Of a stretch of 64,000 nucleotides of DNA, positions 1 through 64,000 are shown piece after piece. Each line of letters opens with the position of its first letter. Positions within the stretch are counted from its first letter, which is position 1. The notes beneath the pieces are model-generated. The model did not search any database. It was not told the origin of the DNA and saw only the letters and a program-made list of their open reading frames with translations. Source of the stretch: a virus; UHGV virus genome UHGV-0148165, one strand, 5' to 3'. The position numbers were made by a program, and so were the translations under genes.

Positions 1-50
1 GATCTACACGTAAGGAGTCGTCGGCAGCGTCAGATGTGTATAAGAGACAG
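1..50. other. Illumina Nextera adapter remnant (P5 tail, i5 index, read-1 primer with Tn5 mosaic end); not biological sequence
   Basis: nt 1-9 GATCTACAC, 10-17 GTAAGGAG (8-nt index), 18-31 TCGTCGGCAGCGTC, 32-50 AGATGTGTATAAGAGACAG, read directly. Confidence 0.95.
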
Positions 51-75
51 GGTAGGTGAGTAATTAGAGGTTAAT

Positions 76-432
76 ATGTATAGTTCTGAATTTTCATATT
101 TAAAAATTGAAAAAATTTCATACGATTTTATAGATGAAAAGGTTTATTACAGTTTCCATGAACCACGTTTTAATAGTGAGGTTGGGTTTATTGCAGTAAA
201 AGACAATTTTATTTTAAAAATATATTCAGCATTAAAGGATTTTCATTACGAAAATATTAACCTAAAATTTAATAAAGAAAATGTTCGTAATTGCGCGGTA
301 ACAATTACAGGAAATAAAGGTACATGTGTTATGCTATCTGATGAAATTAATGATTTGCTAAATGATGCAGAAAATATTACTGCACCATCTATTGATGACC
401 AAATTTTTAATGCTTTTATGAATAGAGGTTAA
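76..432 (+). CDS. hypothetical early protein, 118 aa (position of the small 61.x ORFs upstream of the primase gene)
   Basis: ATG 76 with GAGG 5 nt upstream; complete ORF; no recognisable motif. Confidence 0.5.
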   Translation: MYSSEFSYLKIEKISYDFIDEKVYYSFHEPRFNSEVGFIAVKDNFILKIYSALKDFHYENINLKFNKENVRNCAVTITGNKGTCVMLSDEINDLLNDAENITAPSIDDQIFNAFMNRG

Positions 433-433
433 T

Positions 434-598
434 ATGAAAACATTTAAAGAATTTATCAAAGAAGATATGGTCGCCGGAGATTCAGGTGGTAATCCTGAAA
501 ATATCTCTACTGGAACAACATCAGGCGCTGTAGTAAATAAAGGTCCTGAACAGATTCCTAAAAAGAAAAAAGAGGAATCTAAAGAAAAAGAAGAGTAA
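434..598 (+). CDS. small hypothetical protein, 54 aa, Lys/Glu-rich C-terminus
   Basis: below ORF-track cut-off, read manually; ATG 434 after GAGG; stop 596-598 abuts gene 61 start. Confidence 0.35.
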   Translation: MKTFKEFIKEDMVAGDSGGNPENISTGTTSGAVVNKGPEQIPKKKKEESKEKEE

Positions 599-600
599 AA

Positions 601-1629
601 ATGTCATCAATACCTTGGATTGATAATGAGTTTGCATACCGTGCATTAGCTCATTTACCTAAATTCACACAAGTAAATAATAGTTCAACTTTTAAATTGC
701 GGTTTAGATGCCCTGTTTGTGGAGATTCAAAAACCGACCAGAATAAAGCTCGTGGATGGTATTATGGTGATAATAATGAAGGAAATATTCATTGTTATAA
801 CTGTAACTATCATGCACCAATAGGAATATATTTAAAGGAGTTTGAACCTGATTTATATCGTGAGTATATCTTTGAAATAAGAAAAGAAAAAGGTAAAAGT
901 CGTCCAGTAGAAAAACCTAAAGAACTTCCTAAACATCCTGAGAAGAAAATAATTAAATCTCTTCCGTCATGTGTTAGATTAGATAAACTGGCGGAAGACC
1001 ATCCAATTATAAAATATGTAAAAGCTCGTTGTATTCCAAAGGATAAATGGAAATATCTTTGGTTTACAACCGAATGGCCTAAATTAGTTAATAGCATAGC
1101 ACCGGGAACATACAAAAAGGAAATTTCTGAGCCTCGTCTTGTTATTCCAATTTATAATGCTAATGGAAAAGCTGAGTCTTTTCAAGGACGTGCATTAAAG
1201 AAAGATGCTCCTCAAAAATATATCACCATTAAAGCTTATCCTGAGGCAACAAAAATATATGGAGTCGAACGAGTTAAAGATGGCGATGTATATGTTCTAG
1301 AAGGACCTATAGATTCACTTTTTATTGAAAATGGTATAGCTATTACGGGTGGTCAATTAGACCTAGAAATTGTTCCATTTAAAGATAGACGCGTGTGGGT
1401 TTTAGATAATGAACCTCGTCACCCTGACACTATCAAGCGAATGACTAAATTAGTTGATGCAGGAGAAAGGGTTATGTTTTGGGATAAATCTCCCTGGAAA
1501 TCAAAAGATGTTAATGATATGATTAGAAAGGAAGGTGCAACCACTGAACAAATTATGGAATATATGAAAAATAATATTGCCCAGGGGTTGATGGCTAAAA
1601 TGCGGTTATCTAAATATTCCAAGATTTAA
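601..1629 (+). CDS. 61: DNA primase gp61, 342 aa
   Basis: N-terminal zinc ribbon CPVCGDS...CYNCNYH; length and sequence match T4 primase as recalled; synteny 61-dam-56. Confidence 0.9.
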   Translation: MSSIPWIDNEFAYRALAHLPKFTQVNNSSTFKLRFRCPVCGDSKTDQNKARGWYYGDNNEGNIHCYNCNYHAPIGIYLKEFEPDLYREYIFEIRKEKGKSRPVEKPKELPKHPEKKIIKSLPSCVRLDKLAEDHPIIKYVKARCIPKDKWKYLWFTTEWPKLVNSIAPGTYKKEISEPRLVIPIYNANGKAESFQGRALKKDAPQKYITIKAYPEATKIYGVERVKDGDVYVLEGPIDSLFIENGIAITGGQLDLEIVPFKDRRVWVLDNEPRHPDTIKRMTKLVDAGERVMFWDKSPWKSKDVNDMIRKEGATTEQIMEYMKNNIAQGLMAKMRLSKYSKI

Positions 1630-1826
1630 ATTAACCCAACTAAAGCAAATGCTAGATCTACGAATGTATCAAGAGTAACTACTGGAATATTAACACCATG
1701 CGCAATTGCAATTGGTGATAAAATAAAGTTCCAGAGTAAAATTCCTACCATAGCAGAAATAGTAAAAGCTATACGTTTCTTATTACCTTTGATGGCATTA
1801 ACAAGTGCCATTAATTTTTGTGCCAT
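1626..1826 (-). CDS. candidate small hydrophobic membrane protein, 66 aa, convergent with and overlapping the 3' end of gene 61
   Basis: minus-strand ORF fills an otherwise 295-bp noncoding gap; AAGGAGG 4 nt upstream of its ATG; predicted TM segment IAFTISAMVGILLWNFILSPIAIA. Confidence 0.3.
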   Translation of the reverse strand: MAQKLMALVNAIKGNKKRIAFTISAMVGILLWNFILSPIAIAHGVNIPVVTLDTFVDLAFALVGLI

Positions 1827-1869
1827 ATGTCCTCCTTTAAATTAATATTATCACAAATTTCATAAATTT

Positions 1870-1902
1870 GTTTACTTTCTCAGCTTGTTATGGTATTATA
1901 AA
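1870..1902 (+). promoter_or_regulatory. T4 early-type promoter (GTTTAC -35, about 18-nt spacer, TATTAT -10)
   Basis: GTTTAC 1870-1875, TATTAT 1894-1899; upstream of ORF 1925. Confidence 0.5.
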
Positions 1903-1924
1903 ATAAATTGCTGAGGATGATATA

Positions 1925-3264
<1,340 letters not shown>

Positions 3265-3324
3265 TTGCTTACATATTCAAATGATATAATTATTTAACTT
3301 ATTAATGAATTGAAAGGAAAAATA

Positions 3325-3843
3325 ATGGCTCACTTTAATGAATGCGCTCATTTGATCGAAGGTGTTGATAAAGCAACTCGTGCATATACTGAGAATATTA
3401 TGCACAATATTGACCCATTGCAGGTTATGCTTGATATGCAGCGGTCTTTACAGATTCGTTTGGCTAATGATAAGCCAGAAACAAATCGTCATCCTGATTC
3501 ACTTGAAACCGCAGGAGAAGTTCTTGCTTGGCTGCGAAACCAAGACGATTATATCGCAGACGAAACTCGCGAGCTATATACTTCTCTTGGTGGTATGAGT
3601 AATGGTGAAAAAGAAGCTTCTGCTGTATGGAAACCTTGGAAGAAACGTTATTCTGAAATGCAATCCAAGAAAATTCAAGATTTATCTCCTGAAGATCAAC
3701 TTGAAATTAAATTTGAACTAATTGACCAATTTCACTTTTTCATGAATAAATTTATTGCTCTTGGAATGTCAGCTGAAGAAATCTTTAAACTTTATTATCT
3801 GAAAAATGCTGAAAACTTCGCTCGTCAAGATCGAGGTTATTAA
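3325..3843 (+). CDS. 56: dCTP pyrophosphatase gp56 (MazG-like all-alpha NTP pyrophosphatase), 172 aa
   Basis: ATG 3325 after AAGGA (track ORF starts at upstream TTG 3310); acidic ETAGEVLAWL...DETRE motif. Confidence 0.85.
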   Translation: MAHFNECAHLIEGVDKATRAYTENIMHNIDPLQVMLDMQRSLQIRLANDKPETNRHPDSLETAGEVLAWLRNQDDYIADETRELYTSLGGMSNGEKEASAVWKPWKKRYSEMQSKKIQDLSPEDQLEIKFELIDQFHFFMNKFIALGMSAEEIFKLYYLKNAENFARQDRGY

Positions 3844-3888
3844 TAGCTCGTTTAAATAAACGACGACTTAAAAGCCGCGAGAATTTAT

Positions 3889-3896
3889 TATAAATA
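3889..3896 (+). promoter_or_regulatory. late promoter TATAAATA upstream of soc
   Basis: exact TATAAATA 31 nt upstream of soc ATG. Confidence 0.5.
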
Positions 3897-3926
3897 ATCA
3901 TGTAATTTAAATAAAAGGAGAATTAC

Positions 3927-4172
3927 ATGGCTAGTACTCGCGGTTATGTTAATATTAAAACATTTGAGCAGAAATTAGATGGAAATAAGAAAATTGAAGG
4001 AAAGGAAATTTCTGTAGCTTTCCCTCTTTATTCTGACGTTCACAAAATTTCTGGCGCTCATTACCAGATATTCCCTTCAGAAAAAGCAGCATATTCTACA
4101 GTATATGAAGAAAATCAACGTGCTGCATGGATTGCTGCAAATGAAGATTTGTGGAAAGTAACTGGTGAATAA
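3927..4172 (+). CDS. soc: small outer capsid protein Soc, 81 aa
   Basis: MASTRGYVNIKTFEQKLDGNKKIEGKEISVAFPLYSDVHKISGAHYQ... matches T4 Soc as recalled. Confidence 0.9.
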   Translation: MASTRGYVNIKTFEQKLDGNKKIEGKEISVAFPLYSDVHKISGAHYQIFPSEKAAYSTVYEENQRAAWIAANEDLWKVTGE

Positions 4173-4176
4173 ATTT

Positions 4177-4202
4177 AAGGACTCCTTCGGGAGTCCTTTT
4201 TT
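4177..4202 (+). terminator. intrinsic terminator, UUCG-tetraloop hairpin plus T-run
   Basis: AAGGACTCC-TTCG-GGAGTCCTT followed by TTTT directly after soc stop. Confidence 0.65.
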
Positions 4203-4212
4203 CATTTAAACG

Positions 4213-4242
4213 GTTTACTTTCCAAAATGAGTATGGTATAAT
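4213..4242 (+). promoter_or_regulatory. T4 early-type promoter
   Basis: GTTTAC 4213-4218, 18-nt spacer, TATAAT 4237-4242. Confidence 0.55.
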
Positions 4243-4268
4243 AAAAATATCTTATAGAGGAGAACACC

Positions 4269-4481
4269 ATGTTAAATCGTTGGATTAAACCAAATGAAGA
4301 CCTCCAGAAGGTTCTTGATAAAGCTATCTCTGATAAATGGGGTATGAAAAGCTGGGATTGTGATATCGTCACGCATTCATTCATGATGCATGCAGATGGT
4401 TCAGTCGAGTTCAATGCTGAAATGCGATACACTGACTGGGGTGGATTTCAAAGAGTCGAATTTCAAAGAGGCTTTTTGTAA
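4269..4481 (+). CDS. hypothetical protein, 70 aa
   Basis: ATG 4269 after AGAGGAGA; tight packing with next ORF. Confidence 0.45.
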   Translation: MLNRWIKPNEDLQKVLDKAISDKWGMKSWDCDIVTHSFMMHADGSVEFNAEMRYTDWGGFQRVEFQRGFL

Positions 4482-4822
4482 TGTTTATCTTTAATTGGTT
4501 TAAAAGTTTCTTTACGGATTTTTTCTCTACGACTCCTGGGGAAGGTGTAGTTCCTATTTCAAATGACTACCTTCCTTTAACTGTAGTTGAGTATGTTTAT
4601 ATGGAAGATGGAACAGTAGAAGCAGTTACTATGACTTATGAAGAAGCCCAAGAATATTATAAAAATCCTTGGCGCTGGTCAACACCTACTACATCATCTA
4701 ATACACAGAATACACAGTCTAGTTCTGATTCATATGATACTAATGTTCCTGTTCATGTGTGGACGGGTGATTCATGTGGAAGTTCTTGTGATTCTAGTTG
4801 TTCATCTACATCTTGTGATTGA
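4481..4822 (+). CDS. hypothetical protein, 113 aa, Cys/Ser-rich C-terminal tail
   Basis: ORF with start overlapping upstream stop; C-terminus [18 protein letters not shown]. Confidence 0.45.
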
Positions 4823-5316
4823 GGAAAATTATGGAAGCAATTTTGTTTGAAATGTATATTAGCAGTAATAGTATGTCGTTTGCTAAAGATGTTCCAATTA
4901 CTGTAGCCGTAATGATTGATAAGGGTTATCGTAACCCTATGTATCTCGTAGAAAATTTTGTTTCAATGCCAGTTCCAGAAGATGTTGAAATAAAACTTAA
5001 AAAGATCGGAATTATTGAAACTGTGCCAAATAGTCCGTTTAGAGCAATTGAAGCATTTACTAAATCCGAATACATTAATGTTAGCGCAGAACAATATAAT
5101 GGTAATCCTTTATCTTTTTATTCGTACGATTCAGTATATGACTGGAAAATAGATAAAGGAAATAAATTTATAATTGCGAGTGAAGATGCTTTATCATACT
5201 TCATTTATTATGTATGGAATAATTTAAATCCAAAATTGCTAAAAATTCATGAATTTGACGATGCTCCTACTATTGTTTTAGGTAAAATAAATGAAAGCTC
5301 TCAAGAAGATTCTTGA
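4819..5316 (+). CDS. hypothetical protein, 165 aa
   Basis: complete ORF, start overlaps upstream stop. Confidence 0.5.
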
Positions 5317-5494
5317 ATGGTTCAATAGACCAAACTCAATGTATATTGATGATGGTTGGGTTGAACAAGCAAATAAAGAAATGCAGAACGAATCGGAAGA
5401 ATGGATGAAATCAATGATTAGCGCTGAGAAAGAAAAGAAATTAGAACGCTCAGCGCTTAAATTGATGAGAGACATCTATGGGGATAAATCATGA
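5291..5494 (+). CDS. hypothetical protein, 67 aa
   Basis: ATG 5291; overlaps 3' end of previous ORF in another frame. Confidence 0.4.
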
Positions 5495-5655
5495 ACAAAG
5501 ATATGACGTTAGAAGAGGCTAAAGCAAAAGCAAATGAAGCACTGGATTTGCTTCTTAAAATTGGCAGTAAAATGATGGAAGAAAATGAGAAATATATCCA
5601 GGAAAACAAAATTCCCGATGGTCCATTAGTAGGCAAAAGGAAATCACATGATTGA
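5491..5655 (+). CDS. small hypothetical protein, 54 aa
   Basis: below track cut-off, read manually; ATG 5491 overlaps upstream stop (ATGA). Confidence 0.3.
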
Positions 5656-6118
5656 AGTAGCAAAACATTATTCAGTAGAATTCATGTCTAAAGAAGGTAA
5701 ATCAGTAAATACTCTTGGTAAAAAATGCTCATTGATTATTCCTTTAGCAGAAAATCCAGATAGTTTAATTAAAGATATAAAAGAAAGAAAATATCCAGAA
5801 AATGTTATTCTAATTATAAAGCATACTGAAGATATTTTGCATAATACCGATTCACCGTTTTCTTCTTCTGAGGCTTTAACTATTAAAGGCTATAAAAGAG
5901 CTCATGAATATGGTCTTTTTGACCTGTTTGAAGATGATAAAGTTAAATTAGCGAGTCAACCTTCGAAAAGTAAAACATTCATTATTGAAGATATTAAAGA
6001 TATAAATGCATTTGTTAAGATGGTCTGGGCTCATTTTGATGTTGGACTACGCTGGAGAATGTCTGAAGAAGAAAGAAAGATTATTGAAGCTAATCGTCAA
6101 TTTGGTTTTTATCGCTAG
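5648..6118 (+). CDS. hypothetical protein, 156 aa
   Basis: complete ORF in early gene block. Confidence 0.5.
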
Positions 6119-6126
6119 GAATTAGT

Positions 6127-6309
6127 ATGGATTTATTTGAGATGTTAGAAGATAATCATTCTACGAATATCCAGAATGATTCTAGTGATTATAAGAAAGA
6201 GTACCGTATAGTATTACAGAATTATGGAATTGAAGCCCCAGATGCTCTTCTAGAAGAACTAGCTTCATACCATCTTGACCCTCCGCCTTGGGCTCCTTGG
6301 GCAAAATAA
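6127..6309 (+). CDS. hypothetical protein, 60 aa
   Basis: short ORF; proline-rich C-terminus. Confidence 0.35.
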   Translation: MDLFEMLEDNHSTNIQNDSSDYKKEYRIVLQNYGIEAPDALLEELASYHLDPPPWAPWAK

Positions 6310-6320
6310 TTCAAAAAGTT

Positions 6321-6350
6321 GTTTACTTTCCTTTCTAACAATGATATGAT
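6321..6350 (+). promoter_or_regulatory. T4 early-type promoter
   Basis: GTTTAC 6321-6326, TATGAT 6345-6350; 8-bp inverted repeat ATGATAGC/GCTATCAT spans -10 to start region. Confidence 0.5.
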
Positions 6351-6376
6351 AGCTTCTGAAGTATACGGAGGCTATC

Positions 6377-7000
6377 ATGATTATTAATCTTGCAGATGTT
6401 GAACAGTTATCTATAAAAGCTGAAAGCGTTGATTTTCAATATGATATGTATAAAAAGGTCTGTGAAAAATTTACTGACTTTGAACAGTCAATTCTTTGGC
6501 AATGTATGGAAGCTAAAAAGAATGAAGCTCTTCATCAGCAGTTGAATAAAATCATTAAAAAGCATTTAACTAAATCACCATATCAGTTATATCGTGGTAT
6601 ATCAAAATCGACAAAAGAACTCATTAAAGATTTACAAGTCGGAGAAGTGTTTTCAACGAACAGGGTAGATTCATTTACTACTAGTTTGCACACAGCATGC
6701 GGTTTTTCTTATGTTGAGTATTTCACTGAAATAATATTTCGCTTAAAAACTGATAAAGCTTTTAATTATTCTGACCATATCAGCGATATTATACTTTCTT
6801 CTCCTAATACTGAGTTCAAGTACACGTATGAAGATACTGATGGATTAGATTCAGAGCGTACTGATAACTTAATGATGATTGTGCGTGAACAAGAATGGAT
6901 GATTCCAATTGGAAAGTATAGAATAACTTCTATTTCAAAAGAAAAATTACACGATTCATTTGGAACATTTAAAGTTTATGATATTGAGGTAGTTGAATGA
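6377..7000 (+). CDS. modA: ADP-ribosyltransferase, Mod family, 207 aa
   Basis: ART motifs: YRG (Arg), STN, EQEW (E-x-E); tandem with second Mod paralog; order as in T4. Confidence 0.65.
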   Translation: MIINLADVEQLSIKAESVDFQYDMYKKVCEKFTDFEQSILWQCMEAKKNEALHQQLNKIIKKHLTKSPYQLYRGISKSTKELIKDLQVGEVFSTNRVDSFTTSLHTACGFSYVEYFTEIIFRLKTDKAFNYSDHISDIILSSPNTEFKYTYEDTDGLDSERTDNLMMIVREQEWMIPIGKYRITSISKEKLHDSFGTFKVYDIEVVE

Positions 7001-7599
7001 AATACTCAGTAATGCAACTAAAAGATTTTAAAATAAAATCAATGGATGCATCGGTGCGTGCTTCTATTCGTGAAGAATTACTTTCTGAAGGGTTTAATTT
7101 ATCTGAAATTGAACTTTTAATTCATTGTATTACTAATAAACCAGACGATCATTCTTGGTTAAATGAAATAGTCAAATCTCGTTTGGTTCCAAACGATAAA
7201 CCTCTTTGGAGAGGTGTTCCAGCTGAGACTAAGCAAGTATTAAATCAAGGAATTGATATTATTACATTTGATAAAGTCGTATCAGCTTCATATGATAAAA
7301 ATATAGCTCTACATTTTGCTTCCGGTTTAGAGTATAACACACAAGTTATTTTTGAATTCAAAGCTCCTATGGTATTCAATTTCCAGGAGTATGCTATAAA
7401 AGCTCTACGGTGTAAAGAATACAATCCAAACTTTAAGTTTCCGGATAGTCATCGTTATCGTAATATGGAATTAGTTTCAGATGAACAAGAAGTAATGATA
7501 CCAGCTGGAAGTGTATTTAGAATTGCAGATAGATATGAGTACAAAAAGTATTCAACATATACTATCTATACTCTTGATTTTGAAGGATTTAATCTATAA
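6997..7599 (+). CDS. modB: ADP-ribosyltransferase, Mod family, 200 aa
   Basis: ART motifs: LWRG, EQEV (E-x-E); start overlaps modA stop. Confidence 0.65.
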   Translation: MKYSVMQLKDFKIKSMDASVRASIREELLSEGFNLSEIELLIHCITNKPDDHSWLNEIVKSRLVPNDKPLWRGVPAETKQVLNQGIDIITFDKVVSASYDKNIALHFASGLEYNTQVIFEFKAPMVFNFQEYAIKALRCKEYNPNFKFPDSHRYRNMELVSDEQEVMIPAGSVFRIADRYEYKKYSTYTIYTLDFEGFNL

Positions 7600-7656
7600 T
7601 GGAAGGACTTAGATTCATTATACCATGAAAGTTTTAAAGCATTTTTACATAAAGTT

Positions 7657-7686
7657 GTTTACAAGTTAAGGTAAAAATGTTATAGT
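7657..7686 (+). promoter_or_regulatory. T4 early-type promoter
   Basis: GTTTAC 7657-7662, 18-nt spacer, TATAGT 7681-7686. Confidence 0.5.
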
Positions 7687-7716
7687 ATAAGTAGTTAACC
7701 CGTCCGTGAGAAAAAT

Positions 7717-8463
7717 ATGAAACTGTCTAAAAATCAAATTCGTAAAATTACACGTCGTCTAGAGCACACTCAGGCATCTGCTAAAAGACGTTCTAAAGAT
7801 TTTAACTTAGACTTCAATTACATTAAGAACATTTTAGATCAAAAAGTTTGTGCTTACTCGGGAGAACCTTTTGATAATCGTATTGAAGGAGAGAAATTAT
7901 CATTAGAACGTTTTGATAATAACGTTGGATACATTAAAGGGAATGTTATTGCAGTAAAGAAAAAGTATAATACATTTCGTTCTGATTATACTTTAGAAGA
8001 GTTGATTGAAAAGCGTGATTTATTTGCTTTGCGAATTGGTCGTTCATCTGCGAAAAAAGTTCATAAACTAAAATTAGATGAAAAGAAATGGGCTAAAATC
8101 AAAAAGACTTATAATCAAATTAAAGCTATACAGAAAAAACGTGAAAACCGAATTGAACACATTTCTCAGCTTTCTAAATCAAAACAAACCTCAGACATTA
8201 AGCTAACGATTGTAGCACTCAAAGCTCGTATTGATGGTTCTCGTATAGCAGAAGGCGCTGAAGTTGTTAAATTGAACGTTCTTCTTAAAGGCTCGGATTG
8301 GAAAACTGTGAAAAAGTTGTCAGAAGCAGAAATGCAATATGATATGTGTGATAAAATTATTCAAGGTGTAGAGCGGTATCAAAACTTGTCTTTTATTGAT
8401 AAACTTAAACTGAAAAGAGGATACCCGCTAAATTGTTCAATTTTTAAACTTATCCGAGGATAA
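7717..8463 (+). CDS. srd: Srd-like protein (sigma-related early protein), 248 aa
   Basis: size and position between modB and dda as in T4; basic protein. Confidence 0.55.
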   Translation: MKLSKNQIRKITRRLEHTQASAKRRSKDFNLDFNYIKNILDQKVCAYSGEPFDNRIEGEKLSLERFDNNVGYIKGNVIAVKKKYNTFRSDYTLEELIEKRDLFALRIGRSSAKKVHKLKLDEKKWAKIKKTYNQIKAIQKKRENRIEHISQLSKSKQTSDIKLTIVALKARIDGSRIAEGAEVVKLNVLLKGSDWKTVKKLSEAEMQYDMCDKIIQGVERYQNLSFIDKLKLKRGYPLNCSIFKLIRG

Positions 8464-8464
8464 T

Positions 8465-8776
8465 ATGGTTTATGTATATGCGATAGTTTACCGAGACAAA
8501 GACGGATTTACGGCGCCAGTTCCGCTTGATGAACATCGTCCTGCTGTATTTTTTGAATGGAAGATTGCTGATAAAGTATTTACTACTCTTAAAGAGCAGT
8601 ATCGACTAGCTTTAGGTAAGGGAATTCCAAGATTAGTTGAGACTCCACGTAAATTTTGGTTTAATAAAATAGAAGTTAAACATGTTAAGCCTGACGTAGA
8701 CACACAAAGATTATATCAGCGAATTTTAGATACTGGGCGTATTGTTAGTATACCAATTGCAGGGAATTTACGATGA
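8465..8776 (+). CDS. hypothetical protein, 103 aa
   Basis: complete ORF immediately upstream of dda. Confidence 0.45.
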   Translation: MVYVYAIVYRDKDGFTAPVPLDEHRPAVFFEWKIADKVFTTLKEQYRLALGKGIPRLVETPRKFWFNKIEVKHVKPDVDTQRLYQRILDTGRIVSIPIAGNLR

Positions 8777-10092
8777 CATTTGATGATTTGACCGAAGGCC
8801 AGAAAAATGCCTTTAACATTGTTATGAAGGCTATTAAAGAAAAGAAACACCATGTAACTATTAATGGACCTGCCGGTACCGGTAAGACTACTCTTACTAA
8901 GTTCATCATTGAAGCTTTAATATCTACGGGTGAAACTGGTATTATTTTAGCAGCTCCTACACATGCAGCTAAAAAGATTCTTTCAAAACTGTCAGGGAAA
9001 GAAGCGAGTACTATTCATAGTATTCTTAAAATTAACCCAGTAACATATGAAGAAAATGTTCTTTTTGAACAAAAAGAAGTACCAGATTTAGCTAAATGCA
9101 GAGTATTAATCTGCGATGAAGTGTCAATGTATGATAGAAAGCTATTTAAAATTCTGCTTTCAACTATCCCGCCGTGGTGTACTATAATTGGAATAGGTGA
9201 TAATAAGCAAATTAGACCTGTTGACCCAGGAGAAAATACTGCTTATATCAGTCCATTCTTTACACATAAAGATTTTTATCAGTGTGAACTCACTGAAGTT
9301 AAACGCAGTAATGCTCCTATTATTGATGTAGCTACTGACGTTCGTAACGGTAAGTGGATTTATGATAAAGTTGTTGACGGGCATGGAGTACGTGGATTTA
9401 CTGGTGATACCGCTTTACGCAATTTTATGGTAAATTATTTTTCAATCGTAAAATCACTAGATGATTTGTTTGAAAATCGCGTAATGGCATTTACGAATAA
9501 ATCTGTCGACAAGTTAAATAGTATTATTCGCAAAAAGATTTTTGAAACTGATAAAGATTTTATCGTCGGTGAAATTATTGTAATGCAGGAACCATTAATT
9601 AAAACATATAAAATTGATGGAAAGCCTGTGTCAGAAATTATTTTTAATAACGGACAATTAGTTCGTATTATAGAAGCAGAGTATACATCAACATTTGTTA
9701 AAGCTCGTGGTGTTTCTGGAGAATATCTAATTCGTCATTGGGATTTAACAGTAGAAACTTACGGCGATGATGAATATTATCGTGAAAAGATTAAAATAAT
9801 TTCATCCGATGAAGAATTGTATAAGTTTAACCTATTTTTAGGTAAAACAGCAGAAACTTATAAAAATTGGAACAAAGGCGGAAAAGCTCCGTGGAGTGAT
9901 TTTTGGGATGCTAAATCACAGTTTAGTAAAGTGAAAGCACTTCCTGCATCAACATTCCATAAAGCTCAGGGTATGTCTGTAGACCGTGCTTTCATTTATA
10001 CGCCTTGTATTCATTATGCAGATGCTGAATTGGCCCAACAACTTCTTTATGTTGGTGTTACCCGTGGTCGTTATGATGTATTTTATGTATGA
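8773..10092 (+). CDS. dda: Dda DNA helicase (SF1B), 439 aa
   Basis: Walker A NGPAGTGKTT, Walker B LICDE; length matches T4 Dda. Confidence 0.9.
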   Translation: MTFDDLTEGQKNAFNIVMKAIKEKKHHVTINGPAGTGKTTLTKFIIEALISTGETGIILAAPTHAAKKILSKLSGKEASTIHSILKINPVTYEENVLFEQKEVPDLAKCRVLICDEVSMYDRKLFKILLSTIPPWCTIIGIGDNKQIRPVDPGENTAYISPFFTHKDFYQCELTEVKRSNAPIIDVATDVRNGKWIYDKVVDGHGVRGFTGDTALRNFMVNYFSIVKSLDDLFENRVMAFTNKSVDKLNSIIRKKIFETDKDFIVGEIIVMQEPLIKTYKIDGKPVSEIIFNNGQLVRIIEAEYTSTFVKARGVSGEYLIRHWDLTVETYGDDEYYREKIKIISSDEELYKFNLFLGKTAETYKNWNKGGKAPWSDFWDAKSQFSKVKALPASTFHKAQGMSVDRAFIYTPCIHYADAELAQQLLYVGVTRGRYDVFYV

Positions 10093-10098
10093 TTAAAT

Positions 10099-10359
10099 TT
10101 GAGGAAGCTATTCGTGGAAATAACTAAAGATCAGTTTTATCTTCTTCAAGATAAAGTAAGCGAAATTTATGAAATTGCTTATAGCAAAAATCGTGAAACT
10201 GTAAAAATAGAATCTAGTAAGTTGAGGCTTCAATTAGAAGAAATTGAACGAGATTTAATTGCGTTAGAATTCTTTTGTGGTGAAGTGAAAACTGTTACAA
10301 TCAATGATTATATTTTAGGCGAAATTAGCTATCTTTATAAGGCGATTATTAATGATTGA
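10099..10359 (+). CDS. hypothetical protein, about 81-86 aa, paralog of next ORF
   Basis: track start is TTG 10099, GTG 10114 also possible; shares LEEI..D / I.DY..G.I..L motif pattern with ORF 10352. Confidence 0.4.
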   Translation: MRKLFVEITKDQFYLLQDKVSEIYEIAYSKNRETVKIESSKLRLQLEEIERDLIALEFFCGEVKTVTINDYILGEISYLYKAIIND

Positions 10360-10594
10360 ATTGAGTTGGTACCAGTTTAAATCTCTTATGACAAATGTTA
10401 AAGCTGTCATTGAAGAAAATCCGGGTCCTGAAAATATTACTATTCGCGAAAAAGCTTCAAAGATAGTATACAGTCTTGAAGAGATACAAAAAGACATTGA
10501 ATCTATGGCAAAATTTATTGATGAGCCTATTAATAAAGTTTATATTCAAGACTATACTGTAGGTCAAATTCGCGATTTAGCAAGGAAAATTTAA
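10352..10594 (+). CDS. hypothetical protein, 80 aa, paralog of previous ORF
   Basis: ATG start; tandem paralog pair. Confidence 0.4.
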   Translation: MIELSWYQFKSLMTNVKAVIEENPGPENITIREKASKIVYSLEEIQKDIESMAKFIDEPINKVYIQDYTVGQIRDLARKI

Positions 10595-11277
10595 TGTTTG
10601 ATTTTATTATAGATTTTGAAACAATGGGAAGCGGCGAAAAGGCAGCTGTTATTGATTTAGCTGTAATTGCTTTTGACCCTAATCCAGAAGTCGTTGAAAC
10701 ATTCGATGAATTAGTTTCACGTGGCATTAAAATCAAATTTGATTTAAAAAGCCAAAAAGGACATCGTCTTTTTACTAAAAGCACTATTGAATGGTGGAAG
10801 AACCAATCTCCTGAAGCTCGAAAAAATATTGCACCATCAGATGAAGATGTAAGCACTATCGATGGTATTGCAAAATTTAATGATTACATCAATGCACATA
10901 ATATCGATCCTTGGAAATCTCAAGGCTGGTGCCGTGGAATGTCGTTTGATTTTCCAATTTTAGTCGATCTCATTCGTGATATTCAACGTCTTAATGGTGT
11001 TTCTGAGAATGAGCTTGACACATTTAAGTTAGAACCATGTAAATTCTGGAATCAGCGTGATATTCGTACCAGAATTGAAGCACTTCTGCTTGTTCGTGAT
11101 ATGACCACGTGTCCTCTTCCAAAAGGAACTTTAGATGGATTCGTTGCGCATGATTCTATTCATGACTGTGCGAAAGATATTCTGATGATGAAGTATGCTT
11201 TGCGATATGCTATGGGTCTTGAAGATGCTCCGTCAGAGGAAGATTACGATCCTCTATCTCTTCCAACAAAACGATAA
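10594..11277 (+). CDS. dexA: DexA exonuclease (DnaQ-like 3'-5' exonuclease), 227 aa
   Basis: exonuclease motif FDFETMG near N-terminus, HDSIHDC near C-terminus; length matches T4 DexA. Confidence 0.85.
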   Translation: MFDFIIDFETMGSGEKAAVIDLAVIAFDPNPEVVETFDELVSRGIKIKFDLKSQKGHRLFTKSTIEWWKNQSPEARKNIAPSDEDVSTIDGIAKFNDYINAHNIDPWKSQGWCRGMSFDFPILVDLIRDIQRLNGVSENELDTFKLEPCKFWNQRDIRTRIEALLLVRDMTTCPLPKGTLDGFVAHDSIHDCAKDILMMKYALRYAMGLEDAPSEEDYDPLSLPTKR

Positions 11278-11283
11278 AAAGTT

Positions 11284-11313
11284 GTTTACTTCCTCGGTTA
11301 GTTGTGGTATTAT
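11284..11313 (+). promoter_or_regulatory. T4 early-type promoter
   Basis: GTTTAC 11284-11289, TATTAT 11308-11313. Confidence 0.5.
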
Positions 11314-11340
11314 AACACCATAGCTACTGAGGATAATAAA

Positions 11341-11841
11341 ATGAAAATTTATCGTGTTGAATCATCGTTTAGTATTCTTGATTATGAAGATGCTATAACA
11401 ATACGTCGAAATCTTTGTGTTCAAATAACGCCGTACAGGAGTATAATAGATTCATGGAGCGAAGAGTGGCTATTACACGTAGGTTATGACAGACCTAATT
11501 TTATGCATCATAGCGATAATAATAAAAGAATTCCTTTACCACACGAAGATAAACTATTAGTTAAAAACGCTAATATAGTAATTAATACTAAGTTCAAGAA
11601 AGATTATGTTGGAGTAGAATATCATATTCCAGGATGGTTTATAGCTCTTTATCATTTTGCTTTCGCTAGCGAATATGATATGATGAGATGGTTCACACGA
11701 GAAGAGCGGGAAGAATTATCTTCTAAAGGATTTTATCTCGCTGTATACGAAGTTCCTGAAGATGAAGTTATCATTGGTGGGCACCAAGTAATGTTCCGCA
11801 AATCGCATGCTGAACTCATAGATTTTATTGAAATGAGATAA
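11341..11841 (+). CDS. hypothetical protein, 166 aa
   Basis: ATG 11341 after GAGGATAATAAA; the track ORF start at 11302 lies inside the promoter. Confidence 0.45.
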   Translation: MKIYRVESSFSILDYEDAITIRRNLCVQITPYRSIIDSWSEEWLLHVGYDRPNFMHHSDNNKRIPLPHEDKLLVKNANIVINTKFKKDYVGVEYHIPGWFIALYHFAFASEYDMMRWFTREEREELSSKGFYLAVYEVPEDEVIIGGHQVMFRKSHAELIDFIEMR

Positions 11842-11843
11842 TT

Positions 11844-12389
11844 ATGAAATTTAATTATAATCCTGAATACATACCAAATCCGGTAGCTAAACTGATTGAT
11901 TTTGATGTTGTAAGCACTTATGTATGCCCTGTTAAACCACTGGAAATTAAGGAACCTACTATGACTACCGCTATTGAAATCGGCAAAACCTACAAACTGG
12001 TTGAACCTAAAATTAAAACTAATGCCTTGATTTCTGGTCATAAAACTCTGACTGATGTTTTTGGCGAAGGCGAATTTATTGTTGAAGAATTTGCCAAAAG
12101 TGAGTGGTTTGACAAATCTTACGTCATCCACGGTCGCCGGTTAGATAATAACAAAATAAAGAAAAACCTGGTTTATGAAGATGAGTTCATCCTGTTCCAA
12201 GAAGTTGAAGAACAAGACCCTACAGACCTGTTGTGTGCTGCTGTGTCTATCCGTCGTCCTTTTGATAATCCTATCTGTGGTTGGGTAACAGACCAGTGGA
12301 TTGAAGATGGTGTTGAGCTTCTGAACGTTGTCCATGCAGGAGATTTTAGTGTAGTACCTCGTAGTGCGGTGGTAGCTATTTTGAATTAA
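11844..12389 (+). CDS. hypothetical protein, 181 aa, paralog of the motB-like ORF
   Basis: C-terminal motif CGWVTDQWIEDGVELLNVV shared with ORF 12466. Confidence 0.45.
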   Translation: MKFNYNPEYIPNPVAKLIDFDVVSTYVCPVKPLEIKEPTMTTAIEIGKTYKLVEPKIKTNALISGHKTLTDVFGEGEFIVEEFAKSEWFDKSYVIHGRRLDNNKIKKNLVYEDEFILFQEVEEQDPTDLLCAAVSIRRPFDNPICGWVTDQWIEDGVELLNVVHAGDFSVVPRSAVVAILN

Positions 12390-12391
12390 TA

Positions 12392-12427
12392 GTTTACAAA
12401 CTCTTGGGACCAGAGTATAATGGTCCC
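12392..12427 (+). promoter_or_regulatory. T4 early-type promoter with -10 embedded in a 6-bp inverted repeat
   Basis: GTTTAC 12392-12397, TATAAT 12416-12421, flanked by GGGACC 12406-12411 and GGTCCC 12422-12427. Confidence 0.55.
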
Positions 12428-12465
12428 GTGGAGTATAAAATCTTTTTAACAAGTGAGAGATAATT

Positions 12466-12957
12466 ATGAATATTAATATCGGTGAAATTGCTCGTGTATC
12501 TGATAAATCCCGTTCTAAAGCAGCAGGAAAATTGGTCGAAGTTGTAAGCATTCAGCTTAAACACGGTGTTAAAGATGAAGATTCTGAAGTAAAAGTACGT
12601 ATCATTGCTAAAGATGGAATGTCTAAGCCCCAGTTTGGTTATGTTCGATGGAAATTTCTTGAGCCTGCGTTTTTGAAAGCTGTTCCTGCTAAAGGAATTG
12701 AAACGATTGATACTTCGCATGTAGGTGTAGACTTTAAGTGGAAACTTGGTCAAGCTATCAAGTTCATTGCTCCTTATGAGTTTGAATTTACCGAAGGTGG
12801 ACAACCACTTCCTCAGCGTACTCGCGCTATGTGTGCATACATTACTGATCAATGGGTAGAAGATGGCGTTAAGTTATACAACGCGGTATTTTTAGGAACA
12901 TACAAAGTCATTCCTGAAAGTTGGATTAAACACTACAGCAAAGCTCGCTATGCATAA
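12466..12957 (+). CDS. motB: MotB-like protein, 163 aa
   Basis: size and position as T4 motB (from memory); C-terminal motif ITDQWVEDGVKLYNAV. Confidence 0.45.
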   Translation: MNINIGEIARVSDKSRSKAAGKLVEVVSIQLKHGVKDEDSEVKVRIIAKDGMSKPQFGYVRWKFLEPAFLKAVPAKGIETIDTSHVGVDFKWKLGQAIKFIAPYEFEFTEGGQPLPQRTRAMCAYITDQWVEDGVKLYNAVFLGTYKVIPESWIKHYSKARYA

Positions 12958-12987
12958 AGTTTAAAATTTTTTCATAAAACTATATAC

Positions 12988-13030
12988 ATCAGTAGTTGAT
13001 TATGGTACTATATCAATATCAACTACTGAT
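12988..13030. repeat. perfect 13-bp inverted repeat with 17-bp spacer containing a promoter -10-like element
   Basis: ATCAGTAGTTGAT 12988-13000 and ATCAACTACTGAT 13018-13030; spacer TATGGTACTATATCAAT. Confidence 0.6.
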
Positions 13031-13128
13031 ACAGAAAACAACTTGAAGAATAAAATGGATAATTCGTTAAAGGTGCGCTGATACTCTTCTGAAACGCATC
13101 GCTCCAATGTTCAATTAATGAGGAAATT

Positions 13129-13347
13129 ATGATGAAACGTAAAATTGTTCAGAATTGCACTAATGATGAATTTGAAGATGTATTATTCGATCCAGATTTG
13201 GTAGTAGTTCAAAAGGAACACACTATCAAGTTTACTCACTTGACTTCGGTTTATGTATATGAGAAAGTCGGTGATAAACAGCCGATTTATGGTGTATTCC
13301 GTGAAATCACTGAAGACGGTACAACTTACTGGAAGGAAATTTATTAA
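13129..13347 (+). CDS. hypothetical protein, 72 aa
   Basis: ATG start after GAGGAAATT; small early ORF. Confidence 0.4.
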
Positions 13348-13760
13348 TGGCTATTAGATTTGAAGTTAATAAATGGTATCAATTTAAAAATAAACAAGCT
13401 CAAGAAAATTTTATTAAAGACCATACTGATAACGGAATCTATGCACGCCGTTTAGGTATGCATCCTTTTAAAATTTTAGATGTGGATGCTCTTGGGCGTC
13501 CTATTAAAATTATGTCATTTGCTGGAAATTTAGTACTATCTTCTGGTAAAGATATTTTGGATGAAGATTTTATTTGGCTTTCATCGAATGAAGCTGAATT
13601 CTTTAATGAAGTTGAAAATCCATACCAGGCAGCTGAAGAGCAGGAAGAATCTGCACCGATAACTGATCAATCTAAATTCCCTGTAATGAAAGTTACTATT
13701 GAAAATGATGAACAGGCATGGTCCTTGTATCAGATGTTGAAAGCTCACTTTAAGGAATAA
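13347..13760 (+). CDS. hypothetical protein, 137 aa
   Basis: complete ORF, start overlaps upstream stop. Confidence 0.45.
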
Positions 13761-13762
13761 TT

Positions 13763-13939
13763 ATGCCGCTTTATGATTATAAATGTCAATCAAAAGACTG
13801 CGCAAAAGAATACGAAAAAATCAAGAAAATTTCTGAAAGAGATACTGATGTATGTCCTGATTGTCATCGGATTGCTATTCGGTTAGTCTCTGCCCCTAAG
13901 CATGTGAATGGCGGATTTTACGACTTACTTAAAGGGTAA
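13763..13939 (+). CDS. small zinc-ribbon protein, 58 aa (CxxC...CxxC)
   Basis: below track cut-off, read manually; YKCQSKDC ... VCPDC motif. Confidence 0.4.
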   Translation: MPLYDYKCQSKDCAKEYEKIKKISERDTDVCPDCHRIAIRLVSAPKHVNGGFYDLLKG

Positions 13940-13941
13940 TT

Positions 13942-14313
13942 ATGTTTAAAATTGGTAAGAAATATCGCATTCGCGAAGGTGAAGAAAAGAAATATCTATT
14001 TTCTGCTATTTATAGGAATGGTTCTATTAGTAATGTAATATCTACAAGCGAATTTATCGTTGAAGATATGAAAGGTAATAATGTTACAATGATTAGTACA
14101 GCATCTGGAAATGACGGAAAAATTCTTCACAGTCTTCGGAGTGAAGTTTTAATTTATGATGAAGAATTTGACTTCTTCGAAGAAGTTCCCGAAGATTTTG
14201 ATTTTGAATGCACTATTACTATGAAGTCTGGTGACCCTCTTTCTTTTACAGTTAAAGATGAAAGAAGTCGCTTGAGAGTTATTAGCCTTCTTCAAGCCAT
14301 TAAATTTAAGTGA
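13942..14313 (+). CDS. hypothetical protein, 123 aa
   Basis: complete ORF with ATG 13942. Confidence 0.45.
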   Translation: MFKIGKKYRIREGEEKKYLFSAIYRNGSISNVISTSEFIVEDMKGNNVTMISTASGNDGKILHSLRSEVLIYDEEFDFFEEVPEDFDFECTITMKSGDPLSFTVKDERSRLRVISLLQAIKFK

Positions 14314-14579
14314 AAATTATGAAATATATTAATCGTTCTATCGCGGCATTAGTACTAGTAGTGTCTTTAGTAGGATGTACTGATGCTGATAATGCAACTA
14401 AAATTTTGTCTTCAAGTGGTTTTACTAATATTGAAATCACTGGATATAACTGGTTCGGTTGCTCTGAAAATGATTTCCAGCATACTGGATTTCGTGCTAT
14501 TGGACCTACTGGGCAGAAAGTAGAAGGAACCGTGTGTTCTGGGTTGTTCTTTAAGGATTCGACTATCCGTTTTAAATAA
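14310..14579 (+). CDS. putative lipoprotein, 89 aa
   Basis: signal peptide with lipobox LVGC (MKYINRSIAALVLVVSLVGCTD). Confidence 0.5.
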   Translation: MKIMKYINRSIAALVLVVSLVGCTDADNATKILSSSGFTNIEITGYNWFGCSENDFQHTGFRAIGPTGQKVEGTVCSGLFFKDSTIRFK

Positions 14580-14648
14580 AAGGCCTTCGGGCCTTTAGCT
14601 TTATGAATACCGGAGTATAATATTCCCGAAACCAAACGAGGATAAGTG

Positions 14649-16466
14649 ATGATTAAGAATGAAATTAAAATTCTGAGCGATATTGAACATATCAAAAAGC
14701 GTAGTGGCATGTACATTGGCTCTTCAGCTAATGAAATGCATGAGCGCTTTCTGTTTGGTAAATGGGAAAGTGTTCAGTATGTACCTGGTCTTGTTAAGCT
14801 TATTGATGAAATTATCGATAACTCAGTAGATGAAGGTATTCGTACTAAGTTTAAATTCGCAAATAAAATTAATGTTACTATTAAAAACAATCAAGTAACA
14901 GTTGAAGATAACGGTCGCGGTATTCCACAAGCGATGGTTAAAACACCTACCGGTGAAGAAATTCCTGGTCCTGTTGCTGCATGGACTATTCCAAAAGCAG
15001 GTGGTAACTTCGGTGATGATAAAGAACGTGTCACCGGTGGTATGAACGGTGTTGGTTCTAGTTTGACAAACATTTTTTCTGTGATGTTTGTCGGTGAAAC
15101 TGGTGATGGTCAAAATAATATTGTAGTTCGTTGTTCAAATGGCATGGAAAATAAATCATGGGAAGATATTCCTGGAAAATGGAAAGGAACTCGTGTTACT
15201 TTCATTCCTGATTTTATGTCATTTGAAACTAATGAGCTGTCCCAAGTTTATCTTGACATTACATTAGATCGTCTCCAGACACTTGCAGTAGTTTATCCTG
15301 ATATTCAATTTACCTTTAATGGTAAAAAGGTTCAGGGCAATTTTAAGAAATATGCACGCCAATATGATGAGCATGCTATTGTTCAAGAACAAGAAAATTG
15401 TTCTATTGCAGTTGGTCGTTCACCGGATGGTTTTCGTCAATTAACATACGTTAATAACATTCATACTAAGAATGGTGGCCATCACATTGACTGTGTTATG
15501 GATGATATTTGTGAAGACCTTATTCCACAAATCAAACGTAAGTTCAAAATTGATGTGACTAAAGCACGCGTCAAAGAATGTTTGACTATCGTTATGTTTG
15601 TTCGTGATATGAAAAACATGCGATTTGATTCTCAAACTAAAGAACGTTTGACTTCTCCATTTGGCGAAATTCGTAGTCATATTCAACTTGATGCTAAAAA
15701 GATTTCACGTGCTATTTTGAATAATGAAGCAATTTTAATGCCGATTATTGAAGCTGCTTTGGCTCGTAAATTGGCGGCAGAAAAAGCAGCAGAAACTAAA
15801 GCAGCTAAAAAGGCTTCTAAAGCTAAGGTTCATAAACATATCAAAGCGAATCTTTGTGGTAAAGATGCTGACACTACTCTTTTCTTGACTGAGGGTGATT
15901 CGGCTATCGGATATCTTATTGATGTTCGTGATAAAGAACTTCACGGTGGTTATCCATTGCGCGGTAAAGTTCTCAACAGTTGGGGTATGTCATATGCTGA
16001 TATGCTTAAAAACAAAGAATTGTTTGATATTTGCGCAATCACTGGATTAGTTCTTGGTGAAAAAGCCGAAAACTTGAATTATCATAATATTGCTATTATG
16101 ACCGATGCTGACCACGATGGTCTAGGAAGCATTTATCCTTCTCTGCTCGGATTTTTTAGTAATTGGCCAGAACTGTTTGAACAAGGAAGAATTCGCTTTG
16201 TCAAAACTCCTGTAATCATCGCTCAGGTCGGTAAAAAACAAGAATGGTTTTATACAGTCGCTGAATATGAGAGTGCTAAAGATGCTCTACCTAAACATAG
16301 CATCCGTTATATTAAAGGACTTGGCTCTTTGGAAAAATCTGAATATCGTGAGATGATTCAAAACCCAGTATATGATGTTGTTAAACTTCCTGAGAACTGG
16401 AAAGAGCTTTTTGAAATGCTCATGGGAGATAATGCTGACCTTCGTAAAGAATGGATGAGCCAGTAG
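14649..16466 (+). CDS. 39: DNA topoisomerase II large subunit gp39, GyrB-like, uninterrupted 605-aa form
   Basis: GHKL ATPase motifs (NSVDEG, DNGRGIP, GGMNGVGSS) plus TOPRIM region (LTEGDSA, DADHDG) in one ORF; ATG 14649. Confidence 0.9.
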   Translation: MIKNEIKILSDIEHIKKRSGMYIGSSANEMHERFLFGKWESVQYVPGLVKLIDEIIDNSVDEGIRTKFKFANKINVTIKNNQVTVEDNGRGIPQAMVKTPTGEEIPGPVAAWTIPKAGGNFGDDKERVTGGMNGVGSSLTNIFSVMFVGETGDGQNNIVVRCSNGMENKSWEDIPGKWKGTRVTFIPDFMSFETNELSQVYLDITLDRLQTLAVVYPDIQFTFNGKKVQGNFKKYARQYDEHAIVQEQENCSIAVGRSPDGFRQLTYVNNIHTKNGGHHIDCVMDDICEDLIPQIKRKFKIDVTKARVKECLTIVMFVRDMKNMRFDSQTKERLTSPFGEIRSHIQLDAKKISRAILNNEAILMPIIEAALARKLAAEKAAETKAAKKASKAKVHKHIKANLCGKDADTTLFLTEGDSAIGYLIDVRDKELHGGYPLRGKVLNSWGMSYADMLKNKELFDICAITGLVLGEKAENLNYHNIAIMTDADHDGLGSIYPSLLGFFSNWPELFEQGRIRFVKTPVIIAQVGKKQEWFYTVAEYESAKDALPKHSIRYIKGLGSLEKSEYREMIQNPVYDVVKLPENWKELFEMLMGDNADLRKEWMSQ

Positions 16467-16495
16467 TTTACTTTACCACAAGGATGTGGTATAAT
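16466..16495 (+). promoter_or_regulatory. T4 early-type promoter upstream of rIIA
   Basis: GTTTAC 16466-16471, 18-nt spacer, TGG-TATAAT 16490-16495. Confidence 0.55.
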
Positions 16496-16520
16496 TAATT
16501 GGGCAAATGAGGATATTGAA

Positions 16521-16724
16521 ATGAAATCATATAAAGTAAATTTAGAACTTTTTGATAAAGCAGTTCATCGAGAATATAGAATCATTCAACGCTTTTTCGA
16601 TATGGGAGAAGCTGAAGAGTTTAAAAACCGCTTTAAGGATATTAGAGATAAAATTCAATCTGACACCGCAACTAAAGATGAACTACTAGAAGTTGCTGAA
16701 GTTATTAAACGCAATATGAATTAA
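16521..16724 (+). CDS. hypothetical protein, 67 aa (rIIA.1-position ORF)
   Basis: ATG after GAGGATATTGAA; between gene 39 and rIIA. Confidence 0.45.
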
Positions 16725-16734
16725 TGAGGAAATT

Positions 16735-18912
16735 ATGATTATCACCACTGAAAAAGAAATAATTCTTGGTAATGGTTCTAAATCAAAAGCATTTAGCATC
16801 ACAGCATCTCCTAAAGTATTTAAAATTCTGTCATCTGATTTGTATACAAACAAGATTCGCGCAGTAGTCCGTGAATTGATTACTAACATGATTGATGCTC
16901 ATGCACTTAATGGAAATCCTGAAAAATTTATTATACAAGTTCCTGGACGTTTAGATCCGCGATTTGTTTGTCGAGATTTTGGTCCGGGTATGAGTGATTT
17001 TGATATTCAAGGTGATGATAATTCTCCTGGGTTGTATAATTCATACTTCAGTTCATCTAAAGCTGAATCTAATGACTTTATTGGCGGATTTGGTTTAGGT
17101 TCTAAATCTCCGTTTAGTTATACTGATACGTTTAGTATTACTTCGTATCATAAAGGTGAAATTCGTGGTTATGTAGCTTACATGGATGGTGATGGCCCAC
17201 AGATTAAACCTACATTCGTAAAAGAAATGGGTCCAGATGATAAAACTGGTATTGAAATCGTAGTTCCAGTTGAAGAAAAAGATTTTAGAAACTTTGCTTA
17301 TGAAGTTTCTTATATCATGCGACCGTTCAAAGATTTGGCTATCATTAATGGTCTTGACCGCGAAATTGATTATTTTCCTGATTTCGATGATTATTACGGC
17401 GTAAATCCAGAAAGATACTGGCCTGATCGTGGTGGATTATATGCTATCTACGGCGGTATTGTTTATCCTATCGATGGTGTTATTAGAGACCGTAACTGGC
17501 TAAGCATTCGCAATGAAGTGAATTACATTAAGTTTCCAATGGGTTCATTGGATATTGCTCCATCTCGTGAGGCTCTTTCACTGGATGATCGCACTCGTAA
17601 AAATATCATTGAACGAGTTAAAGAACTCAGTGAGAAAGCATTTAATGAAGATGTAAAACGATTTAAAGAATCTACATCTCCTCGTCACACATATCGTGAA
17701 TTAATGAAGATGGGGTATTCTGCTCGAGATTATATGATTAGTAATTCAGTCAAATTCACGACTAAAAATCTGTCATATAAGAAGATGCAGAGCATGTTTG
17801 AACCTGACAGTAAGTTATGCAATGCAGGAGTTGTGTATGAAGTAAATCTTGACCCTCGACTGAAGCGCATTAAGCAAAGTCATGAAACTTCAGCCGTTGC
17901 ATCAAGTTATCGTCTGTTTGGTATTAATACAACAAAAATTAATATCGTTATTGATAATATTAAAAATCGTGTTAATATTGTTCGTGGATTAGCACGAGCG
18001 TTAGATGATAGTGAATTTAATAACACTTTGAATATTCATCATAACGAACGTCTTCTGTTTATTAATCCAGAAGTAGAATCGCAGATTGATTTACTCCCTG
18101 ATATTATGGCGATGTTTGAAAGTGATGAAGTTAACATTCATTATTTGTCAGAAATTGAAGCTTTAGTAAAAAGTTATATTCCAAAGGTAGTTAAAAGTAA
18201 AGCTCCTCGTCCTAAAGCTGCTACAGCATTTAAGTTTGAAATTAAAGATGGGCGCTGGGAAAAAGAGGAATTATTTACACTTACGTCAGAAGCAGATGAA
18301 ATTACTGGTTATGTAGCGTATATGCATCGTTCTGATATTTTCTCTATGGATGGTACTACATCTCTTTGTCATCCATCTATGAATATTTTGACTCGTATGG
18401 CTAATCTTATTGGCATTAATGAATTTTATGTTATTCGTCCGCTTTTACAGAAAAAGGTAAAAGAACTTGGTCAGTGCCAATGTATTTTTGAAGCTTTGCG
18501 TGATTTATATGTAGATGCTTTTGATGATGTAGATTATGATAAGTACGTAGGTTATTCAAGTTCAGCTCAACGATATATTGATAAAATTATCAAGTATCCT
18601 GAACTAGATTTTATGATGAAGTACTTCAGTACAGATGAAGTTTCTGAAGAATATACACGACTCGCTAATATAGTTAGTTCATTACGGGGCGTATATTTCA
18701 ATGGTGGAAAAGATACCATCGGTCATGACATCTGGACAGTAACTAATCTTTTTGATGTATTATCAAATAATGCTTCAAAAAACAGTGATAAAATGGTTGC
18801 TGAGTTTACCAAGAAATTCCGTATTGTTTCCGACTTCATCGGTTATCGCAACTCTTTAAGTGATGATGAAGTTTCCCAAATCGCTAAAACTATGAAGGCC
18901 CTTGCGGCCTAA
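16735..18912 (+). CDS. rIIA: rIIA protein, 725 aa
   Basis: length identical to T4 rIIA; N-terminal ATPase-like region; followed directly by rIIB. Confidence 0.9.
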
Positions 18913-18923
18913 TAAGGAAAATT

Positions 18924-19862
18924 ATGTACAATATTAAATGCCTGACCAAAAACGAACAAGCTGAAATTGTTAAACTGTATTCAAGTGGTAATTACACCCA
19001 ACAGGAATTGGCTGATTGGCAAGGTGTATCGGTTGACACAATCCGTCGTGTTTTGAAAAATGCTGAAGAAGCTAAACGCCCTAAAGTTACTATTAGCGGT
19101 GATATTACAGTTAAAGTTAATAGCGATGCAGTTATTGCTCCAGTTGCTAAATCTGACATTATTTGGAATGCATCTAAAAAATTCATTTCAATTACTGTTG
19201 ACGGTGTAACTTATAACGCAACTCCTAATACTCATTCAAACTTCCAGGAAATTCTTAATCTGCTTGTAGCGGATAAGTTGGAAGAAGCGGCACAAAAAAT
19301 TAATGTTCGTCGCGCTGTTGAAAAATATATTTCCGGCGATGTTCGAATTGAAGGTGGAAGCTTGTTCTATCAAAATATTGAATTGCGGTCTGGTTTGGTT
19401 GATCGTATTCTTGACTCGATGGAAAAAGGCGAAAACTTTGAATTTTATTTTCCGTTCTTGGAAAATCTGCTGGAAAACCCAAGCCAAAAAGCAGTATCTC
19501 GACTCTTTGATTTCTTGGTAGCAAACGATATTGAAATTACAGAAGATGGCTACTTCTATGCTTGGAAAGTAGTTCGCAGCAATTACTTTGACTGTCACTC
19601 AAACACCTTTGATAACAGTCCGGGTAAAGTAGTTAAAATGCCACGTACTCGTGTGAACGACGATGATACACAAACTTGTTCTCGTGGTCTGCATGTGTGT
19701 TCTAAATCTTATATTCGTCACTTTGGCAGTTCAACCAGCCGAGTTGTAAAAGTTAAAGTTCATCCTCGCGATGTAGTATCAATTCCGATTGATTACAACC
19801 ATGCTAAAATGCGTACCTGCCAATACGAAGTAGTTGAAGACGTTACTGAACAATTTAAATAA
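18924..19862 (+). CDS. rIIB: rIIB protein, 312 aa
   Basis: length identical to T4 rIIB; position after rIIA. Confidence 0.9.
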   Translation: MYNIKCLTKNEQAEIVKLYSSGNYTQQELADWQGVSVDTIRRVLKNAEEAKRPKVTISGDITVKVNSDAVIAPVAKSDIIWNASKKFISITVDGVTYNATPNTHSNFQEILNLLVADKLEEAAQKINVRRAVEKYISGDVRIEGGSLFYQNIELRSGLVDRILDSMEKGENFEFYFPFLENLLENPSQKAVSRLFDFLVANDIEITEDGYFYAWKVVRSNYFDCHSNTFDNSPGKVVKMPRTRVNDDDTQTCSRGLHVCSKSYIRHFGSSTSRVVKVKVHPRDVVSIPIDYNHAKMRTCQYEVVEDVTEQFK

Positions 19863-19875
19863 GGGCTTCGGCCCT
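19862..19875 (+). terminator. UUCG-tetraloop RNA hairpin after rIIB (no T-run; stability element or weak terminator)
   Basis: AGGGC-TTCG-GCCCT immediately after rIIB stop. Confidence 0.4.
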
Positions 19876-19890
19876 TAACTAAGGAAAATT

Positions 19891-20085
19891 ATGTTAGGTT
19901 ATCAAGCACGAGTAAAAGAAGAATACGATCAATTAATGCTCAAAATTAATGCACTGAGCAATTTTTTAGAAAGCGCAAAGTTTCTAACAGTTAGTGCAGT
20001 TGAGCAAGAACTGCTACTTTCACAGTTCATCTCAATGAAATCTTATGCTGAATGTCTAGAGAAAAGAATTGCACAATTCAAATAA
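19891..20085 (+). CDS. hypothetical protein, 64 aa
   Basis: ATG after AAGGAAAATT; flanked by two hairpins. Confidence 0.4.
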   Translation: MLGYQARVKEEYDQLMLKINALSNFLESAKFLTVSAVEQELLLSQFISMKSYAECLEKRIAQFK

Positions 20086-20087
20086 AT

Positions 20088-20110
20088 AAGGGCTTCGGCC
20101 CTTTTGTTTT
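20088..20110 (+). terminator. intrinsic terminator, UUCG hairpin plus T-run
   Basis: AAGGGC-TTCG-GCCCTT followed by TTGTTTT. Confidence 0.55.
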
Positions 20111-20169
20111 AAGAGAAATTATGATTTATTATACGAATATCAGTGATTTCGACATAAAGGAAAGTTTAA

Positions 20170-20727
20170 ATGCAGAAAACAAATCCTGGGTTACAGAGAC
20201 TATTTCAGATTCCGACATTTACCCTATCGAACAGTGACTTGACTAGTGAAATGAAGGTCAAAATTGCTGATACAGCAAGATACTCTTTAAAACAAAACCC
20301 GAACCAGGATAAAGCAGAAGTTATCGAAAGATGCCGTATCGCGGTGTACGCAGAGTTTTTTGTAGCAGATTGGCTAAGCGGGTATGTTAACAAAGGCCAA
20401 GAGGATGTTAATGACCCATATACATACGCATGGGATGTATTGGCGCATCCAAGATACTGCGGGCTTCGTGTAGAAGTTAAGACACATCAAACTGACTCAC
20501 GTTGGATTTCTGTAACAACAGGATGCAGCGGAGAGTATCCATATGGTTCTGGAATAAATCTAGGGCCCATTCTGAATCATCAGGTCGCTGACTGTATAAT
20601 TATATTCAACACTAAAGAAATTCACCCAGGTGTCATTCAGTACACTCCGAAGTTCATTGGTGATAGAGAAGACCTTCGTAAGGTTGTAAGAAAAAGCAAC
20701 TACAACGGATGGTATCTTTCCATTTAA
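20170..20727 (+). CDS. denB: endonuclease IV DenB, 185 aa
   Basis: length matches T4 DenB; position between rIIB and ndd. Confidence 0.75.
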   Translation: MQKTNPGLQRLFQIPTFTLSNSDLTSEMKVKIADTARYSLKQNPNQDKAEVIERCRIAVYAEFFVADWLSGYVNKGQEDVNDPYTYAWDVLAHPRYCGLRVEVKTHQTDSRWISVTTGCSGEYPYGSGINLGPILNHQVADCIIIFNTKEIHPGVIQYTPKFIGDREDLRKVVRKSNYNGWYLSI

Positions 20728-20743
20728 AAATTTTCACAAAACG

Positions 20744-20773
20744 GTTTACATACCACAAGGACTGTGGTACTAT
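20744..20773 (+). promoter_or_regulatory. strong T4 early promoter with AT-rich UP element
   Basis: AAAAATTTTCACAAAACG then GTTTAC 20744-20749, 18-nt spacer, TGG-TACTAT 20768-20773. Confidence 0.6.
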
Positions 20774-20800
20774 ACAACTATCAGCTACGGAGGAGTAAAA

Positions 20801-21064
20801 ATGAAATTTAAATTTTATTACGCTAAACATAAAATTACCGGTGAATTTATTGCATTTACGACTTCAACTACAGATGAAGGAGATATTTTTACTGCAGTAT
20901 TTTTATCAAAATGGGAATCAGATCAACCTTACTTATCATCACGTGAAGATCTCCAACGATTAGTTAATGGAGAATATAATGATTCATGGTCATATTTAGT
21001 CCATGATTGTGTTAAAAAGGCAATAAAACAAAAACACTTGGAAATCGTTGAGATTGAACTATGA
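20801..21064 (+). CDS. hypothetical protein, 87 aa
   Basis: ATG after GGAGGAGTAAAA. Confidence 0.5.
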   Translation: MKFKFYYAKHKITGEFIAFTTSTTDEGDIFTAVFLSKWESDQPYLSSREDLQRLVNGEYNDSWSYLVHDCVKKAIKQKHLEIVEIEL

Positions 21065-21147
21065 GTTCATTATGGTGGTGTTTTGTTTGGTTAATTAGTA
21101 TTCCAGTAATTTGTTTAACATTTACTTTTGTGATGAGGTTATTATGA
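21061..21147 (+). CDS. tiny hydrophobic peptide, 28 aa
   Basis: read manually; ATGA overlap with upstream stop; MSSLWWCFVWLISIPVICLTFTFVMRLL. Confidence 0.3.
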   Translation: MSSLWWCFVWLISIPVICLTFTFVMRLL

Positions 21148-21242
21148 AAATTTTGAATTCTGTACTTATTGCTTGTGCGTGGTGGGTTGTGCAAGTTTCA
21201 GCGGTAGTAGTTGGTATTCACATTTATTACGAATATTTTTAA
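21144..21242 (+). CDS. tiny hydrophobic peptide, 32 aa
   Basis: read manually; start overlaps previous stop; MKILNSVLIACAWWVVQVSAVVVGIHIYYEYF. Confidence 0.3.
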   Translation: MKILNSVLIACAWWVVQVSAVVVGIHIYYEYF

Positions 21243-21248
21243 AAAGTT

Positions 21249-21278
21249 GTTTACAAGACTGTTCTTCCGTGGTACTAT
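21249..21278 (+). promoter_or_regulatory. T4 early-type promoter
   Basis: GTTTAC 21249-21254, 18-nt spacer, TACTAT 21273-21278. Confidence 0.5.
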
Positions 21279-21306
21279 TACCCTATCAACTACGGAGGAA
21301 CAGAAA

Positions 21307-21420
21307 ATGAAAAAGATTGTTAAAGCTATATGGAATGTAGTTATAATACTAATAGTTTTGAGTATATTCCCAATCGTTTTAATGATTGATGTATTAAACG
21401 TTTACTTTGGATTTATGTGA
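21307..21420 (+). CDS. small membrane peptide, 37 aa
   Basis: ATG 21307 after GGAGGAA; track ORF 21211 starts inside the promoter; hydrophobic core VVIILIVLSIFPIVLMI. Confidence 0.35.
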   Translation: MKKIVKAIWNVVIILIVLSIFPIVLMIDVLNVYFGFM

Positions 21421-21427
21421 GGAAAAT

Positions 21428-21625
21428 ATGAAGCGTAAACGCAGTGCTTTTACATTTATTGAATGGTTTTTCGATAATATTTTTCCGGCTTTATTCATTT
21501 TCATGCTGATTTTTGCCTTAGGTTCAGTTGTAGTTGGAATTTATTTGATGACGGTAGTCGGAATGGATATTCATCAAAATGGTTTAAAATCCGTGGTTGA
21601 AACAATTTGGAATGGTGTAAAATGA
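21428..21625 (+). CDS. small membrane protein, 65 aa
   Basis: ATG 21428 after GAGGAAAAT; hydrophobic segment FPALFIFMLIFALGSVVVGIYLMTVV. Confidence 0.4.
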   Translation: MKRKRSAFTFIEWFFDNIFPALFIFMLIFALGSVVVGIYLMTVVGMDIHQNGLKSVVETIWNGVK

Positions 21626-21732
21626 TGAATTTGCTGAGTGGTTGGTTTTATATTCTTATGTTTTACATTGGTGCAAATTTCCCATATTGGATGGGATGGT
21701 CAACAACTGCATTTGGATTTTATACTCCTTGA
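21622..21732 (+). CDS. tiny hydrophobic peptide, 36 aa
   Basis: read manually; ATGA overlap; aromatic-rich MMNLLSGWFYILMFYIGANFPYWMGW. Confidence 0.3.
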   Translation: MMNLLSGWFYILMFYIGANFPYWMGWSTTAFGFYTP

Positions 21733-21740
21733 GGTGAATT

Positions 21741-21956
21741 ATGAAAAGTTTTAAAGATGTAAAAGTTGGTGAAATTTTTTGTTTAGATAACGGTGATCAG
21801 TTAATTCGTATTTCACCTCTTAAGAGCACTAGCGAGAAAATGACAGTTAACGCTACTTTAGAAAATAATAGTAATGAACGTTTCTGTATTGAAAATGATA
21901 CTGAAACTTATACCGTAGAAGAATTCTGGGAATTGAGCGTCGACTGCGACGATTAA
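21741..21956 (+). CDS. hypothetical protein, 71 aa
   Basis: ATG after GAGGTGAATT. Confidence 0.45.
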   Translation: MKSFKDVKVGEIFCLDNGDQLIRISPLKSTSEKMTVNATLENNSNERFCIENDTETYTVEEFWELSVDCDD

Positions 21957-22016
21957 TTTATCGGCCGTGTGTATTCATACGGCCTTGGAGTAGAAAATAA
22001 TTTAGAGGAAATTAAT

Positions 22017-22472
22017 ATGAAATATATGACTGTTACTGATCTGAATAATGCAGGCGCAACTGTTATTGGTACAATCAAGGGTGGTGAGTGGTTTTTGGGA
22101 ACTCCGCACAAAGACATTTTGTCTAAACCTGGATTTTACTTTTTAGTGAGTAAACTCGGTGGTCCATTTAGTAGTCCATGCGTATCTGCACGATTTTATG
22201 TAGGTAATCAGCGTTCTAAGCAAGGATTCAGTGCGGTTTTAAGTCATATTCGTCAACGCCGGTCTCAGCTTGCGCGTACTATTGCAAATAACAATGTTCC
22301 ATACACAGTATTTTATCTGCCTGCTTCTAAGATGAAACCTCTGACGACAGGATTTGGAAAAGGTCAGTTAGCTTTGGCGTTTACTCGTAATCATCATTCT
22401 GAGTATCAAACACTTGAAGAAATGAACCGCATGTTGGCTGATAACTTTAAATTCGTTTTGCAGGCATATTAA
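22017..22472 (+). CDS. ndd: nucleoid disruption protein Ndd, 151 aa
   Basis: 151 aa from ATG 22017 (track ORF starts at upstream alternative start); position next to stp/ac as in T4. Confidence 0.65.
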
Positions 22473-22552
22473 TGAGTAATTTCCACAACGAACACGTGAT
22501 GCAGTTCTATCGTAACAATCTTAAAACCAAAGGCGTCTTCGGACGCCAGTGA
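22472..22552 (+). CDS. stp: Stp peptide, 26 aa
   Basis: read manually; [26 protein letters not shown]; TAATG overlap with ndd stop; 3' end folds as UUCG hairpin. Confidence 0.6.
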
Positions 22553-22559
22553 GGAAAAT

Positions 22560-22718
22560 ATGAATATCGCAAAATTATTAGGAGTTATTTCATTTATTTG
22601 TTGGATAGTAGCATGTGTTTTAACTATCTGTATTGATGCCAGCAGTGTGTTTTCGCAAGCTTTAGCTCAGGGTATGTGTGCATATTTAACATTTGTGTTG
22701 TTATCTACTAATGATTAA
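22560..22718 (+). CDS. ac: small membrane protein, 52 aa (ac-type)
   Basis: read manually; ATG after GAGGAAAAT; hydrophobic MNIAKLLGVISFICWIVACVLTICID. Confidence 0.5.
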   Translation: MNIAKLLGVISFICWIVACVLTICIDASSVFSQALAQGMCAYLTFVLLSTND

Positions 22719-22851
22719 GAAAATCTTGGGCTATTCATTAGCCCTTGCTATTTTATTGATAGCATTATATTACGGAATAATGTTCGGATTAATTCAAGTC
22801 GTGCTTTTCATTTCTGATGTTATTATGGCACTACATTCACTAGTATGGTAA
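22711..22851 (+). CDS. small membrane peptide, 46 aa
   Basis: read manually; start overlaps ac stop; stop 4 nt before gene 52 ATG. Confidence 0.35.
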   Translation: MIKKILGYSLALAILLIALYYGIMFGLIQVVLFISDVIMALHSLVW

Positions 22852-22855
22852 ATTT

Positions 22856-24184
22856 ATGCAACTGAATAATCGTGATTTAAAAAGTATCATTGATAATGAA
22901 GCATTGGCTTATGCTATGTACACGGTTGAAAATCGTGCCATTCCAAATATGATTGACGGATTTAAGCCAGTTCAACGATTTGTTATTGCTCGAGCTCTTG
23001 ATTTGGCACGAGGAAATAAAGATAAGTTTCACAAACTCGCTTCTATCGCAGGCGGTGTAGCGGACCTTGGATATCATCATGGTGAAAACTCTGCGCAAGA
23101 CGCAGGTGCTTTGATGGCTAACACTTGGAATAATAACTTTCCTCTGTTAGACGGTCAAGGAAACTTTGGTTCTCGTACTGTCCAAAAGGCAGCAGCAAGT
23201 CGTTATATTTTTGCTCGTGTAAGTAAAAATTTCTATAACGTATATAAAGATACTGAATATGCTCCAGTACATCAAGATAAAGAACACATTCCGCCTGCTT
23301 TCTATTTGCCTATTATTCCTACTGTTCTTCTTAATGGCGTTTCCGGTATTGCAACTGGTTATGCAACTTACATTCTTCCTCATAGTGTTTCTTCTGTCAA
23401 GAAAGCTGTACTGCAAGCTCTTCAAGGAAAGAAAGTAACTAAACCGAAGGTAGAATTCCCAGAATTTCGTGGTGAAGTCGTTGAAATTGATGGGCAATAT
23501 GAAATTCGTGGAACATATAAGTTTACTTCACGAACTCAAATGCATATCACTGAGATTCCGTATAAGTATGATCGTGAAACTTACGTGAGTAAAATCTTAG
23601 ACCCGCTTGAAGATAAAGGCTTCATTACATGGGATGATGCTTGCGGTGAGCATGGTTTTGGCTTTAAAATTAAATTCCGCAAAGAATACTCTTTGAGCGA
23701 TAATGAAGAAGAACGCCATGCAAAAATTATGAAAGACTTCGGGTTGATTGAGCGTCGTTCTCAGAATATTACGGTTATTAATGAAAAAGGAAAGCTACAA
23801 GTTTACGATAACGTAGTTGATTTAATTAAAGACTTCGTTGAAGTTCGTAAAACTTATGTCCAAAAACGAATTGATAACAAAATTAAAGAAACTGAGTCAG
23901 CTTTTCGTTTAGCCTTTGCCAAGGCACATTTCATTAAGAAAGTAATTTCAGGTGAAATCGTTGTGCAGGGTAAAACTCGTAAAGAACTGACCGAAGAACT
24001 TTCGAAAATCGATATGTATTCTTCTTATGTTGATAAACTAGTTGGAATGAATATTTTTCACATGACTTCTGATGAAGCAAAGAAACTTGCTGAAGAAGCT
24101 AAAGCCAAAAAAGAAGAAAACGAATATTGGAAAACTACTGATGTAGTTACAGAATACACCAAAGATTTAGAGGAAATCAAATGA
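22856..24184 (+). CDS. 52: DNA topoisomerase II medium subunit gp52, GyrA-like, 442 aa
   Basis: length identical to T4 gp52; GyrA-like N-terminal region. Confidence 0.9.
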   Translation: MQLNNRDLKSIIDNEALAYAMYTVENRAIPNMIDGFKPVQRFVIARALDLARGNKDKFHKLASIAGGVADLGYHHGENSAQDAGALMANTWNNNFPLLDGQGNFGSRTVQKAAASRYIFARVSKNFYNVYKDTEYAPVHQDKEHIPPAFYLPIIPTVLLNGVSGIATGYATYILPHSVSSVKKAVLQALQGKKVTKPKVEFPEFRGEVVEIDGQYEIRGTYKFTSRTQMHITEIPYKYDRETYVSKILDPLEDKGFITWDDACGEHGFGFKIKFRKEYSLSDNEEERHAKIMKDFGLIERRSQNITVINEKGKLQVYDNVVDLIKDFVEVRKTYVQKRIDNKIKETESAFRLAFAKAHFIKKVISGEIVVQGKTRKELTEELSKIDMYSSYVDKLVGMNIFHMTSDEAKKLAEEAKAKKEENEYWKTTDVVTEYTKDLEEIK

Positions 24185-24330
24185 GTCCATTCATTGGTAT
24201 CACAAGCGCTGCATTAGTATCTGGTGGCATTTTACTGGCGGGTTTAGGTGTTGTTCCTGCCGTAGCAGGAGGTCTTCTTGCGTTCGGAATTCAACGTGTT
24301 ATCATGACAGTTATCACAGTCATGCAGTAA
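24181..24330 (+). CDS. small Gly/Ala-rich membrane protein, 49 aa
   Basis: read manually; ATGA overlap with gene 52 stop; followed by strong terminator. Confidence 0.4.
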   Translation: MSPFIGITSAALVSGGILLAGLGVVPAVAGGLLAFGIQRVIMTVITVMQ

Positions 24331-24335
24331 TTTTA

Positions 24336-24360
24336 GGGAGAGCCGAGGCTCTCCCTTTTT
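24336..24360 (+). terminator. intrinsic terminator
   Basis: GGGAGAGCC-GA-GGCTCTCCC stem followed by TTTTT. Confidence 0.7.
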
Positions 24361-24385
24361 ATTTTAAAAATTTTTTCACAAAACG

Positions 24386-24415
24386 GTTTACAACCAAAGC
24401 ATACTGTGGTACTAT
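24386..24415 (+). promoter_or_regulatory. strong T4 early promoter with UP element, upstream of motA
   Basis: AAAAATTTTTTCACAAAACG then GTTTAC 24386-24391, 18-nt spacer, TGG-TACTAT 24410-24415. Confidence 0.6.
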
Positions 24416-24456
24416 ACAACTATCAACTACTGATACAGAATTACGGAGATTAGAAA

Positions 24457-25092
24457 ATGTCTAAAGTAACTTACATCATCAAAGCTTCTAACGATGTTCT
24501 GAATGAAAAAACTGCTGCGATTTTAATTACCATTGCTAAGAAAGATTTCATTACAGCTGCAGAAGTTCGTGAGGTGCATCCAGATTTAGGTAACGCAGTA
24601 GTTAATAGTAATATTGGGGTATTGATTAAAAAAGGCCTGGTGGAGAAATCTGGTGATGGATTAATCATTACAGGTGAAGCTCAGGATATTATTTCAAATG
24701 CAGCAACTTTATACGCACAGGAAAACGCTCCGGAACTGCTGAAAAAACGAGCAACTCGTAAAGCTCGCGAAATTACTTCCGATATGGAAGAAGATAAAGA
24801 CTTCATGTTAAAACTTTTAGATGAAAATGGATTTGTTCTTAAAAAGGTTGAAACTTATCGTAGTAACTATCTCGCTATTTTAGAAAAACGTACTCACGGA
24901 ATTCGTAATTTTGAAATTAACAACAATGGAAATATGCGAATTTTTGGATACAAAATGATGGAACATCATATTCAGAAATTTACTGACATCGGAATGTCAT
25001 GTAAAATCGCTAAAAACGGTAATGTGTATCTTGACATTAAACGCTCGGCAGAAAACATTGAAGCTGTAATCACTGTAGCATCTGAACTATGA
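24457..25092 (+). CDS. motA: MotA middle-transcription activator, 211 aa
   Basis: length identical to T4 MotA; position between 52 and asiA. Confidence 0.85.
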   Translation: MSKVTYIIKASNDVLNEKTAAILITIAKKDFITAAEVREVHPDLGNAVVNSNIGVLIKKGLVEKSGDGLIITGEAQDIISNAATLYAQENAPELLKKRATRKAREITSDMEEDKDFMLKLLDENGFVLKKVETYRSNYLAILEKRTHGIRNFEINNNGNMRIFGYKMMEHHIQKFTDIGMSCKIAKNGNVYLDIKRSAENIEAVITVASEL

Positions 25093-25102
25093 GGAATAAA
25101 TA

Positions 25103-25432
25103 ATGAACAAGTTAGAAATTGTCAATGAACTTCGTCGTTGTGCAGAACCTACTCAAGAGGGTTGGGATATTTGGTACCATGGAGCTTATCTTGGAACTAT
25201 TGTAAAGATTAAGACTGGTAAATACATGATTATTCGTGAAAGTAAAGATGCTCCAGTAGGTATTCGCAATAATTTTATGGCAGCGATAAGTTCATTTACA
25301 GATGCAGCTTACGAAATTTACCTTGCTGATTATAAAGAATTCCAGGAATCTCAACCGGTTATTCGCTCAATTGGTGTTAACAAAGCTCAACAGAAAACTT
25401 TGTGGCAACGTATTAAAGGATGGTTTAAATGA
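25103..25432 (+). CDS. hypothetical protein, 109 aa
   Basis: ATG after GAGGAATAAATA. Confidence 0.5.
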
Positions 25433-25890
25433 ACCCATTTATTAATCGTTTAAAAATGCTGAATGTTCCTTTATCTCGTGAAACTCCAGAAAGTCTTGTT
25501 GAAAAATTTAAAGCGCATGGTTATAAATGCACAGAAGAAGATATTCTGAAAGAAGTTCCTGAAATCTGTTGGCAGACCGCATACTGGGATGAAAACCAAA
25601 AGTATCAACGACGAATTGTTTGTGCCGCCAACCGTTTTAAATTAAAAGATGGACGAACTCTTGTTATTCCAGGTGCTCGTCATTATTCTAAAGATATGGC
25701 AGAAGTTTTAGATGTAGTTAAACCCCAATTAGTTACTCAGCAAGTTTGTGATGATGACCAAGGATTTATTGACCAATATAGTAATTATTGGACACGTGAA
25801 GAAGCAATGATTATTGCAACTTACGCTGGACAAGTACGTATTGAACGTGGTGGTAGTGAAAAAGAACTTTACTCTGAGGACCTTTACTAA
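25429..25890 (+). CDS. hypothetical protein, 153 aa
   Basis: start overlaps upstream stop. Confidence 0.5.
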
Positions 25891-26186
25891 TGAATATTAA
25901 AAAATTTCAAATTGATGGAATTACGAATCAAATTAAGGCATTGGAATATGCTAACAAAATGATGTCAACTAATTGGGGAATTTATACCAATGAGCCGGGA
26001 TTTAAGTTCTGTGATATGGAATTCACTAAAAAGCTTGTAGGAAAAGATTATGTGTGCCCATTTAGTTCTCCAGTAAATGGAATACTAAAACCCACTTTAC
26101 GCGATCTTTATATTGCGATGAACGAAGAAATGATAAAAGAACTAAAACGTCAACTGAAGGTGATTCAATTTGGCCAGGGAAATTAA
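25890..26186 (+). CDS. hypothetical protein, 98 aa
   Basis: start overlaps upstream stop. Confidence 0.45.
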   Translation: MNIKKFQIDGITNQIKALEYANKMMSTNWGIYTNEPGFKFCDMEFTKKLVGKDYVCPFSSPVNGILKPTLRDLYIAMNEEMIKELKRQLKVIQFGQGN

Positions 26187-26388
26187 TTCAAAATCCGATT
26201 ATTTTAATTCTCTCAATGATAAAGATAAAAATCTAATACGGCATTTTATTGTTGAGATGGGATATACCGATACACGCGATTTAAGAGAACATATATTTGA
26301 ATGTGGTGTAGCTAAAAAGTTTTCATTCACATGCAAATGTTTAAGAGAGGTAATTCAGCACTATGAACAATTTAGTCGCAAAGCATAA
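26170..26388 (+). CDS. hypothetical protein, 72 aa
   Basis: complete ORF; overlaps previous ORF by 17 nt. Confidence 0.4.
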   Translation: MAREINSKSDYFNSLNDKDKNLIRHFIVEMGYTDTRDLREHIFECGVAKKFSFTCKCLREVIQHYEQFSRKA

Positions 26389-26471
26389 TTTTAATAAAGC
26401 TTCTGTCCATAAAGATAAGAAGAAAGCGTTTAAAGAATCTAATCGCAAACAGAAACATAAGGGGAAGGTCT

Positions 26472-26750
26472 ATGATTATTGATTCTCAATCTGTGGTTCA
26501 ATACACAATCAAAATTGATATTCTAGAAAAGCTATATAAGTTTCTACCAAACCTATACCATTCAATTGTCAATGAATTAGTTGAAGAGTTACATCTTGAG
26601 AATAATGATTTCTTGATTGGAACTTATAAAGACCTCTCAAAAGCAGGATATTTTTACGTAATTCCAGCTCCAGGAAAAAGTATTGATGATGTATTAGAAA
26701 CTATAATGATTTATGTCCATGATTACGAAATTGAAGATTATTTCGAATGA
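26472..26750 (+). CDS. arn: Arn-like acidic protein, 92 aa (anti-restriction, McrBC inhibitor in T4)
   Basis: 92 aa, strongly acidic, located just upstream of asiA as in T4; assignment from memory. Confidence 0.5.
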   Translation: MIIDSQSVVQYTIKIDILEKLYKFLPNLYHSIVNELVEELHLENNDFLIGTYKDLSKAGYFYVIPAPGKSIDDVLETIMIYVHDYEIEDYFE

Positions 26751-26899
26751 GTCATAATCTTGAAAAGGTAATCGAGCATAATGTAGCTCAGGAACGCGAG
26801 TCGTTCAAGGAATTCGTAGAAAAAATTTTTGAAGAAAATAACACAGACCAGTTTACAAATCAAGCGTCTGATGATATTATAACAAAGTCAACTAATTGA
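26747..26899 (+). CDS. small acidic hypothetical protein, 50 aa
   Basis: read manually; ATGA overlap with arn stop. Confidence 0.3.
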   Translation: MSHNLEKVIEHNVAQERESFKEFVEKIFEENNTDQFTNQASDDIITKSTN

Positions 26900-26911
26900 G
26901 TGGTATAGTTA

Positions 26912-27184
26912 ATGAATAAAAACATTGATACAGTTCGTGAAATTATTACTGTTGCATCTATTTTGATTAAATTTTCCAGAGAAGATATTGTTGAGAATCG
27001 TGCTAATTTTATTGCATTTCTTAATGAGATTGGAGTAACGCATGAAGGTAGAAAGTTAAATCAGAATTCATTTCGTAAAATTGTTTCTGAATTAACTCAA
27101 GAAGATAAGAAAACCCTCATCGATGAATTCAACGAGGGTTTTGAGGGTGTATATCGATATCTAGAAATGTATACGAACAAATAA
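26912..27184 (+). CDS. asiA: anti-sigma70 factor AsiA, 90 aa
   Basis: MNKNIDTVREIITVASILIKFSREDIVENRANFIAFLNEIG... matches T4 AsiA as recalled. Confidence 0.85.
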   Translation: MNKNIDTVREIITVASILIKFSREDIVENRANFIAFLNEIGVTHEGRKLNQNSFRKIVSELTQEDKKTLIDEFNEGFEGVYRYLEMYTNK

Positions 27185-27841
27185 TTATTTAGCCCTTCCT
27201 AATATTCTGGCCGCCTGAGCACATATTGATTCAAGGCGGTCATTACTTATATGATCATTTCTATACCAGTACATGGTTATCGTTCCAGCATAGATATTAT
27301 CCAAATTAAAATATGGACAACTGTACATGTAGTTTATTTCGGGAGTAGGCTTTTTAGTTGGTAAAAAAGCAAATTTTGAGTCGGAATAATAATGACGTCC
27401 ATTTAAATGAACTGTATATTCATCCATAGTTTTATCAACAGGATATCCTCCAAGTGATTTTTCACTTATTGTTGAAGGTAATTTTCCTTCATATGCTATA
27501 ATATCAACAAAATAGTTTAAGTTTTTAGGGCGGAAAGAATACACCGCACTAAAGTCTGCCTCAGATGATATGTGAACTATCTGGAGTTGTTCCAGGGCGA
27601 CAGATTCAAAGCGTGCATTTCTTTCCTTTTCAATAATTTCACTGTATGTTTCATACTTTGATTGCTTATAGTACTCAAAGAAACTATCTCCCCTATACCA
27701 AACAATCGCCATCATAAACAAAAGAATTACGACAGCTACCCGGGAAGCAAGAACTTTCCCGGTAGCGTTATCTTTGAACAAGCGATCTAGAACACCAAAT
27801 AGAATATCAGAGGGCGAAAATGATATTCTAGGTGCTGCCAT
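27185..27841 (-). CDS. t: holin T, 218 aa
   Basis: length identical to T4 holin; N-terminal TM segment VAVVILLFMMAIVWY; convergent with asiA. Confidence 0.85.
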   Translation of the reverse strand: MAAPRISFSPSDILFGVLDRLFKDNATGKVLASRVAVVILLFMMAIVWYRGDSFFEYYKQSKYETYSEIIEKERNARFESVALEQLQIVHISSEADFSAVYSFRPKNLNYFVDIIAYEGKLPSTISEKSLGGYPVDKTMDEYTVHLNGRHYYSDSKFAFLPTKKPTPEINYMYSCPYFNLDNIYAGTITMYWYRNDHISNDRLESICAQAARILGRAK

Positions 27842-27872
27842 AGACCCTCCTTTTAGGGGTATTTATTCAAAA

Positions 27873-28670
27873 TTATACTCTTGGACCATATATTACTCCA
27901 ACATTTTGCCAAGTTGGAGCAGATCCTATGACAGCATAACCTGCTGCTCCTCCTGCACCAACCTTTAGAACTTTACCACCATCAGACCAGGCATTTTGTC
28001 CATTTCCTCCGGCATCGCCGCCCTGGCCAGAGTGAGCATTTCCGTATTGGTAACCACCTCCTGGGGCGACGTATGAAGCTGCGCCACCTGAGTAACCACC
28101 GCCACCACCTGGGCCAAATGGTCTTCCGCCACCACCACCAATATCTTGCCAGCGTGCCCCTGAGTGAACACGGTAAGCAATGCCGCCACCACCGCCTCCG
28201 CCACCACAGATTACTCCACCATTGTTAATTCTTAATCGTCCACCAATGTCGTTTTGAATACAATGCCCGCCTTGTTGTCCATTACCATCTCCACCGAAAT
28301 GAGTCCATCCACCTTGTCCACCTCTACCCCACATATGAGCGCCAATAATATTTAACTGAACATATTCATTTGGTGTATCTCCGTACATGAAGAATAAAGG
28401 AACATCTTTAGAATATGATACTAAATCACCTGTAATATTAAACACTATAGGTGCATTACCTGCCTCAAAACATCTATCTCGGAACCATTGACCATTGAAG
28501 TTATGGTCTGCTCCAAGCGTGTGAATAATTTCTCGTGAGCGACCTGCAAATTGACTCATCCAGCAAGGAACACCCAATCTTAATTGACCAGCCGCTTGAC
28601 TCATCCATCGTTGTCCTGTTTCATTTACGGATGAACTACCAATCCAGCCAGGAACTCCAACTACTGCCAT
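27873..28670 (-). CDS. 38: long tail fibre tip adhesin gp38, T2-type, with glycine-rich motifs, 265 aa
   Basis: poly-Gly tracts (GGGGGGGG, GGGGG) between variable segments; N-terminus [13 protein letters not shown]...; downstream of gene 37. Confidence 0.8.
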
Positions 28671-28704
28671 AATTTATCTCCAAAGGGGGCGTTGCCCCTT
28701 GTTG

Positions 28705-31700
28705 TTAGAATTTAAAATATTTACTAATTTTGCGAGCAATTTTAGTGAAGAAAGGCGTTTTTAATTCTTTAATTTCTTCACTCATTTCCTGAATGGCCTT
28801 AATTAAAAGAGCATTCACAGCGGAGTTAGAAATTGTCAGAACTTCGTCTGGTTTATCAAGATTGCCAATTTTCGAAATATTAATCGCTTCTGGTAATATT
28901 TCTTGTAAATCCTGTGCGATAATGCCGATCTCATGACCGATAATTTCACGGTCCTTAAGAGATTTAACTTTATCGTAAGTTTTCACTTTCAGTTTACCAA
29001 TCAAACTTAACGCATTTCCGGTATAATCTTCTATATTGTCTTTAAGGCGACGGTCTGATCGAATATAAACATCGTTAAAGTTTCCGTTGCCACTGGCATC
29101 AAAGCTCCCATTTGCATGGAATTGATAATCAGCAGCCTGAACATGAAGAATCGCTGTCGCAGTATTATTACTATCACCGGGACAATGAACGTCCAGAGCA
29201 GCGATGAAGTTACGCCCCCAATCAACCGCTTTCCAAATAGCATGAGCACTATTAACGCTTTGTTGACAGTCAAGCAACAAACCAGCAGGGCGATCTCTCC
29301 AATTCACATAAGCACCACCAGAAACTTCACCGCGAATAAGCCCTTGATCTCCGGCATAAGGAACACGCTCTCCCACTTTAATCATTGCACCCTGGAAGTG
29401 ATGACTAAATGAACCCCCATGATTATTTCGTATATGTAAAATACTATCATCGGTCGCCCAAATAACAGCCTTTTCTGTATCGCTGCTATCTCTAAACCAG
29501 ATATGGCGAGCACCAGTAGAGGTTTTGATAGTAATCCCGGAAGGTCCATGCGCAGTAAAATCGCCAGCAACATCAAACATCAAACTGTTATCTGTCCTGC
29601 GTTCCGTATAGAAGTGATAACCTTTGGAATCACCGACTTCCATCACTGCCGGGCGACCAACTTCTGAATTTCCCCAATTATTAATAGAGAATCGTTCAGA
29701 GCTATTATTCATCTGATTTAGGTATAATGTACCATCAGTGAATGTTTCGCCAAAGAAACGAGTTTTAATTGCACCTGTCGCTAAAGTACGTTCAGTGGAA
29801 AAATGGGCGCCTTGACTATCTTCTAACTGGATGATGTTATCACGAGCGTTATTGCTATCACCCCAATGGTTAAATTTAAAATAATCTCGTGATCCTAAAC
29901 GTCCGGCGTCAAAAGTCATCGTGCCTTTCATGTTAATATCACCACCAAAAAATGCGGTGAGAGAATCACGTTTTAATTTTAAAACGTTAGCACCACTAGC
30001 ACCACCTAAAGTAACATCACCAGTTCTTAATTCATAACGGAAAGGTCTATTTGTATTAAAGTTTCCATCTTGATCATCTTCGTCGGTGGAAAGAATATAA
30101 AGACTCTCTCCATCATTACGTAAAAATGTACCAAATTTTCCGCCATACATACGGAATGCATTCAACGAGCGGAATTTAACTTCTGTTTTAAATGTGGTAG
30201 TGTTATTAACTTTAACAGTAGAGTTAAAGTTAACTGCGCCATTAAAATCTTGTTTAGCAGTCCAAGTATGTGATCCGTCTTCAAGAACAACGCGTCGAAC
30301 TGTACATGTTCTACTCCCTGGATTACCGAATACACGAACGACAAAATAACGATAGTTTGTCTGGGATACAGTTCCACGCCAAACCTGAACAGTACGTCCT
30401 GTGCTGGTGTGCTCGCTAGGACCAACAGAAAACATAATTAAGTTTCCGTCAATCGTACCCCAATCCATATTAGCTGGCATGTTCTTTATTTTGTTCAAAG
30501 GAACGCTAAACATACTACCAGGAACAAAATCAAATGCTTGCCAGTCTAACTCTGCTAAGTTAGATTTAATACCACCCATACCCAAAGTAATTGGAAGAGA
30601 GTAAGATGTATATACTTCGTTCCATGTACCCCAAACACCGCCGGTGTATGCGCGCTCAAAAATACGATCGCGGGTAGTTGCACCTGTTCCGGCAGTAGTA
30701 AATTTTTGGAAAATAGCACCACCAGAAGCACGCTGTTTAACTTCCAGCAAACCAACAATAACGGCTGGTAAACCTTCGCCTGTAGGACAATTAATAACGG
30801 CATCAGTGCCTAAAATATTATATAACCCAGGAGTTTTAAAATCATTCAGATCTCCGTCATAGAAAGTCGCTGGTGTGACATTACCGACTTGTTGCCACGG
30901 TCCCCATTTAGGCGCAGAAGCATCCCACGCAGCAGTAAGACAGCGAGTATAAACAACACCAAATCTGGTCGTATATCTCTGTGTGCGAGAATAGTTTCCA
31001 CCTTCAAATATTTCTAAAAATCCTTGTGCGGCTGATCCTTTTTCTGGATAATGGCGATCAAATGATGCGATTGCGCTTGAACTGTTTCGCCATAAGCCAC
31101 AATGTTCTAATTCTCCCAAGCTATCAAGGTCAATCGTTTGTGAAAGTGGACGAGTTGACGCTTGAACATTACGCCACACACCCCATGGACCATCGACGCC
31201 ATTCCATTTAGCAGATAAGGAACGAATATAGACGTTACCAGATCTTACAGTATAACGCTGAGTGCCAGCAAATTGGCCGGCCACAAACACTTCTAGTACA
31301 CCTACGGCATTTTCTTCTGGGAATTTATTTGCTGGTTGCGCATTTGTTGAAGTAGATTTCGACCAAACACCAAGATATTCTTCAACAGGCCCATACGTAT
31401 CTAAATTAGCATCAGTAGGTAATTCGCCATTATTTTTTATAAATGTTGTGCTATTGACATTTATGTCAGATGGAGTTAGCGTGATATCTTTTGACCCATC
31501 AAAAGATATACCATTAATTTTCCTAGGTGTTTGCAATTTAGTAGCTGTGCTAGAATTTCCAATTAAAGTTCCAGTTATATTTTCTGTAACCTCTAAAGAC
31601 CCATTTATAGTTCCTCCATATTTTAAACCTAATTCTATAACACTACCTGAGTCATCTTTTGTGAAAATTGTTTTATCTTTTAAGTTTATAGCCAATTCAC

Positions 31701-31779
31701 CTTCGGCTAATACTGAAGCAGCAGGACGTTGACCTGCAGTTTTGCTTCTTTTAAATTGTATTTGTTTTAAAGTAGCCAT
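28705..31779 (-). CDS. 37: long tail fibre distal subunit gp37, 1024 aa
   Basis: size and position in the 34-35-36-37-38 block; C-terminal region with His-containing repeats. Confidence 0.9.
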
Positions 31780-31787
31780 AAGTCCTC

Positions 31788-32438
31788 TTAATAATAGCCG
31801 AAATCTTGAACAGAATCCTTAATTACGATTTGGTCAAATCGTGGAACGTGTGAAGGTTGAGATGCAGGATTCTGTGAAAAAAGGTTTGGCGCAGTTAAAT
31901 TTCCTGTCATAGTGTCTCCAGAGCGTAATACCCTAGAGTTTGCATTTGCTGTAACAGTATTTATTGCTCCATCAACATAATCTTTACGAGTAGCATCTGA
32001 TGCTGCGGAAGGAGTAGATGTAACAGTTACAGATGGAGCCGTTACAGCTTTGGTAAATGTTGTCAAACCTTCTGGCGTAATAGTAATTTGTCCAGTAGTG
32101 ATTTCACTACCTGCTGGTCTAAAACTAATACCGCCAGAAGAGCCACCAACTACAAGAGTATTACCAGTGCCGCCACCAGAACGAATTCGGATGGGGGTTT
32201 CATTATTACTTAATTGAAGATAACTATTTACACCATAATTAATAGTAACTGGGCCTGTGTAAGTACCACCAGTAGATTTAGAAACGAAATCATTATCAGC
32301 TGCCTGTGGTTTATTATATTCTGAATATATTTTAAATGATTTGTAGAGTACATCGTCACCGGCTGAATTCAACGGAAAATTTCCTTGATGCCAAATGACA
32401 GATCCACCTACAGTTGAACCTACTTTTAAATCAGCCAT
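31788..32438 (-). CDS. 36: long tail fibre hinge protein gp36, 216 aa
   Basis: size and position between genes 35 and 37. Confidence 0.8.
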
Positions 32439-32461
32439 TGTATGCCCCTTTATTTTAATAT

Positions 32462-32469
32462 TATTTATA
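32462..32469 (-). promoter_or_regulatory. late promoter TATAAATA for gene 36 (minus strand)
   Basis: plus-strand TATTTATA 24 nt upstream of gene 36 ATG. Confidence 0.5.
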
Positions 32470-32471
32470 AA

Positions 32472-32495
32472 GAAAAAAGGAACCCGAAGGCTCCC
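32472..32495 (-). terminator. intrinsic terminator after gene 35 (minus strand)
   Basis: minus-strand RNA GGAGCC-UUCG-GGUUCC followed by UUUUUU. Confidence 0.5.
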
Positions 32496-32500
32496 TCAGT

Positions 32501-33616
32501 TTAAACTTCTCTAAATTCCTGTCCAAACACTTTACCAGTTTTAGACGATGCCTGTGTAGGAAGTACCATTATATCTGGAGGTGAAGCCGATTCACAGACA
32601 TAATTAACGCGAATACCGTTGACGCCAAATTCGGCAGGTTTTGAAATGCCGCCATTTCTTGATACTTCAGAAAAGCTTAAATTTCTCATGCCGCCTTGAC
32701 CTGCTTGGGCAGTTCTTTGTGCATATATCGTAAATCCTACTGCATTTTCAGGAACAACTACATAATCTTCTTTTAATTCCCAAGACCCAGCTTGCCCAGT
32801 AAACTCAGCTTGGGTCGAGGAAATATATCCATTTGATGCATCATAAAAACGAATAGATATATTTGCAGTTCCAAGATCAAGTAAATCAGCATCAGCATAT
32901 AGTTGTGCTTTAAGATAAAGAACATCACCAGGAATTAAATTGTAGTCAGAAAGTTTACTTATAGCAGCTGAAGTTGGTAAACGCGCAATTTCATTATTAG
33001 TTCCACCAACCGCAGACATAAATTGCTCAACGCTTTCGTATGTTCTTTTAGGAAATCCTGTAGCTCCGACGTCTTCTAAACTATCAAATACAACATCTAA
33101 CATAGTTTGATAGTCATCTGTGCTTTTTCTATTACTTAGTTTAACATGCTCTAATGCGATAGCTCTTTTAGAAGAAGTGTAAAAAGCAGCATATGACACG
33201 TCAAATCTTGACAATACTGAATCTGATGGAAAAACTGAAGTTCCTGCTCCCCTTAACCAAGATACCACTTCAGGAGGAAAATTAACCTTTCCGCTAGTTA
33301 ATATAGCAACAAGTCTATTGTTTGACAAAGAATTCATGAAACTGACAAAAGTGGTAGATGTTGTATTGTTTGAAGCAGAAAAAGCATATGACTTACTATC
33401 AACTAATGCTCCCGTAGAAGGGTCAAAAACTCTTAAATGAAGACCTGCACTAAATGTTTGATTTCCAACGGGATTATCCTGAAATTTAACATATGGTCCC
33501 GCAGTAGAAAGCGGGCAAGAACCCGCTATGCTTATTTTATATCTTACTGAATTGCTTTCCGATAAAAATGGCGTTTGGACATATCCTTGTCCAAACTCTG
33601 CCATAAATTTTTCCAT
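32501..33616 (-). CDS. 35: long tail fibre proximal connector gp35, 371 aa
   Basis: size and position between genes 34 and 36. Confidence 0.8.
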   Translation of the reverse strand: MEKFMAEFGQGYVQTPFLSESNSVRYKISIAGSCPLSTAGPYVKFQDNPVGNQTFSAGLHLRVFDPSTGALVDSKSYAFSASNNTTSTTFVSFMNSLSNNRLVAILTSGKVNFPPEVVSWLRGAGTSVFPSDSVLSRFDVSYAAFYTSSKRAIALEHVKLSNRKSTDDYQTMLDVVFDSLEDVGATGFPKRTYESVEQFMSAVGGTNNEIARLPTSAAISKLSDYNLIPGDVLYLKAQLYADADLLDLGTANISIRFYDASNGYISSTQAEFTGQAGSWELKEDYVVVPENAVGFTIYAQRTAQAGQGGMRNLSFSEVSRNGGISKPAEFGVNGIRVNYVCESASPPDIMVLPTQASSKTGKVFGQEFREV

Positions 33617-33624
33617 AATACCTC

Positions 33625-36600
33625 TTATTCAACCCATTCAAATTTAACAGTTTTATTCACTGGGTCAGGAATAATGCGAACATTACCAATTCGTAAGAAA
33701 TCACGAATAGTAAGATTACCTATTATTCCATTATCAGATGGGATTGCTCCTATATCCGAAGGTTGAGGAGGATTACCTCCATCGAATACCTGAACAAAAC
33801 TTGACCAAGAGTTTTTGGTTTTCTGCCATGTACGTGTCCAGCGAGTGGTACGTGCTTCTGGGGTCGTTGGATAAGTAATCCAATCTTGGTAAAGTGAATC
33901 AAGTGTGTTACCAAACTGAGTCAATGTACCAGGAGATTTAACTTCTTCACCGCGTTCTAAATATGGAAGTCCAGTCACTTCATTAGTTTTTTCAACCATT
34001 TTAAAATAACCCGGGAACTGGTTATAAGTGGCTGAATCATTAATATCGATTGACCAGAATCCTACAGTATCAGATGTTGGCGCACGGGTATATAAATCAG
34101 ATGTTTTAACACCTTGAGAACGAATTCTCGAGTTAACAGTTAAACCGCCTGAACTTATAGTAGCACCTTTTGCAATGATTAAGCTTTCACCAATCGTTAC
34201 TTGGCCAGATGCATTATTAATAGATAAAGGACGTAATCCATTAAATCCGCCAGTTTGATCACCCGATGCAGTAAGCATAAAATTCGTTACTGACCCATCA
34301 TTGCGAACAATGAAACCATAATTTCCGTTAATAGCACGGAAAGCATTTGCGCTTCGAGAAATAATTTCACCAGTTGCAGTGACTGAATTACCAAATGTTG
34401 CTACACCATTTGCATTCAATGTTCCTGAAGCATTAACATTTATCGGTGTTACTGTACCGTTGATATTAAATGTTATATTTCCAGCTTTATTACGCTGAGA
34501 ATAAAAATGACTAGACGTTTCATCACTAACTTCAAATACGGTAGAACGTGTTGTGTCTGATTCCCCACTAAATTGATTTCCCCACACTCTGACTGTCATC
34601 GTTTGAGCCGGGTTTGTTCCAGTTTGAGGTCCTTTCTCAAAAATCAATCGAGTTGCCGTTCCAGTATTAGAAATAGTTAATGTACTATTTGCTGAAACTG
34701 ACCCACCAAACGTAGCTGTACTAGATGATACAAGAGGGGCACTCAGATTCGTTTGTTGGGTTAAGGTTAGTGAACCATTAACTGTTTGTGCAATGTCCCT
34801 ACGAATGAACTGGAGCGAATCTAGACCATCTAATAAATTACTATCTACAGCTTTTGCTTTTAATGGCAAATAATTTGCTAATACGCGATTTAATTCATAT
34901 GGTGATACTGCATAGCTATTTTTCTCGTATAATTCTAATGACTGTGTTGAACCTACCGTATCATTACCAACGAATGTAATTGAACCAGATGAAGTTTTAA
35001 CAAAACCTCTTACCAGGGTAGTAGCTGCCCAAGTAGGTTCACTCTGCACAATCCATTTTAAATTTTTTGGAGATACAGCAGTATTTGCTGACGTTCCAGT
35101 CACAGTTTCAGACTGAGTTGCAACTTTAATAACACCTTCCTGTGCTTCAGTAGATTTAGTACCTAAAAGCTTTTTAGGAGTTATTAAAACATTATCTAAT
35201 GTTCCTGCAGCAGCTTCAACTTGTGTAGCTACACGAAGTGTACCACGCTGTGTCTCATTTGCTTCAAGAATATTAAGTGTATAATGGTCCCAGAGAGTTC
35301 CTGATTCAACTAATCCAGATAGAGCAACAACAGAAGTACGATCAGTACTATTAAATCTAGTTTTAATTTTTAATGGTGTAGAGATGCGAGTATCGTCGAC
35401 GCCTGCGTCGAATTCAACTTGCGTAGCAATTTCAGCTATACCACTTAAACTTTCAGTTGCTCTACGGTCATTTAAAGTTTTAGGAGTGACTGCACGAGTA
35501 TAGTCAGTTCCTGTGTTAACTTCACTTTGCGTAGCAATTTCAATTAAACCAATTCTTCCATCAGTTGATGTCTTTTTATGTAACGTTTCTGGCGTTACAA
35601 CAGCATTTGCCCATCCTTCCTGACTTTGTCCAGCAATTACTTCACTTTCAACTGCTAAAATTACTGCGCCTTGTTGCGTTGGAGTAGCTTTATACTGATC
35701 CAAAGCTTTAGGTGAAACAACTAAATTATTAGTGTTTTTATTATAAACATTCGTACCATTTAATTCACGGCTAGAAGCTGGAGTAGCTCCTGCAGTAGAT
35801 ACATAAGTTACAATACCAGATAATGATTCAGAACCTTGGCGAGCTTGAAGCTTTTTAGGAGTGATGATTGTAGTATCATCAGTACCTGTATTAGTTTCCT
35901 GCTGCGTAGCAATTTCAGCGACACCTCTACGAGTTTCTGTAGCAGTTCTTTCATTCAGCTTTTTAGGAGTGATGATAAGGTCATCTGCAAAAGAGAATGT
36001 GGTGTTCTGATTCACTTGAGCAGTAGTTGCTATTCTTGCAATACCTCTGCGAGTTTCTGTAGCAGTACGATTAGCTAACGTTTCTGGAGTAATTGCTAAT
36101 TCTTTTTGTGGAGAATTTTCTAAATCAGCATTTGCTTGAGCTTGCGTAGCTAAAGCAATTACGCCTAATCTTGCTCTAGTAGAAGCATTTAAAGAGTCTA
36201 CTCTTTCTACAGTTGGAACGTTTTGCTGTACAACCCAGTATTTTCCATCAGAATCTTCTATATAAGCAAGTTGTAAAACTGGAACATAATTAGTTTCACC
36301 GTTAAAAACTAATTCTTGAACTGTTACCCATTCAGCTTCAGGCGGATATTCTGAACGTTTTGGGAATTGCAGCAATTGAACTGAGGAAGCAATTTTATCT
36401 TCACCTGCAGCTTTGATTTTAACTGTTTGTCCTTTTCTCATGTAATTCATGGAAATTTTGACAGTATCACCAACAGAAATATCAGTCGGAAGCTGAAGTT
36501 CAATTGTCTGGGTTGTTCCATTATTCGCGCCAAATACCATGACTTCTTCATTTGGACGAATATTAGAATTAGTTGTTATAATGCGTAAACGTGCTTTACT

Positions 36601-37494
36601 ATCCCCGTCAAACAATCTCCACAATTTCTCATTATCATCAAACATCAAGAAACCGTCAATCGATGTACGGCCTTCAATGGAATGAGTTCCAACTTCTTGC
36701 ACTGACGTTGTTTCATCATATGTCGTAACAATTGTATGATAAAGTGGATTTAATTTATCTAAATCAACGAAATTAATGATATCTCCATGATTGGCAAATC
36801 TTGGAAGCTTAACATTAATCGGCGCGGCAGAAGTAAATCTACGTACGATAAAATCATTAGATTGTGCTTGATATGCAGTCGATGGAGTAACAATCGCAGC
36901 TTCTCTGCTATAATCAGCAATATACATTTGCCACAAACGATTATTAAAAATGAATACCATCTGTGACTTTGGATGAGTCATTAAAACTGAACGTACCTGT
37001 TCACCTCTAAAATTGACAATACTCTGATTTGAAGAATTTATTTTAACCTGATTTATGCCAGGTTTTCCACCGATATCTTGAATTATTACGGTTTCTCCAT
37101 CAAGCGGAGAAGGTGGTAAAGTAAACTCAATGTCATTGCCAACTGATGTATCTACTGAAATTGCTTCTCCGGATTTTAATTGATACGGTCCAGATGATAC
37201 GGTTGTATATACAGCATCAGTACGTAATGCTTTCCAACGAATTCTATTAAAACTTCCAGCAGGTTTTGGAATATTATCCGTTGCTGCCCAAAAACGATTA
37301 TTATAAATGATTACAAAATCTTTTAAATATCCACGAGTTGGATCATATTGCTGAACTGTGTTTTCTTGAATTAAGTAATCAACGTTAACACCGTCAGTTC
37401 CTACGGTACGATCAGCTAAAGCTACGTTGATTATTTTATCGCCACCTGCGTCCAGACCATCTTCTGCTCTGAACTTTCTTTTAATCTCGGCCAT
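33625..37494 (-). CDS. 34: long tail fibre proximal subunit gp34, 1289 aa
   Basis: length identical to T4 gp34; internal roughly 36-aa repeats (TATETRRGIAxIAT...). Confidence 0.9.
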   Translation of the reverse strand: MAEIKRKFRAEDGLDAGGDKIINVALADRTVGTDGVNVDYLIQENTVQQYDPTRGYLKDFVIIYNNRFWAATDNIPKPAGSFNRIRWKALRTDAVYTTVSSGPYQLKSGEAISVDTSVGNDIEFTLPPSPLDGETVIIQDIGGKPGINQVKINSSNQSIVNFRGEQVRSVLMTHPKSQMVFIFNNRLWQMYIADYSREAAIVTPSTAYQAQSNDFIVRRFTSAAPINVKLPRFANHGDIINFVDLDKLNPLYHTIVTTYDETTSVQEVGTHSIEGRTSIDGFLMFDDNEKLWRLFDGDSKARLRIITTNSNIRPNEEVMVFGANNGTTQTIELQLPTDISVGDTVKISMNYMRKGQTVKIKAAGEDKIASSVQLLQFPKRSEYPPEAEWVTVQELVFNGETNYVPVLQLAYIEDSDGKYWVVQQNVPTVERVDSLNASTRARLGVIALATQAQANADLENSPQKELAITPETLANRTATETRRGIARIATTAQVNQNTTFSFADDLIITPKKLNERTATETRRGVAEIATQQETNTGTDDTTIITPKKLQARQGSESLSGIVTYVSTAGATPASSRELNGTNVYNKNTNNLVVSPKALDQYKATPTQQGAVILAVESEVIAGQSQEGWANAVVTPETLHKKTSTDGRIGLIEIATQSEVNTGTDYTRAVTPKTLNDRRATESLSGIAEIATQVEFDAGVDDTRISTPLKIKTRFNSTDRTSVVALSGLVESGTLWDHYTLNILEANETQRGTLRVATQVEAAAGTLDNVLITPKKLLGTKSTEAQEGVIKVATQSETVTGTSANTAVSPKNLKWIVQSEPTWAATTLVRGFVKTSSGSITFVGNDTVGSTQSLELYEKNSYAVSPYELNRVLANYLPLKAKAVDSNLLDGLDSLQFIRRDIAQTVNGSLTLTQQTNLSAPLVSSSTATFGGSVSANSTLTISNTGTATRLIFEKGPQTGTNPAQTMTVRVWGNQFSGESDTTRSTVFEVSDETSSHFYSQRNKAGNITFNINGTVTPINVNASGTLNANGVATFGNSVTATGEIISRSANAFRAINGNYGFIVRNDGSVTNFMLTASGDQTGGFNGLRPLSINNASGQVTIGESLIIAKGATISSGGLTVNSRIRSQGVKTSDLYTRAPTSDTVGFWSIDINDSATYNQFPGYFKMVEKTNEVTGLPYLERGEEVKSPGTLTQFGNTLDSLYQDWITYPTTPEARTTRWTRTWQKTKNSWSSFVQVFDGGNPPQPSDIGAIPSDNGIIGNLTIRDFLRIGNVRIIPDPVNKTVKFEWVE

Positions 37495-37528
37495 TCTCCC
37501 GGGCTCCTATTGTGTTTTCAATAATAAG

Positions 37529-37536
37529 TATTTATA
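37529..37536 (-). promoter_or_regulatory. late promoter TATAAATA for gene 34 (minus strand)
   Basis: plus-strand TATTTATA 35 nt upstream of gene 34 ATG. Confidence 0.5.
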
Positions 37537-37539
37537 CCT

Positions 37540-37569
37540 GTTTACTTTAAGATTTAGATAGTATATAAT
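37540..37569 (+). promoter_or_regulatory. T4 early-type promoter upstream of rnh, divergent from the gene 34 late promoter
   Basis: GTTTAC 37540-37545, 18-nt spacer, TATAAT 37564-37569. Confidence 0.5.
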
Positions 37570-37598
37570 AGAAATCTCACTAATTGAACGAGGTTCAT

Positions 37599-38516
37599 AT
37601 GGATTTAGAAATGATGCTGGATGAAGATTACAAAGAAGGAATTTGCTTAATTGACTTTAGTCAGATTGCGCTTTCAACTGCTCTGGTAAACTTCCCAGAT
37701 AAAGAAAAAATTAATTTATCAATGGTTCGTCATTTGATATTGAACTCAATTAAGTTTAATGTCAAAAAAGCAAAAACGCTTGGATACACTAAAATTGTGC
37801 TGTGTATTGATAACGCGAAATCTGGATACTGGCGTCGTGATTTTGCTTATTATTATAAGAAAAACCGTGGAAAAGCACGAGAAGAATCTACTTGGGACTG
37901 GGAAGGTTATTTTGAATCCAGCCATAAAGTTATAGATGAATTGAAAGCTTATATGCCATACATTGTTATGGATATTGATAAGTATGAAGCAGATGACCAC
38001 ATTGCTGTTCTTGTTAAAAAGTTCTCTTTAGAAGGACATAAGATTTTAATCATTTCATCGGATGGTGACTTTACACAGCTTCACAAATATCCAAATGTTA
38101 AGCAATGGTCACCGATGCATAAGAAATGGGTTAAAATTAAAAGCGGTTCTGCTGAAATTGACTGTATGACTAAAATCCTTAAAGGCGACAAAAAGGATAA
38201 CGTTGCTTCAGTTAAAGTACGATCTGACTTTTGGTTTACCAAAGTTGAAGGTGAACGGACTCCTTCAATGAAAACTTCAATCGTTGAAGCTATTGCTAAT
38301 GATCGTGAGCAAGCTAAGGTGCTTCTCACAGAATCTGAATATAATCGTTATAAAGAAAATTTAGTTCTAATTGATTTTGATTATATTCCTGATAATATTG
38401 CTTCAAACATTGTGAATTACTATAATTCATATAAATTACCACCGCGTGGCAAAATTTATTCATATTTTGTAAAAGCGGGTCTTTCTAAATTAACTAATAG
38501 CATTAATGAATTTTGA
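37599..38516 (+). CDS. rnh: RNase H (5'-3' exonuclease, FEN family), 305 aa
   Basis: 305 aa from ATG 37599 (track starts at TTG 37584); MDLEMMLDEDYKEGICLIDFSQIA matches T4 RNase H as recalled. Confidence 0.9.
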   Translation: MDLEMMLDEDYKEGICLIDFSQIALSTALVNFPDKEKINLSMVRHLILNSIKFNVKKAKTLGYTKIVLCIDNAKSGYWRRDFAYYYKKNRGKAREESTWDWEGYFESSHKVIDELKAYMPYIVMDIDKYEADDHIAVLVKKFSLEGHKILIISSDGDFTQLHKYPNVKQWSPMHKKWVKIKSGSAEIDCMTKILKGDKKDNVASVKVRSDFWFTKVEGERTPSMKTSIVEAIANDREQAKVLLTESEYNRYKENLVLIDFDYIPDNIASNIVNYYNSYKLPPRGKIYSYFVKAGLSKLTNSINEF

Positions 38517-38524
38517 GGTGAATA

Positions 38525-38794
38525 ATGGCTAAAAAAGAAATGGTTGAATTTGATGAAGCTATCCATGGCGAAGACTTGGCTAAATTTATTAAAGAAGCAT
38601 CTGACCATAAACTGAAAATTTCCGGTTATAATGAACTGATTAAAGATATTCGAATTCGTGCCAAAGATGAACTTGGCGTTGATGGTAAGATGTTTAATCG
38701 TCTATTAGCTTTGTATCATAAAGATAACCGTGATGTGTTTGAAGCTGAAACTGAAGAGGTAGTTGAACTTTATGACACAGTTTTCTCTAAATGA
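38525..38794 (+). CDS. dsbA: DsbA double-stranded DNA-binding protein, 89 aa
   Basis: 89 aa, position between rnh and 33 as in T4. Confidence 0.7.
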   Translation: MAKKEMVEFDEAIHGEDLAKFIKEASDHKLKISGYNELIKDIRIRAKDELGVDGKMFNRLLALYHKDNRDVFEAETEEVVELYDTVFSK

Positions 38795-39110
38795 CATTCG
38801 TCCGGTCGATGAGACCGGTCTTTCAGAAAAAGAACTTTCAATTAAGAAAGAAAAGGATGAAATTGCAAAGCTTCTTGACCGCCAAGAAAATGGATTTATT
38901 ATTGAAAAAATGGTAGAAGAGTTTGGAATGAGTTATCTTGAAGCTACAACAGCATTCTTAGAAGAAAATTCTATTCCTGAAACTCAATTTGCTAAATTTA
39001 TTCCTTCGGGTATAATTGAAAAAATTCAGTCAGAAGCCATTGACGAAAATCTTTTACGTCCTTCTGTTGTTCGTTGTGAAAAAACTAATACATTAGATTT
39101 TCTGCTATGA
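38772..39110 (+). CDS. 33: late transcription co-activator gp33, 112 aa
   Basis: 112 aa from ATG 38772 (track starts at TTG 38763); position before gene 59. Confidence 0.75.
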   Translation: MTQFSLNDIRPVDETGLSEKELSIKKEKDEIAKLLDRQENGFIIEKMVEEFGMSYLEATTAFLEENSIPETQFAKFIPSGIIEKIQSEAIDENLLRPSVVRCEKTNTLDFLL

Positions 39111-39760
39111 TTAAACTCCGCATGCCTGCTGGTGGTGAAAGATACATTGATGGTAAATCAGTTTATAAATTATACTTAATGATAAAACAACATATGAATG
39201 GAAAGTATGATGTAATTAAGTATAATTGGTGCATGCGGGTGTCTGATGCCGCTTATCAAAAGCGAAGGGATAAGTATTTTTTCCAGAAGTTATCAGAAAA
39301 ATATAAATTAAAGGAACTTGCTTTAATCTTTATAAGTAATTTGGTTGCTAACCAAGATGCTTGGATTGGTGACATCTCTGACGCTGATGCACTTGTGTTT
39401 TATCGTGAATATATCGGACGCTTAAAGCAAATTAAATTTAAGTTTGAAGAAGATATTCGCAACATTTATTATTTTAGTAAAAAAGTTGAAGTTTCTGCTT
39501 TTAAAGAAATCTTTGAGTATAATCCAAAAGTCCAATCAAGTTATATTTTTAAACTACTTCAATCGAATATAATTTCGTTTGAAACGTTTATCTTGCTTGA
39601 TTCGTTTTTAAATATAATTGATAAACATGATGAACAGACTGATAATTTAGTCTGGAATAATTATTCTATAAAGTTAAAGGCTTATAGAAAAATTTTAAAT
39701 ATTGATTCACAGAAAGCTAAAAATGTTTTCATTGAAACTGTGAAATCTTGCAAGTATTAA
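39107..39760 (+). CDS. 59: helicase loader gp59, 217 aa
   Basis: length identical to T4 gp59; immediately upstream of gene 32. Confidence 0.85.
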   Translation: MIKLRMPAGGERYIDGKSVYKLYLMIKQHMNGKYDVIKYNWCMRVSDAAYQKRRDKYFFQKLSEKYKLKELALIFISNLVANQDAWIGDISDADALVFYREYIGRLKQIKFKFEEDIRNIYYFSKKVEVSAFKEIFEYNPKVQSSYIFKLLQSNIISFETFILLDSFLNIIDKHDEQTDNLVWNNYSIKLKAYRKILNIDSQKAKNVFIETVKSCKY

Positions 39761-39768
39761 TTGCTTAT

Positions 39769-39776
39769 TATAAATA
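39769..39776 (+). promoter_or_regulatory. late promoter TATAAATA upstream of gene 32
   Basis: exact TATAAATA in the 59-32 intergenic region. Confidence 0.45.
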
Positions 39777-39793
39777 GATTATAATTATCTCAC

Positions 39794-39825
39794 TGACCAG
39801 CTATGAGGTCATACATCGTCATAGC
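39794..39825 (+). promoter_or_regulatory. gene 32 translational operator, H-type RNA pseudoknot
   Basis: TGACC...GGTCA stem 1 interleaved with GCTATG...CATAGC stem 2, followed by AU-rich unstructured tract up to the ATG. Confidence 0.7.
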
Positions 39826-39859
39826 ACCAACTGTTAATTAAATTAAAAAGGAAATAAAA

Positions 39860-40768
39860 ATGTTTAAACGTAAATCTACTGCTGAACTCGCTGCGCAAAT
39901 GGCTAAACTGGCTGGAAATAAAGGTGGTTTTTCTTCTGAAGATAAAGGCGAGTGGAAACTGAAACTCGATAATGCGGGTAACGGTCAAGCAGTAATTCGT
40001 TTTCTTCCGTCTAAAAATGATGAACAAGCACCATTCGCAATTCTTGTAAATCACGGTTTCAAGAAAAATGGTAAATGGTATATTGAAACATGTTCATCTA
40101 CTCACGGTGATTACGATTCTTGCCCAGTATGTCAATACATCAGTAAAAATGATCTGTACAACACTGACAATAAAGAGTACAGTCTTGTTAAACGTAAAAC
40201 TTCTTACTGGGCTAACATTCTTGTTGTAAAAGACCCAGCTGCTCCAGAAAACGAAGGTAAAGTATTTAAATACCGTTTCGGTAAGAAAATCTGGGATAAA
40301 ATCAATGCAATGATTGCGGTTGATGTCGAAATGGGTGAAACTCCGGTTGATGTAACTTGTCCGTGGGAAGGTGCTAACTTTGTACTGAAAGTTAAACAAG
40401 TTTCTGGATTTAGTAACTACGATGAATCTAAATTCCTGAATCAATCTGCGATTCCAAACATTGACGATGAATCTTTCCAGAAAGAACTGTTCGAACAAAT
40501 GGTTGACCTTTCTGAAATGACTTCTAAAGATAAATTCAAATCGTTTGAAGAACTGAGCACTAAGTTCAGTCAAGTTATGGGAACTGCTGCTATGGGTGGT
40601 GCCGCTGCAACTGCTGCTAAGAAAGCTGATAAAGTTGCTGATGATTTGGATGCATTCAATGTTGATGACTTCAATACAAAAACTGAAGATGATTTTATGA
40701 GCTCAAGCTCTGGCAGTTCATCTAGTGCTGATGACACGGATCTGGATGACCTTTTAAATGACCTTTAA
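39860..40768 (+). CDS. 32: single-stranded DNA-binding protein gp32, 302 aa
   Basis: [50 protein letters not shown]... and acidic C-terminus match T4 gp32 as recalled. Confidence 0.9.
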
Positions 40769-40790
40769 TAAATTATATTACTAATTAATT

Positions 40791-40815
40791 GGGGACCCTA
40801 GAGGTCCCCTTTTTT
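40791..40815 (+). terminator. intrinsic terminator after gene 32
   Basis: GGGGACC-CTAGA-GGTCCCC followed by TTTTTT. Confidence 0.75.
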
Positions 40816-40840
40816 ATTTCAAAAATTTTTTCACAAAACG

Positions 40841-40870
40841 GTTTACATCCTTGTCCTTCCATGGTACTAT
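40841..40870 (+). promoter_or_regulatory. strong T4 early promoter with UP element
   Basis: AAAAATTTTTTCACAAAACG then GTTTAC 40841-40846, 18-nt spacer, TGG-TACTAT 40865-40870. Confidence 0.6.
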
Positions 40871-40913
40871 ACAACTATCAGCAATACTGCTAATAATTGA
40901 AGAGGAAAATAAT

Positions 40914-41141
40914 ATGGCTAAAGTTGATATTGACATCGTTGATTTTGAATATATTGAAGAAATTATTCGTAATCGTTATCCTGAACTTAGTATCACAAGT
41001 GTACAAGATTCTAAGTTTTGGAGTATTCAAATCGTTATTGAAGGTCCTCTTGAAGACCTCACCCGCTTTATGGCTAATGAATATTGTGATGGCATGGATT
41101 CTGAAGACGCAGAATTTTACATGGGACTGATTGAACAATAA
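40914..41141 (+). CDS. hypothetical acidic protein, 75 aa
   Basis: ATG 40914 after GAGGAAAATAAT; track ORF 40851 starts inside the promoter. Confidence 0.45.
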
Positions 41142-41186
41142 TTATCAAGGGGCTATTAAGCCCCTATTAAAATGAGGAAAATCAAA

Positions 41187-41573
41187 ATGGAAATCGGCAA
41201 AAAATACGAGTTAAATCCACATCGTATTAAATCTTTCATTGATATTAGTTCATCAAATGCTAATATGGTCGGCATCATTCAAGAAAATGGTGGTTGGTTT
41301 GAAGTTAAATCAATATCAAGTTTAGATGGCTTTGATTATGTAACCGAAATCATTTGTGCTAATGGTGAAATCTATAATGATGATGGTATGGGTGATGATT
41401 ATTTTGAACTTAGTGAAGAAGAGTTTTATTGTTTCCGCGAATATAAAGAACCGACTTCTGAAGAAGATGAAGTCAAAGACAAGGTTTATGGCGTAACAAA
41501 AATTCACTGCATTGTAGACGAAAACAATGTAGATGAAATCATTGAACTTTTGCGAAAAACTTTCAAAAAGTAG
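41187..41573 (+). CDS. hypothetical protein, 128 aa
   Basis: ATG 41187 after GAGGAAAATCAAA. Confidence 0.45.
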   Translation: MEIGKKYELNPHRIKSFIDISSSNANMVGIIQENGGWFEVKSISSLDGFDYVTEIICANGEIYNDDGMGDDYFELSEEEFYCFREYKEPTSEEDEVKDKVYGVTKIHCIVDENNVDEIIELLRKTFKK

Positions 41574-41602
41574 TTTACAACAGGGTAGTAGTGTGATACT
41601 AT
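41573..41602 (+). promoter_or_regulatory. T4 early-type promoter
   Basis: GTTTAC 41573-41578, 18-nt spacer, TACTAT 41597-41602. Confidence 0.5.
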
Positions 41603-41712
41603 TACCCTATCAAAATTAATGGAGAAAAGAAAATGTTCGCACCTTATATTATGGCAGCAGTTATGTTGGTCTGTTTATACCTTTTGATTAAAGCTTGCTA
41701 AGGAGAATAAAA

Positions 41713-41955
41713 ATGAGATTACAACGTCAGAGCATCAAAGATTCAGAAGTTAGAGGTAAATGGTATTTTAATATCATCGGTAAAGATTCTGAGCTTGTTG
41801 AAAAAGCTGAACACCTTTTACGTGATATGGGGTGGGAAGATGAATGTGATGGATGTCCTCTTTATGAAGACGGAGAAAGCGCAGGATTCTGGATTTACCA
41901 TTCTGACGTCGAGCAGTTTAAAGCTGATTGGAAAATTGTGAAAAAGTCTGTTTAA
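41713..41955 (+). CDS. hypothetical protein, 80 aa
   Basis: ATG 41713 after AAGGAGAATAAAA. Confidence 0.45.
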   Translation: MRLQRQSIKDSEVRGKWYFNIIGKDSELVEKAEHLLRDMGWEDECDGCPLYEDGESAGFWIYHSDVEQFKADWKIVKKSV

Positions 41956-41965
41956 GGAAAATAAT

Positions 41966-42994
<1,029 letters not shown>

Positions 42995-42995
<1 letters not shown>

Positions 42996-43543
42996 TGAAA
43001 CAATACCAATTTTTAATTAAAGATATCCTGGAAAATGGCTACGAAACCGATGACCGAACAGGCACAGGAACAATTGCTTTGTTCGGTACTAAATTACGCT
43101 GGGATTTAACTAAAGGTTTTCCTGCAGTAACAACTAAGAAGCTCGCCTGGAAAGCTTGCATTGCTGAGCTAATATGGTTTTTATCGGGAAGCACAAATGT
43201 CAATGATTTACGATTAATTCAGCATGATTCGTTAATCCAAGGCAAAACAGTCTGGGATGAAAATTACGAAAATCAAGCAAAAGATTTAGGATACCATAGC
43301 GGTGAACTTGGTCCAATTTATGGAAAACAATGGCGCGATTTTGGCGGTGTAGACCAAATTATAGAAGTTGTTGATCGTATTAAAAAATTGCCAAATGATA
43401 GGCGTCAAATTGTTTCAGCATGGAATCCAGCTGAACTCAAGCAGATGGCATTACCGCCTTGTCATATGTTCTATCAGTTTAATGTGCGTAATGGCTATTT
43501 GGATTTGCAGTGGTATCAACGATCAGTAGATGTTTTCTTGGGT
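42995..43543 (+). CDS. td: thymidylate synthase, exon 1 (183 codons)
   Basis: MKQYQFLIKDILENGYETDDRTGTGT...; reading frame hits TAA at the first intron codon. Confidence 0.9.
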
Positions 43544-44559
43544 TAATTGAGGCCTGAGTATAAGGTGACTTATACTTGTAATCTATCTAAACGGGGAACC
43601 TCTCTAGTAGACAATCCCGTGCTAAATTGTAGGACTGCCCTTTAATAAATACTTCTATATTTAAAGAGGTATTTATGAAAAGCGGAATTTATCAGATTAA
43701 AAATACTTTAAACAATAAAGTATATGTAGGAAGTGCTAAAGATTTTGAAAAGAGATGGAAGAGGCATTTTAAAGATTTAGAAAAAGGATGCCATTCTTCT
43801 ATAAAGCTTCAGAGGTCTTTTAACAAACATGGTAATGTGTTTGAATGTTCTATTTTGGAAGAAATTCCATATGAGAAAGATTTGATTATTGAACGAGAAA
43901 ATTTTTGGATTAAAGAGCTTAATTCTAAAATTAATGGATACAATATTGCTGATGCAACGTTTGGTGATACATGTTCTACGCATCCATTAAAAGAAGAAAT
44001 TATTAAGAAACGTTCTGAAACTGTTAAAGCTAAGATGCTTAAACTTGGACCTGATGGTCGGAAAGCTCTTTACAGTAAACCCGGAAGTAAAAACGGGCGT
44101 TGGAATCCAGAAACCCATAAGTTTTGTAAGTGCGGTGTTCGCATACAAACTTCTGCTTATACTTGTAGTAAATGCAGAAATCGTTCAGGTGAAAATAATT
44201 CATTCTTTAATCATAAGCATTCAGACATAACTAAATCTAAAATATCAGAAAAGATGAAAGGTAAAAAGCCTAGTAATATTAAAAAGATTTCATGTGATGG
44301 GGTTATTTTTGATTGTGCAGCAGATGCAGCTAGACATTTTAAAATTTCGTCTGGATTAGTTACTTATCGTGTAAAATCTGATAAATGGAATTGGTTCTAC
44401 ATAAATGCCTAACGACTATCCCTTTGGGGAGTAGGGTCAAGTGACTCGAAACGATAGACAACTTGCTTTAACAAGTTGGAGATATAGTCTGATCTGCATG
44501 GTGACATGCAGCTGGATATAATTCCGGGGTAAGATTAACGACCTTATCTGAACATAATG
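43544..44559 (+). mobile_element. group I self-splicing intron in td, 1016 nt, carrying I-TevI
   Basis: exon 1 ends GGT, intron starts TAATTGAGGCCTGAGTATAAGGTG, conserved core GTAGGGTCAAGTGACTCGAAA, intron ends ...AACATAATG; exons rejoin in frame. Confidence 0.9.
43675..44412 (+). CDS. GIY-YIG homing endonuclease I-TevI, 245 aa
   Basis: GIY-YIG motif IYQIKNTLNNKVYVGSAKDFEKR; C-terminal zinc finger and DNA-binding region; inside td intron. Confidence 0.9.
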   Translation: MKSGIYQIKNTLNNKVYVGSAKDFEKRWKRHFKDLEKGCHSSIKLQRSFNKHGNVFECSILEEIPYEKDLIIERENFWIKELNSKINGYNIADATFGDTCSTHPLKEEIIKKRSETVKAKMLKLGPDGRKALYSKPGSKNGRWNPETHKFCKCGVRIQTSAYTCSKCRNRSGENNSFFNHKHSDITKSKISEKMKGKKPSNIKKISCDGVIFDCAADAARHFKISSGLVTYRVKSDKWNWFYINA

Positions 44560-44871
44560 CTACCATTTAATATTGCATCATATGCTACGTTAGTTCATAT
44601 TGTAGCTAAGATGTGTAATCTTATTCCGGGAGATTTGATATTTTCCGGTGGTAATACTCATATCTATATGAATCACGTAGAACAATGTAAAGAAATTTTA
44701 CGTCGTGAACCTAAAGAGCTTTGTGAACTGGTAATAGGCGGATTGCCTTATAAATTCCGCTATCTTTCTACTAAAGAACAATTGGAATACATTCTTAAAC
44801 TCAGGCCTAAAGATTTCGTTCTCAAAGATTATCAGTCCCACGGCGTCTTGAAAGGAAAAATGGCGGTGTAA
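44560..44871 (+). CDS. td: thymidylate synthase, exon 2 (103 codons)
   Basis: LPFNIASYATLVHIVAKMCNLIPGD... continues the TS fold. Confidence 0.9.
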   Translation, partial: LPFNIASYATLVHIVAKMCNLIPGDLIFSGGNTHIYMNHVEQCKEILRREPKELCELVIGGLPYKFRYLSTKEQLEYILKLRPKDFVLKDYQSHGVLKGKMAV

Positions 44872-44882
44872 TTTCAATTTAA

Positions 44883-45158
44883 TTGCGAGGATATATGATT
44901 TTACGATTTAAAGATACTTCTGGTGTAGTTCTTTTTACACTTCCTAACCCAAGCGAGTTAGAAGTTCCAGGACCAAATCAGCCTATTATCATTTATGGCA
45001 AAAAATATTATACTCATAAAATGACTCGTGAGTATTTTGATAATAAAATTTCTACAGTTAAAACTTCTTCTGATTGTTACTATGATATTACTGTTTTGAC
45101 GGAAAAACAATATGTTGAATTATCACCGCGCGGGCCGTCTATGCCGGGTAGTGAATAA
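44883..45158 (+). CDS. hypothetical protein, 91 aa
   Basis: complete ORF between td and nrdA; true start uncertain. Confidence 0.4.
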
Positions 45159-45438
45159 ATATAAATCCGACTTTGATGTTAATATTCACCGTGGTACATT
45201 TTGGGGAAATTACGTCGGTAAAGATGCTGGCAGCCGGGAGGCTGCCATTGAATTATTCAAAAAAGATTTTATACGTCGAATTAAATCCGGAGAAATAACT
45301 AAAGCACATTTAGAGCCTTTACGTGGAATGAGGCTAGGATGCACATGTAAACCAAAGCCGTGTCATGGTGATATAATAGCTCATATAGTTAACCGACTGT
45401 TTAAAGACGATTTTCAAGTTGAGGACTTATGCAATTAA
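45112..45438 (+). CDS. hypothetical protein, 108 aa, Cys/His cluster
   Basis: [12 protein letters not shown] motif; overlaps neighbours, true start uncertain. Confidence 0.4.
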
Positions 45439-47693
45439 TTAATGTTATCAAAAGTAGTGGTGTTTCTCAGAGCTTTGACCCGCAAAAAATTATTAAAGTT
45501 TTATCTTGGGCAGCTGAAGGAACATCAGTAGATCCTTATGAATTATATGAAAATATTAAATCTTATCTCCGTGATGGAATGACAACTGATGATATTCAGA
45601 CTATTGTCATTAAGGCCGCTGCGAATTCTATTTCGGTTGAAGAGCCTGATTATCAATATGTAGCTGCACGCTGTTTAATGTTCGCTCTTCGTAAGCATGT
45701 TTATGGGCAGTATGAACCACGTTCATTTATTGACCATATTTCTTACTGTGTAAATGAAGGTAAATATGACCCTGAATTGTTGTCAAAATATTCAGCAGAA
45801 GAAATTACATTTTTAGAATCAAAAATTAAGCACGAGCGGGATATGGAATTTACTTATTCCGGAGCGATGCAATTAAAAGAAAAATATCTAGTCAAAGATA
45901 AAACCACCGGTCAAATTTATGAAACTCCGCAGTTTGCATTTATGACTATTGGAATGGCATTGCATCAAGATGAACCTGTTGATAGACTAAAACACGTTAT
46001 CCGTTTTTATGAAGCAGTATCTACTCGACAGATTTCATTGCCAACTCCTATTATGGCTGGTTGCCGTACTCCGACTCGACAGTTTAGTTCATGTGTTGTT
46101 ATTGAGGCAGGAGATTCATTGAAGTCTATCAATAAGGCTTCCGCTTCAATTGTTGAATATATCTCTAAACGCGCTGGAATTGGTATTAACGTTGGTATGA
46201 TTCGTGCCGAAGGTTCTAAGATTGGCATGGGTGAAGTACGCCATACTGGTGTTATTCCTTTTTGGAAACATTTTCAGACTGCAGTTAAATCATGTTCACA
46301 GGGTGGAATTCGTGGCGGCGCTGCTACTGCTTATTATCCTATTTGGCATTTGGAAGTTGAAAATCTTCTCGTTTTGAAAAATAACAAAGGCGTAGAAGAA
46401 AACCGCATTCGTCATATGGATTATGGTGTTCAACTGAATGATTTGATGATGGAACGTTTTGGAAAGAACGATTACATTACTTTGTTCAGTCCCCATGAAA
46501 TGGGTGGAGAGCTTTATTATTCTTATTTTAAAGACCAAGACCGTTTCCGTGAATTATACGAAGCAGCAGAAAAAGACCCTAATATTCGTAAAAAGCGTAT
46601 TAAAGCCCGTGAACTATTTGAATTGCTCATGACTGAACGTTCAGGAACAGCAAGGATTTATGTACAGTTCATTGATAATACGAATAACTATACTCCGTTT
46701 ATTCGTGAAAAGGCACCTATTCGTCAGAGTAACTTGTGCTGTGAAATTGCTATTCCAACAAATGATGTGAATAGTCCTGATGCTGAAATTGGATTGTGTA
46801 CTCTCTCTGCATTCGTACTAGATAATTTTGACTGGCAAGACCAAGATAAAATTAATGAATTGGCAGAAGTTCAAGTTCGTGCTCTTGATAATCTTTTGGA
46901 TTACCAAGGATATCCAGTTCCTGAAGCAGAAAAAGCTAAAAAGCGTCGTAACCTTGGCGTAGGTGTTACCAACTATGCAGCTTGGCTGGCAAGTAACTTT
47001 GCTTCTTATGAAGATGCTAACGATTTAACACATGAACTATTTGAGAGATTACAGTATGGACTCATTAAAGCATCCATTAAGCTCGCCAAAGAAAAAGGAC
47101 CTTGCGAATATTATTCAGACACTCGTTGGTCTCGAGGCGAATTACCTATCGACTGGTACAATAAAAAGATTGACCAAATCGCAGCTCCAAAATACGTTTG
47201 TGACTGGTCGTCGCTGCGGGAAGACCTCAAGCTCTTTGGCATCCGTAATAGCACATTATCAGCACTTATGCCATGTGAGTCATCTTCCCAAGTTTCTAAC
47301 AGTACAAACGGTATCGAGCCTCCACGTGGACCGGTAAGTGTTAAAGAATCAAAAGAGGGTTCCTTTAATCAAGTCGTGCCCAATATTGAGCATAACATAG
47401 ACCTCTATGATTATACGTGGAAATTAGCTAAGAAAGGTAATAAACCTTATCTTACACAGGTAGCTATTATGCTGAAATGGGTATGTCAATCAGCTTCAGC
47501 GAATACATACTATGACCCGCAAATTTTTCCAAAAGGAAAGGTTCCAATGTCAATAATGATTGATGACATGCTATATGGATGGTATTATGGCATTAAAAAT
47601 TTCTATTATCATAATACCCGTGATGGTTCTGGTACTGATGATTATGAAATAGAAACTCCAAAAGCTGAAGATTGTTCATCCTGTAAATTATGA
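45429..47693 (+). CDS. nrdA: ribonucleotide reductase large subunit NrdA, 754 aa
   Basis: N-terminal ATP-cone, class I RNR catalytic core; length matches T4 NrdA. Confidence 0.9.
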   Translation: MQLINVIKSSGVSQSFDPQKIIKVLSWAAEGTSVDPYELYENIKSYLRDGMTTDDIQTIVIKAAANSISVEEPDYQYVAARCLMFALRKHVYGQYEPRSFIDHISYCVNEGKYDPELLSKYSAEEITFLESKIKHERDMEFTYSGAMQLKEKYLVKDKTTGQIYETPQFAFMTIGMALHQDEPVDRLKHVIRFYEAVSTRQISLPTPIMAGCRTPTRQFSSCVVIEAGDSLKSINKASASIVEYISKRAGIGINVGMIRAEGSKIGMGEVRHTGVIPFWKHFQTAVKSCSQGGIRGGAATAYYPIWHLEVENLLVLKNNKGVEENRIRHMDYGVQLNDLMMERFGKNDYITLFSPHEMGGELYYSYFKDQDRFRELYEAAEKDPNIRKKRIKARELFELLMTERSGTARIYVQFIDNTNNYTPFIREKAPIRQSNLCCEIAIPTNDVNSPDAEIGLCTLSAFVLDNFDWQDQDKINELAEVQVRALDNLLDYQGYPVPEAEKAKKRRNLGVGVTNYAAWLASNFASYEDANDLTHELFERLQYGLIKASIKLAKEKGPCEYYSDTRWSRGELPIDWYNKKIDQIAAPKYVCDWSSLREDLKLFGIRNSTLSALMPCESSSQVSNSTNGIEPPRGPVSVKESKEGSFNQVVPNIEHNIDLYDYTWKLAKKGNKPYLTQVAIMLKWVCQSASANTYYDPQIFPKGKVPMSIMIDDMLYGWYYGIKNFYYHNTRDGSGTDDYEIETPKAEDCSSCKL

Positions 47694-47744
47694 TATAATT
47701 TGACTCATGGACGAGTCACTATCTATTAACTAAGTGGAAAATTT

Positions 47745-48420
47745 ATGAGCACAGTTTTTAATACAAACCCAGTTGATGTTTTAAAAGAACCTATGTTTTT
47801 TGGTTCAGGTCTTGGTATTGCGCGTTATGATATTCAACGCCATAAAGTTTTTGAAGATTTGACCGAAAAGCAATTGTCATTTTTCTGGCGTCCTGAAGAA
47901 GTAAACTTAATGATGGATGCTGCACAGTTTAATAAGCTTCCTCAGTATCAGCAAAATATTTTTACTAATAACCTGAAGTATCAATCACTTTTGGATAGCA
48001 TTCAGGGTCGTGCGCCATCTGCTGTACTTATGTCATTAATTTCAGACCCGAGTCTTGATACATGGGTTGCTACATGGACTTTTAGTGAAACTATTCACAG
48101 CCGTTCATATACACATATCATGCGAAATCTTTATACTGATCCATCGAAGGTATTTGATGAGATTGTATTAGATGAAGCTATTATGAAACGTGCTGAATCC
48201 ATTGGACGCTATTATGATGACGTTCTGATTAAAACCCGTGAATGGGAAAATGCTAAAGAATTTGTAGAACTAGCTAAAGAATCTCCTGATGCTGTCTTTC
48301 GTTTAAACCGAGCTATTAAACAAGAAGCCGAAGCTAAACGTGCTTTAATGAAATCTCTTTACCTCTGTTTGCACGTTATTAATGCCTTAGAAGCAATTCG
48401 TTTTTATGTATCTTTTGCGT
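47745..48420 (+). CDS. nrdB: ribonucleotide reductase small subunit NrdB, exon 1
   Basis: ends ...LEAIRFYVSFA + first base of Cys codon; frame then hits TAA in the intron. Confidence 0.85.
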
Positions 48421-49510
48421 AAAATGCGCCTTTAAACGGTAACGTTTATCGAAAACTCCTTTAATTGCTGGAAAGTCCTTTATAGGAAAACTAGCAGCCA
48501 AGGTTTTGCTTGCACCTTTAATTAGTATAATATAAATATGATTATACTTTTAAGAGGATGCACAATTGAACTATAGAAAAATTTGGATAGATGCTAACGG
48601 ACCTATACCTAAAGATTCTGATGGAAGAACATACGAAATCCATCATAAAGACGGTAACCGTGAAAATAATGATTTAGATAATTTGATGTGCCTTTCTATA
48701 CAGGAACATTATGATATACATTTAGCTCAAAAAGATTACCAGGCTTGTCATGCTATAAAGCTTAGAATGAAATATTCTCCTGAAGAAATTTCTGAATTAG
48801 CTTCTAAAGCCGCAAAATCTAGAGAAATCCAGATTTTTAATATCCCTGAAGTACGAGCTAAAAATATTGCCTCTATTAAATCTAAGATAGAAAATGGTAC
48901 ATTTCATCTTTTAGATGGTGAAATACAGCGTAAATCTAATTTAAATAGAGCTGCATTAGGTATACATAATTTTCAACAAGCTGAGCATATTGCAAAAGTT
49001 AAAGAACGCAATATTGCAGCTATAAAAGAAGGTACTCATGTATTTTGCGGTGGTAAAATGCAGTCAGAAACTCAATCAAAACGGGTAAATGACGGTTCAC
49101 ATCATTTCTTATCAGAAGACCATAAGAAAAGAACATCAGCAAAAACATTAGAAATGGTTAAGAACGGGACCCATCCTGCACAAAAAGAAATCACATGTGA
49201 TTTCTGTGGTCACATTGGTAAAAGTCCTGGATTTTATCTAAAACATAATGACAGATGTAAATTAAATCCAAATAGAATTCAATTGAATTGTCCATATTGT
49301 GATAAGAAAGATTTATCACCATCAACATATAAACGATGGCACGGCGACAATTGCAAAACAAGGTTCAACGACTAGTCTTCGGACGTAGGGTCAAGCGACT
49401 CGAAATGGGGAGAATCCCTCCGGGATTGTGATATAGTCTGGACTGCATGGTAACATGCAGCAGTTCATAAGAGAACGGGTTGAGAATTAGCGAGCTCAAT
49501 CGAACATACG
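48421..49510 (+). mobile_element. group I self-splicing intron in nrdB, 1090 nt, carrying a full-length HNH endonuclease gene
   Basis: exon 1 ends with U, intron ends with G 49510; shares core GTAGGGTCAAGCGACTCGAAA and 3' CTGCATGGTAACATGCAG with the td intron; exons rejoin to ...SFACTFNFHKNMEIMEGNAK. Confidence 0.8.
48566..49375 (+). CDS. HNH homing endonuclease (I-TevIII-like), 269 aa, TTG start
   Basis: HNH motif EIHHKDGNRENNDLDNLMCLSIQEH; C-terminal Cys-rich zinc-finger-like region; inside nrdB intron; AAGAGG 8 nt upstream of TTG. Confidence 0.8.
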   Translation: MNYRKIWIDANGPIPKDSDGRTYEIHHKDGNRENNDLDNLMCLSIQEHYDIHLAQKDYQACHAIKLRMKYSPEEISELASKAAKSREIQIFNIPEVRAKNIASIKSKIENGTFHLLDGEIQRKSNLNRAALGIHNFQQAEHIAKVKERNIAAIKEGTHVFCGGKMQSETQSKRVNDGSHHFLSEDHKKRTSAKTLEMVKNGTHPAQKEITCDFCGHIGKSPGFYLKHNDRCKLNPNRIQLNCPYCDKKDLSPSTYKRWHGDNCKTRFND

Positions 49511-50013
49511 GTACCTTTAACTTCCATAAAAACATGGAAATCATGGAAGGTAATGCCAAGATTATGAAGTTCATTGCACGCGATGAACAGCTTCACCTTA
49601 AAGGCACCCAATATATTATTCGTCAACTTCAATCTGGTACTGATGGCGATGAATGGGTTAAAATTGCTCAAGAGTGTGAACAAGAAGCAGTTGATATTTT
49701 CATGGAAGTTAACCGCCAAGAAAAAGATTGGGCAGTTCATTTATTTAAAGATGGCGATGTTCCTGGATTAAATACAAATAGCATGTGGAGCTTTATTGAT
49801 TACTTAACTGTATCTCGTATGAAACAGTGCGGTCTTCCATGCCCAATTACCGATGCTCCGGTTAAACATCCATATCCTTGGATTCGTGAATATCTTAATT
49901 CTGATAATGTTCAATCCGCGCCACAAGAAGTAGAACTGTCATCTTATCTTGTTGCACAGATTGATAATGATGTTGATGATAAAGTTATGATGAGTTTTAA
50001 AAAATACTTTTAA
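49511..50013 (+). CDS. nrdB: ribonucleotide reductase small subunit NrdB, exon 2
   Basis: MEGNAKIMKFIARDEQLHLKGTQ... conserved RNR R2 region. Confidence 0.85.
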
Positions 50014-50017
50014 GGAG

Positions 50018-50040
50018 TGGGCCGCAAGGCCCATTTTATT
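50018..50040 (+). terminator. GNRA-loop hairpin plus T-run after nrdB, lying between the AAGGAG and the denA ATG
   Basis: TGGGCC-GCAA-GGCCCA followed by TTTTATT. Confidence 0.5.
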
Positions 50041-51628
<1,588 letters not shown>

Positions 51629-51631
51629 GCT

Positions 51632-51661
51632 GTTTACAAGTCCCTCATGTTGTGTTATAGT
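51632..51661 (+). promoter_or_regulatory. T4 early-type promoter upstream of alc, with flanking imperfect inverted repeat that includes the SD
   Basis: GTTTAC 51632-51637, TATAGT 51656-51661; AGTCCCTCATGTT 51639-51651 pairs with AACATGAGGACT 51676-51687. Confidence 0.45.
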
Positions 51662-51692
51662 AGTCTTACTGACATAACATGAGGACTTTATG

Positions 51693-52196
51693 ATGGATTT
51701 GCAGCTTATTACTACTGAAATGGTCGTTGAAGCATACGGTGATACTACAGATGGGATTTCTGTATTCAAAGGAAATCGTCGAGTTGGATATATCACCGAT
51801 CTTAAGAAAGATTTAGCTAAGCAAGTCAAGCGGAAAACGACCATTAAAGAATATCGAAATCGTCGTCTTGAGCAAGCCCGTGATATGCTTCCTGATGCGG
51901 TTGAAGAGATGAAAGTCTTTTTAGAAAATCAACTCGCTAAGTATGATTGTGAAGTGTTCATTAATCAGACTCAACCTAATGTTCATATCAATAGCTGTAA
52001 ATGCTATATCATCGTTAATCCTTTAACGGGAAAACATCGTCTTGGAATTAGTAATCCAAATCGTAGCGCATCGGATATGGCAGAAGATGTTGAGGCATGC
52101 TTTAAAATTTCTAAATCTCCAGCTGAACATCATATTTTAATTAACGGTCTTTCTCAAGACGATATTATAGAGGTTATTAAAACTTTATGCATGTAA
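51693..52196 (+). CDS. alc: Alc-like protein (inhibitor of host transcription), 167 aa
   Basis: 167 aa, position between rnlA and pseT as in T4; assignment from size and synteny. Confidence 0.6.
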   Translation: MDLQLITTEMVVEAYGDTTDGISVFKGNRRVGYITDLKKDLAKQVKRKTTIKEYRNRRLEQARDMLPDAVEEMKVFLENQLAKYDCEVFINQTQPNVHINSCKCYIIVNPLTGKHRLGISNPNRSASDMAEDVEACFKISKSPAEHHILINGLSQDDIIEVIKTLCM

Positions 52197-52540
52197 GTAA
52201 TTTTACAGCTGGATTGCTATTACTTGTAATAGCATTTGGCGGAACATCTATTATTTTAAAAAATAAGGTAGAAAGATTAGAAACATCAGTTACTGAAATT
52301 ACAAAAACAGCCAATGAAAACGCTTTAGCATTAAATAATTTGCGAATTCAGTATAATTATATTGATGCGATGAATAATAAAAATCGTGAGGCAATTGCTG
52401 CTATTGAGCGTGAAAATGAAAAACTGCGCAAAGATGCAAAGAAGGCGGATGTGGTGGCTCATAAGCCAGGATTGGTTGAAAAACAAATCAACAACTCCTT
52501 CAACAAGTTCGCAGAAGACATCCAGGACCTTTCTAAATGA
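52187..52540 (+). CDS. hypothetical protein with N-terminal TM segment, 117 aa
   Basis: N-terminus MHVSNFTAGLLLLVIAFGGTSIIL; coiled-coil-like remainder. Confidence 0.45.
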   Translation: MHVSNFTAGLLLLVIAFGGTSIILKNKVERLETSVTEITKTANENALALNNLRIQYNYIDAMNNKNREAIAAIERENEKLRKDAKKADVVAHKPGLVEKQINNSFNKFAEDIQDLSK

Positions 52541-52836
52541 TTAAACTATCAGCAGTAATATTATCTATTGGTCTTCTAGTTGGTTGTTCTACAAAGCCTC
52601 TAGAAGTAAAGAAAGAAACAGTTCATCCTAATTGGCCTGTACAAATAAAGTCATATGATGAAGCTAAACTATCTTGGCAAGTTAAAGTTATCGATGGTAA
52701 AGCTTGGGTCGGTATGCCATTTGAAGATTCTCAGGAATTTCGTATTTGGCTTAATGATGTAAAACGATATGTACATGACCAGAAAACTATGATATGTTAT
52801 TATCGTCAAGAGTTAAAAGAGGATAAATGTAAATGA
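52537..52836 (+). CDS. putative lipoprotein, 99 aa
   Basis: signal peptide with lipobox LVGC (MIKLSAVILSIGLLVGCSTKP). Confidence 0.5.
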   Translation: MIKLSAVILSIGLLVGCSTKPLEVKKETVHPNWPVQIKSYDEAKLSWQVKVIDGKAWVGMPFEDSQEFRIWLNDVKRYVHDQKTMICYYRQELKEDKCK

Positions 52837-53059
52837 TTTCATGGCATCAATTTGAACATCTCAAAGGATTGATTTATGAATCCGAGATGGCAGCAATGAT
52901 TTATGGACGTCAGATTCAACGATTAGAATCTTTACCTCCAACTAATGATGTTTTATTAGCTCAATCACGTGCTAATCTTAAAAATGAATACCAAAATAAG
53001 TGGGGTAAAGCATCTAAAGACCTGCATGATTATATTCAATCATTGGTTGAGAAAAATAA

Positions 53060-53063
<4 letters not shown>
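52833..53063 (+). CDS. hypothetical protein, 76 aa
   Basis: start overlaps upstream stop. Confidence 0.45.
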
Positions 53064-54264
<1,201 letters not shown>

Positions 54265-54328
54265 TGGCTTGGCACCATGAAACTTGGGATATTATTAATT
54301 GGCTTGAAGAAAATTATGTGAGGTAAAT

Positions 54329-54604
54329 ATGTTTCCGACTTATTCTAAAATCGTAGAAGTAGTGTTTAGCCAAATTATTGCTAATAATATGTTTGAAAAA
54401 CTTGATAATGCAGCTGAGCTTCGAATCCATGCTCAAGTGACTCATGTATTGAACACTTTGCTTCCAGACCAGGTGGATTCTGTTGCCATCACGTTGTATC
54501 CAGGTTCCGCGCATATCATTGTCGTATTTGGTCTTGATGCTGAGCTAGTTATCAAAGGCGATATTCGTTTTGAATCGCAGACAGCAGAATTCAAAGCAAT
54601 TTAA
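54329..54604 (+). CDS. hypothetical protein, 91 aa
   Basis: complete ORF after pseT. Confidence 0.45.
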   Translation: MFPTYSKIVEVVFSQIIANNMFEKLDNAAELRIHAQVTHVLNTLLPDQVDSVAITLYPGSAHIIVVFGLDAELVIKGDIRFESQTAEFKAI

Positions 54605-54606
54605 TA

Positions 54607-54645
54607 GTTTACTTTACGGTAGAGTTGTGATATTATAGCTCTACC
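54607..54645 (+). promoter_or_regulatory. T4 early-type promoter with -10 embedded in a 7-bp inverted repeat
   Basis: GTTTAC 54607-54612, TATTAT 54631-54636, flanked by GGTAGAG 54618-54624 and CTCTACC 54639-54645. Confidence 0.55.
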
Positions 54646-54665
54646 AAACAAATGAGGAAAACAAA

Positions 54666-54905
54666 ATGCTGCTAAGTGAAAAACCGATTACTGTTAAAGA
54701 ATTCCAAGAAAAAGTTAAGCTATTTGCGCAGGAATTGGTAAATAAGGTTTCTGAACGATTTCCTGAAACATCGGTTCGTGTTATTACCGAAACTCCTCGT
54801 TCAGTATTAGTAATTGTGAATCCAGGTGATGGCGATCAAATATCGCATCTTAAATTAGATTTTGATGGATTAGTTGAAGCACAAAGGGTGTATGGCGTAC
54901 TATGA
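54666..54905 (+). CDS. hypothetical protein, 79 aa
   Basis: ATG after GAGGAAAACAAA. Confidence 0.45.
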   Translation: MLLSEKPITVKEFQEKVKLFAQELVNKVSERFPETSVRVITETPRSVLVIVNPGDGDQISHLKLDFDGLVEAQRVYGVL

Positions 54906-55240
54906 TGAATTTAACTGATATAATTGATAATTGTCTTGAAAATGATACTGGCGATCATAGAGCGCTTGATTCTGAAACAGCACAGTTCATTAGAATAACT
55001 TTAATGAATGATACTCTAGTGAATAGTATTCATCCTTCTGTGTATGATGCTATTATTGTGACGAAGTATCCAGTTGAGCTTCACAAAAAGATGACTGGCG
55101 CAGTTTTTATTGATAAGAAAAACCGCTTTAAAGATGGGCTGAATATAATTACTTCTGTTGTTAAAAGTATAACTAAACTTCGTCACGAAATTTATCGCGT
55201 TGAAACTGCTAAATCTGCTTATCTGGTGATTATGAAATGA
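54902..55240 (+). CDS. hypothetical protein, 112 aa
   Basis: start overlaps upstream stop; stop overlaps cd start. Confidence 0.45.
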   Translation: MMNLTDIIDNCLENDTGDHRALDSETAQFIRITLMNDTLVNSIHPSVYDAIIVTKYPVELHKKMTGAVFIDKKNRFKDGLNIITSVVKSITKLRHEIYRVETAKSAYLVIMK

Positions 55241-55818
55241 AAGCGAGTACAGTACTTCAAATTGCATATTTAGTATCACAGGAATCAAAATGTTGCTCCT
55301 GGAAGGTAGGAGCAGTAATTGAAAAGAATGGACGTATTATTTCTACCGGATATAATGGTTCACCCGCAGGGGGTGTGAACTGTTGTGATTATGCTGCTGA
55401 GCAAGGTTGGTTGTTGAATAAGCCTAAACATACTATCATTCAAGGTCATAAGCCTGAATGCGTATCATTTGGTTCAACTGATCGTTTTGTTTTGGCGAAA
55501 GAACATCGTAGCGCTCACTCTGAATGGTCGTCTAAAAATGAAATTCATGCTGAACTAAATGCAATTTTGTTTGCTGCACGAAATGGTTCTTCTATTGAAG
55601 GTGCTACTATGTATGTAACACTTTCTCCTTGCCCAGATTGTGCAAAAGCGATAGCTCAATCTGGCATTAAAAAGCTGGTTTATTGCGAAACATACGATAA
55701 AAATAAACCTGGCTGGGATGATATTCTGCGAAATGCAGGTATTGAAGTGTTTAATGTTCCTAAGAAAAACTTGAATAAGTTAAACTGGGAAAATATCAAC
55801 GAATTCTGTGGTGAATAA
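55237..55818 (+). CDS. cd: dCMP deaminase, 193 aa
   Basis: zinc-binding deaminase motifs HAELNA and SPCPDCAKAI; length matches T4 Cd. Confidence 0.85.
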   Translation: MKASTVLQIAYLVSQESKCCSWKVGAVIEKNGRIISTGYNGSPAGGVNCCDYAAEQGWLLNKPKHTIIQGHKPECVSFGSTDRFVLAKEHRSAHSEWSSKNEIHAELNAILFAARNGSSIEGATMYVTLSPCPDCAKAIAQSGIKKLVYCETYDKNKPGWDDILRNAGIEVFNVPKKNLNKLNWENINEFCGE

Positions 55819-56054
55819 TGAAATTTCGTTTGGTAAAGCTCACAGCAATTAGTTCTTATTCTAACGAGAACATCTCATTTGCTGTAGAGTTTAAGAAATA
55901 TTTTTTCTCTAAATGGAAACAGTATTATAAAACTGATTGGACTAGTATTGATAGACCATATAGTTGGAAATCTGATTTAGAAAAATGCCAAAAATTACTT
56001 TCCACCCTTAAAGAACGTGGAACAACTCATATTAAAACTGTGATAGGTAAATAA
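55818..56054 (+). CDS. hypothetical protein, 78 aa
   Basis: start overlaps cd stop. Confidence 0.45.
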   Translation: MKFRLVKLTAISSYSNENISFAVEFKKYFFSKWKQYYKTDWTSIDRPYSWKSDLEKCQKLLSTLKERGTTHIKTVIGK

Positions 56055-56363
56055 ATGAAACTGACAACTGAGCAGAAAGTAGCAATTCGTGAAATTTTGA
56101 AAACTAAATTGTCTATGGGTGTTTCAAACGTAGTTTTTGAAAAGTCTGATGGTACTATTCGTACTATGAAAGGTACTCGTGATGCAGACTTTATGCCAAC
56201 CATGCAAACTGGCAAATTGACTGAATCTACTCGGAAAGAATCTACTGACATGATTCCAGTATTTGATGTTGAACTTGGTGCATGGCGAGGTTTTTCTATT
56301 GACAAATTGATTTCTGTTAATGGTATGAAAGTTGAGCATTTGCTCCAATTTATTGGTAAATAA
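56055..56363 (+). CDS. hypothetical protein, 102 aa
   Basis: start adjacent to upstream stop. Confidence 0.45.
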   Translation: MKLTTEQKVAIREILKTKLSMGVSNVVFEKSDGTIRTMKGTRDADFMPTMQTGKLTESTRKESTDMIPVFDVELGAWRGFSIDKLISVNGMKVEHLLQFIGK

Positions 56364-56419
56364 ATGCTTTAAGAATTATTTGTTATTATTAATTCATCTG
56401 TTAACAAAAAGGAAAAACG

Positions 56420-56755
56420 ATGTCTGAAGTACAACAGCTACCAATTCGTGCTGTCGGTGAATATGTTATTTTAGTTTCTGAACCTGCACAAGCCGGTGAT
56501 GAAGAAGTTACAGAATCAGGACTTATTATCGGTAAACGTGTTCAAGGTGAAGTTCCTGAACTGTGTGTAGTTCACTCTGTCGGTCCTGATGTTCCTGAAG
56601 GTTTCTGCGAAGTTGGTGATTTGACTTCTCTTCCAGTTGGTCAAATTCGAAATGTTCCGCATCCTTTTGTAGCTCTGGGTCTTAAGCAGCCAAAAGAAAT
56701 TAAACAAAAATTCGTTACTTGTCACTATAAAGCTATTCCATGTCTTTATAAGTGA
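56420..56755 (+). CDS. 31: co-chaperonin gp31 (GroES-like), 111 aa
   Basis: [40 protein letters not shown]... matches T4 gp31 as recalled. Confidence 0.85.
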
Positions 56756-56763
56756 TATAAATA
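56756..56763 (+). promoter_or_regulatory. late promoter TATAAATA upstream of rIII
   Basis: exact TATAAATA directly after gene 31 stop. Confidence 0.4.
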
Positions 56764-56902
56764 ATAATATGAATTGGGTGTCGGAATAATAAGTTAACCG
56801 AACAATTCTATGTGGTAGTCTACAACTGAGAGATCTGTCGAAAGAAGATGAAATTCAGAAGAACGTGACTACCGAGTTTTAATCTCTAACGAGAATTTTT
56901 AA

Positions 56903-57151
56903 ATGATTAAACAATTACAACACGCTCTTGAACTGCAACGAAACGCATGGAATAATGGTCACGAAAACTATGGCGCATCTATTGATGTTGAAGCCGAAGC
57001 TCTTGAAATCCTGCGTTATTTCAAACATCTGAATCCTGCTCAAACTGCATTAGCTGCTGAGCTTCAGGAAAAAGATGAACTTAAATATGCTAAGCCTTTG
57101 GCTTCTGCTGCACGAAAAGCAGTTCGTCACTTTGTGGTAACACTGAAGTAA
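56903..57151 (+). CDS. rIII: rIII lysis-inhibition accessory protein, 82 aa
   Basis: 82 aa, position between 31 and 30 block as in T4. Confidence 0.65.
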   Translation: MIKQLQHALELQRNAWNNGHENYGASIDVEAEALEILRYFKHLNPAQTALAAELQEKDELKYAKPLASAARKAVRHFVVTLK

Positions 57152-57270
57152 TTATGATGACGGGTTTATGGTTATCCTGGTCGTTAAATATCCAAAACCT
57201 ATGTTCCCCTTGAGGGCTTGCGCAGGCAATGCCAATAAGTCCTGCATTTTCATTTAAAAGAGAATTTATA

Positions 57271-57447
57271 ATGGCAAAACAAGCTAAAGCAAAGAAAGCA
57301 GTTGAAAAGAAAGTTGGTGATTCTAAACGCGCTGGCTACAAGCGTGGGTCGAACTCTCGTATCAATCAAACTGTTGAGAAGATCATGCGCCGAGCACGTG
57401 CGGTTCTTCGAGATGATGCTTCTCGTTTTGGTAAGCAGAAAGCATAA
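57271..57447 (+). CDS. small basic hypothetical protein, 58 aa
   Basis: ATG 57271 (track ORF 57229 starts upstream); Lys/Arg-rich MAKQAKAKKAVEKKVGDSKRAGYKRG. Confidence 0.4.
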   Translation: MAKQAKAKKAVEKKVGDSKRAGYKRGSNSRINQTVEKIMRRARAVLRDDASRFGKQKA

Positions 57448-57450
57448 GTT

Positions 57451-57476
57451 GAGGACTCCTTCGGGAGTCCTTTTTT
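57451..57476 (+). terminator. intrinsic terminator, identical copy of the hairpin after soc
   Basis: AGGACTCC-TTCG-GGAGTCCT followed by TTTTTT; same 25-mer as 4178-4202. Confidence 0.65.
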
Positions 57477-57500
57477 ATTTTCCAAAGATTGCACAAAGTT

Positions 57501-57530
57501 GTTTACAGTACGGTTCCTTTGTGATAGTAT
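57501..57530 (+). promoter_or_regulatory. T4 early-type promoter
   Basis: GTTTAC 57501-57506, 18-nt spacer, TAGTAT 57525-57530. Confidence 0.5.
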
Positions 57531-57557
57531 TATCTTACACAAACAAAGGAGAATAAA

Positions 57558-57890
57558 ATGAAAACTATTAATCTGAACGCTACAGTTAAAACTAAATGTT
57601 TCAATGGTAAATATAATGAAACTATGTGGTTCTTAATGGCAGTTGAAGGTGATATTATTGAAGTAGAAACAACAGAAGGTATGGGAACAGATTTCACCTT
57701 TACAATTCAAGTTCATAATTTCTTTACTGGTTGGATTTATGAATTGAATACAGTAATCGTTGGAAAAATTGAACAAAATGAATTAGGTGAATGGTATTAT
57801 GTTACAGCTCGCCAACGTGCTGAACGCTTAATTGAGAAAATGAAAAAAGTTGGTAAACTTGACATGCAGCATTGGAAAGTAGTAAAATAA
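57558..57890 (+). CDS. hypothetical protein, 110 aa
   Basis: ATG after AAGGAGAATAAA. Confidence 0.5.
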   Translation: MKTINLNATVKTKCFNGKYNETMWFLMAVEGDIIEVETTEGMGTDFTFTIQVHNFFTGWIYELNTVIVGKIEQNELGEWYYVTARQRAERLIEKMKKVGKLDMQHWKVVK

Positions 57891-57892
57891 TT

Positions 57893-57932
57893 GTTTACTT
57901 TGGTACAGGACATGATATTATATACCTGTACC
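57893..57932 (+). promoter_or_regulatory. T4 early-type promoter with -10 embedded in an 8-bp inverted repeat
   Basis: GTTTAC 57893-57898, TATTAT 57916-57921, flanked by GGTACAGG 57902-57909 and CCTGTACC 57925-57932. Confidence 0.55.
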
Positions 57933-57957
57933 GCAATTAAACATCTTGGAGAATAAA

Positions 57958-58323
57958 ATGAACTACATTAACTTTGAACGTAAATATGTTTCTAATGGTA
58001 TTGCAGGTTCTATTGATACCATCTGCCTTTGGAAACATCAAAACGGATCAGTATGCGAAATCGATCAGTATATGACTCCTAACTACGTTTATATGCGATT
58101 TGAAAACGGTATCACGGTTTCAATCACAATGGAAGGTTCCAACTTTAAAATCGCTCTGGATGATGATTTCCGTCAACGCGATTTAGGGACTCATCCTTGC
58201 TGGAATGGTGCTAATCGTAAACTCTTAGTTAAAACTTGGATTCGTCATATTCTGAGTAACAGAGCTAAACCTGAGCATCTTGAAGCAATCTTTGATGTAG
58301 TTCTTAACGAATTTGATATTTAA
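57958..58323 (+). CDS. hypothetical protein, 121 aa
   Basis: ATG 57958 after GGAGAATAAA (track starts at TTG 57946). Confidence 0.5.
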   Translation: MNYINFERKYVSNGIAGSIDTICLWKHQNGSVCEIDQYMTPNYVYMRFENGITVSITMEGSNFKIALDDDFRQRDLGTHPCWNGANRKLLVKTWIRHILSNRAKPEHLEAIFDVVLNEFDI

Positions 58324-58333
58324 AATAAAATGA

Positions 58334-58347
58334 GGGGCTTCGGGCCC
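58334..58347 (+). other. UUCG-tetraloop RNA hairpin in 5' leader (no T-run)
   Basis: GGGGC-TTCG-GGCCCC-like stem-loop between two ORFs. Confidence 0.45.
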
Positions 58348-58365
58348 CTTACTGAGGAAAATATT

Positions 58366-58653
58366 ATGTTTATGACTACTTATTTTGATACTCGCAAAAA
58401 TTTCTGTGAAGTGGTTTTCTCAAAGGCACCTAAAGACCTTCCTGCACATTTGCAACCTACTAGCGAATCGATTAAAAACTACGTTGATGCGGTTTGTCCT
58501 TTAGAGTTTCGTACTGTAAATGGGCACGATACTTTAGCTATCACTAAACTCAATCGTGAAATTGACATTGACCCTTCAATTGCGCGCGAAATTAATATTT
58601 CTGATATTGGTGGCGGTAATGTTAAATCGCATGGTTTTCAGATGAGGTTCTAA
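58366..58653 (+). CDS. hypothetical protein, 95 aa
   Basis: ATG 58366 after GAGGAAAATATT; upstream in-frame ATG 58330 runs through the hairpin and lacks SD. Confidence 0.45.
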   Translation: MFMTTYFDTRKNFCEVVFSKAPKDLPAHLQPTSESIKNYVDAVCPLEFRTVNGHDTLAITKLNREIDIDPSIAREINISDIGGGNVKSHGFQMRF

Positions 58654-58850
58654 TGAAATTCTTTTTAGGTCAAACTGTTGAATTAAAGGGAGTTGGTATA
58701 CCTGGATTAATTTCTAAGGTTTTACCTCCATTTAAATGGAGTGGTATTCAAATAAAAGAGGCTTATATTGTTTCCTGGGTAGATGGAAATGAAGACCTTC
58801 GTATGGGTGATGAATTATCTCCTATCTACGGATTAAAGGAATTAGTATGA
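58653..58850 (+). CDS. hypothetical protein, 65 aa
   Basis: start overlaps upstream stop. Confidence 0.45.
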   Translation: MKFFLGQTVELKGVGIPGLISKVLPPFKWSGIQIKEAYIVSWVDGNEDLRMGDELSPIYGLKELV

Positions 58851-59053
58851 ATATAATTAATAAGATTTTTGGAATTCAGTACATTAAGGTCACATATAAA
58901 GTAACAGATAAAAATCCATATACCGATGAACATGAAGAACCACAAATTGAGTCTATTATATTAGAAAAAGGCAGTGACTGGCCAGTTGAATTTCGTCTTC
59001 CTTGCTATGGTCATTGGGCTGATGTTGAAATTATAAGCATTGAAAATGTCTGA
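58847..59053 (+). CDS. hypothetical protein, 68 aa
   Basis: start overlaps upstream stop. Confidence 0.45.
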   Translation: MNIINKIFGIQYIKVTYKVTDKNPYTDEHEEPQIESIILEKGSDWPVEFRLPCYGHWADVEIISIENV

Positions 59054-59504
59054 GTTAGAGATTAGAAGCAATTTTAAGTGGCCATCATGTGCATTAAGTA
59101 ATTTCGCTCAATGGCCTTTCGTTATGGATGGTATTCAATTTGGAGGTCTAGAAGGATTCCTTCAAGGGTGCAAGGTGAAAAATGTTGAACAACAACGTCG
59201 TATATTTGGGTTATCAGGGCTTGCCGCTCAACAAGCTGGAAGGTCTTATGCTAGAGCTCAGGACCGTGGGACCCTCTTCTGGCTTGGAGTTCCGTTTTCA
59301 AGATACTCCCCGGCGTGGAAAGAATTATACACAAATGCATATTTTGAAGCAGCGATCCAAAACAAGGGCTTTCGTGATGCATTACAAGCCTCGAAAGGAA
59401 AAGTTTTGAAGCACAGCATGGCTAGTGGTCTAACAAAAGATGATACAATACTAACCGAAGCTGAATTTATTGATGTGTTAAACCTATTAAGAGACTCTCT
59501 ATGA
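59046..59504 (+). CDS. hypothetical protein, 152 aa; possible NADAR/YbiA-like (DUF1768) fold
   Basis: ATG 59046 (track starts at TTG 59040); motif pattern NFKWPSCALSNFAQWPF...GLEGFLQGCK; assignment tentative. Confidence 0.4.
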   Translation: MSELEIRSNFKWPSCALSNFAQWPFVMDGIQFGGLEGFLQGCKVKNVEQQRRIFGLSGLAAQQAGRSYARAQDRGTLFWLGVPFSRYSPAWKELYTNAYFEAAIQNKGFRDALQASKGKVLKHSMASGLTKDDTILTEAEFIDVLNLLRDSL

Positions 59505-60346
59505 AGCCTACTATTTTAACTGATATCGATGGAGTATGTTTAAGCTGGCAATCAGGCCTTCCTTATTTTGCTCAGAAATATAATCTTCCGTTGGAACATA
59601 TTTTAAAAATGATCCAGGATGAAAAATTTATTTCACCTGGTAAACTTTTTAATTGTGATGAAGAACTTGGTGTCAAGTTAATTGAAAAATACAATCGATC
59701 AGATTTTATTCGTTACTTGTCTCCATATAAAGATGCTCTGTGTGTAATTAACAAATTAAAAGAAGATTATAATTTTGTTGCTGTTACAGCATTGGGTGAT
59801 TCTATTGATGCTCTGCTGAATCGTCAATTTAATTTGAATGCTCTTTTTCCTGGTGCCTTCTCAGAAGTACTGATGTGTGGTCATGATTCTTCAAAAGAAG
59901 AGTTGTTCAAAAAGGCAAAAGAGAAATATAACGTAATTTGTTATATTGACGATCTCGCTCACCACTGCGATCATGCGAGTGAAATATTAAATGTGCCTGT
60001 TTATTGGATGGCTCGAGGGGAGCGTGACAGTATTCCAAAAACTGCACAGCGTGTTTATACATGGAATGATGTAGAGAATAAGCTTTTTCCATTGAAGGAA
60101 AATAAAGAAAGTTTTGATAGTGAAAAAGCTATAAAAGATGTAATTGAGAAGATGATTAAAAACGATTCTTTTCGTTGGAACACTACCTGGAGAACTCCTG
60201 GATTTAATCCTTATAATCCATATTATCTATATCATCCATATCAGACGCATCCGTTTCAGACATGGAACTATATTAAACCCGGTGGCATAGAGTATTTGTA
60301 TAATAGACCTACTGGTGCTAATAATATTTTCCAAGGAGCATTCTAA
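59501..60346 (+). CDS. HAD-superfamily phosphatase-like protein, 281 aa, aromatic-rich C-terminal tail
   Basis: HAD motif I ILTDIDGVCL at N-terminus; C-terminus NPYNPYYLYHPYQTHPFQTWNY. Confidence 0.5.
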   Translation: MKPTILTDIDGVCLSWQSGLPYFAQKYNLPLEHILKMIQDEKFISPGKLFNCDEELGVKLIEKYNRSDFIRYLSPYKDALCVINKLKEDYNFVAVTALGDSIDALLNRQFNLNALFPGAFSEVLMCGHDSSKEELFKKAKEKYNVICYIDDLAHHCDHASEILNVPVYWMARGERDSIPKTAQRVYTWNDVENKLFPLKENKESFDSEKAIKDVIEKMIKNDSFRWNTTWRTPGFNPYNPYYLYHPYQTHPFQTWNYIKPGGIEYLYNRPTGANNIFQGAF

Positions 60347-60615
60347 TGTTTGTTGTTCACACTATTTATGAAAATGAAGGTAATACTACACGTGATTACG
60401 GTCACGTAAATCAATTTTTTAGATGCAATCCAGAATTCCGAGCTCAAAAAGACGAACGAATTTTTAAAAAATGTGTAGAGCAAGGTTTCATTTACGTCAA
60501 GCATTGGATGCAAGGAAATAAAGTTAGAACCACGTACCACAGGTCTTTGCCTGAGCTTAATGATGAATTGATTTATAATAGAGCTGTAAACCAAACCTTG
60601 AAGGATGAGCAATGA
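60346..60615 (+). CDS. hypothetical protein, 89 aa
   Basis: start overlaps upstream stop; stop overlaps ligase start. Confidence 0.45.
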   Translation: MFVVHTIYENEGNTTRDYGHVNQFFRCNPEFRAQKDERIFKKCVEQGFIYVKHWMQGNKVRTTYHRSLPELNDELIYNRAVNQTLKDEQ

Positions 60616-62075
60616 TTCTTAAAATTCTGAATGAAATAGCATCTATTGGTTCAACTAAGCAGAAGCAAGCAATTCTTGAAAAGAATAAAGATAATGAATT
60701 GCTTAAACGGGTATATCGTCTGACTTATTCTCGCGGGTTACAGTATTATATCAAGAAATGGCCTAAACCTGGTATTGCTACCCAGAGTTTTGGAATGCTG
60801 ACTATTACTGATATGCTTGACTTCATTGAATTCACGTTAGCTACTCGGAAATTGACTGGAAATGCGGCAATTGAGGAATTAACTGGATATATCACCGATG
60901 GTAAAAAAGATGATGTTGAAGTTTTGCGTCGGGTGATGATGCGAGACCTTGAATGTGGTGCTTCAGTATCTATTGCAAACAAAGTTTGGCCAGGTTTAAT
61001 TCCTGAACAACCTCAAATGCTCGCAAGTTCTTATGATGAAAAAGGCATTAATAAGAATATCAAATTTCCAGCCTTTGCCCAGTTAAAAGCTGATGGAGCT
61101 CGGTGTTTTGCTGAAGTTAGAGGTGATGAATTAGATGATGTTCGTCTTTTATCACGAGCTGGTAATGAATATCTAGGATTAGATCTTCTTAAAGAAGAGT
61201 TAATCAAAATGACCGCAGAAGCCCGCCAGATTCATCCAGAAGGTGTGTTAATTGATGGCGAATTGGTATACCATGAGCAAGTTAAAAAGGAGCCAGAAGG
61301 CCTAGATTTTCTTTTTGATGCTTATCCTGAAAACAGTAAAGCTAAAGAATTCGCCGAAGTAGCTGAATCACGTACTGCATCTAATGGCATCGCCAATAAA
61401 TCTTTAAAGGGAACCATTTCTGAAAAAGAAGCACAATGCATGAAGTTTCAGGTCTGGGATTATGTCCCGTTGGTAGAAATATACGGTCTTCCTGCATTTC
61501 GTTTGAAATATGATGTACGTTTTTCTAAACTAGAACAAATGACATCAGGCTATGATAAAGTAATTTTAATTGAAAACCAGGTAGTAAATAACCTAGACGA
61601 AGCCAAGGTAATTTATAAAAAGTATATTGACCAAGGTCTTGAAGGTATTATTCTCAAAAATATCGATGGATTATGGGAAAATGCTCGTTCAAAAAATCTC
61701 TATAAATTTAAAGAAGTAATTGATGTTGATTTAAAAATTGTAGGAATTTATCCTCACCGTAAAGACCCTACTAAAGCAGGTGGATTTATTCTTGAGTCAG
61801 AGTGTGGAAAAATTAAAGTAAATGCTGGTTCAGGCTTAAAAGATAAAGCCGGTGTAAAATCGCATGAACTTGACCGTACTCGCATTATGGAAAACCAAAA
61901 TTATTATATTGGAAAAATTCTAGAGTGCGAATGCAACGGTTGGTTAAAATCTGATGGCCGCACTGATTACGTTAAATTATTTCTTCCGATTGCGATTCGT
62001 TTGCGTGAAGATAAAACTAAAGCTAATACATTCGAGGATGTATTTGGTGATTTTCATGAGGTAACTGGTTTATGA
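60612..62075 (+). CDS. 30: ATP-dependent DNA ligase gp30, 487 aa
   Basis: adenylation motif I KADGARCF (KxDG); length identical to T4 DNA ligase. Confidence 0.9.
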   Translation: MILKILNEIASIGSTKQKQAILEKNKDNELLKRVYRLTYSRGLQYYIKKWPKPGIATQSFGMLTITDMLDFIEFTLATRKLTGNAAIEELTGYITDGKKDDVEVLRRVMMRDLECGASVSIANKVWPGLIPEQPQMLASSYDEKGINKNIKFPAFAQLKADGARCFAEVRGDELDDVRLLSRAGNEYLGLDLLKEELIKMTAEARQIHPEGVLIDGELVYHEQVKKEPEGLDFLFDAYPENSKAKEFAEVAESRTASNGIANKSLKGTISEKEAQCMKFQVWDYVPLVEIYGLPAFRLKYDVRFSKLEQMTSGYDKVILIENQVVNNLDEAKVIYKKYIDQGLEGIILKNIDGLWENARSKNLYKFKEVIDVDLKIVGIYPHRKDPTKAGGFILESECGKIKVNAGSGLKDKAGVKSHELDRTRIMENQNYYIGKILECECNGWLKSDGRTDYVKLFLPIAIRLREDKTKANTFEDVFGDFHEVTGL

Positions 62076-62260
62076 AAGCTTACTTAGAAACAATTGTCAT
62101 TGCTCAAAAAGAAGGTGGAGATGTTTCTACTTCTGTATCACAAGTCATTCTCGAATTTGTAGATGCATACGCTTATAATAAATTCACAGAAACATTTGAT
62201 GCCTATGAAAAAGGTCCAAAGTTTGAAATATACCGTACTCTCTTACCACTAGATTATTAA
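62072..62260 (+). CDS. hypothetical protein, 62 aa
   Basis: ATGA overlap with ligase stop; followed by hairpin and late promoter. Confidence 0.4.
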   Translation: MKAYLETIVIAQKEGGDVSTSVSQVILEFVDAYAYNKFTETFDAYEKGPKFEIYRTLLPLDY

Positions 62261-62276
62261 AGGCCTTCGGGCCTTT
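62259..62276 (+). terminator. UUCG-tetraloop hairpin after the ligase operon (weak T-run)
   Basis: AAAGGCC-TTCG-GGCCTTT; the AGGCC-TTCG-GGCCTTT core also occurs at 14581-14596. Confidence 0.45.
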
Positions 62277-62281
62277 AATTT

Positions 62282-62289
62282 TATAAATA
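62282..62289 (+). promoter_or_regulatory. late promoter TATAAATA upstream of alt
   Basis: exact TATAAATA 21 nt upstream of alt ATG. Confidence 0.5.
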
Positions 62290-62309
62290 GAATAAACACT
62301 AGAGAGGCT

Positions 62310-64000
62310 ATGATGGAACTTATTACAGAATTATTTGACGAAGATACTACTCTTCCGATTACAAACTTAAATCCAAAGAAGAAAATACCGCAAATTTTTT
62401 CAGTTCATGTTGATGATGCAATTGAACAACCAGGCTTTCGTTTATGTACCTATACATCTGGAGGTGATACTAATCGCGATTTAAAGATGGGCGATAAAAT
62501 GATGCATATTGTTCCTTTTACATTAACTGCTAAAGGTTCAATTGCTAAATTAAAAGGTCTTGGTCCAAGCCCAATTAATTATATCAATTCAGTTTTTACT
62601 GTTGCGATGCAAACAATGCGTCAGTATAAAATTGATGCCTGTATGCTTCGTATTCTTAAGTCTAAAACCGCTGGTCAAGCTCGACAAATTCAAGTTATTG
62701 CTGATAGACTTATCCGTAGTCGTTCAGGTGGCAGATACGTCCTTCTTAAGGAACTCTGGGATTACGACAAAAAGTATGCATATATTCTTATACATCGCAA
62801 AAATGTATCATTAGAAGACATTCCAGGAGTTCCGGAAATTAGTACCGAGCTCTTTACTAAAGTTGAATCGAAAGTCGGCGATGTTTATATCAATAAAGAT
62901 ACTGGAGCTCAAGTAACTAAAAATGAGGCAATTGCAGCATCTATTGCGCAAGAAAATGATAAACGTTCTGACCAAGCTGTAATCGTTAAAGTTAAAATTT
63001 CCCGTAGAGCAATTGCACAAAGTCAGTCATTGGAATCTTCTAGATTTGAAAGTGAATTATTCCAGAAGTATGAATCTACCGCAGCTAATTTCAATAAACC
63101 TGCTACCGCTCCTTTAATTCCCGAAGCAGAAGAAATGAAGCTTGGAATTAATTCATTAGCTTCTAAAACTAAGGCAGCAAAAATTATTGCCGAAGGAACT
63201 GCGAATGAACTTCACTATGACTATAAATTCTTTTCAAAAAGTGAGGTTGATGAAGTTTCCGAAAAAATTAAAGATGTAATTTTTAACGCGATAAAAAATG
63301 AGCCAACTACTTCAATAAAATGTTTAGAGAAATACGCAGCAGCTGTTAATAAATTCTTTGAAGAATATAAAGATAATTGGCTTGATAAACATAATAAAAC
63401 TCGTAAAGGGCAACCAGATGAAGTCTGGGGAGAAATAACTAAAAATGCCTGGAATGCAGCAAAAACTAAATTCCTCAAACGAATGATTTATAGCTTTTCT
63501 GGAATTGGTGCTGGTCCAATGATTGATATTACCATTGCACGTGATGGTTCTAAATATACTCCATCACAAAAGCGTGGCATTAGAGAATATTGCGGCTCAG
63601 GATATACAGACATTAATAATCTTCTTTTAGGTCGTTACAATCCAGAACGATATGATGTAATGAGTGAAAAAGAAATTGAATCTGCTATAAATAATTTAGA
63701 TTCAGCCTTTGAAAATGGTGACCGCATACCGGAAGGCATTACAGTTTATCGTGCTCAAAGTATGACTGCTCCTATATACGAAGCGCTAGTTAAAAATAAA
63801 GTGTTCTATTTCAGAAATTTTGTATCTACTTCTTTAACTCCTATCATTTTTGGGCGTTTTGGAATTACACATGCTGGTATTGGTCTTTTAGAACCAGAAG
63901 CTCGTAATGAATTAACAGTTGATAAAAATGAAGAAGGAATAACTATTAATCCAAACGAAATAAGAGCGTATAAAGAAAATCCTGAATACGTTAAAGTTCA
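62310..64000 (+). CDS. alt: Alt ADP-ribosyltransferase (virion-packaged), N-terminal 563 codons; ORF runs off the window end
   Basis: open frame from ATG 62310 to window end with no stop (translated manually); ART-like YRAQS and STSL motifs near the end; not in ORF track because incomplete. Confidence 0.75.
   Translation, partial: MMELITELFDEDTTLPITNLNPKKKIPQIFSVHVDDAIEQPGFRLCTYTSGGDTNRDLKMGDKMMHIVPFTLTAKGSIAKLKGLGPSPINYINSVFTVAMQTMRQYKIDACMLRILKSKTAGQARQIQVIADRLIRSRSGGRYVLLKELWDYDKKYAYILIHRKNVSLEDIPGVPEISTELFTKVESKVGDVYINKDTGAQVTKNEAIAASIAQENDKRSDQAVIVKVKISRRAIAQSQSLESSRFESELFQKYESTAANFNKPATAPLIPEAEEMKLGINSLASKTKAAKIIAEGTANELHYDYKFFSKSEVDEVSEKIKDVIFNAIKNEPTTSIKCLEKYAAAVNKFFEEYKDNWLDKHNKTRKGQPDEVWGEITKNAWNAAKTKFLKRMIYSFSGIGAGPMIDITIARDGSKYTPSQKRGIREYCGSGYTDINNLLLGRYNPERYDVMSEKEIESAINNLDSAFENGDRIPEGITVYRAQSMTAPIYEALVKNKVFYFRNFVSTSLTPIIFGRFGITHAGIGLLEPEARNELTVDKNEEGITINPNEIRAYKENPEYVKV

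What the first reader, a model, noticed from the sequence alone, without database searches (positions are those of the whole stretch)
27873..28670. gp38 is the adhesin type with glycine-rich motifs, the likely host-range determinant
The 265-aa product downstream of gene 37 has poly-Gly runs (GGGGGGGG, GGGGG, GGGG) separating short variable segments. That is the architecture of the T2-type receptor-binding adhesin, not the 183-aa T4-type assembly chaperone. At DNA level the GGT/GGC repeats (about 28020-28230 on the plus strand) are recombination-prone.
Basis: partly seen in the sequence, partly recalled or inferred. Interest (0 to 1): 0.5.

Follow-up and report, generated by a model that had tools for sequence, protein, structure and literature searches.

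The report
T2-type gp38 tail-fibre adhesin, OmpA-binding variant

Summary
It lies between gene 37 and holin gene t.

It matches Pfam GP38 and Gp38_N over its full length, and it matches the two solved gp38 structures, PP01 9V85 and S16 6F45. A confident AlphaFold model hits only those two folds. It shows no similarity to the 183-aa T4 gp38 chaperone (best E 0.78). Its partner gp37 carries the C-terminal S74 self-chaperone domain typical of T2-type fibres.

The specificity domain (aa 110-265) differs by two residues from that of phage AV119, an experimentally OmpA-dependent "type 1" adhesin. It is about 95% identical to RB32 (OmpA plus LPS) and 81% to Ox2 (OmpA). The predicted receptor is OmpA.

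The gene is a mosaic: a T6/Ox2-type N-terminal attachment domain joined near codon 47 to an AV119-type remainder. The junctions seen here flank the HVS cassette rather than lying inside the glycine repeats. Indels and one frameshift in relatives do sit at glycine motifs.

Two substitutions, S125F and N173R, are private to this sequence. Codon 173 is a hotspot.

Verdict: already known; low interest.

The parts
27873..28670 (-). Gene 38, encoding the 265-aa T2-type receptor-recognising adhesin (coordinates include the stop codon)
   Evidence: ORF listing. Pfam GP38 and Gp38_N. PDB 9V85 and 6F45 sequence matches. AF2 model with fold search.
28530..28670 (-). N-terminal attachment domain, aa 1-47, T6/Ox2/RB32 subtype. 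It carries the three conserved tryptophans W9, W22 and W37, which dock onto the gp37 trimer.
   Evidence: Pfam Gp38_N covers aa 1-42. W9, W22 and W37 are invariant or nearly invariant. DNA is 97-100% identical to Ox2 and only 50-68% to AV119. The role of the tryptophans is described for S16 in PMC6851490.
28344..28529 (-). Central conserved beta-helix segment, aa 48-109
   Evidence: Strands are predicted with pLDDT 90-95. DNA is 100% identical to AV119 and 93-100% to FL15 and Ox2.
27954..28343 (-). Specificity cassette, aa 110-239. It alternates glycine-rich motifs GRM1-4 with hypervariable segments HVS1 (122-133), HVS2 (164-177), HVS3 (193-216) and HVS4 (225-239). It is the predicted polyglycine-II sandwich with the receptor-binding loops.
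   Evidence: Entropy profile over 68 homologues: GRM segments 0.6-0.95 bits, HVS segments 1.8-2.65 bits. AA 110-265 are 98.7% identical to OmpA-dependent AV119. DSSP assigns little helix or strand here despite pLDDT of about 90 or more.
27873..27953 (-). GRM5 plus the conserved C-terminal tail, aa 240-265, and the stop codon. It returns to the beta-helix.
   Evidence: Conserved PTWQNVGxIYGPRV tail. It assorts independently of HVS4 across homologues.
28182..28205 (-). G8 run, aa 156-163. It is the equivalent of the S16 helix-3 run '151-GGGGGGGG-158'.
   Evidence: G157-G161 are invariant in 68 homologues. S16 description in PMC6851490.
28095..28139 (-). GRM3: [15 protein letters not shown], aa 178-192, containing two G5 runs
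   Evidence: It overlaps the 15-nt direct-repeat family D1.
28140..28181 (-). HVS2 loop [14 protein letters not shown], aa 164-177. It contains the RVHSGA motif, which corresponds to the predicted OmpA-contact residues R165-A170 of AV119 and FL08.
   Evidence: Alignment offset of 2 residues to AV119. Contact residues from PMC12032242. Highest entropy of all segments, 2.65 bits.
28152..28154 (-). Codon 173 (CGC, Arg). This is a hotspot, and the Arg is private to this sequence.
   Evidence: Among 59 type-1-like sequences the residue is N in 47, K in 7, H in 2, D in 2 and R in 1. Genes otherwise identical carry CGC, CAC, AAC or GAC here.
28296..28298 (-). Codon 125 (TTC, Phe) in HVS1, a private substitution. 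The other 58 relatives have Ser (TCC).
28678..28681 (-). GGAG ribosome-binding site, 7 nt upstream of the gene 38 ATG
   Evidence: Read directly from the sequence.
28705..31779 (-). Gene 37, the distal long tail fibre subunit (1024 aa) that carries gp38 at its tip
   Evidence: PHROG 1699 at 5e-232. Pfam Gp34_trimer and Peptidase_S74.
28885..29058 (-). Peptidase_S74 intramolecular chaperone domain of gp37, aa 908-965. It is preceded by the conserved DVYIRSD motif. It is present in T2-type gp37 and absent from T4 gp37.
27185..27841 (-). Holin gene t, the downstream neighbour (synteny marker)
   Evidence: Pfam Phage_holin_T at 2e-117.

Best explanation
What it is. Gene 38 of a Tequatrovirus encodes the T2/T6/Ox2-type receptor-recognising adhesin.

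How it works. One gp38 monomer caps the trimeric tip of gp37. That cap is made after gp37's C-terminal S74 intramolecular chaperone has folded the fibre and been cleaved off. The helical N-terminal domain of gp38 (aa 1-47) inserts three conserved tryptophans, W9, W22 and W37, into pockets on gp37. A short beta-helix follows. From it two long excursions rich in glycine pack as polyglycine-II helices into a rigid 'sandwich'. The glycine runs are the scaffold. The short hypervariable loops between them (HVS1-4) form the distal surface that binds an outer-membrane protein.

Receptor. The HVS set here is the 'type 1' OmpA-binding set of phages AV119 and FL08, and is close to RB32 and Ox2. The primary receptor is therefore most likely OmpA, possibly with some dependence on LPS.

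Evolution. The gene is modular. The attachment domain, central segment, HVS cassette and C-tail assort independently among phages, by recombination in the conserved flanks and glycine motifs. Point substitutions accumulate in the loops.

What is shown and what is inferred. Shown here: family membership, predicted fold, synteny, near-identity to experimentally typed adhesins, and the mosaic structure. Inferred from published work on homologues: the 1:3 attachment to gp37, cleavage of gp37, and OmpA binding.

Sub-confidences: adhesin rather than chaperone, about 0.98; OmpA as primary receptor, about 0.85.
For: Family and fold.
- Full-length Pfam GP38 (1.1e-66) and Gp38_N (3.2e-19).
- PHROG 2056 at 1e-110.
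- PDB 9V85, the PP01 gp38 receptor-binding domain, at 1.2e-72, and 6F45_D, S16 gp38, at 3.3e-52.
- AF2 model with pLDDT 86 and pTM 0.78. Its only significant PDB fold matches are 9V85 (TM 0.87) and 6F45_D (TM 0.81).
- W9, W22 and W37 are conserved. GRM/HVS alternation is quantified.

Context.
- Gene order is 37-38-t, as in T2, T6, RB32, AV119 and Ox2.
- gp37 has the S74 domain, like T2 and AV119 gp37 and unlike T4 gp37.

Receptor.
- AA 110-265 are 98.7% identical to AV119. The only differences are S125F and N173R.
- AV119 and FL08 fail to plaque on an ompA deletion mutant (PMC12032242).
- The paper's predicted contact residues are all present at a +2 offset: R165-A170, D217, R181 and R262.
- RB32 gp38, 95% identical overall, confers OmpA/LPS specificity when crossed into RB5 (PMC3157838).
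- Ox2, an OmpA phage, is 88% identical overall.
- Swapping gp38 switches a T6-like phage from Tsx to OmpA (preprint 10.64898/2026.04.02.716166).

Mosaic.
Against: - There is no experiment on this phage. Receptor assignment rests on homology.
- The two private substitutions, S125F in HVS1 and N173R in HVS2, lie in predicted contact loops. Residue 173 is adjacent to the RVHSGA motif. A single HVS3 substitution (Q206L) is reported to switch another gp38 from OmpF to OmpW, so near-identity does not guarantee the same receptor or the same OmpA-variant range.
- The contact residues in PMC12032242 come from AlphaFold-multimer and molecular-dynamics models, not from a solved complex.
- AA 1-18 of my model have low confidence (pLDDT below 50). 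That is expected without gp37, but it means attachment was not modelled here.
Confidence: 0.85

Rival explanations
1. It is a T4-type gp38, that is, a non-structural chaperone that helps gp37 fold and is absent from the virion. Receptor specificity would then reside in the gp37 tip.
For: Only the gene name and the position downstream of gene 37.
Against: BLASTP against T4 gp38 finds nothing (best E 0.78). T4 gp38 belongs to phrog_105 'tail fiber assembly', which the window protein does not hit. The length is 265 aa against 183 aa. The window gp37 lacks the Collar and Phage_fiber domains of T4 gp37 and has an S74 self-chaperone instead.
Confidence: 0.01
2. It is a gp38 adhesin, but the private loop substitutions S125F and N173R have shifted its specificity. 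The shift could be to another porin, to a particular OmpA loop variant, or to OmpA of another genus, so 'OmpA type 1, broad' would not describe it correctly.
For: F125 and R173 each occur in 1 of 59 type-1-like sequences. Both lie in HVS loops, and 173 abuts the RVHSGA contact motif. Codon 173 takes four states (R, H, N, D) in genes otherwise identical across 645 nt, and most differences among these genes are non-synonymous. Single-residue receptor switches are documented for gp38. Near-identical adhesins occur in phages isolated on Yersinia, Shigella and Salmonella.
Against: All other predicted contact residues are intact. Relatives with N, K, H or D at position 173 include AV119, RB32 and Ox2, all of which use OmpA, so this position tolerates change without loss of OmpA use. 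Type 1 adhesins accept all eight OmpA variants tested (PMC12032242).
Confidence: 0.1
3. gp38 fixes only the primary receptor. The phage's practical host range is limited mainly by other things: the gp12 short fibres and LPS core, O-antigen or capsule shielding, and intracellular defence. In that case gp38 is not 'the' host-range determinant. This rival addresses only the host-range clause and is compatible with the best explanation.
For: Type 1 phages infect MG1655 expressing every OmpA variant tested, but only 14-16 of 72 ECOR strains (PMC12032242, and section 9). Straboviridae need a secondary LPS-core receptor set by gp12 (Kdo or HepI), and swapping gp12 changes that phenotype independently of gp38. 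RB32 is also sensitive to LPS composition.
Against: Exchanging gp38 alone is sufficient to change the porin used and to allow growth on resistant hosts. Type 1 and type 2 gp38 correlate with broader and narrower ECOR host range.
Confidence: 0.5

Closest known systems
gp38 of Escherichia phages AV119 and FL08 ('type 1' OmpA-binding adhesins, Lutz et al. 2025, PMC12032242)
   Same: AA 51-265 are identical to AV119 except S125F and N173R, and DNA over those codons is about 99.5% identical. The [18 protein letters not shown] and GGDAGGNG variants are the same. It has the same family, the same gene position, and a gp37 with an S74 domain.
   Different: The N-terminal attachment domain (aa 1-47) is a different subtype: 51% protein identity and 50-68% DNA identity. 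This matches a different gp37 tip. AV119 gp37 is 1104 aa and has a 50-90 aa insertion before the DVYIRSD motif, which the window gp37 lacks.
gp38 of phages RB32/RB33 and Ox2 (classical OmpA-specific T-even adhesins; Trojet et al. 2011, PMC3157838; record X05675)
   Same: The attachment-domain subtype is the same (97-100% DNA identity to Ox2 over codons 1-100). The HVS family is the same. Overall identity is 95% to RB32 and 88% to Ox2. Length is 265 aa against 266 aa.
   Different: RB32 and Ox2 carry the RPHSGAK variant of HVS2 and D/E-G at residues 201-202. Ox2 DNA is only 62-79% identical across the specificity cassette. The gp37 segment aa 781-905 is 62% identical to RB32 and about 33-35% to Ox2 and T6.
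Solved gp38 structures: S16 gp37-gp38 tip complex (PDB 6F45) and PP01 gp38 receptor-binding domain (PDB 9V85)
   Same: The three-domain architecture is the same. The G8 run is at the equivalent place. The predicted model superposes with TM 0.81-0.87, and sequence E-values are 3e-52 and 1e-72.
   Different: The HVS loops differ, and the receptors differ: PP01 binds OmpC (PMC12892980), and the S16 receptor site was described as not yet known in PMC6851490. Identity is 46% to S16 and 61-63% to PP01.
T2 and T6 gp38 (FadL/OmpF and Tsx adhesins)
   Same: Family, synteny and GRM framework are the same. The T6 attachment domain is identical in type.
   Different: HVS1, 2 and 4 share 25% identity or less with the window (T6 is P0048). 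T2 is 49% identical overall and has a different attachment subtype.
T4 gp38 (tail-fibre assembly chaperone, phrog_105)
   Same: Only the gene name and the map position.
   Different: The sequence is unrelated, the family is different, the protein is 183 aa, and it is not part of the virion (PMC6851490).

Membership tests
T2-type gp38 adhesin (Pfam PF05268 GP38 + PF21721 Gp38_N) | Full-length sequence match to both family models above their gathering scores | tested here: met
   GP38 scores 225 bits against a cutoff of 25, covering aa 47-265 and profile positions 1-218 of 218. Gp38_N scores 69 bits against a cutoff of 25, covering aa 1-42.
T2-type gp38 adhesin (Pfam PF05268 GP38 + PF21721 Gp38_N) | Encoded immediately downstream of gene 37 and upstream of holin t in Tequatrovirus | tested here: met
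   The order is the same in T2, T6, RB32, AV119 and Ox2.
T2-type gp38 adhesin (Pfam PF05268 GP38 + PF21721 Gp38_N) | Three conserved tryptophans in the N-terminal helical attachment domain (S16 structure, PMC6851490) | tested here: met
   W9, W22 and W37 are invariant in 8 reference adhesins and at least 90% conserved in 68 homologues.
T2-type gp38 adhesin (Pfam PF05268 GP38 + PF21721 Gp38_N) | C-terminal domain with conserved glycine-rich motifs alternating with four hypervariable segments | tested here: met
   Mean column entropy is 0.6-0.95 bits for GRM segments and 1.8-2.65 bits for HVS segments. The glycine fraction in GRMs is 0.47-0.73.
T2-type gp38 adhesin (Pfam PF05268 GP38 + PF21721 Gp38_N) | Beta-helix plus polyglycine-II sandwich fold | tested here: met
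   This rests on a predicted model only: pLDDT 86. Foldseek hits are restricted to 9V85 and 6F45_D, with probability 1.00 and TM 0.74-0.87.
T2-type gp38 adhesin (Pfam PF05268 GP38 + PF21721 Gp38_N) | Partner gp37 ends in a cleavable intramolecular chaperone instead of the T4 receptor-binding needle | tested here: met
   Peptidase_S74 covers gp37 aa 908-965. T2 and AV119 gp37 have it and T4 gp37 does not. Cleavage itself was not tested.
T2-type gp38 adhesin (Pfam PF05268 GP38 + PF21721 Gp38_N) | Present in the virion at the fibre tip and required for adsorption | not testable with these tools
   This needs virion proteomics or electron microscopy, plus gene 38 mutants.
'Type 1' OmpA-specific gp38 (AV119/FL08 group, PMC12032242) | Specificity-domain sequence clusters with AV119 and FL08 | tested here: met
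   98.7% identity over aa 110-265. FL08 (P0003) shows 86-100% identity in every HVS and GRM segment.
'Type 1' OmpA-specific gp38 (AV119/FL08 group, PMC12032242) | Type-1 contact residues R165-A170, D217, R181 and R262 (AV119 numbering) | tested here: met
   The window has R167-V-H-S-G-A172, D219, R183 and R264, an offset of +2.
'Type 1' OmpA-specific gp38 (AV119/FL08 group, PMC12032242) | Loss of plating on an ompA deletion mutant, and infection of all OmpA loop variants | not testable with these tools
   This is an experimental phenotype, and the private S125F and N173R substitutions could modify it.
T4-type gp38 assembly chaperone (phrog_105) | Sequence similarity to T4 gp38 | tested here: not met
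   Best BLASTP E-value is 0.78 over 20 residues. phrog_105 is absent from the window protein's hits and is the top hit for T4 gp38.
T4-type gp38 assembly chaperone (phrog_105) | About 183 aa and paired with a gp37 that carries its own receptor-binding needle domain | tested here: not met
   The protein is 265 aa. The window gp37 lacks the Collar and Phage_fiber domains seen in T4 gp37.

The most novel reading that the evidence does not exclude
The two private loop substitutions, S125F in HVS1 and N173R in HVS2, could be a recent host-range adaptation. Residue 173 is a recurrently hit codon next to the predicted OmpA-contact motif. The substitutions might retune which OmpA loop variants, or which enterobacterial genus, this otherwise standard type 1 adhesin can bind. 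Codon 173 would then be a natural single-residue 'tuning knob' of OmpA-specific gp38.
Probability: 0.2. Interest if true: 0.3.

Novelty: already known. Interest (0 to 1): 0.12.

Why it matters
The practical value is modest. The sequence allows a confident prediction of the phage's primary receptor (OmpA, type 1 variant). That is useful when composing phage cocktails or anticipating resistance through ompA mutations.

The locus is also a tidy natural illustration of modular adhesin evolution. The attachment domain, HVS cassette and C-tail have different nearest relatives.

Nothing here changes what is understood about gp38. The family, its fold, its role and even this allele group are already published, and the exact protein already exists in public assemblies.

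Tried and rejected
- T4-type chaperone: tested and rejected.
- Type 2 or M1-like OmpA adhesin: rejected. M1 (P0044) shares only 0-19% identity in the HVS segments, and FL18 has T6-like loops.
- EPIMAM01 as an intragenic chimera, because tblastn matched only the first 67 residues of the specificity domain: rejected. Its deposited gene is frameshifted in the glycine-rich region. Other truncated tblastn matches are artefacts of the low-complexity filter; for example MX01 (P0032) is 79-87% identical in HVS3 and HVS4.
- HVS reassortment relative to the window's HVS set: none seen among 67 homologues. All four HVSs are either window-like (58% or more) or unlike (25% or less in HVS1, 2 and 4). The only alternating pattern is P0062, which has a T2 framework with OmpA-type loops.
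- A dedicated promoter or terminator for gene 38: none convincing. Sigma-70-like and terminator-like hits are at or below shuffle expectation. There is no TATAAATA between genes 37 and 38. The small GGGGC/GCCCC hairpin in the 37-38 spacer folds no better than shuffles (z = -0.32).
It was redone with an alignment of database homologues.
- The classical Ox2 host-range-mutant positions (Drexler et al. 1989) could not be retrieved from the held library, so I could not map them onto codons 125 and 173.
Full report
**1. The observation**

The ORF is real. Window 27873-28670 on the minus strand encodes 265 aa from an ATG, with a GGAG ribosome-binding site 7 nt upstream. It lies 34 nt downstream of a 1024-aa ORF (28705-31779, minus strand) and 31 nt upstream of a 218-aa ORF (27185-27841, minus strand).

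The protein has 69 glycines (26%), and 55 of them are in aa 116-265. The runs are:
- G8 at aa 156-163 (window 28182-28205)
- G5 at aa 178-182 (28125-28139)
- G5 at aa 188-192 (28095-28109)
- G3 at aa 204-206
- eleven GG pairs

Everything else in the description is accurate. A run of 8 or more glycines appeared in 65 of 20,000 shuffles of the protein's own composition, and the run is conserved in 68 homologues. Region 28020-28230 is 58% GC in a window that is 35% GC overall. It contains four copies of a 15-nt Gly-codon repeat.

**2. What it is**

Family searches agree:
- Pfam gives full-length matches to GP38 (PF05268, 1.1e-66) and Gp38_N (PF21721, 3.2e-19).
- PHROGs gives phrog_2056 "tail fiber protein; host specificity" at 1e-110.
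- The neighbours are gp37 (phrog_1699, 5e-232) and holin T (Pfam, 2e-117).
- Two solved structures match by sequence. One is 9V85, at 1.2e-72. This is the receptor-binding domain of phage PP01 gp38, which binds OmpC (PMC12892980). The other is 6F45 chain D, at 3.3e-52. This is S16 gp38 in complex with the gp37 tip.

I predicted the structure with AlphaFold2, using an alignment of 68 homologues. The model has mean pLDDT 86.1 and pTM 0.78. Only the first 18 residues fall below pLDDT 50. In a Foldseek search of the PDB, the only significant matches were 9V85 (TM 0.87 on the target) and 6F45_D (TM 0.81). The next hit had E = 2.4.

The features that the authors of the S16 structure describe are all present (PMC6851490):
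- three conserved tryptophans in the attachment domain: W9, W22 and W37
- a central beta-helix
- a G8 run at the position of S16 "151-GGGGGGGG-158"

**3.

T4 gp38 is 183 aa (locus L007). It shows no similarity to the window protein: the best BLASTP E-value is 0.78 over 20 residues. T4 gp38 belongs to phrog_105 "tail fiber assembly", and the window protein does not hit that family.

The partner gp37 points the same way. The window gp37 carries a Peptidase_S74 intramolecular chaperone domain at aa 908-965, as do T2 and AV119 gp37. T4 gp37 instead has Collar and Phage_fiber domains and no S74 domain. The chaperone reading is refuted.

**4. Which receptor**

I searched the phage collection with the specificity domain alone (aa 110-265). 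The top hit was Escherichia phage AV119, at 98.7% identity. In explicit alignment, the window and AV119 differ over aa 51-265 only by S125F and N173R.

Published receptor data for the relatives are as follows.
- AV119 and FL08 are experimentally OmpA-dependent "type 1" adhesins. They lose plating on an ompA deletion mutant of MG1655, and they infect strains expressing all eight OmpA variants tested (PMC12032242).
- That paper's predicted contact residues are R165-V-H-S-G-A170, D217, R181 and R262. They correspond, with a +2 offset, to window R167-A172, D219, R183 and R264, and all are present.
- RB32 gp38 is 95% identical. It confers OmpA/LPS specificity when its HVS region is crossed into the Tsx phage RB5 (PMC3157838).
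- Ox2, the classical OmpA phage, is 88% identical. T6 (Tsx) is 75% identical and T2 is 49% identical.
- T6-like, M1-like and FL18-like adhesins share 25% identity or less with the window in HVS1, HVS2 and HVS4.

I therefore predict OmpA as the primary receptor, with about 85% confidence. The remaining doubt has two sources. Both private substitutions lie in loops. And a single HVS3 change (Q206L) is reported to switch another gp38 from OmpF to OmpW (preprint 10.64898/2026.04.02.716166).

**5. Mosaic structure and the "recombination-prone" claim**

Codon-aligned DNA identity to the window gene behaves as follows:

| Compared with | 5' part | 3' part |
|---|---|---|
| AV119 | 50-68% over codons 1-45 | about 100% from codon 51 to the stop |
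| Ox2 | 97-100% up to about codon 100 | 62-79% afterwards |
| FL15 (Krischvirus, Tsx) | 90-100% up to codon 100 | 30-50% until the last ~15 codons |

I then scored each segment separately across 68 homologues. The N-domain subtype, the central segment, the four-HVS cassette and the C-tail assort independently. The four HVSs travel together.

Published work says each gp38 N-terminal subtype goes with one gp37 C-terminus, a lock-and-key pairing (PMC3157838). That is consistent here at the level of architecture. Window, T6, Ox2 and RB32 gp37 share an identical last ~45 aa. They also lack the 50-90 aa insertion that AV119 and T2 gp37 have before the DVYIRSD motif.

So the clear junctions in this locus flank the cassette, at about codons 47, 100-115 and 240. 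They do not lie inside 28020-28230. This agrees with Trojet et al., who recovered no exchange between GRM1 and GRM5 among 14 selected recombinants.

- Close relatives have small indels at or next to glycine motifs. PYps55T has a GGQ tandem duplication in GRGGQGG and an extra Ser after the G8 run. PYps35T has lost QYGN.
- The deposited EPIMAM01 gene is frameshifted inside the glycine-rich region.
- A metagenomic relative (P0062, locus L013) alternates a T2-like framework with OmpA-type HVS loops, and does so at DNA level too. Its framework is 76-87% identical to T2. Its HVS segments are 67-84% identical to the RB32/window type and only 23-47% to T2.

In addition, the 2026 preprint reports an engineered cross whose crossover fell "from HVS2 onwards". 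The claim is therefore partly supported.

**6. Micro-variation**

The genes of BCPEco_001, AV119, AV120, PYps55T and PYps35T are essentially identical to the window over codons 51-265. Each differs from it by 2-4 non-synonymous and 0-2 synonymous codons.

Codon 173 takes four states in these genes: CGC (R), CAC (H), AAC (N) and GAC (D). By my own rough estimate, three of about nine substitution events falling in one of 215 codons has a probability of about 0.002.

Among 59 unique type-1-like proteins, R173 and F125 each occur only in the window sequence. This suggests diversifying pressure next to the RVHSGA motif. The numbers are small, and I did not run a formal selection test.

**7. Context and novelty**

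The window comes from a Tequatrovirus. It is about 97.8% identical over 24 kb to Escherichia phage vB_Eco_BCPEco_001, and similar to SHFML-11 and others. Megablast finds 393 phage records with this gene, 124 of them covering most of its length. The protein search finds 154 clusters with E-values up to 1e-5. The exact 265-aa protein is already present in public assemblies: Logan/ENA, 3 contigs, in a 132-member cluster at 90% identity.

The family, its fold, its mechanism and this allele group have all been published.

**8. On "host-range determinant"**

gp38 sets the primary porin receptor, and published swaps prove this is sufficient to change the porin used. Strain-level host range also depends on other things: the gp12-LPS core secondary receptor, surface shielding and intracellular defences. 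Type 1 phages accept every OmpA variant tested yet infect only 14-16 of 72 ECOR strains. The label is right for receptor choice and overstated for natural host range.

Noticed in passing
window 29065-29439 (gp37 aa 781-905, minus strand): The gp37 segment just upstream of the S74 chaperone domain is itself mosaic. It is 100% identical to BCPEco_001, but only 62% identical to RB32 and about 33-35% to T6 and Ox2. The flanking N-terminal parts, the last ~45 aa of gp37 and the gp38 attachment domain are all conserved among these phages. It is unclear whether this variable pre-tip region affects adsorption.
   Followed up: partly
window 28152-28154 and 28296-28298 (gene 38 codons 173 and 125): Codon 173 takes the states R, H, N and D in genes that are otherwise identical over about 645 nt. 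R173 and F125 are each unique to this sequence among 59 type-1-like adhesins. This is a possible site of diversifying selection next to the predicted OmpA-contact motif.
   Followed up: partly
window 27965-28207 (minus strand) and 28073-28228 (plus strand): Two ORFs of 80 aa and 51 aa overlap gene 38 in other frames. One is Val/Ala-rich and the other is His/Arg-rich. They are by-products of the Gly-codon repeats read out of frame and are not genes.
   Followed up: yes
L012 568-1320 (Escherichia phage EPIMAM01, PQ493298.1): The deposited gene 38 is frameshifted after ...YSGGAAS within the glycine-rich region, giving a 250-aa product with an Arg/Trp-rich tail. This is either a sequencing or assembly error at the repeats or a genuine inactivating slip.
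   Followed up: partly
L013 53-853 (Logan SRR31021174 contig, protein P0062): This is a gp38 with a T2-type attachment domain, beta-helix, GRM2 block and C-tail, but with OmpA-type (RB32/window-like) HVS1-4. The pattern alternates at DNA level as well. It is a natural example of loop grafting bounded by glycine-rich motifs.
   Followed up: partly
window 28671-28704 and 32462-32469: No late-promoter consensus (TATAAATA) lies between genes 37 and 38. The nearest one on the minus strand is at 32462-32469, upstream of gene 37, so gene 38 is probably co-transcribed with the upstream fibre genes. The 37-38 spacer holds a small GGGGC/GCCCC hairpin (about 28686-28698) that folds no better than shuffled controls.
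   Followed up: partly
L009 301-1110 and L010 301-1086 (Yersinia phages PYps55T and PYps35T): Phages isolated on Yersinia pseudotuberculosis carry this same adhesin allele with small in-frame indels: +GGQ, +S and -QYGN. The type 1 OmpA adhesin is therefore found in phages isolated on Escherichia, Shigella, Salmonella and Yersinia.
   Followed up: no

Follow-up and report, generated by a model that had tools for sequence, protein, structure and literature searches.

The td gene of the viral genome UHGV-0148165 raises the question of what parts its two halves, a 1016-nt insert at positions 43544-44559 of the 64,000-nt stretch of DNA that we analysed (the window). An initial annotation, made from the sequence, had named the insert a td group I intron with the I-TevI gene. 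Synteny, identity to T4, group I structure, the insertion point and the protein domains all agree with this identification, and we regard it as close to certain that the insert is a self-splicing group I intron of class IA, namely the td intron of a T4-like phage with the I-TevI gene inside it. The coordinates and the length of 1016 nt held at every position that had been given. The td exons, the intron and the features described within them lie on the plus strand of the window, unless the minus strand is named.

The source DNA is the genome of a T4-like phage (Tequatrovirus). The td region matched 671 phage records, mostly of T4-like phages of Escherichia, Shigella and Yersinia, with the best matches over the whole region reaching 99.3% identity (SHFML-26, PYPS2T), and the gene order frd, td, nrdA.2, nrdA.1, nrdA, nrdB is collinear with that of T4, on the opposite strand. 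No record of the same phage was found among deposited genomes, the best match to the whole window being 98.5% identical over 24 kb.

Several local departures from T4 accompany this collinearity. Next to td, an ORF of 68 aa (42789-42995) fills 201 nt that are inserted between frd and td and absent from T4, in which the two genes overlap directly; the stop of the ORF overlaps the td start (TAATG), its TAA running into the ATG at 42995. This ORF had no Pfam match, corresponds over its full length to PHROG 9550 (unknown function, E = 1e-45) and is labelled 'hypothetical protein' in fFiEco06, C2-3 and CE1. The window also lacks two of the free-standing homing endonuclease genes that T4 carries: about 35 nt lie between genes 59 and 32 (window 39761-39797) in place of segG (T4 147909-148541), and about 55 nt lie between nrdA and nrdB (window 47689-47745) in place of mobE together with nrdB.1 (T4 139716-140416). 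At the pseT/pseT.1 junction (window 53067-53361), about 295 nt are inserted relative to T4. Window positions 27866-31625, the counterpart of the distal tail-fibre genes 37/38, gave no blastn match to T4, and neither did two stretches of about 250 nt at 20791-21039 (between denB and ndd.6) and 31992-32260 (gene 36 region).

The coding sequence on either side of the insert is intact. Exon 1 of td, the thymidylate synthase gene, spans 42995-43543 (549 nt, 183 codons, 28 differences from T4 exon 1) and ends in ...QRSVDVFLG, its last bases being ...TTCTTGGGT (TTC TTG GGT), and exon 2 spans 44560-44871 (312 nt, 37 differences from T4 exon 2), opens with CTACCATTT and encodes LPFNIASY...KMAV followed by a stop codon. 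The bases thus read as annotated, both where exon 1 had been said to end in GGT at 43543 and where exon 2 had been said to begin with LPFN. In the ORF list, the exon 1 frame stops at the TAA of 43544-43546, the first three bases of the intron. Joining the two exons yields 861 nt encoding 286 aa in one frame, and this product matched the Pfam family Thymidylat_synt (PF00303) with 315 bits (E = 4e-94) across profile positions 1-266 of 266, whereas either exon by itself encodes an incomplete domain. Of the 286 residues, 14 differ from the T4 protein. The apparent ATG at 44557 had been explained as the last three intron nucleotides and not a start; the ORF call does begin on those bases, and the ATG is not to be taken as a start codon. 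The gene is best annotated as one joined CDS (42995..43543, 44560..44871) and not, as in many relatives, as two 'thymidylate synthase' fragments.

Placing the boundaries takes more than the protein. The insert starts at 43544 with TAATTGAGGCCTGAGTATAAGGTG and ends at 44559 with ...CTGAACATAATG, and it falls between the Gly and Leu codons of the uninterrupted T2 gene (...GTTTTTCTTGGT|CTTCCATTTAAT...). If both splice sites are displaced by one nucleotide, to the left (GGG CTA) or to the right (GGT TTA), the product still reads DVFLG-LPFN with its Gly-Leu junction, so protein conservation is no bar to a td intron spliced one nucleotide away from 43544-44559, and after a shift to the right exon 1 would keep a terminal U able to pair with G43551. 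We therefore turned to two rules of group I introns, namely that a U precedes the 5' splice site and lies in a U·G pair of P1, and that the last base of the intron is G. At the annotated sites, U43543 forms a wobble with G43552 within a P1 of seven pairs, and the intron ends in G44559. Shifting to the left leaves exon 1 ending in G and the intron in U, breaking both rules, and shifting to the right leaves an intron ending in C, breaking the second. Since only splicing after U43543 and after G44559 satisfies both, the boundaries are fixed at these positions. In the same line, of the three candidate products GGT|CTA comes nearest to the GGT|CTT of T2. Around both junctions, the sequence is the same as in T4, whose td junction is said to have been mapped experimentally in the 1980s (by Chu/Belfort in 1986). 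Together, these points make a displacement by one nucleotide in either direction very improbable. The claim that the boundaries were resolved to the nucleotide hence stands by the group I rules; the protein alone is insufficient for it. The predicted cDNA junctions are GGGTCTACC for the annotated sites, GGGCTACC-type for sites one nucleotide to the left and GGGTTTACC for sites one nucleotide to the right. The in-frame TAA and the P1/P10 dependence of the td intron have been described (PMC8565351).

Aligned with T4 (NC_000866.4), the td intron of the window occupies the same insertion site and shows three differences over its full length (99.7% identity), in keeping with the initial annotation: the window has one T fewer after ...GTAGGACT (43635/43636), at 43806 it has G where T4 has A, and at 44492 it has A where T4 has C. 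The last of these falls between P7 and P9, 3 nt downstream of P7; A44492 is common to C2-3 and FL18, and A is also the Rfam consensus at this position. The length of 1016 nt had been equated with that of the classical T4 td intron, which is correct for strain T4T (HM137666.1), aligned gap-free over all 1016 nt, and for many relatives, but not for RefSeq T4, in which 1017 nt lie between the exons when these are taken as 549 and 312 nt. The extra T of the RefSeq sequence follows ...GGACT (GGACTTGCCC in T4, GGACTGCCC at window 43635/43636), a place at which strain T4T and every relative examined have the 1016-type spacing. Since T4T is without this T, NC_000866.4 may show either a polymorphism of the strain or a reference error here.

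The insert can adopt a group I core. P1 (43538-43557) pairs exon UUGGGU (43538-43543) and U43544 with the guide GGCCUGA (43551-43557), all seven of its seven pairs being standard or G·U. For the other helices, we folded a mini-intron built from the window by copying the deletion of the ORF-less allele CE1. Its minimum free energy (MFE) fold returned, in the 5' core (43544-43636, from the 3' strand of P1 through the 5' strand of P6a), P2 (43556-43564/43569-43577), P4 (43591-43596/43615-43620) and P5 (43601-43603/43609-43611). Linking this core to the 3' core (44394-44559, from the 3' strands of P6a and P6 to the 3' tail and terminal G), it returned P3 (43582-43587 with 44453-44458, six standard pairs), P6 (43621-43622 with 44407-44408) and P6a (43628-43635 with 44394-44401). 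Within the 3' core followed P7.1 (44419-44422/44427-44430), P7.2 (44434-44438/44443-44447), P8 (44459-44465/44472-44478), P9 (44494-44500/44505-44511) and P9.1 (44512-44516/44523-44527). P1 and P7 were absent from the plain MFE fold, which paired the 5' strand of P1 with 44528-44543 near the 3' end. P7 was missed because it forms a pseudoknot with P3; checked by hand, as was P1, 44414-44419 and 44484-44489 give six standard pairs. The border between P1 and P2 is approximate, since in the MFE fold the lower two pairs of P1 and the base of P2 are in competition. Judged by pairing potential only, then, the P4-P6 and P3-P9 domains can form their helices, and P3 and P7 their pseudoknot, the copies compared being near-identical and their variation too small for covariation. 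Between the 5' strand of P7 and the 3' strand of P3 lie the P7.1 and P7.2 hairpins that place the intron in class IA, and the RefSeq annotation of T4 reads 'group 1A intron in td'.

The Rfam check that the initial annotation had proposed gave a divided answer. Searched at the gathering threshold, the whole window had no match to RF00028, and a permissive search returned 42.5 bits against a cutoff of 50 (E = 3.3e-9, 44281-44511), with only the 3' half aligned correctly. The window falls below the threshold because the 738-nt ORF in the P6a loop parts the two halves of the core. The ORF-less alleles of C2-3 and CE1 pass, with 73.6 and 73.8 bits, respectively (cutoff 50, E about 1e-17). The 5' core, 43544-43636, is identical to those of T4, C2-3 and FL18, and the 3' core differs from that of C2-3 at one position. 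Because the model accepts these ORF-less alleles, whose core is near-identical to that of the window, we rejected the reading that the insert is not a group I intron. Permissive matches to STnc340, snoR66 and other unrelated families had E values of at least 0.3 and were put down to chance. Guanosine-dependent self-splicing is established for the T4 td intron (PMC8565351; PMC2988022), and the 99.7% identity suggests that the intron in the window would splice in the same way.

Looped out of P6a, the I-TevI homing endonuclease gene occupies 43675-44412 (738 nt, 245 aa). Its product matched three Pfam families, GIY-YIG (PF01541, residues 3-90, E = 2e-18), I-TevI_ZnF (PF22635, residues 149-179, E = 1e-20) and I-TevI_DNA-bd (PF20987, residues 192-242, E = 3e-32), and, in the PDB, 1mk0/1ln0 (residues 1-97) and 1i3j (residues 130-245), from which it departs only by the single substitution carried by each chain. 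The translation equals T4 I-TevI (NP_049849.3) residue for residue, bearing out the annotated 245-aa GIY-YIG ORF, and the sole DNA difference from T4 within the ORF, at 43806, is synonymous. According to the fold, the 3' strands of P6a and P6 come from the end of the I-TevI reading frame (...W F Y I N A stop), and the end of the T4 I-TevI gene likewise supplies these strands (PMC2988022). Minus-strand ORFs of up to 68 aa inside the intron overlap the I-TevI gene and were not treated as genes.

The surroundings of this gene hold putative target and control sites. A CNNNG-type cleavage motif, CAACG, lies in exon 1 at 43517-43521, its final G 23 nt upstream of the insertion site, which is the native I-TevI cleavage distance; in published work, I-TevI cuts at 23/25 nt and requires CXXXG (PMC2988022). 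The motif is followed by A in the window and in T2, but by C in T4. Two positions of the binding region GGGT|CTACCATTTAATATTGC, 44565 and 44577, are not the same as in T4. With motif, distance and a spanning binding region present, the locus carries what would be a cognate I-TevI homing site. The I-TevI operator probably lies at 43632-43651, coordinates that we infer from likeness to the homing site: GGACTGCCCTTTAATA (43632-43647) agrees without gaps at 13 of 16 positions with the exon homing site GGGTCTACCATTTAATA (GGGT|CTACCATTTAATA), and the candidate overlaps a late promoter-like AATAAATA (43644-43651). The operator, the late promoter and autorepression by I-TevI have been shown for T4 (PMC2988022), and the 1-nt difference from RefSeq T4 at 43635/43636 falls inside the 5' part of the putative operator. 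Further downstream, 43645-43656 can pair with 43665-43676 in a regulatory-type hairpin (43645-43676) of 12 pairs, the region 43637-43690 having an MFE of -16.4 kcal/mol. This hairpin covers the Shine-Dalgarno GAGG (43666-43669) and the I-TevI start codon, and it may sequester the I-TevI ribosome-binding site in read-through td transcripts, as the T4 hairpin restricts I-TevI translation to late infection (PMC2988022).

An intron of this descent might nevertheless have decayed into a non-splicing or immobile copy, within a td pseudogene or with a dead I-TevI. Such decay is natural in td introns elsewhere, where the I-TevI ORF has been deleted down to introns of 262 nt (vB_EcoM_CE1), 320 nt (vB_EcoM_C2-3) or 445 nt (FL18), and the lack of a match at threshold to Rfam in the window could be taken the same way. 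In the window, however, the ORF is intact and encodes a protein identical to the active T4 I-TevI, both exons are intact and in frame, and A44492 and the T lacking from the P6a/ORF loop are the only departures of the core from RefSeq T4. Both are shared with other deposited phages, and A is the Rfam consensus base at 44492. We thus consider decay highly unlikely. A milder effect, in which the missing T at 43635/43636 and A44492 would alter I-TevI autorepression or splicing efficiency, also seems improbable to us, if a little less remote; were it true, the behaviour of the widespread 1016-nt allele would not be that of the laboratory T4 intron. Least probable, and almost certainly wrong, is the reading as a split td gene that holds no intron, either two td fragments around a free-standing endonuclease gene, as the two 'thymidylate synthase' CDSs flanking a 'homing endonuclease' or 'hypothetical protein' in many automatic annotations would have it, or an intein, for the sequences on either side of the ORF fold as a group I core and are near-identical to the core with which ORF-less alleles pass Rfam, a single exon spans only part of the thymidylate synthase domain, and an insert that opens with TAA and is out of frame with td is not an intein.

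For the td group I intron with I-TevI, the flanking exons provide a further line of evidence. The exons differ from T4 at 65 of 861 nt (7.5%) and the intron at 0.3% (Fisher p = 2e-19), so that exon divergence is about 25 times that of the intron; the exon differences nearest the insertion site are at -22 (43522) and +6 (44565). A near-unchanged intron amid diverged exons is the pattern expected from lateral spread by homing, and the locus is a clean, already well-documented illustration of homing among T-even phages. At least 80% of the intron is present in 197 of 50,697 phage records.

By analogy with published work on T4, splicing chemistry, cleavage, homing and autorepression at this locus would run as follows. 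The td pre-mRNA would fold into the group I core, and an external guanosine would attack after U43543, which P1 holds in its U·G wobble; the end of exon 1 released in this way would then attack after the terminal G44559, joining GGT to CTA and giving the 286-aa thymidylate synthase. Translation of unspliced td RNA would end at the TAA that opens the intron. Late in infection, I-TevI would be expressed from a promoter of its own that lies within the intron, with the hairpin hiding its ribosome-binding site in early transcripts. The enzyme would bind intron-less td alleles across the insertion site and cut at CAACG, 23/25 nt upstream, and in a mixed infection the cut allele would be repaired from the intron-containing copy, so that the intron is copied in. 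By also binding the homing-site-like operator that overlaps its promoter, I-TevI would repress itself.

A second group I intron splits nrdB (window 47745-50013). Its partial match to RF00028 (49220-49460, 36.6 bits, E = 3.5e-7) is under the Rfam cutoff for the same reason as in td, an ORF inside the core. That ORF, 48566-49375, is full-length (269 aa), matched HNH endonuclease families and corresponds end to end to PHROG 12324, 'intron-like DNA endonuclease' (E = 4e-192). I-TevIII in the T4 nrdB intron is truncated and defunct, and the window is about 476 nt longer at this intron; the 269-aa ORF looks like an intact RB3-type I-TevIII.

Among known systems, the closest is the T4 td intron with I-TevI, which was among the first prokaryotic introns described and is a standard model system. 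The T4 locus (td T4p237, I-TevI T4p238) has the same gene, insertion point and architecture of core, ORF in P6a and core. Its intron likewise opens with an in-frame TAA and closes with AUG-G, and its I-TevI protein is identical; it differs by the one additional T in RefSeq (1017 versus 1016 nt), by the substitutions at 43806 and 44492 and by flanking exons that are 7.5% diverged. Closer still are the introns of ZCEC15, SHFML-26, PYPS2T, SHFML-11 and FL23, which, among the matches listed, are 100% identical to that of the window over 1016 nt, all differences lying in the exons. Together with the three differences from RefSeq T4, this identity marks the resemblance as homology and not chance. 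The td intron described here is real, ordinary and already known, being identical to copies deposited for other phages. The other T-even group I introns also interrupt genes of nucleotide metabolism, each with its own endonuclease and with similar promoter/operator logic (PMC2988022). The T4 nrdB intron with I-TevIII and the nrdD intron with I-TevII differ from td in host gene and endonuclease, I-TevIII being an HNH enzyme and I-TevII a GIY-YIG enzyme with a different target. The records of C2-3, CE1 and FL18 annotate td as two separate CDSs. These ORF-less or truncated introns share the insertion site and a near-identical ribozyme core with the copy in the window, which keeps the full ORF, whereas they have lost most or all of I-TevI by different deletions, FL18 retaining the first ~32 and last ~21 codons. 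With 262 to 445 nt, these derivatives show a later stage of the homing cycle, the loss of the endonuclease gene.

Follow-up and report, generated by a model that had tools for sequence, protein, structure and literature searches.

The nrdB gene of the DNA analysed here, a stretch of 64,000 nucleotides of the virus genome UHGV-0148165 that is referred to below as the window, is interrupted by 1090 nt of additional sequence, which raises the question of whether this insertion is a group I intron that both splices and moves, one that splices but has lost its mobility, or a lesion that has cost the phage an intact gene. The systems against which the question can be examined are well established. 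The nrdB intron and its endonuclease, I-TevIII, are already known, having been characterised in 2007 and annotated in dozens of genomes, and the RB3-type intron itself has been known since the work of Eddy & Gold in 1991, as cited in PMC2988022. The nrdB intron of T4 is described as self-splicing (PMC2790892); it cannot home unaided (PMC1865063, PMC2790892), and its endonuclease gene being defective, homing is driven in trans by MobE (PMC2790892). RB3 I-TevIII, on the other hand, is an active, dimeric homing endonuclease that cuts both DNA strands (Robbins 2007, PMC1865063). The observations described below favour, with a probability of roughly 0.93, the reading of the window insertion as the T-even nrdB group I intron in its undeleted, RB3-type form, both self-splicing and mobile. 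Its anatomy, its reading frames, its conserved residues, its base-pairing and its near-identity to alleles that have been tested are all read directly from the DNA.

The segment that carries the insertion is of T4 type (Tequatrovirus), positions 40000..64000 being 96-98% identical to the phages vB_ECOLIGBLB0003 (GBLB0003), RB3, SHFML-11 and SHFML-26. A megablast search with positions 48300..49650 recovered 683 phage records, 85 of which span the whole query; the segment that is absent from T4 is found in 85 phage records. The best matches, at 99.0-99.5% and with few point differences, are Shigella phages SHFML-26 and SHFML-11, phage G10400, and Escherichia phages vB_Eco_BCPEco_001 (BCPEco_001) and GBLB0003, followed by RB3 and RB5-RB10 at 98.6%.

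The interruption of nrdB can be followed base by base. The upstream ORF (47745..48422) supplies the first 225 residues of NrdB and ends with ...FYVSFA, immediately followed by an in-frame TAA. In-silico removal of the 1090 nt generates an uninterrupted NrdB of 392 residues that reads ...FYVSFA-C-TFNFHKNMEIMEGNAK... and, across the exon junction, ...FYVSFACTFNFHKNMEIMEGNAK..., with a predicted spliced mRNA in which ...UUUGCGU is directly followed by GUACCUUU... The joined product yields one continuous match to the Pfam family Ribonuc_red_sm (profile positions 9-271 of 281, 128 bits), while the product of exon 1 alone reaches 72 bits. The initial annotation had proposed that the frame breaks after FYVSFA and resumes 1090 nt downstream, that joining U48420 to G49511 restores the protein, and that the 5' exon ends in U and the intron in G; the ORF list, the in-silico join and the bases themselves (T at 48420, G at 49510) agree with it on each of these points. 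The appropriate annotation of the locus is thus a single nrdB coding sequence that joins 47745..48420 and 49511..50013.

It can also be observed that exon 1 is mosaic with respect to T4: some 40 residues (162-200, encoded by 48228..48345) form a strongly diverged patch that is four residues longer, and from residue 201 through the end of exon 2 the protein is identical to that of T4. This mosaicism is consistent with recombination, or with co-conversion tracts around the intron. The features of the locus are collected in Table 1.

Table 1. Features of the nrdB locus; positions are those of the window, and a prime denotes the 3' strand of a helix.
Feature	Position	Strand	Description	Basis
nrdB exon 1	47745..48420	+	codons 1-225 and first base of codon 226	ORF list, splice join, Pfam Ribonuc_red_sm
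Group I intron	48421..49510	+	1090 nt, terminal G49510	excision restores NrdB; T4/RB3 comparison; RF00028
5' ribozyme part	48417..48509	+	every cell pairs in 5 introns; compensatory changes in P2 and P5	helix map
P1	48417-21/48425-29	+		helix map
P2	48434-38/48443-47	+		helix map
P3, 5' strand	48456-61	+		helix map
P4	48466-71/48491-96	+		helix map
P5	48476-79/48484-87	+		helix map
P6 and P6a, 5' strands	48497-99; 48503-09	+		helix map
Putative I-TevIII operator	48503..48529	+	21/27 identical to the intron-less homing site (TTTTGCGT joined to GTACCTTTAACTTCCATAA)	
RNA hairpin	48511..48562	+	Shine-Dalgarno AGAGG (48553-57) paired with CCUUU (48515-19)	
T4 late-promoter consensus	48531..48538	+	TATAAATA; apical loop of the hairpin	exact motif search
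I-TevIII ORF	48566..49375	+	269 aa; TTG start 8 nt past the Shine-Dalgarno	ORF list, Pfam, RB3 alignment
Segment deleted in T4	48630..49120	+	491 nt; holds the HNH motif	alignment to T4 intron
3' ribozyme core	49353..49510	+	100% identical to T4	RF00028 alignment, helix map
P6a' and P6'	49353-59; 49362-64	+		helix map
P7	49370-74/49434-38	+		helix map, RF00028
P7.1 and P7.2	49375-84; 49388-401	+		helix map
P3' and P8	49407-12; 49413-27	+		helix map, RF00028
P9	49443-60	+	GUAA loop	helix map, RF00028
P9.1 and P9.2; terminal G	49463-76; 49478-501; 49510	+		helix map
nrdB exon 2	49511..50013	+	remainder of codon 226 to stop codon	ORF list, splice join, Pfam

The secondary structure of the intron was modelled on an ORF-deleted mini-intron (48411-48509, a GAAA linker and 49353-49520), the sequence of which is the same in SHFML-26. 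Helices P1 to P9.2 were assigned by inspection, starting from the window sequence itself and with the RF00028 alignment as a guide, and were then examined in an alignment of the introns of the window, RB3, T4, S16 (whose ORF segment is 87% identical) and HY03. The resulting 73-pair model has standard pairs in each of its 364 cells, so that pairing is 100% in five of five introns; control structures slid by one to three columns pair at 33-42%, with no compensatory change. Four pairs are compensatory (two in P2, one in P5 and one in P9) and three more are altered on one side only, to G-U; most helices are invariant across the five introns, and the covariation support thus consists of these four pairs. 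The model contains a predicted conserved core of P3-P4-P6 and P7-P3'-P8 with a P3/P7 pseudoknot. Two further hallmarks are present in the sequence: a U48420-G48426 wobble inside P1, invariant in the five introns, and an omega-G at the end of the intron, the excision of which restores the reading frame. Helix P5 comprises 4 bp in the window, RB3 and S16 (UCCU/AGGA) and in HY03 (UCCA/UGGA); T4 and GBLB0003 are one A short at 48484, which shortens it.

The covariance model RF00028 agrees with the helix model on the bases that form P7, P3', P8 and P9, with a score of 36.6 bits (E=2.2e-7) against a gathering score of 50, the core being split by the ORF. A search of the whole window with Rfam at the gathering threshold returned no match, the td intron being missed as well. 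When the latter was used as a positive control it scored 42.5 bits, also below 50. By E-value both introns score well, and the low score of the nrdB intron is therefore not counted against it: it probably reflects the approximately 850-nt ORF that splits the core, as in ORF-bearing phage introns in general. That score aside, every sequence-level hallmark of a T-even nrdB intron and of I-TevIII that was looked for appears to be present. Guanosine-dependent self-splicing would be expected from the identity of the ribozyme to that of the T4 nrdB intron.

In the helix model the ORF loops out of P6a, and its last ~23 nt (GCAAAACAAGGTTCAACGACTAG) double as the 3' strands of P6a and P6, J6/7 and the 5' strand of P7. 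The residue numbering that results from the TTG at 48566 agrees with that published in PMC1865063, which supports this codon as the start of the published protein; the same TTG is the annotated start in RB3, S16, HY03 and SHFML-26. An ATG at 48558 was considered as an alternative and ruled out, as it is out of frame and followed by a stop after three codons. The product matches Pfam HNH_3 over residues 4-48 (47.3 bits, cutoff 24.8), and can be aligned to RB3 I-TevIII over its full length, collinearly and with no gaps, with 265 of 269 residues identical; the product's 90% cluster also contains UniProt TEV3_BPR03 and the T4 protein listed as 'defective intron-associated endonuclease 3'. The earlier proposal of a 269-residue HNH ORF that starts at TTG within the intron and encodes a full-length, I-TevIII-type endonuclease, neither frameshifted nor truncated, is thus confirmed, and the ORF should be named I-TevIII, a name that automated records often replace by hypothetical protein.

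The residues on which the activity of the RB3 enzyme depends are all retained. Replacement of H26, H27, N39 or H48 by alanine abolishes cleavage by RB3 I-TevIII and leaves DNA binding intact, while its cysteine pairs bind zinc and are required for DNA binding (PMC1865063). The window protein preserves the four HNH residues, counted from the TTG, and all eight zinc ligands (C211, C214, H227, C231, C242, C245, H259 and C263), and both of its C-terminal zinc fingers (C211-C231 and C242-C263) fit the pattern CX2CX12-13HX3C; all eight of the residues mutated in PMC1865063 (H26, H27, N39, H48, C211, C214, C242 and C245) are therefore kept. A weak Pfam match to FlgM (anti-sigma-28) at residues 74-114 (48785..48907; 26.6 bits, cutoff 25), which recurs as 'weak' among precomputed matches, covers a helical linker rich in Lys, Ala and Ser between the HNH and DNA-binding domains; no supporting context accompanies it, and it is probably a chance match of composition. 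Among solved structures, none matched the ORF product significantly (best E=0.47).

The four differences from RB3 I-TevIII (RB3 to window: D23Y, V129A, G220S and A265T) evoke the possibility that the intron splices but that this allele of the enzyme is inactive or weakened, leaving the intron immobile or reliant on general recombination, as that of T4 is. Attention falls on G220S, a change in the loop of the first zinc finger (C211-X2-C214-X12-H227-X3-C231) that is caused by an A at 49223 (codon 220): glycine occupies this position in all 11 other I-TevIII-type proteins aligned, the same holding for T4 and RB3 at 49223, DNA binding requires both zinc fingers, and the purified RB3 enzyme is already weak and labile, with low activity and low affinity (PMC1865063). 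Serine 220 is nevertheless not a metal ligand, and the ORF shows no frameshift, no stop and no loss of a ligand or catalytic residue; the relatives mostly have Y23 and T265 as well, and A129 is shared by the SHFML phages. The exact 269-aa protein, moreover, is found on at least four independent public contigs, which speaks against an error of sequencing or very recent decay of the copy. An inactive or weakened enzyme is, for these reasons, considered unlikely.

Comparison with T4 and RB3, which had been put forward as a means to check the initial annotation, locates the window intron between the two. The T4 intron (NC_000866, T4p231) uses the same splice sites and measures 598 nt versus 1090 nt; the window intron equals it plus 492 nt, consisting of a 491-nt block and the additional A48484, with a substitution at 49223. 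Outside the ORF, A48484, which RB3 also has, is the one difference between the window and T4, and what remains of the ORF in T4 is the same as in the window except at 49223. Each end of the missing 491-nt block is marked by a copy of an imperfect 10-bp direct repeat, GAAGAACATA (48624-33) and GAAGACCATA (49115-24), which suggests that the T4 deletion may have arisen by recombination or slippage between the two. Reading of T4 from the same TTG meets a stop after 22 codons, the HNH motif being gone and the frame shifted, and the remnant of 97 aa is annotated as defective, in line with the statement in the initial annotation that T4 harbours a truncated, inactive version of the ORF. The segment is 100% identical in three of the four phages SHFML-26, SHFML-11, BCPEco_001 and GBLB0003, the two SHFML phages among them.

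RB3 (X59078; KM606994; TEV3_BPR03) shares with the window the host gene, the insertion site, an ORF looped from P6a and a 269-aa protein with an HNH motif and two zinc fingers. Its nrdB region is 98.6% identical in DNA over the 1351 nt compared, with nrdB annotated there as a joined coding sequence alongside I-TevIII, and its intron is 1091 nt long versus 1090 nt in the window. The boundaries of the intron are the same in the window, T4, RB3, S16, HY03, U5 and SHFML-26. These comparisons, with the ORF intact in the window and T4 lacking 491 nt, support the overall reading of an nrdB group I intron with a full-length endonuclease of I-TevIII type. Each nucleotide of the window ribozyme is found in T4 or in RB3; at six positions of the 3' ribozyme (in the P8 loop, J7/9, P9 and the 3' tail), however, RB3 differs and the window agrees with T4, and the window intron is therefore best regarded, on this pattern, as an undeleted intron of T4 type rather than a copy of the RB3 variant. 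A stronger version of this idea, in which the allele would belong, in undeleted form, to the intron lineage of T4 itself, would owe its persistence, in a genome without mobE or hef, wholly to its own I-TevIII and would have had its affinity or target preference altered by G220S, is considered very unlikely.

The neighbourhood of nrdB bears on the question of which enzyme would mobilise the intron. The gene nrdA (45429..47693) lies upstream and nrdB starts at 47745; the 51-nt spacer (47694..47744) holds no free-standing endonuclease gene. This direct junction, identical (100%) to that of BEU50, corresponds to the arrangement in T2, fPS-65 and SHFML-11, whereas mobE lies between the two genes in T4, RB3, HY03, SHFML-26 and GBLB0003, and hef does in U5. 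Among the relatives that were inspected, it is less usual to find a full-length I-TevIII with no mobE beside it. Of the three mildly distinctive traits of the locus, G220S, a T4-type ribozyme together with an intact ORF, and the absence of mobE or hef between nrdA and nrdB, the last two also occur in deposited phages, such as SHFML-11. It could be argued that mobility is provided in trans by a neighbouring free-standing MobE or Hef instead of the intron's own ORF, such trans homing by MobE being documented for T4 (PMC2790892) and mobE or hef being present in most close relatives with a full intron; with neither gene found between nrdA and nrdB in the window and with the intron's own endonuclease ORF intact, this explanation is barely plausible. 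As for the suggestion that the insertion has no function as an intron and that nrdB would be either a pseudogene, disrupted by it, or a gene split so as to give two polypeptides, automated gene calls do divide nrdB into two fragments (nrdB_1, nrdB_2) in many relatives' records and RF00028 remains under its gathering score, but the ribozyme parts match those of the self-splicing T4 nrdB intron (PMC2790892), the in-frame join is continuous over Ribonuc_red_sm, the substitutions among the compared introns keep the helices paired and curated records, including that of RB3, give a joined nrdB coding sequence, and the idea can be dismissed as next to impossible. Most of the annotations of SHFML-26, SHFML-11, BCPEco_001 and GBLB0003 likewise split the gene in two and label the ORF 'homing endonuclease' or 'hypothetical protein'.

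Downstream of nrdB, denA (endonuclease II, with a GIY-YIG domain; 50041..50451) follows directly, and rnlA (RNA ligase 1; 50468/50504..51628) comes after it, in the order found in T4 and RB3. One metagenome scaffold (ENA ERZ28650664 scaffold_2, 215,140 bp) carries the exact I-TevIII protein within the same gene order. T4-type genomes measure about 169 kb; the scaffold exceeds this by ~45 kb, and the excess may stem from terminal redundancy, concatemer assembly or a chimeric scaffold.

The region upstream of the ORF suggests how the endonuclease of this RB3-type allele could be regulated. The fold of 48500..48580 has a predicted energy of -17.9 kcal/mol (z = -3.63), and none of 200 shuffled sequences was as stable. 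It contains the hairpin that sequesters the Shine-Dalgarno sequence, within which lies the late promoter; late transcripts, starting there, would thus be without the 5' arm and leave the ribosome-binding site exposed, and the layout matches that described in PMC2988022. Adjoining the promoter on its upstream side is a stretch that resembles the homing site, with a local alignment score reached by one of 2000 shuffles. An operator for autorepression by I-TevIII has been proposed, not demonstrated, in PMC2988022, and the resemblance of this putative element to the junction sequence fits that proposal.

A model for the intron's life cycle can be assembled in which splicing, expression timing, cleavage and homing are assigned by homology to tested alleles. 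The intron would be transcribed within the nrdB pre-mRNA and its RNA would fold into a group IA-type core, from P1 to P9.2, the ORF looping out at P6a. The first attack, by an external guanosine, would fall after U48420, held in the P1 U-G wobble, and the freed exon 1 would then attack after G49510, ligating the exons into an mRNA for the 392-aa NrdB. On long early and middle transcripts the Shine-Dalgarno sequence of I-TevIII would be buried in the hairpin, while transcripts from the late promoter inside it would free that sequence, so that the enzyme would be made late in infection. I-TevIII, expected to consist of an N-terminal HNH nuclease and a C-terminal domain of two zinc fingers that serves in DNA binding and dimerisation, would cut intron-less nrdB alleles at -14/-16, and recombinational repair would copy the intron, together with flanking exon sequence (co-conversion), into the cut allele. 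For the RB3 enzyme, cleavage at -14/-16 leaves 2-nt 3' extensions, dimerisation occurs via the C-terminal ~75 residues, and homing of the RB3 intron exceeds that of the T4 intron more than 40-fold (PMC1865063).

Beyond correct annotation, the significance of this locus is small. The window holds what appears to be an intact natural copy of an enzyme whose only studied form is that of RB3 and, as it carries I-TevIII without a neighbouring mobE, which RB3 has upstream of nrdB, it could be mildly useful for the comparison of self-driven and trans-driven homing.

The window also offers a second known system for comparison, the group I intron of td (thymidylate synthase), which occupies 43544..44559 (1016 nt), its 5' exon ending in ...GGGU and the intron in ...AAUG. 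Its ORF (~43676..44413) matches a feature that in the closest phage separates the two annotated fragments of thymidylate synthase and is, by position, I-TevI. The two introns had been said to share a core and a 3' element, and they do: GTAGGGTCAAGYGACTCGAAA occurs exactly twice in the 64 kb, at 44431 and 49385, as does CTGCATGGTRACATGCAG, at 44494 and 49443, in each case once in the td intron and once in the nrdB intron, where zero occurrences are expected by chance. Both belong to the same group I subclass, have the P7.2 and P9 blocks in common and carry the ORF in a peripheral loop, and the td intron also employs the layout of a late promoter and a ribosome-binding-site hairpin (PMC2988022). 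The two differ in their host genes and in their enzymes, I-TevI being a monomeric GIY-YIG endonuclease and I-TevIII an HNH dimer (PMC1865063, PMC2988022).

Follow-up and report, generated by a model that had tools for sequence, protein, structure and literature searches.

Two adjacent open reading frames of a phage genome, referred to here as ORF1 and ORF2, are the T4 genes 30.3 (published under the name AdfN) and 30.2, the second of which encodes a HAD-type phosphatase. The two are very probably best understood as neighbouring, translationally coupled genes of T4 type with separate products, adfN coding for a NADAR protein directed against DarT1 and gene 30.2 for a separate HAD phosphatase. 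Both are real, conserved genes, with matches well beyond what chance would yield. The main point raised by the locus, namely that a phage NADAR reverses DNA ADP-ribosylation as an anti-defence measure, had already appeared in print in 2024-2025 for the T4 protein, which is nearly identical; this is important biology, to which the present sequence adds nothing new. The product of gene 30.2 (gp30.2) is a HAD phosphatase found in nearly all T4-like phages, and knowing its substrate would close a gap for a very well-studied model phage. That substrate could also bear on why the AdfN of T4, AdfN(T4), works only during T-even infection.

The genes were analysed within a stretch of 64,000 nucleotides (the window) of the virus genome UHGV-0148165. 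The window derives from a T4-like phage (Tequatrovirus). Many Tequatrovirus genomes were 97-98% identical to the 1.9 kb around both ORFs (97.9%), and the gene order is that of T4, namely 31, rIII, 30.9, 30.8, 30.7, 30.6, 30.5, 30.4, 30.3, 30.2, 30.1, 30 (DNA ligase), alt.1 and alt, with the + strand of the window corresponding to the minus strand of T4. The features referred to in the text are as follows.

59046..59504, + strand: gene 30.3 (adfN), 152-aa NADAR-family protein, predicted DNA (guanine) ADP-ribosylglycohydrolase, C-terminal helix 138-151 intact
59182..59409, + strand: out-of-frame internal ORF inside adfN (T4 gene 30.3'), 75 aa, putative; internal translation in another frame according to the T4 annotation
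59501..60085, + strand: gene 30.2 core, residues 1-195, C1-capped HAD-superfamily phosphatase core (whole ORF2 59501-60346, 281 aa)
60086..60346, + strand: gene 30.2 C-terminal extension, residues 196-281, charged helix 205-220 followed by a disordered tail 225-281
60346..60615, + strand: gene 30.1 (DUF3045), downstream neighbour, Pfam PF11243 E=1.6e-63
60612..62075, + strand: gene 30, ATP-dependent DNA ligase, Pfam DNA_ligase_A_M E=6.8e-33
62310..64000, + strand: alt, ADP-ribosyltransferase, N-terminal 563 codons of a gene cut by the window end, Pfam ADPrib_exo_Tox E=1.8e-29
6377-7000: modB, 96% to T4 modB
6997-7599: modA, 99% to T4 modA
53359-54264: PseT with a HAD_PNKP domain (polynucleotide kinase/3'-phosphatase)

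The internal ORF 30.3' is open in T4 and four close relatives, and in L004 it is only 53 aa long.

The NADAR protein AdfN

As predicted, ORF1 runs from an ATG at 59046 to 59504 on the + strand and encodes 152 aa. A TTG at 59040 would lengthen the protein by 2 aa; the T4 annotation uses the ATG. ORF1 and T4 gp30.3 are of equal length and identical at 150 of 152 positions, the only differences being the conservative substitutions K11R and M125I. Phage AR1 carries exactly this allele (100% identity). The C-terminal 28 residues are identical to those of T4 and include a helix (residues 138-151) in the AlphaFold2 model. Homologs of ORF1 were found by tblastn in 1511 phage records.

The original prediction had placed ORF1 tentatively in the NADAR/YbiA fold from two motifs, and both were recovered: SNFAQWPF spans residues 18-25 and GLEGFLQGCK residues 34-43. 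The motifs contain the catalytic residues E36 and K43. Searches of NCBIfam and of PDB sequences with ORF1 and ORF2 themselves returned noise only, as did the Pfam search with ORF2, and family profiles were needed. In Pfam, the family-specific model PF08010 (Phage_30_3) covers ORF1 over its full length (E=3.5e-70) and is its sole match, ORF1 alone falling below the NADAR model PF08719. The latter model was matched individually by 18 of 43 homologs of ORF1 (best E=1.5e-7). Across these 43 homologs, which extend down to 35% identity, residues P13, A16, L17, S18, N19, F20, E36, G37, F38, Q40, K43 and H123 are invariant. The family profile matched Escherichia coli YbiA (PDB 2b3w) with E=0.0037, in an alignment that spans LSNF...E...Q..K and in which E36 and K43 line up with the YbiA motif.

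The AlphaFold2 model of ORF1 was of high confidence (pLDDT 93.6, pTM 0.89). When it was compared with the PDB by Foldseek, the first three matches were all NADARs: YbiA (2b3w; TMq 0.69), the Phytophthora NADAR in complex with ADP-ribose (8bau, PnNADAR) and the Geobacter lovleyi NADAR (8bat). No match with a probability above 0.1 was obtained in the PDB beyond these three. The YbiA fold consists of core helices with small beta-sheets at their flanks. The assignment of ORF1 to the NADARs is thus borne out by PF08010, by the match of the profile to YbiA, by the 18 homologs that reach PF08719 and by the fold, profile searches and structure prediction being the checks that had been proposed for it. 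Neither ORF was matched by the PADLOC defence models, which do not cover phage NADARs.

The function that had been predicted, guanine de-ADP-ribosylation in DNA with an anti-DarTG role, has been demonstrated for the 99%-identical T4 protein (PMC11825919; PMC11125620). Resistance of T-even phages to DarTG1 was mapped to gene 30.3, which was renamed adfN, and deletion of adfN rendered T4 sensitive to DarTG1 (Johannesman et al., Nat Commun 2025; PMC11825919). In the same study, resistance during infection was shown for the T4 and T2 alleles, the substitutions E36A and K43A in T4 AdfN weakened rescue, and purified AdfN stripped ADP-ribose from DarT1-modified DNA. The RB69 allele, which is frameshifted and 15 residues shorter, was defective because the last helix is missing (PMC11825919). 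In vitro, T4 gp30.3 de-ADP-ribosylates guanine specifically, and phage NADARs carry a histidine at a position occupied by Glu or Asp in other NADARs (Suskiewicz and colleagues, Toxins 2024; PMC11125620). The T4 protein gave uninfected cells no protection from DarT1 and was of little help to phages T5 and Bas25; the NADARs of Bas32 and Bas60, by contrast, did both, protecting uninfected cells and helping T5/Bas25. The authors' suspicion is that AdfN(T4) depends on a further T-even protein (PMC11825919).

Carried over from the T4 allele, the mechanism in the phage studied here would be the following. Host DarT1 would ADP-ribosylate guanines in the phage DNA and block its replication. AdfN would cleave the ADP-ribose from the base, allowing replication to resume and the phage to escape DarTG1. 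Catalysis would depend on E36 and K43 within GLEGFLQGCK, and H123 in the last strand would be the characteristic phage-NADAR histidine described in PMC11125620. The C-terminal helix, required for full activity in the T4 allele, presumably has the same role here, and the AdfN of the window is predicted to be functional because it is full length and keeps helix 138-151.

The HAD core and C-terminal tail of gp30.2

ORF2 lies where the original prediction had it, at 59501-60346 on the + strand, with 281 aa and the sequence ILTDIDGVCL at residues 5-14. Relative to T4 gp30.2 it shows 96% identity and carries three extra residues in the tail; homologs were found by tblastn in 1440 phage records. No mention of gp30.2 and no biochemical data on it were found in the searchable literature.

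The prediction of a HAD protein, made from the N-terminal motif, was correct: all four HAD motifs are conserved and a HAD fold was recovered when the model was compared with known structures. Motif I is D8-x-D10-G, motif II T96, motif III K132 and motif IV D150-D151. Among 42 homologs, D8-x-D10-G11 and K132 are invariant and T96, D150 and D151 nearly so; in 45 remote homologs (20-35% identity), D8, D10, W16, R108 and K132 stay invariant. In the AlphaFold2 model, residues 1-195 have a pLDDT above 90 and form a Rossmannoid HAD core with a large four-helix C1 cap, the HAD fold being recovered by two methods. Foldseek returned 103 PDB chains at E<=1e-3, of which the best 50 were all HAD-superfamily folds. 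ORF2 itself matched none of the curated HAD models of Pfam and NCBIfam; 11 of the 42 homologs matched PF00702 (best 3.5e-4) and 6 of the 42 matched HAD_2. The PHROG search with ORF2 gave PHROG 420, for which no function is assigned, and a weak match to polynucleotide kinase (E=0.0044). Membership of gp30.2 in the HAD superfamily is solid.

An exhaustive search for the gp30.2 family gave 1357 cluster representatives at E<=1e-3. As most family members are 190-215 aa long, the tail of gp30.2 is a lineage-specific addition. Beyond the core, the model has a single charged helix (residues 205-220) and is disordered from residue 225 on, with a pLDDT below 50. The tail had been described as rich in Tyr, Pro and His; this was correct for Tyr and Pro (14% and 12% of residues 225-281), but not for His, of which there are 2 in 57 residues, and the tail is rich in Asn instead (12%). 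Aromatic residues make up 26% of it. In many gp30.2 homologs the tail is missing or unrelated, and tails diverge strongly between lineages. Near the C-terminus, a motif GxGIEY[LW]xxQPT was present in 14 of 100 homologs whose tails are otherwise divergent; the corresponding sequence in the window is GGIEYLYNRPT. We speculate that the disordered aromatic/Pro/Asn tail, with its short conserved motif, probably docks gp30.2 onto a partner protein.

The C-termini of other gp30.2 lineages are of LRAYY type or of LLNKVxANDS type. In one metagenomic protein (P0014), a tail-less gp30.2 core is fused to a gp30.1-like DUF3045 domain (40% identity, E=1e-17). As this protein comes from a single contig of 1.4 kb, the fusion is a weak hint only that 30.2 and 30.1 cooperate.

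Adjacency and possible cooperation of adfN and gene 30.2

The two genes had been proposed to act together, as an ADP-ribose-removing or nucleotide-processing pair. They overlap in the sequence ATGA. This overlap is not special, because neighbouring junctions of the cluster overlap likewise (ATGTCTGA for 30.4/30.3, TAATG for 30.2/30.1 and ATGA for 30.1/30). The genus counts obtained by tblastn were almost identical for gp30.3 and gp30.2, and both proteins are near-universal in T4-like phages, for which reason their co-occurrence says little. Promoter-like sites numbered 25, compared with 24.8 expected in shuffled sequence, and thus gave no sign of a dedicated promoter for the pair. Knowledge of T4, together with one promoter-like site, suggests that the pair is probably transcribed early.

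Adjacency was tested in both directions, starting from 80 NADAR loci (IMG/VR) and from 70 well-flanked gp30.2 loci. A gp30.2 homolog was present within 10 kb in 20 of the 80 NADAR loci (13 close relatives and 7 divergent), and 43 loci for which each flank was at least 5 kb long had none nearby. Starting from gp30.2, a NADAR gene was present within 1.5 kb in half of the loci (35 of 70), some of them only about 40% identical, and the ligase in 64 of 70 (91%). For 67 divergent gp30.2 loci, the neighbours kept were ligase (63 loci), pseT (61), cd (61), gp31 (60) and alt (50), and the variable ones were 30.9 (34), NADAR (32, or 48%), 30.7 (31) and 30.8 (28). The adjacency of NADAR and gp30.2 therefore does not exceed background synteny, with 32 of 67 loci for NADAR against 60-63 of 67 for gp31, cd, pseT and ligase. 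The NADAR gene of Klebsiella phage KP17 is located in the tRNA cluster, 56 kb from gp30.2, and gp30.2 stays beside the ligase. For one remote homolog of gp30.2 (P0300), the context consisted of short contigs with unannotated neighbours. A special link between gp30.2 and the ligase was considered and rejected, since pseT, cd and gp31 stay near gp30.2 equally often; this linkage reflects gene order only.

Gene 30.2 thus belongs to the conserved T4-like backbone, and the NADAR gene behaves as a variable accessory gene of the stretch. The two sit together because both lie within the gene 31-to-30 stretch of the backbone, and their adjacency probably goes back to an old gene order that has since been disrupted many times; it is not evidence of a dedicated two-gene unit. 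The claim that NADAR and HAD form a module was not upheld, the two genes being adjacent in only about half of the T4-like lineages.

A functional counter-defence module of 30.3 and 30.2, in which gp30.2 is the T-even protein that AdfN(T4) needs, would account for several of these observations. In such a module, the substrate of gp30.2 might be a phosphorylated product or intermediate that arises as ADP-ribose is removed, or the tail of gp30.2 might recruit AdfN to replicating phage DNA. The ATGA overlap and the presence of NADAR within 1.5 kb of gp30.2 in half of the loci, lineages of about 40% identity included, are consistent with a module, as are the failure of AdfN(T4) to protect uninfected cells, its poor effect for T5/Bas25 and the missing T-even protein suspected by the authors. 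RB69, in which AdfN works in trans, also carries its own 30.2. We nevertheless consider a module unlikely. The overlap is shared with other cluster genes, NADAR is elsewhere in about half of the T4-like lineages, as in KP17, and 43 well-flanked NADAR loci had no gp30.2 near. Furthermore, the usual substrates of C1-capped HADs are small molecules, AdfN in purified form acts on DNA in vitro on its own, and many other T-even proteins are equally possible as the helper.

It also appears quite improbable that gp30.2, possibly with gp30.1, is the T-even-specific helper needed by AdfN(T4) in vivo, with the tail as docking element. What makes gp30.2 one candidate for this helper is its translational coupling to adfN and its occurrence in every T-even phage. 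If it were the helper, NADAR and HAD phosphatase would together be a true counter-defence unit of two enzymes, directed against ADP-ribosylation of DNA.

Candidate substrates and comparison with known systems

On the preferred reading of two coupled genes with separate products, gp30.2 would be an enzyme in its own right, predicted to be a Mg-dependent HAD phosphatase with a C1 cap. The second Asp of the HAD DxD motif marks phosphotransferases and not dehalogenases, and a C1 cap in HADs points to a small-molecule substrate, those HADs that act on macromolecules being typically capless. The DxD motif thus argues for a phosphoryl-transfer enzyme, not a dehalogenase, and the cap for a small molecule as its substrate.

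Several of the structural and profile comparisons pointed towards nucleotidases. Among the matches listed by Foldseek, the best E-values for gp30.2 were those of 5'(3')-deoxyribonucleotidases (mouse and human cdN and Staphylococcus epidermidis 3bwv), and the highest target-normalised TM-scores were those of 3bwv. The best PDB match of the gp30.2 family profile was cdN (2jao; E=0.077), over a region spanning motif I and the cap. ORF2 itself was not matched by the NT5C model (PF06941), which was matched by 8 of 42 close homologs (best 1.2e-4) and by 20 of 45 remote ones (best 6.1e-10) and was the curated family most often matched by the remote homologs. The profile of the remote homologs matched SDT1/SSM1, XMP phosphatase and 3bwv, all nucleotide phosphatases. 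We therefore lean towards gp30.2 being a small-molecule phosphatase, most likely a nucleoside/deoxynucleoside 5'-monophosphatase.

The proximity of the ligase, found within 1.5 kb of gp30.2 in 64 of 70 loci and close to a remote homolog (L165) with a different gene order, would also be in keeping with a DNA-end 3'-phosphatase that readies nicks for the adjoining ligase, like the HAD domain of PNKP, and so would the weak PHROG match to polynucleotide kinase (E=0.0044). This role is very unlikely for gp30.2. The genes pseT, cd and gp31 accompany it as often as the ligase does, which indicates backbone synteny; its model has a large C1 cap, in contrast to the typically capless HADs of macromolecules; a protein with a HAD_PNKP domain, PseT, is already encoded by the phage; and the curated family closest to gp30.2 is NT5C and not PNKP.

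The original prediction had also linked the pair to three ADP-ribosyltransferases encoded nearby. All three genes are in the window, but only alt is close, at the same position as alt in T4 and starting at 62310, 2 kb downstream of the pair; modA and modB are about 52 kb away. Alt and Mod enzymes modify arginines in proteins. That the main task of AdfN is to regulate ADP-ribosylation by the phage itself, through reversal of Alt, ModA or ModB marks, would suit the nearness of alt and the presence of modA and modB in the same genome, but is extremely improbable, given that all NADARs tested, T4 gp30.3 included, act on guanine-linked and not thymine-linked DNA ADP-ribose, that the phenotype of the adfN deletion is accounted for by DarT1, and that modA and modB are so distant. 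A role of AdfN in reversing Alt or Mod marks is thus unsupported, and the proposed regulatory link gives way to an action on damage caused by host DarT1.

With respect to known phosphatases, gp30.2 and T4 PseT have the HAD catalytic core in common and cross-match weakly in PHROG. The phosphatase domain of PseT is of PNKP type and acts on the ends of nucleic acids, whereas gp30.2 is C1-capped and lacks a kinase domain. With the NT5C family (cdN/mdN; 3bwv), gp30.2 has in common a C1-capped HAD fold, a DxDGV motif I and a similar size of about 195 aa. In addition, W16-x-S18-G19-L20 of gp30.2 aligns with F-E-S-G-L of NT5C, that is, an aromatic residue and SGL after motif I.

ORF1 shares the NADAR fold and the LSNF...E...K motif with NADAR antitoxins of DarG1/BC4488 type and with YbiA (8bat, 8bau, 2b3w), and the chemistry in common is the release of ADP-ribose from guanine (PMC11125620). 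Unlike the DarG1-type antitoxins, ORF1 is an orphan with no DarT partner, and AdfN does not protect uninfected cells from DarT1. The residue in the last strand also differs, being His in ORF1, Asp in DarG1 and Glu in YbiA. The closest known system is T4 AdfN itself, which has the catalytic residues E36, K43 and H123, the genomic position and the C-terminal helix in common with ORF1. Apart from K11R and M125I the two proteins are alike, and judging from their sequences no functional difference between them is expected.

Gene landmarks and candidate transcription signals

Landmarks in the window include the following.

6377-7599: modB and modA
16735-19862: ORFs of 725 and 312 aa, of rIIA/rIIB size
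53359-54264: pseT, another HAD enzyme besides gp30.2 (PNKP type)
59182-59409, + strand: out-of-frame ORF of 75 aa inside adfN, equivalent to T4 gene 30.3'

The conventional origin of the T4 map also falls inside the window.

A terminator-like hairpin is located directly after 30.9 (57451-57472), and TTGACA-18-TAAAAT (57859-57888), which with 11/12 matches is the region's best promoter-like site, lies just upstream of 30.7. Together these may mark the start of a transcription unit running from 30.7 through the ligase gene; overall, the number of promoter-like sites was not above that in shuffled sequence. Between alt.1 and alt, a perfect G+C-rich hairpin, aaggccttcgggcctt (62260-62276), is followed by T-rich sequence and is likely to be a terminator or an RNA-processing structure. 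This hairpin was absent from the output of the consensus scan.

Altered adfN alleles and the internal ORF

Several of the database homologs of the NADAR protein AdfN (P0104-P0107 and P0113-P0118) either are shortened, with lengths of 126, 109 and 91 aa, or have been joined to fragments of adjacent genes (gp30.7 and DUF2883). On the strength of these alleles, AdfN loss of the type found in RB69 seems to recur among phages, and the phages carrying them are predicted to be sensitive to DarTG1. One such allele is carried by phage UGJNEcP4, in which gp30.2, the HAD-core protein encoded next to adfN in the window, is also tail-less (212 aa).

The T4 annotation describes gene 30.3' as translated internally, in another frame. 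The ORF is uninterrupted in T4 and four close relatives, and is shortened to 53 aa in a contig of 98% identity (L004); because of this shorter version, its conservation is doubtful.

In the Klebsiella phage KP17 (Jiaodavirus), a NADAR homolog is present in the middle of a tRNA gene cluster (locus L002, 6001-6450), with 56 kb separating it from gp30.2 and the ligase.

The gp30.2 tail and homologs in other contexts

The tail of gp30.2 (residues 225-281, window 60173-60346) contains a three-residue insertion, YLY, relative to T4. The motif GxGIEY[LW]xxQPT is shared by this tail and 14 of 100 homologs, the tails being otherwise unrelated; other lineages have C-terminal ends of the LRAYY or LLNKVxANDS type.

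The metagenomic protein P0014 (locus L167, 234-1142) combines a tail-less gp30.2 HAD core with a DUF3045 domain resembling gp30.1. This domain occupies residues 219-295 and is 40% identical (E=1e-17) to the product of window 60346-60615. This fusion, from a single contig of 1378 bp, is a possible Rosetta-stone hint of a link between 30.2 and 30.1. At locus L165 (3922-6591), a remote gp30.2 homolog that also lacks the tail (P0099; 40% identity) lies approximately 700 bp downstream of a DNA ligase, so that the two genes stand in the opposite order to those of T4; the contig also encodes endonuclease VII, PhoH and UvsY.
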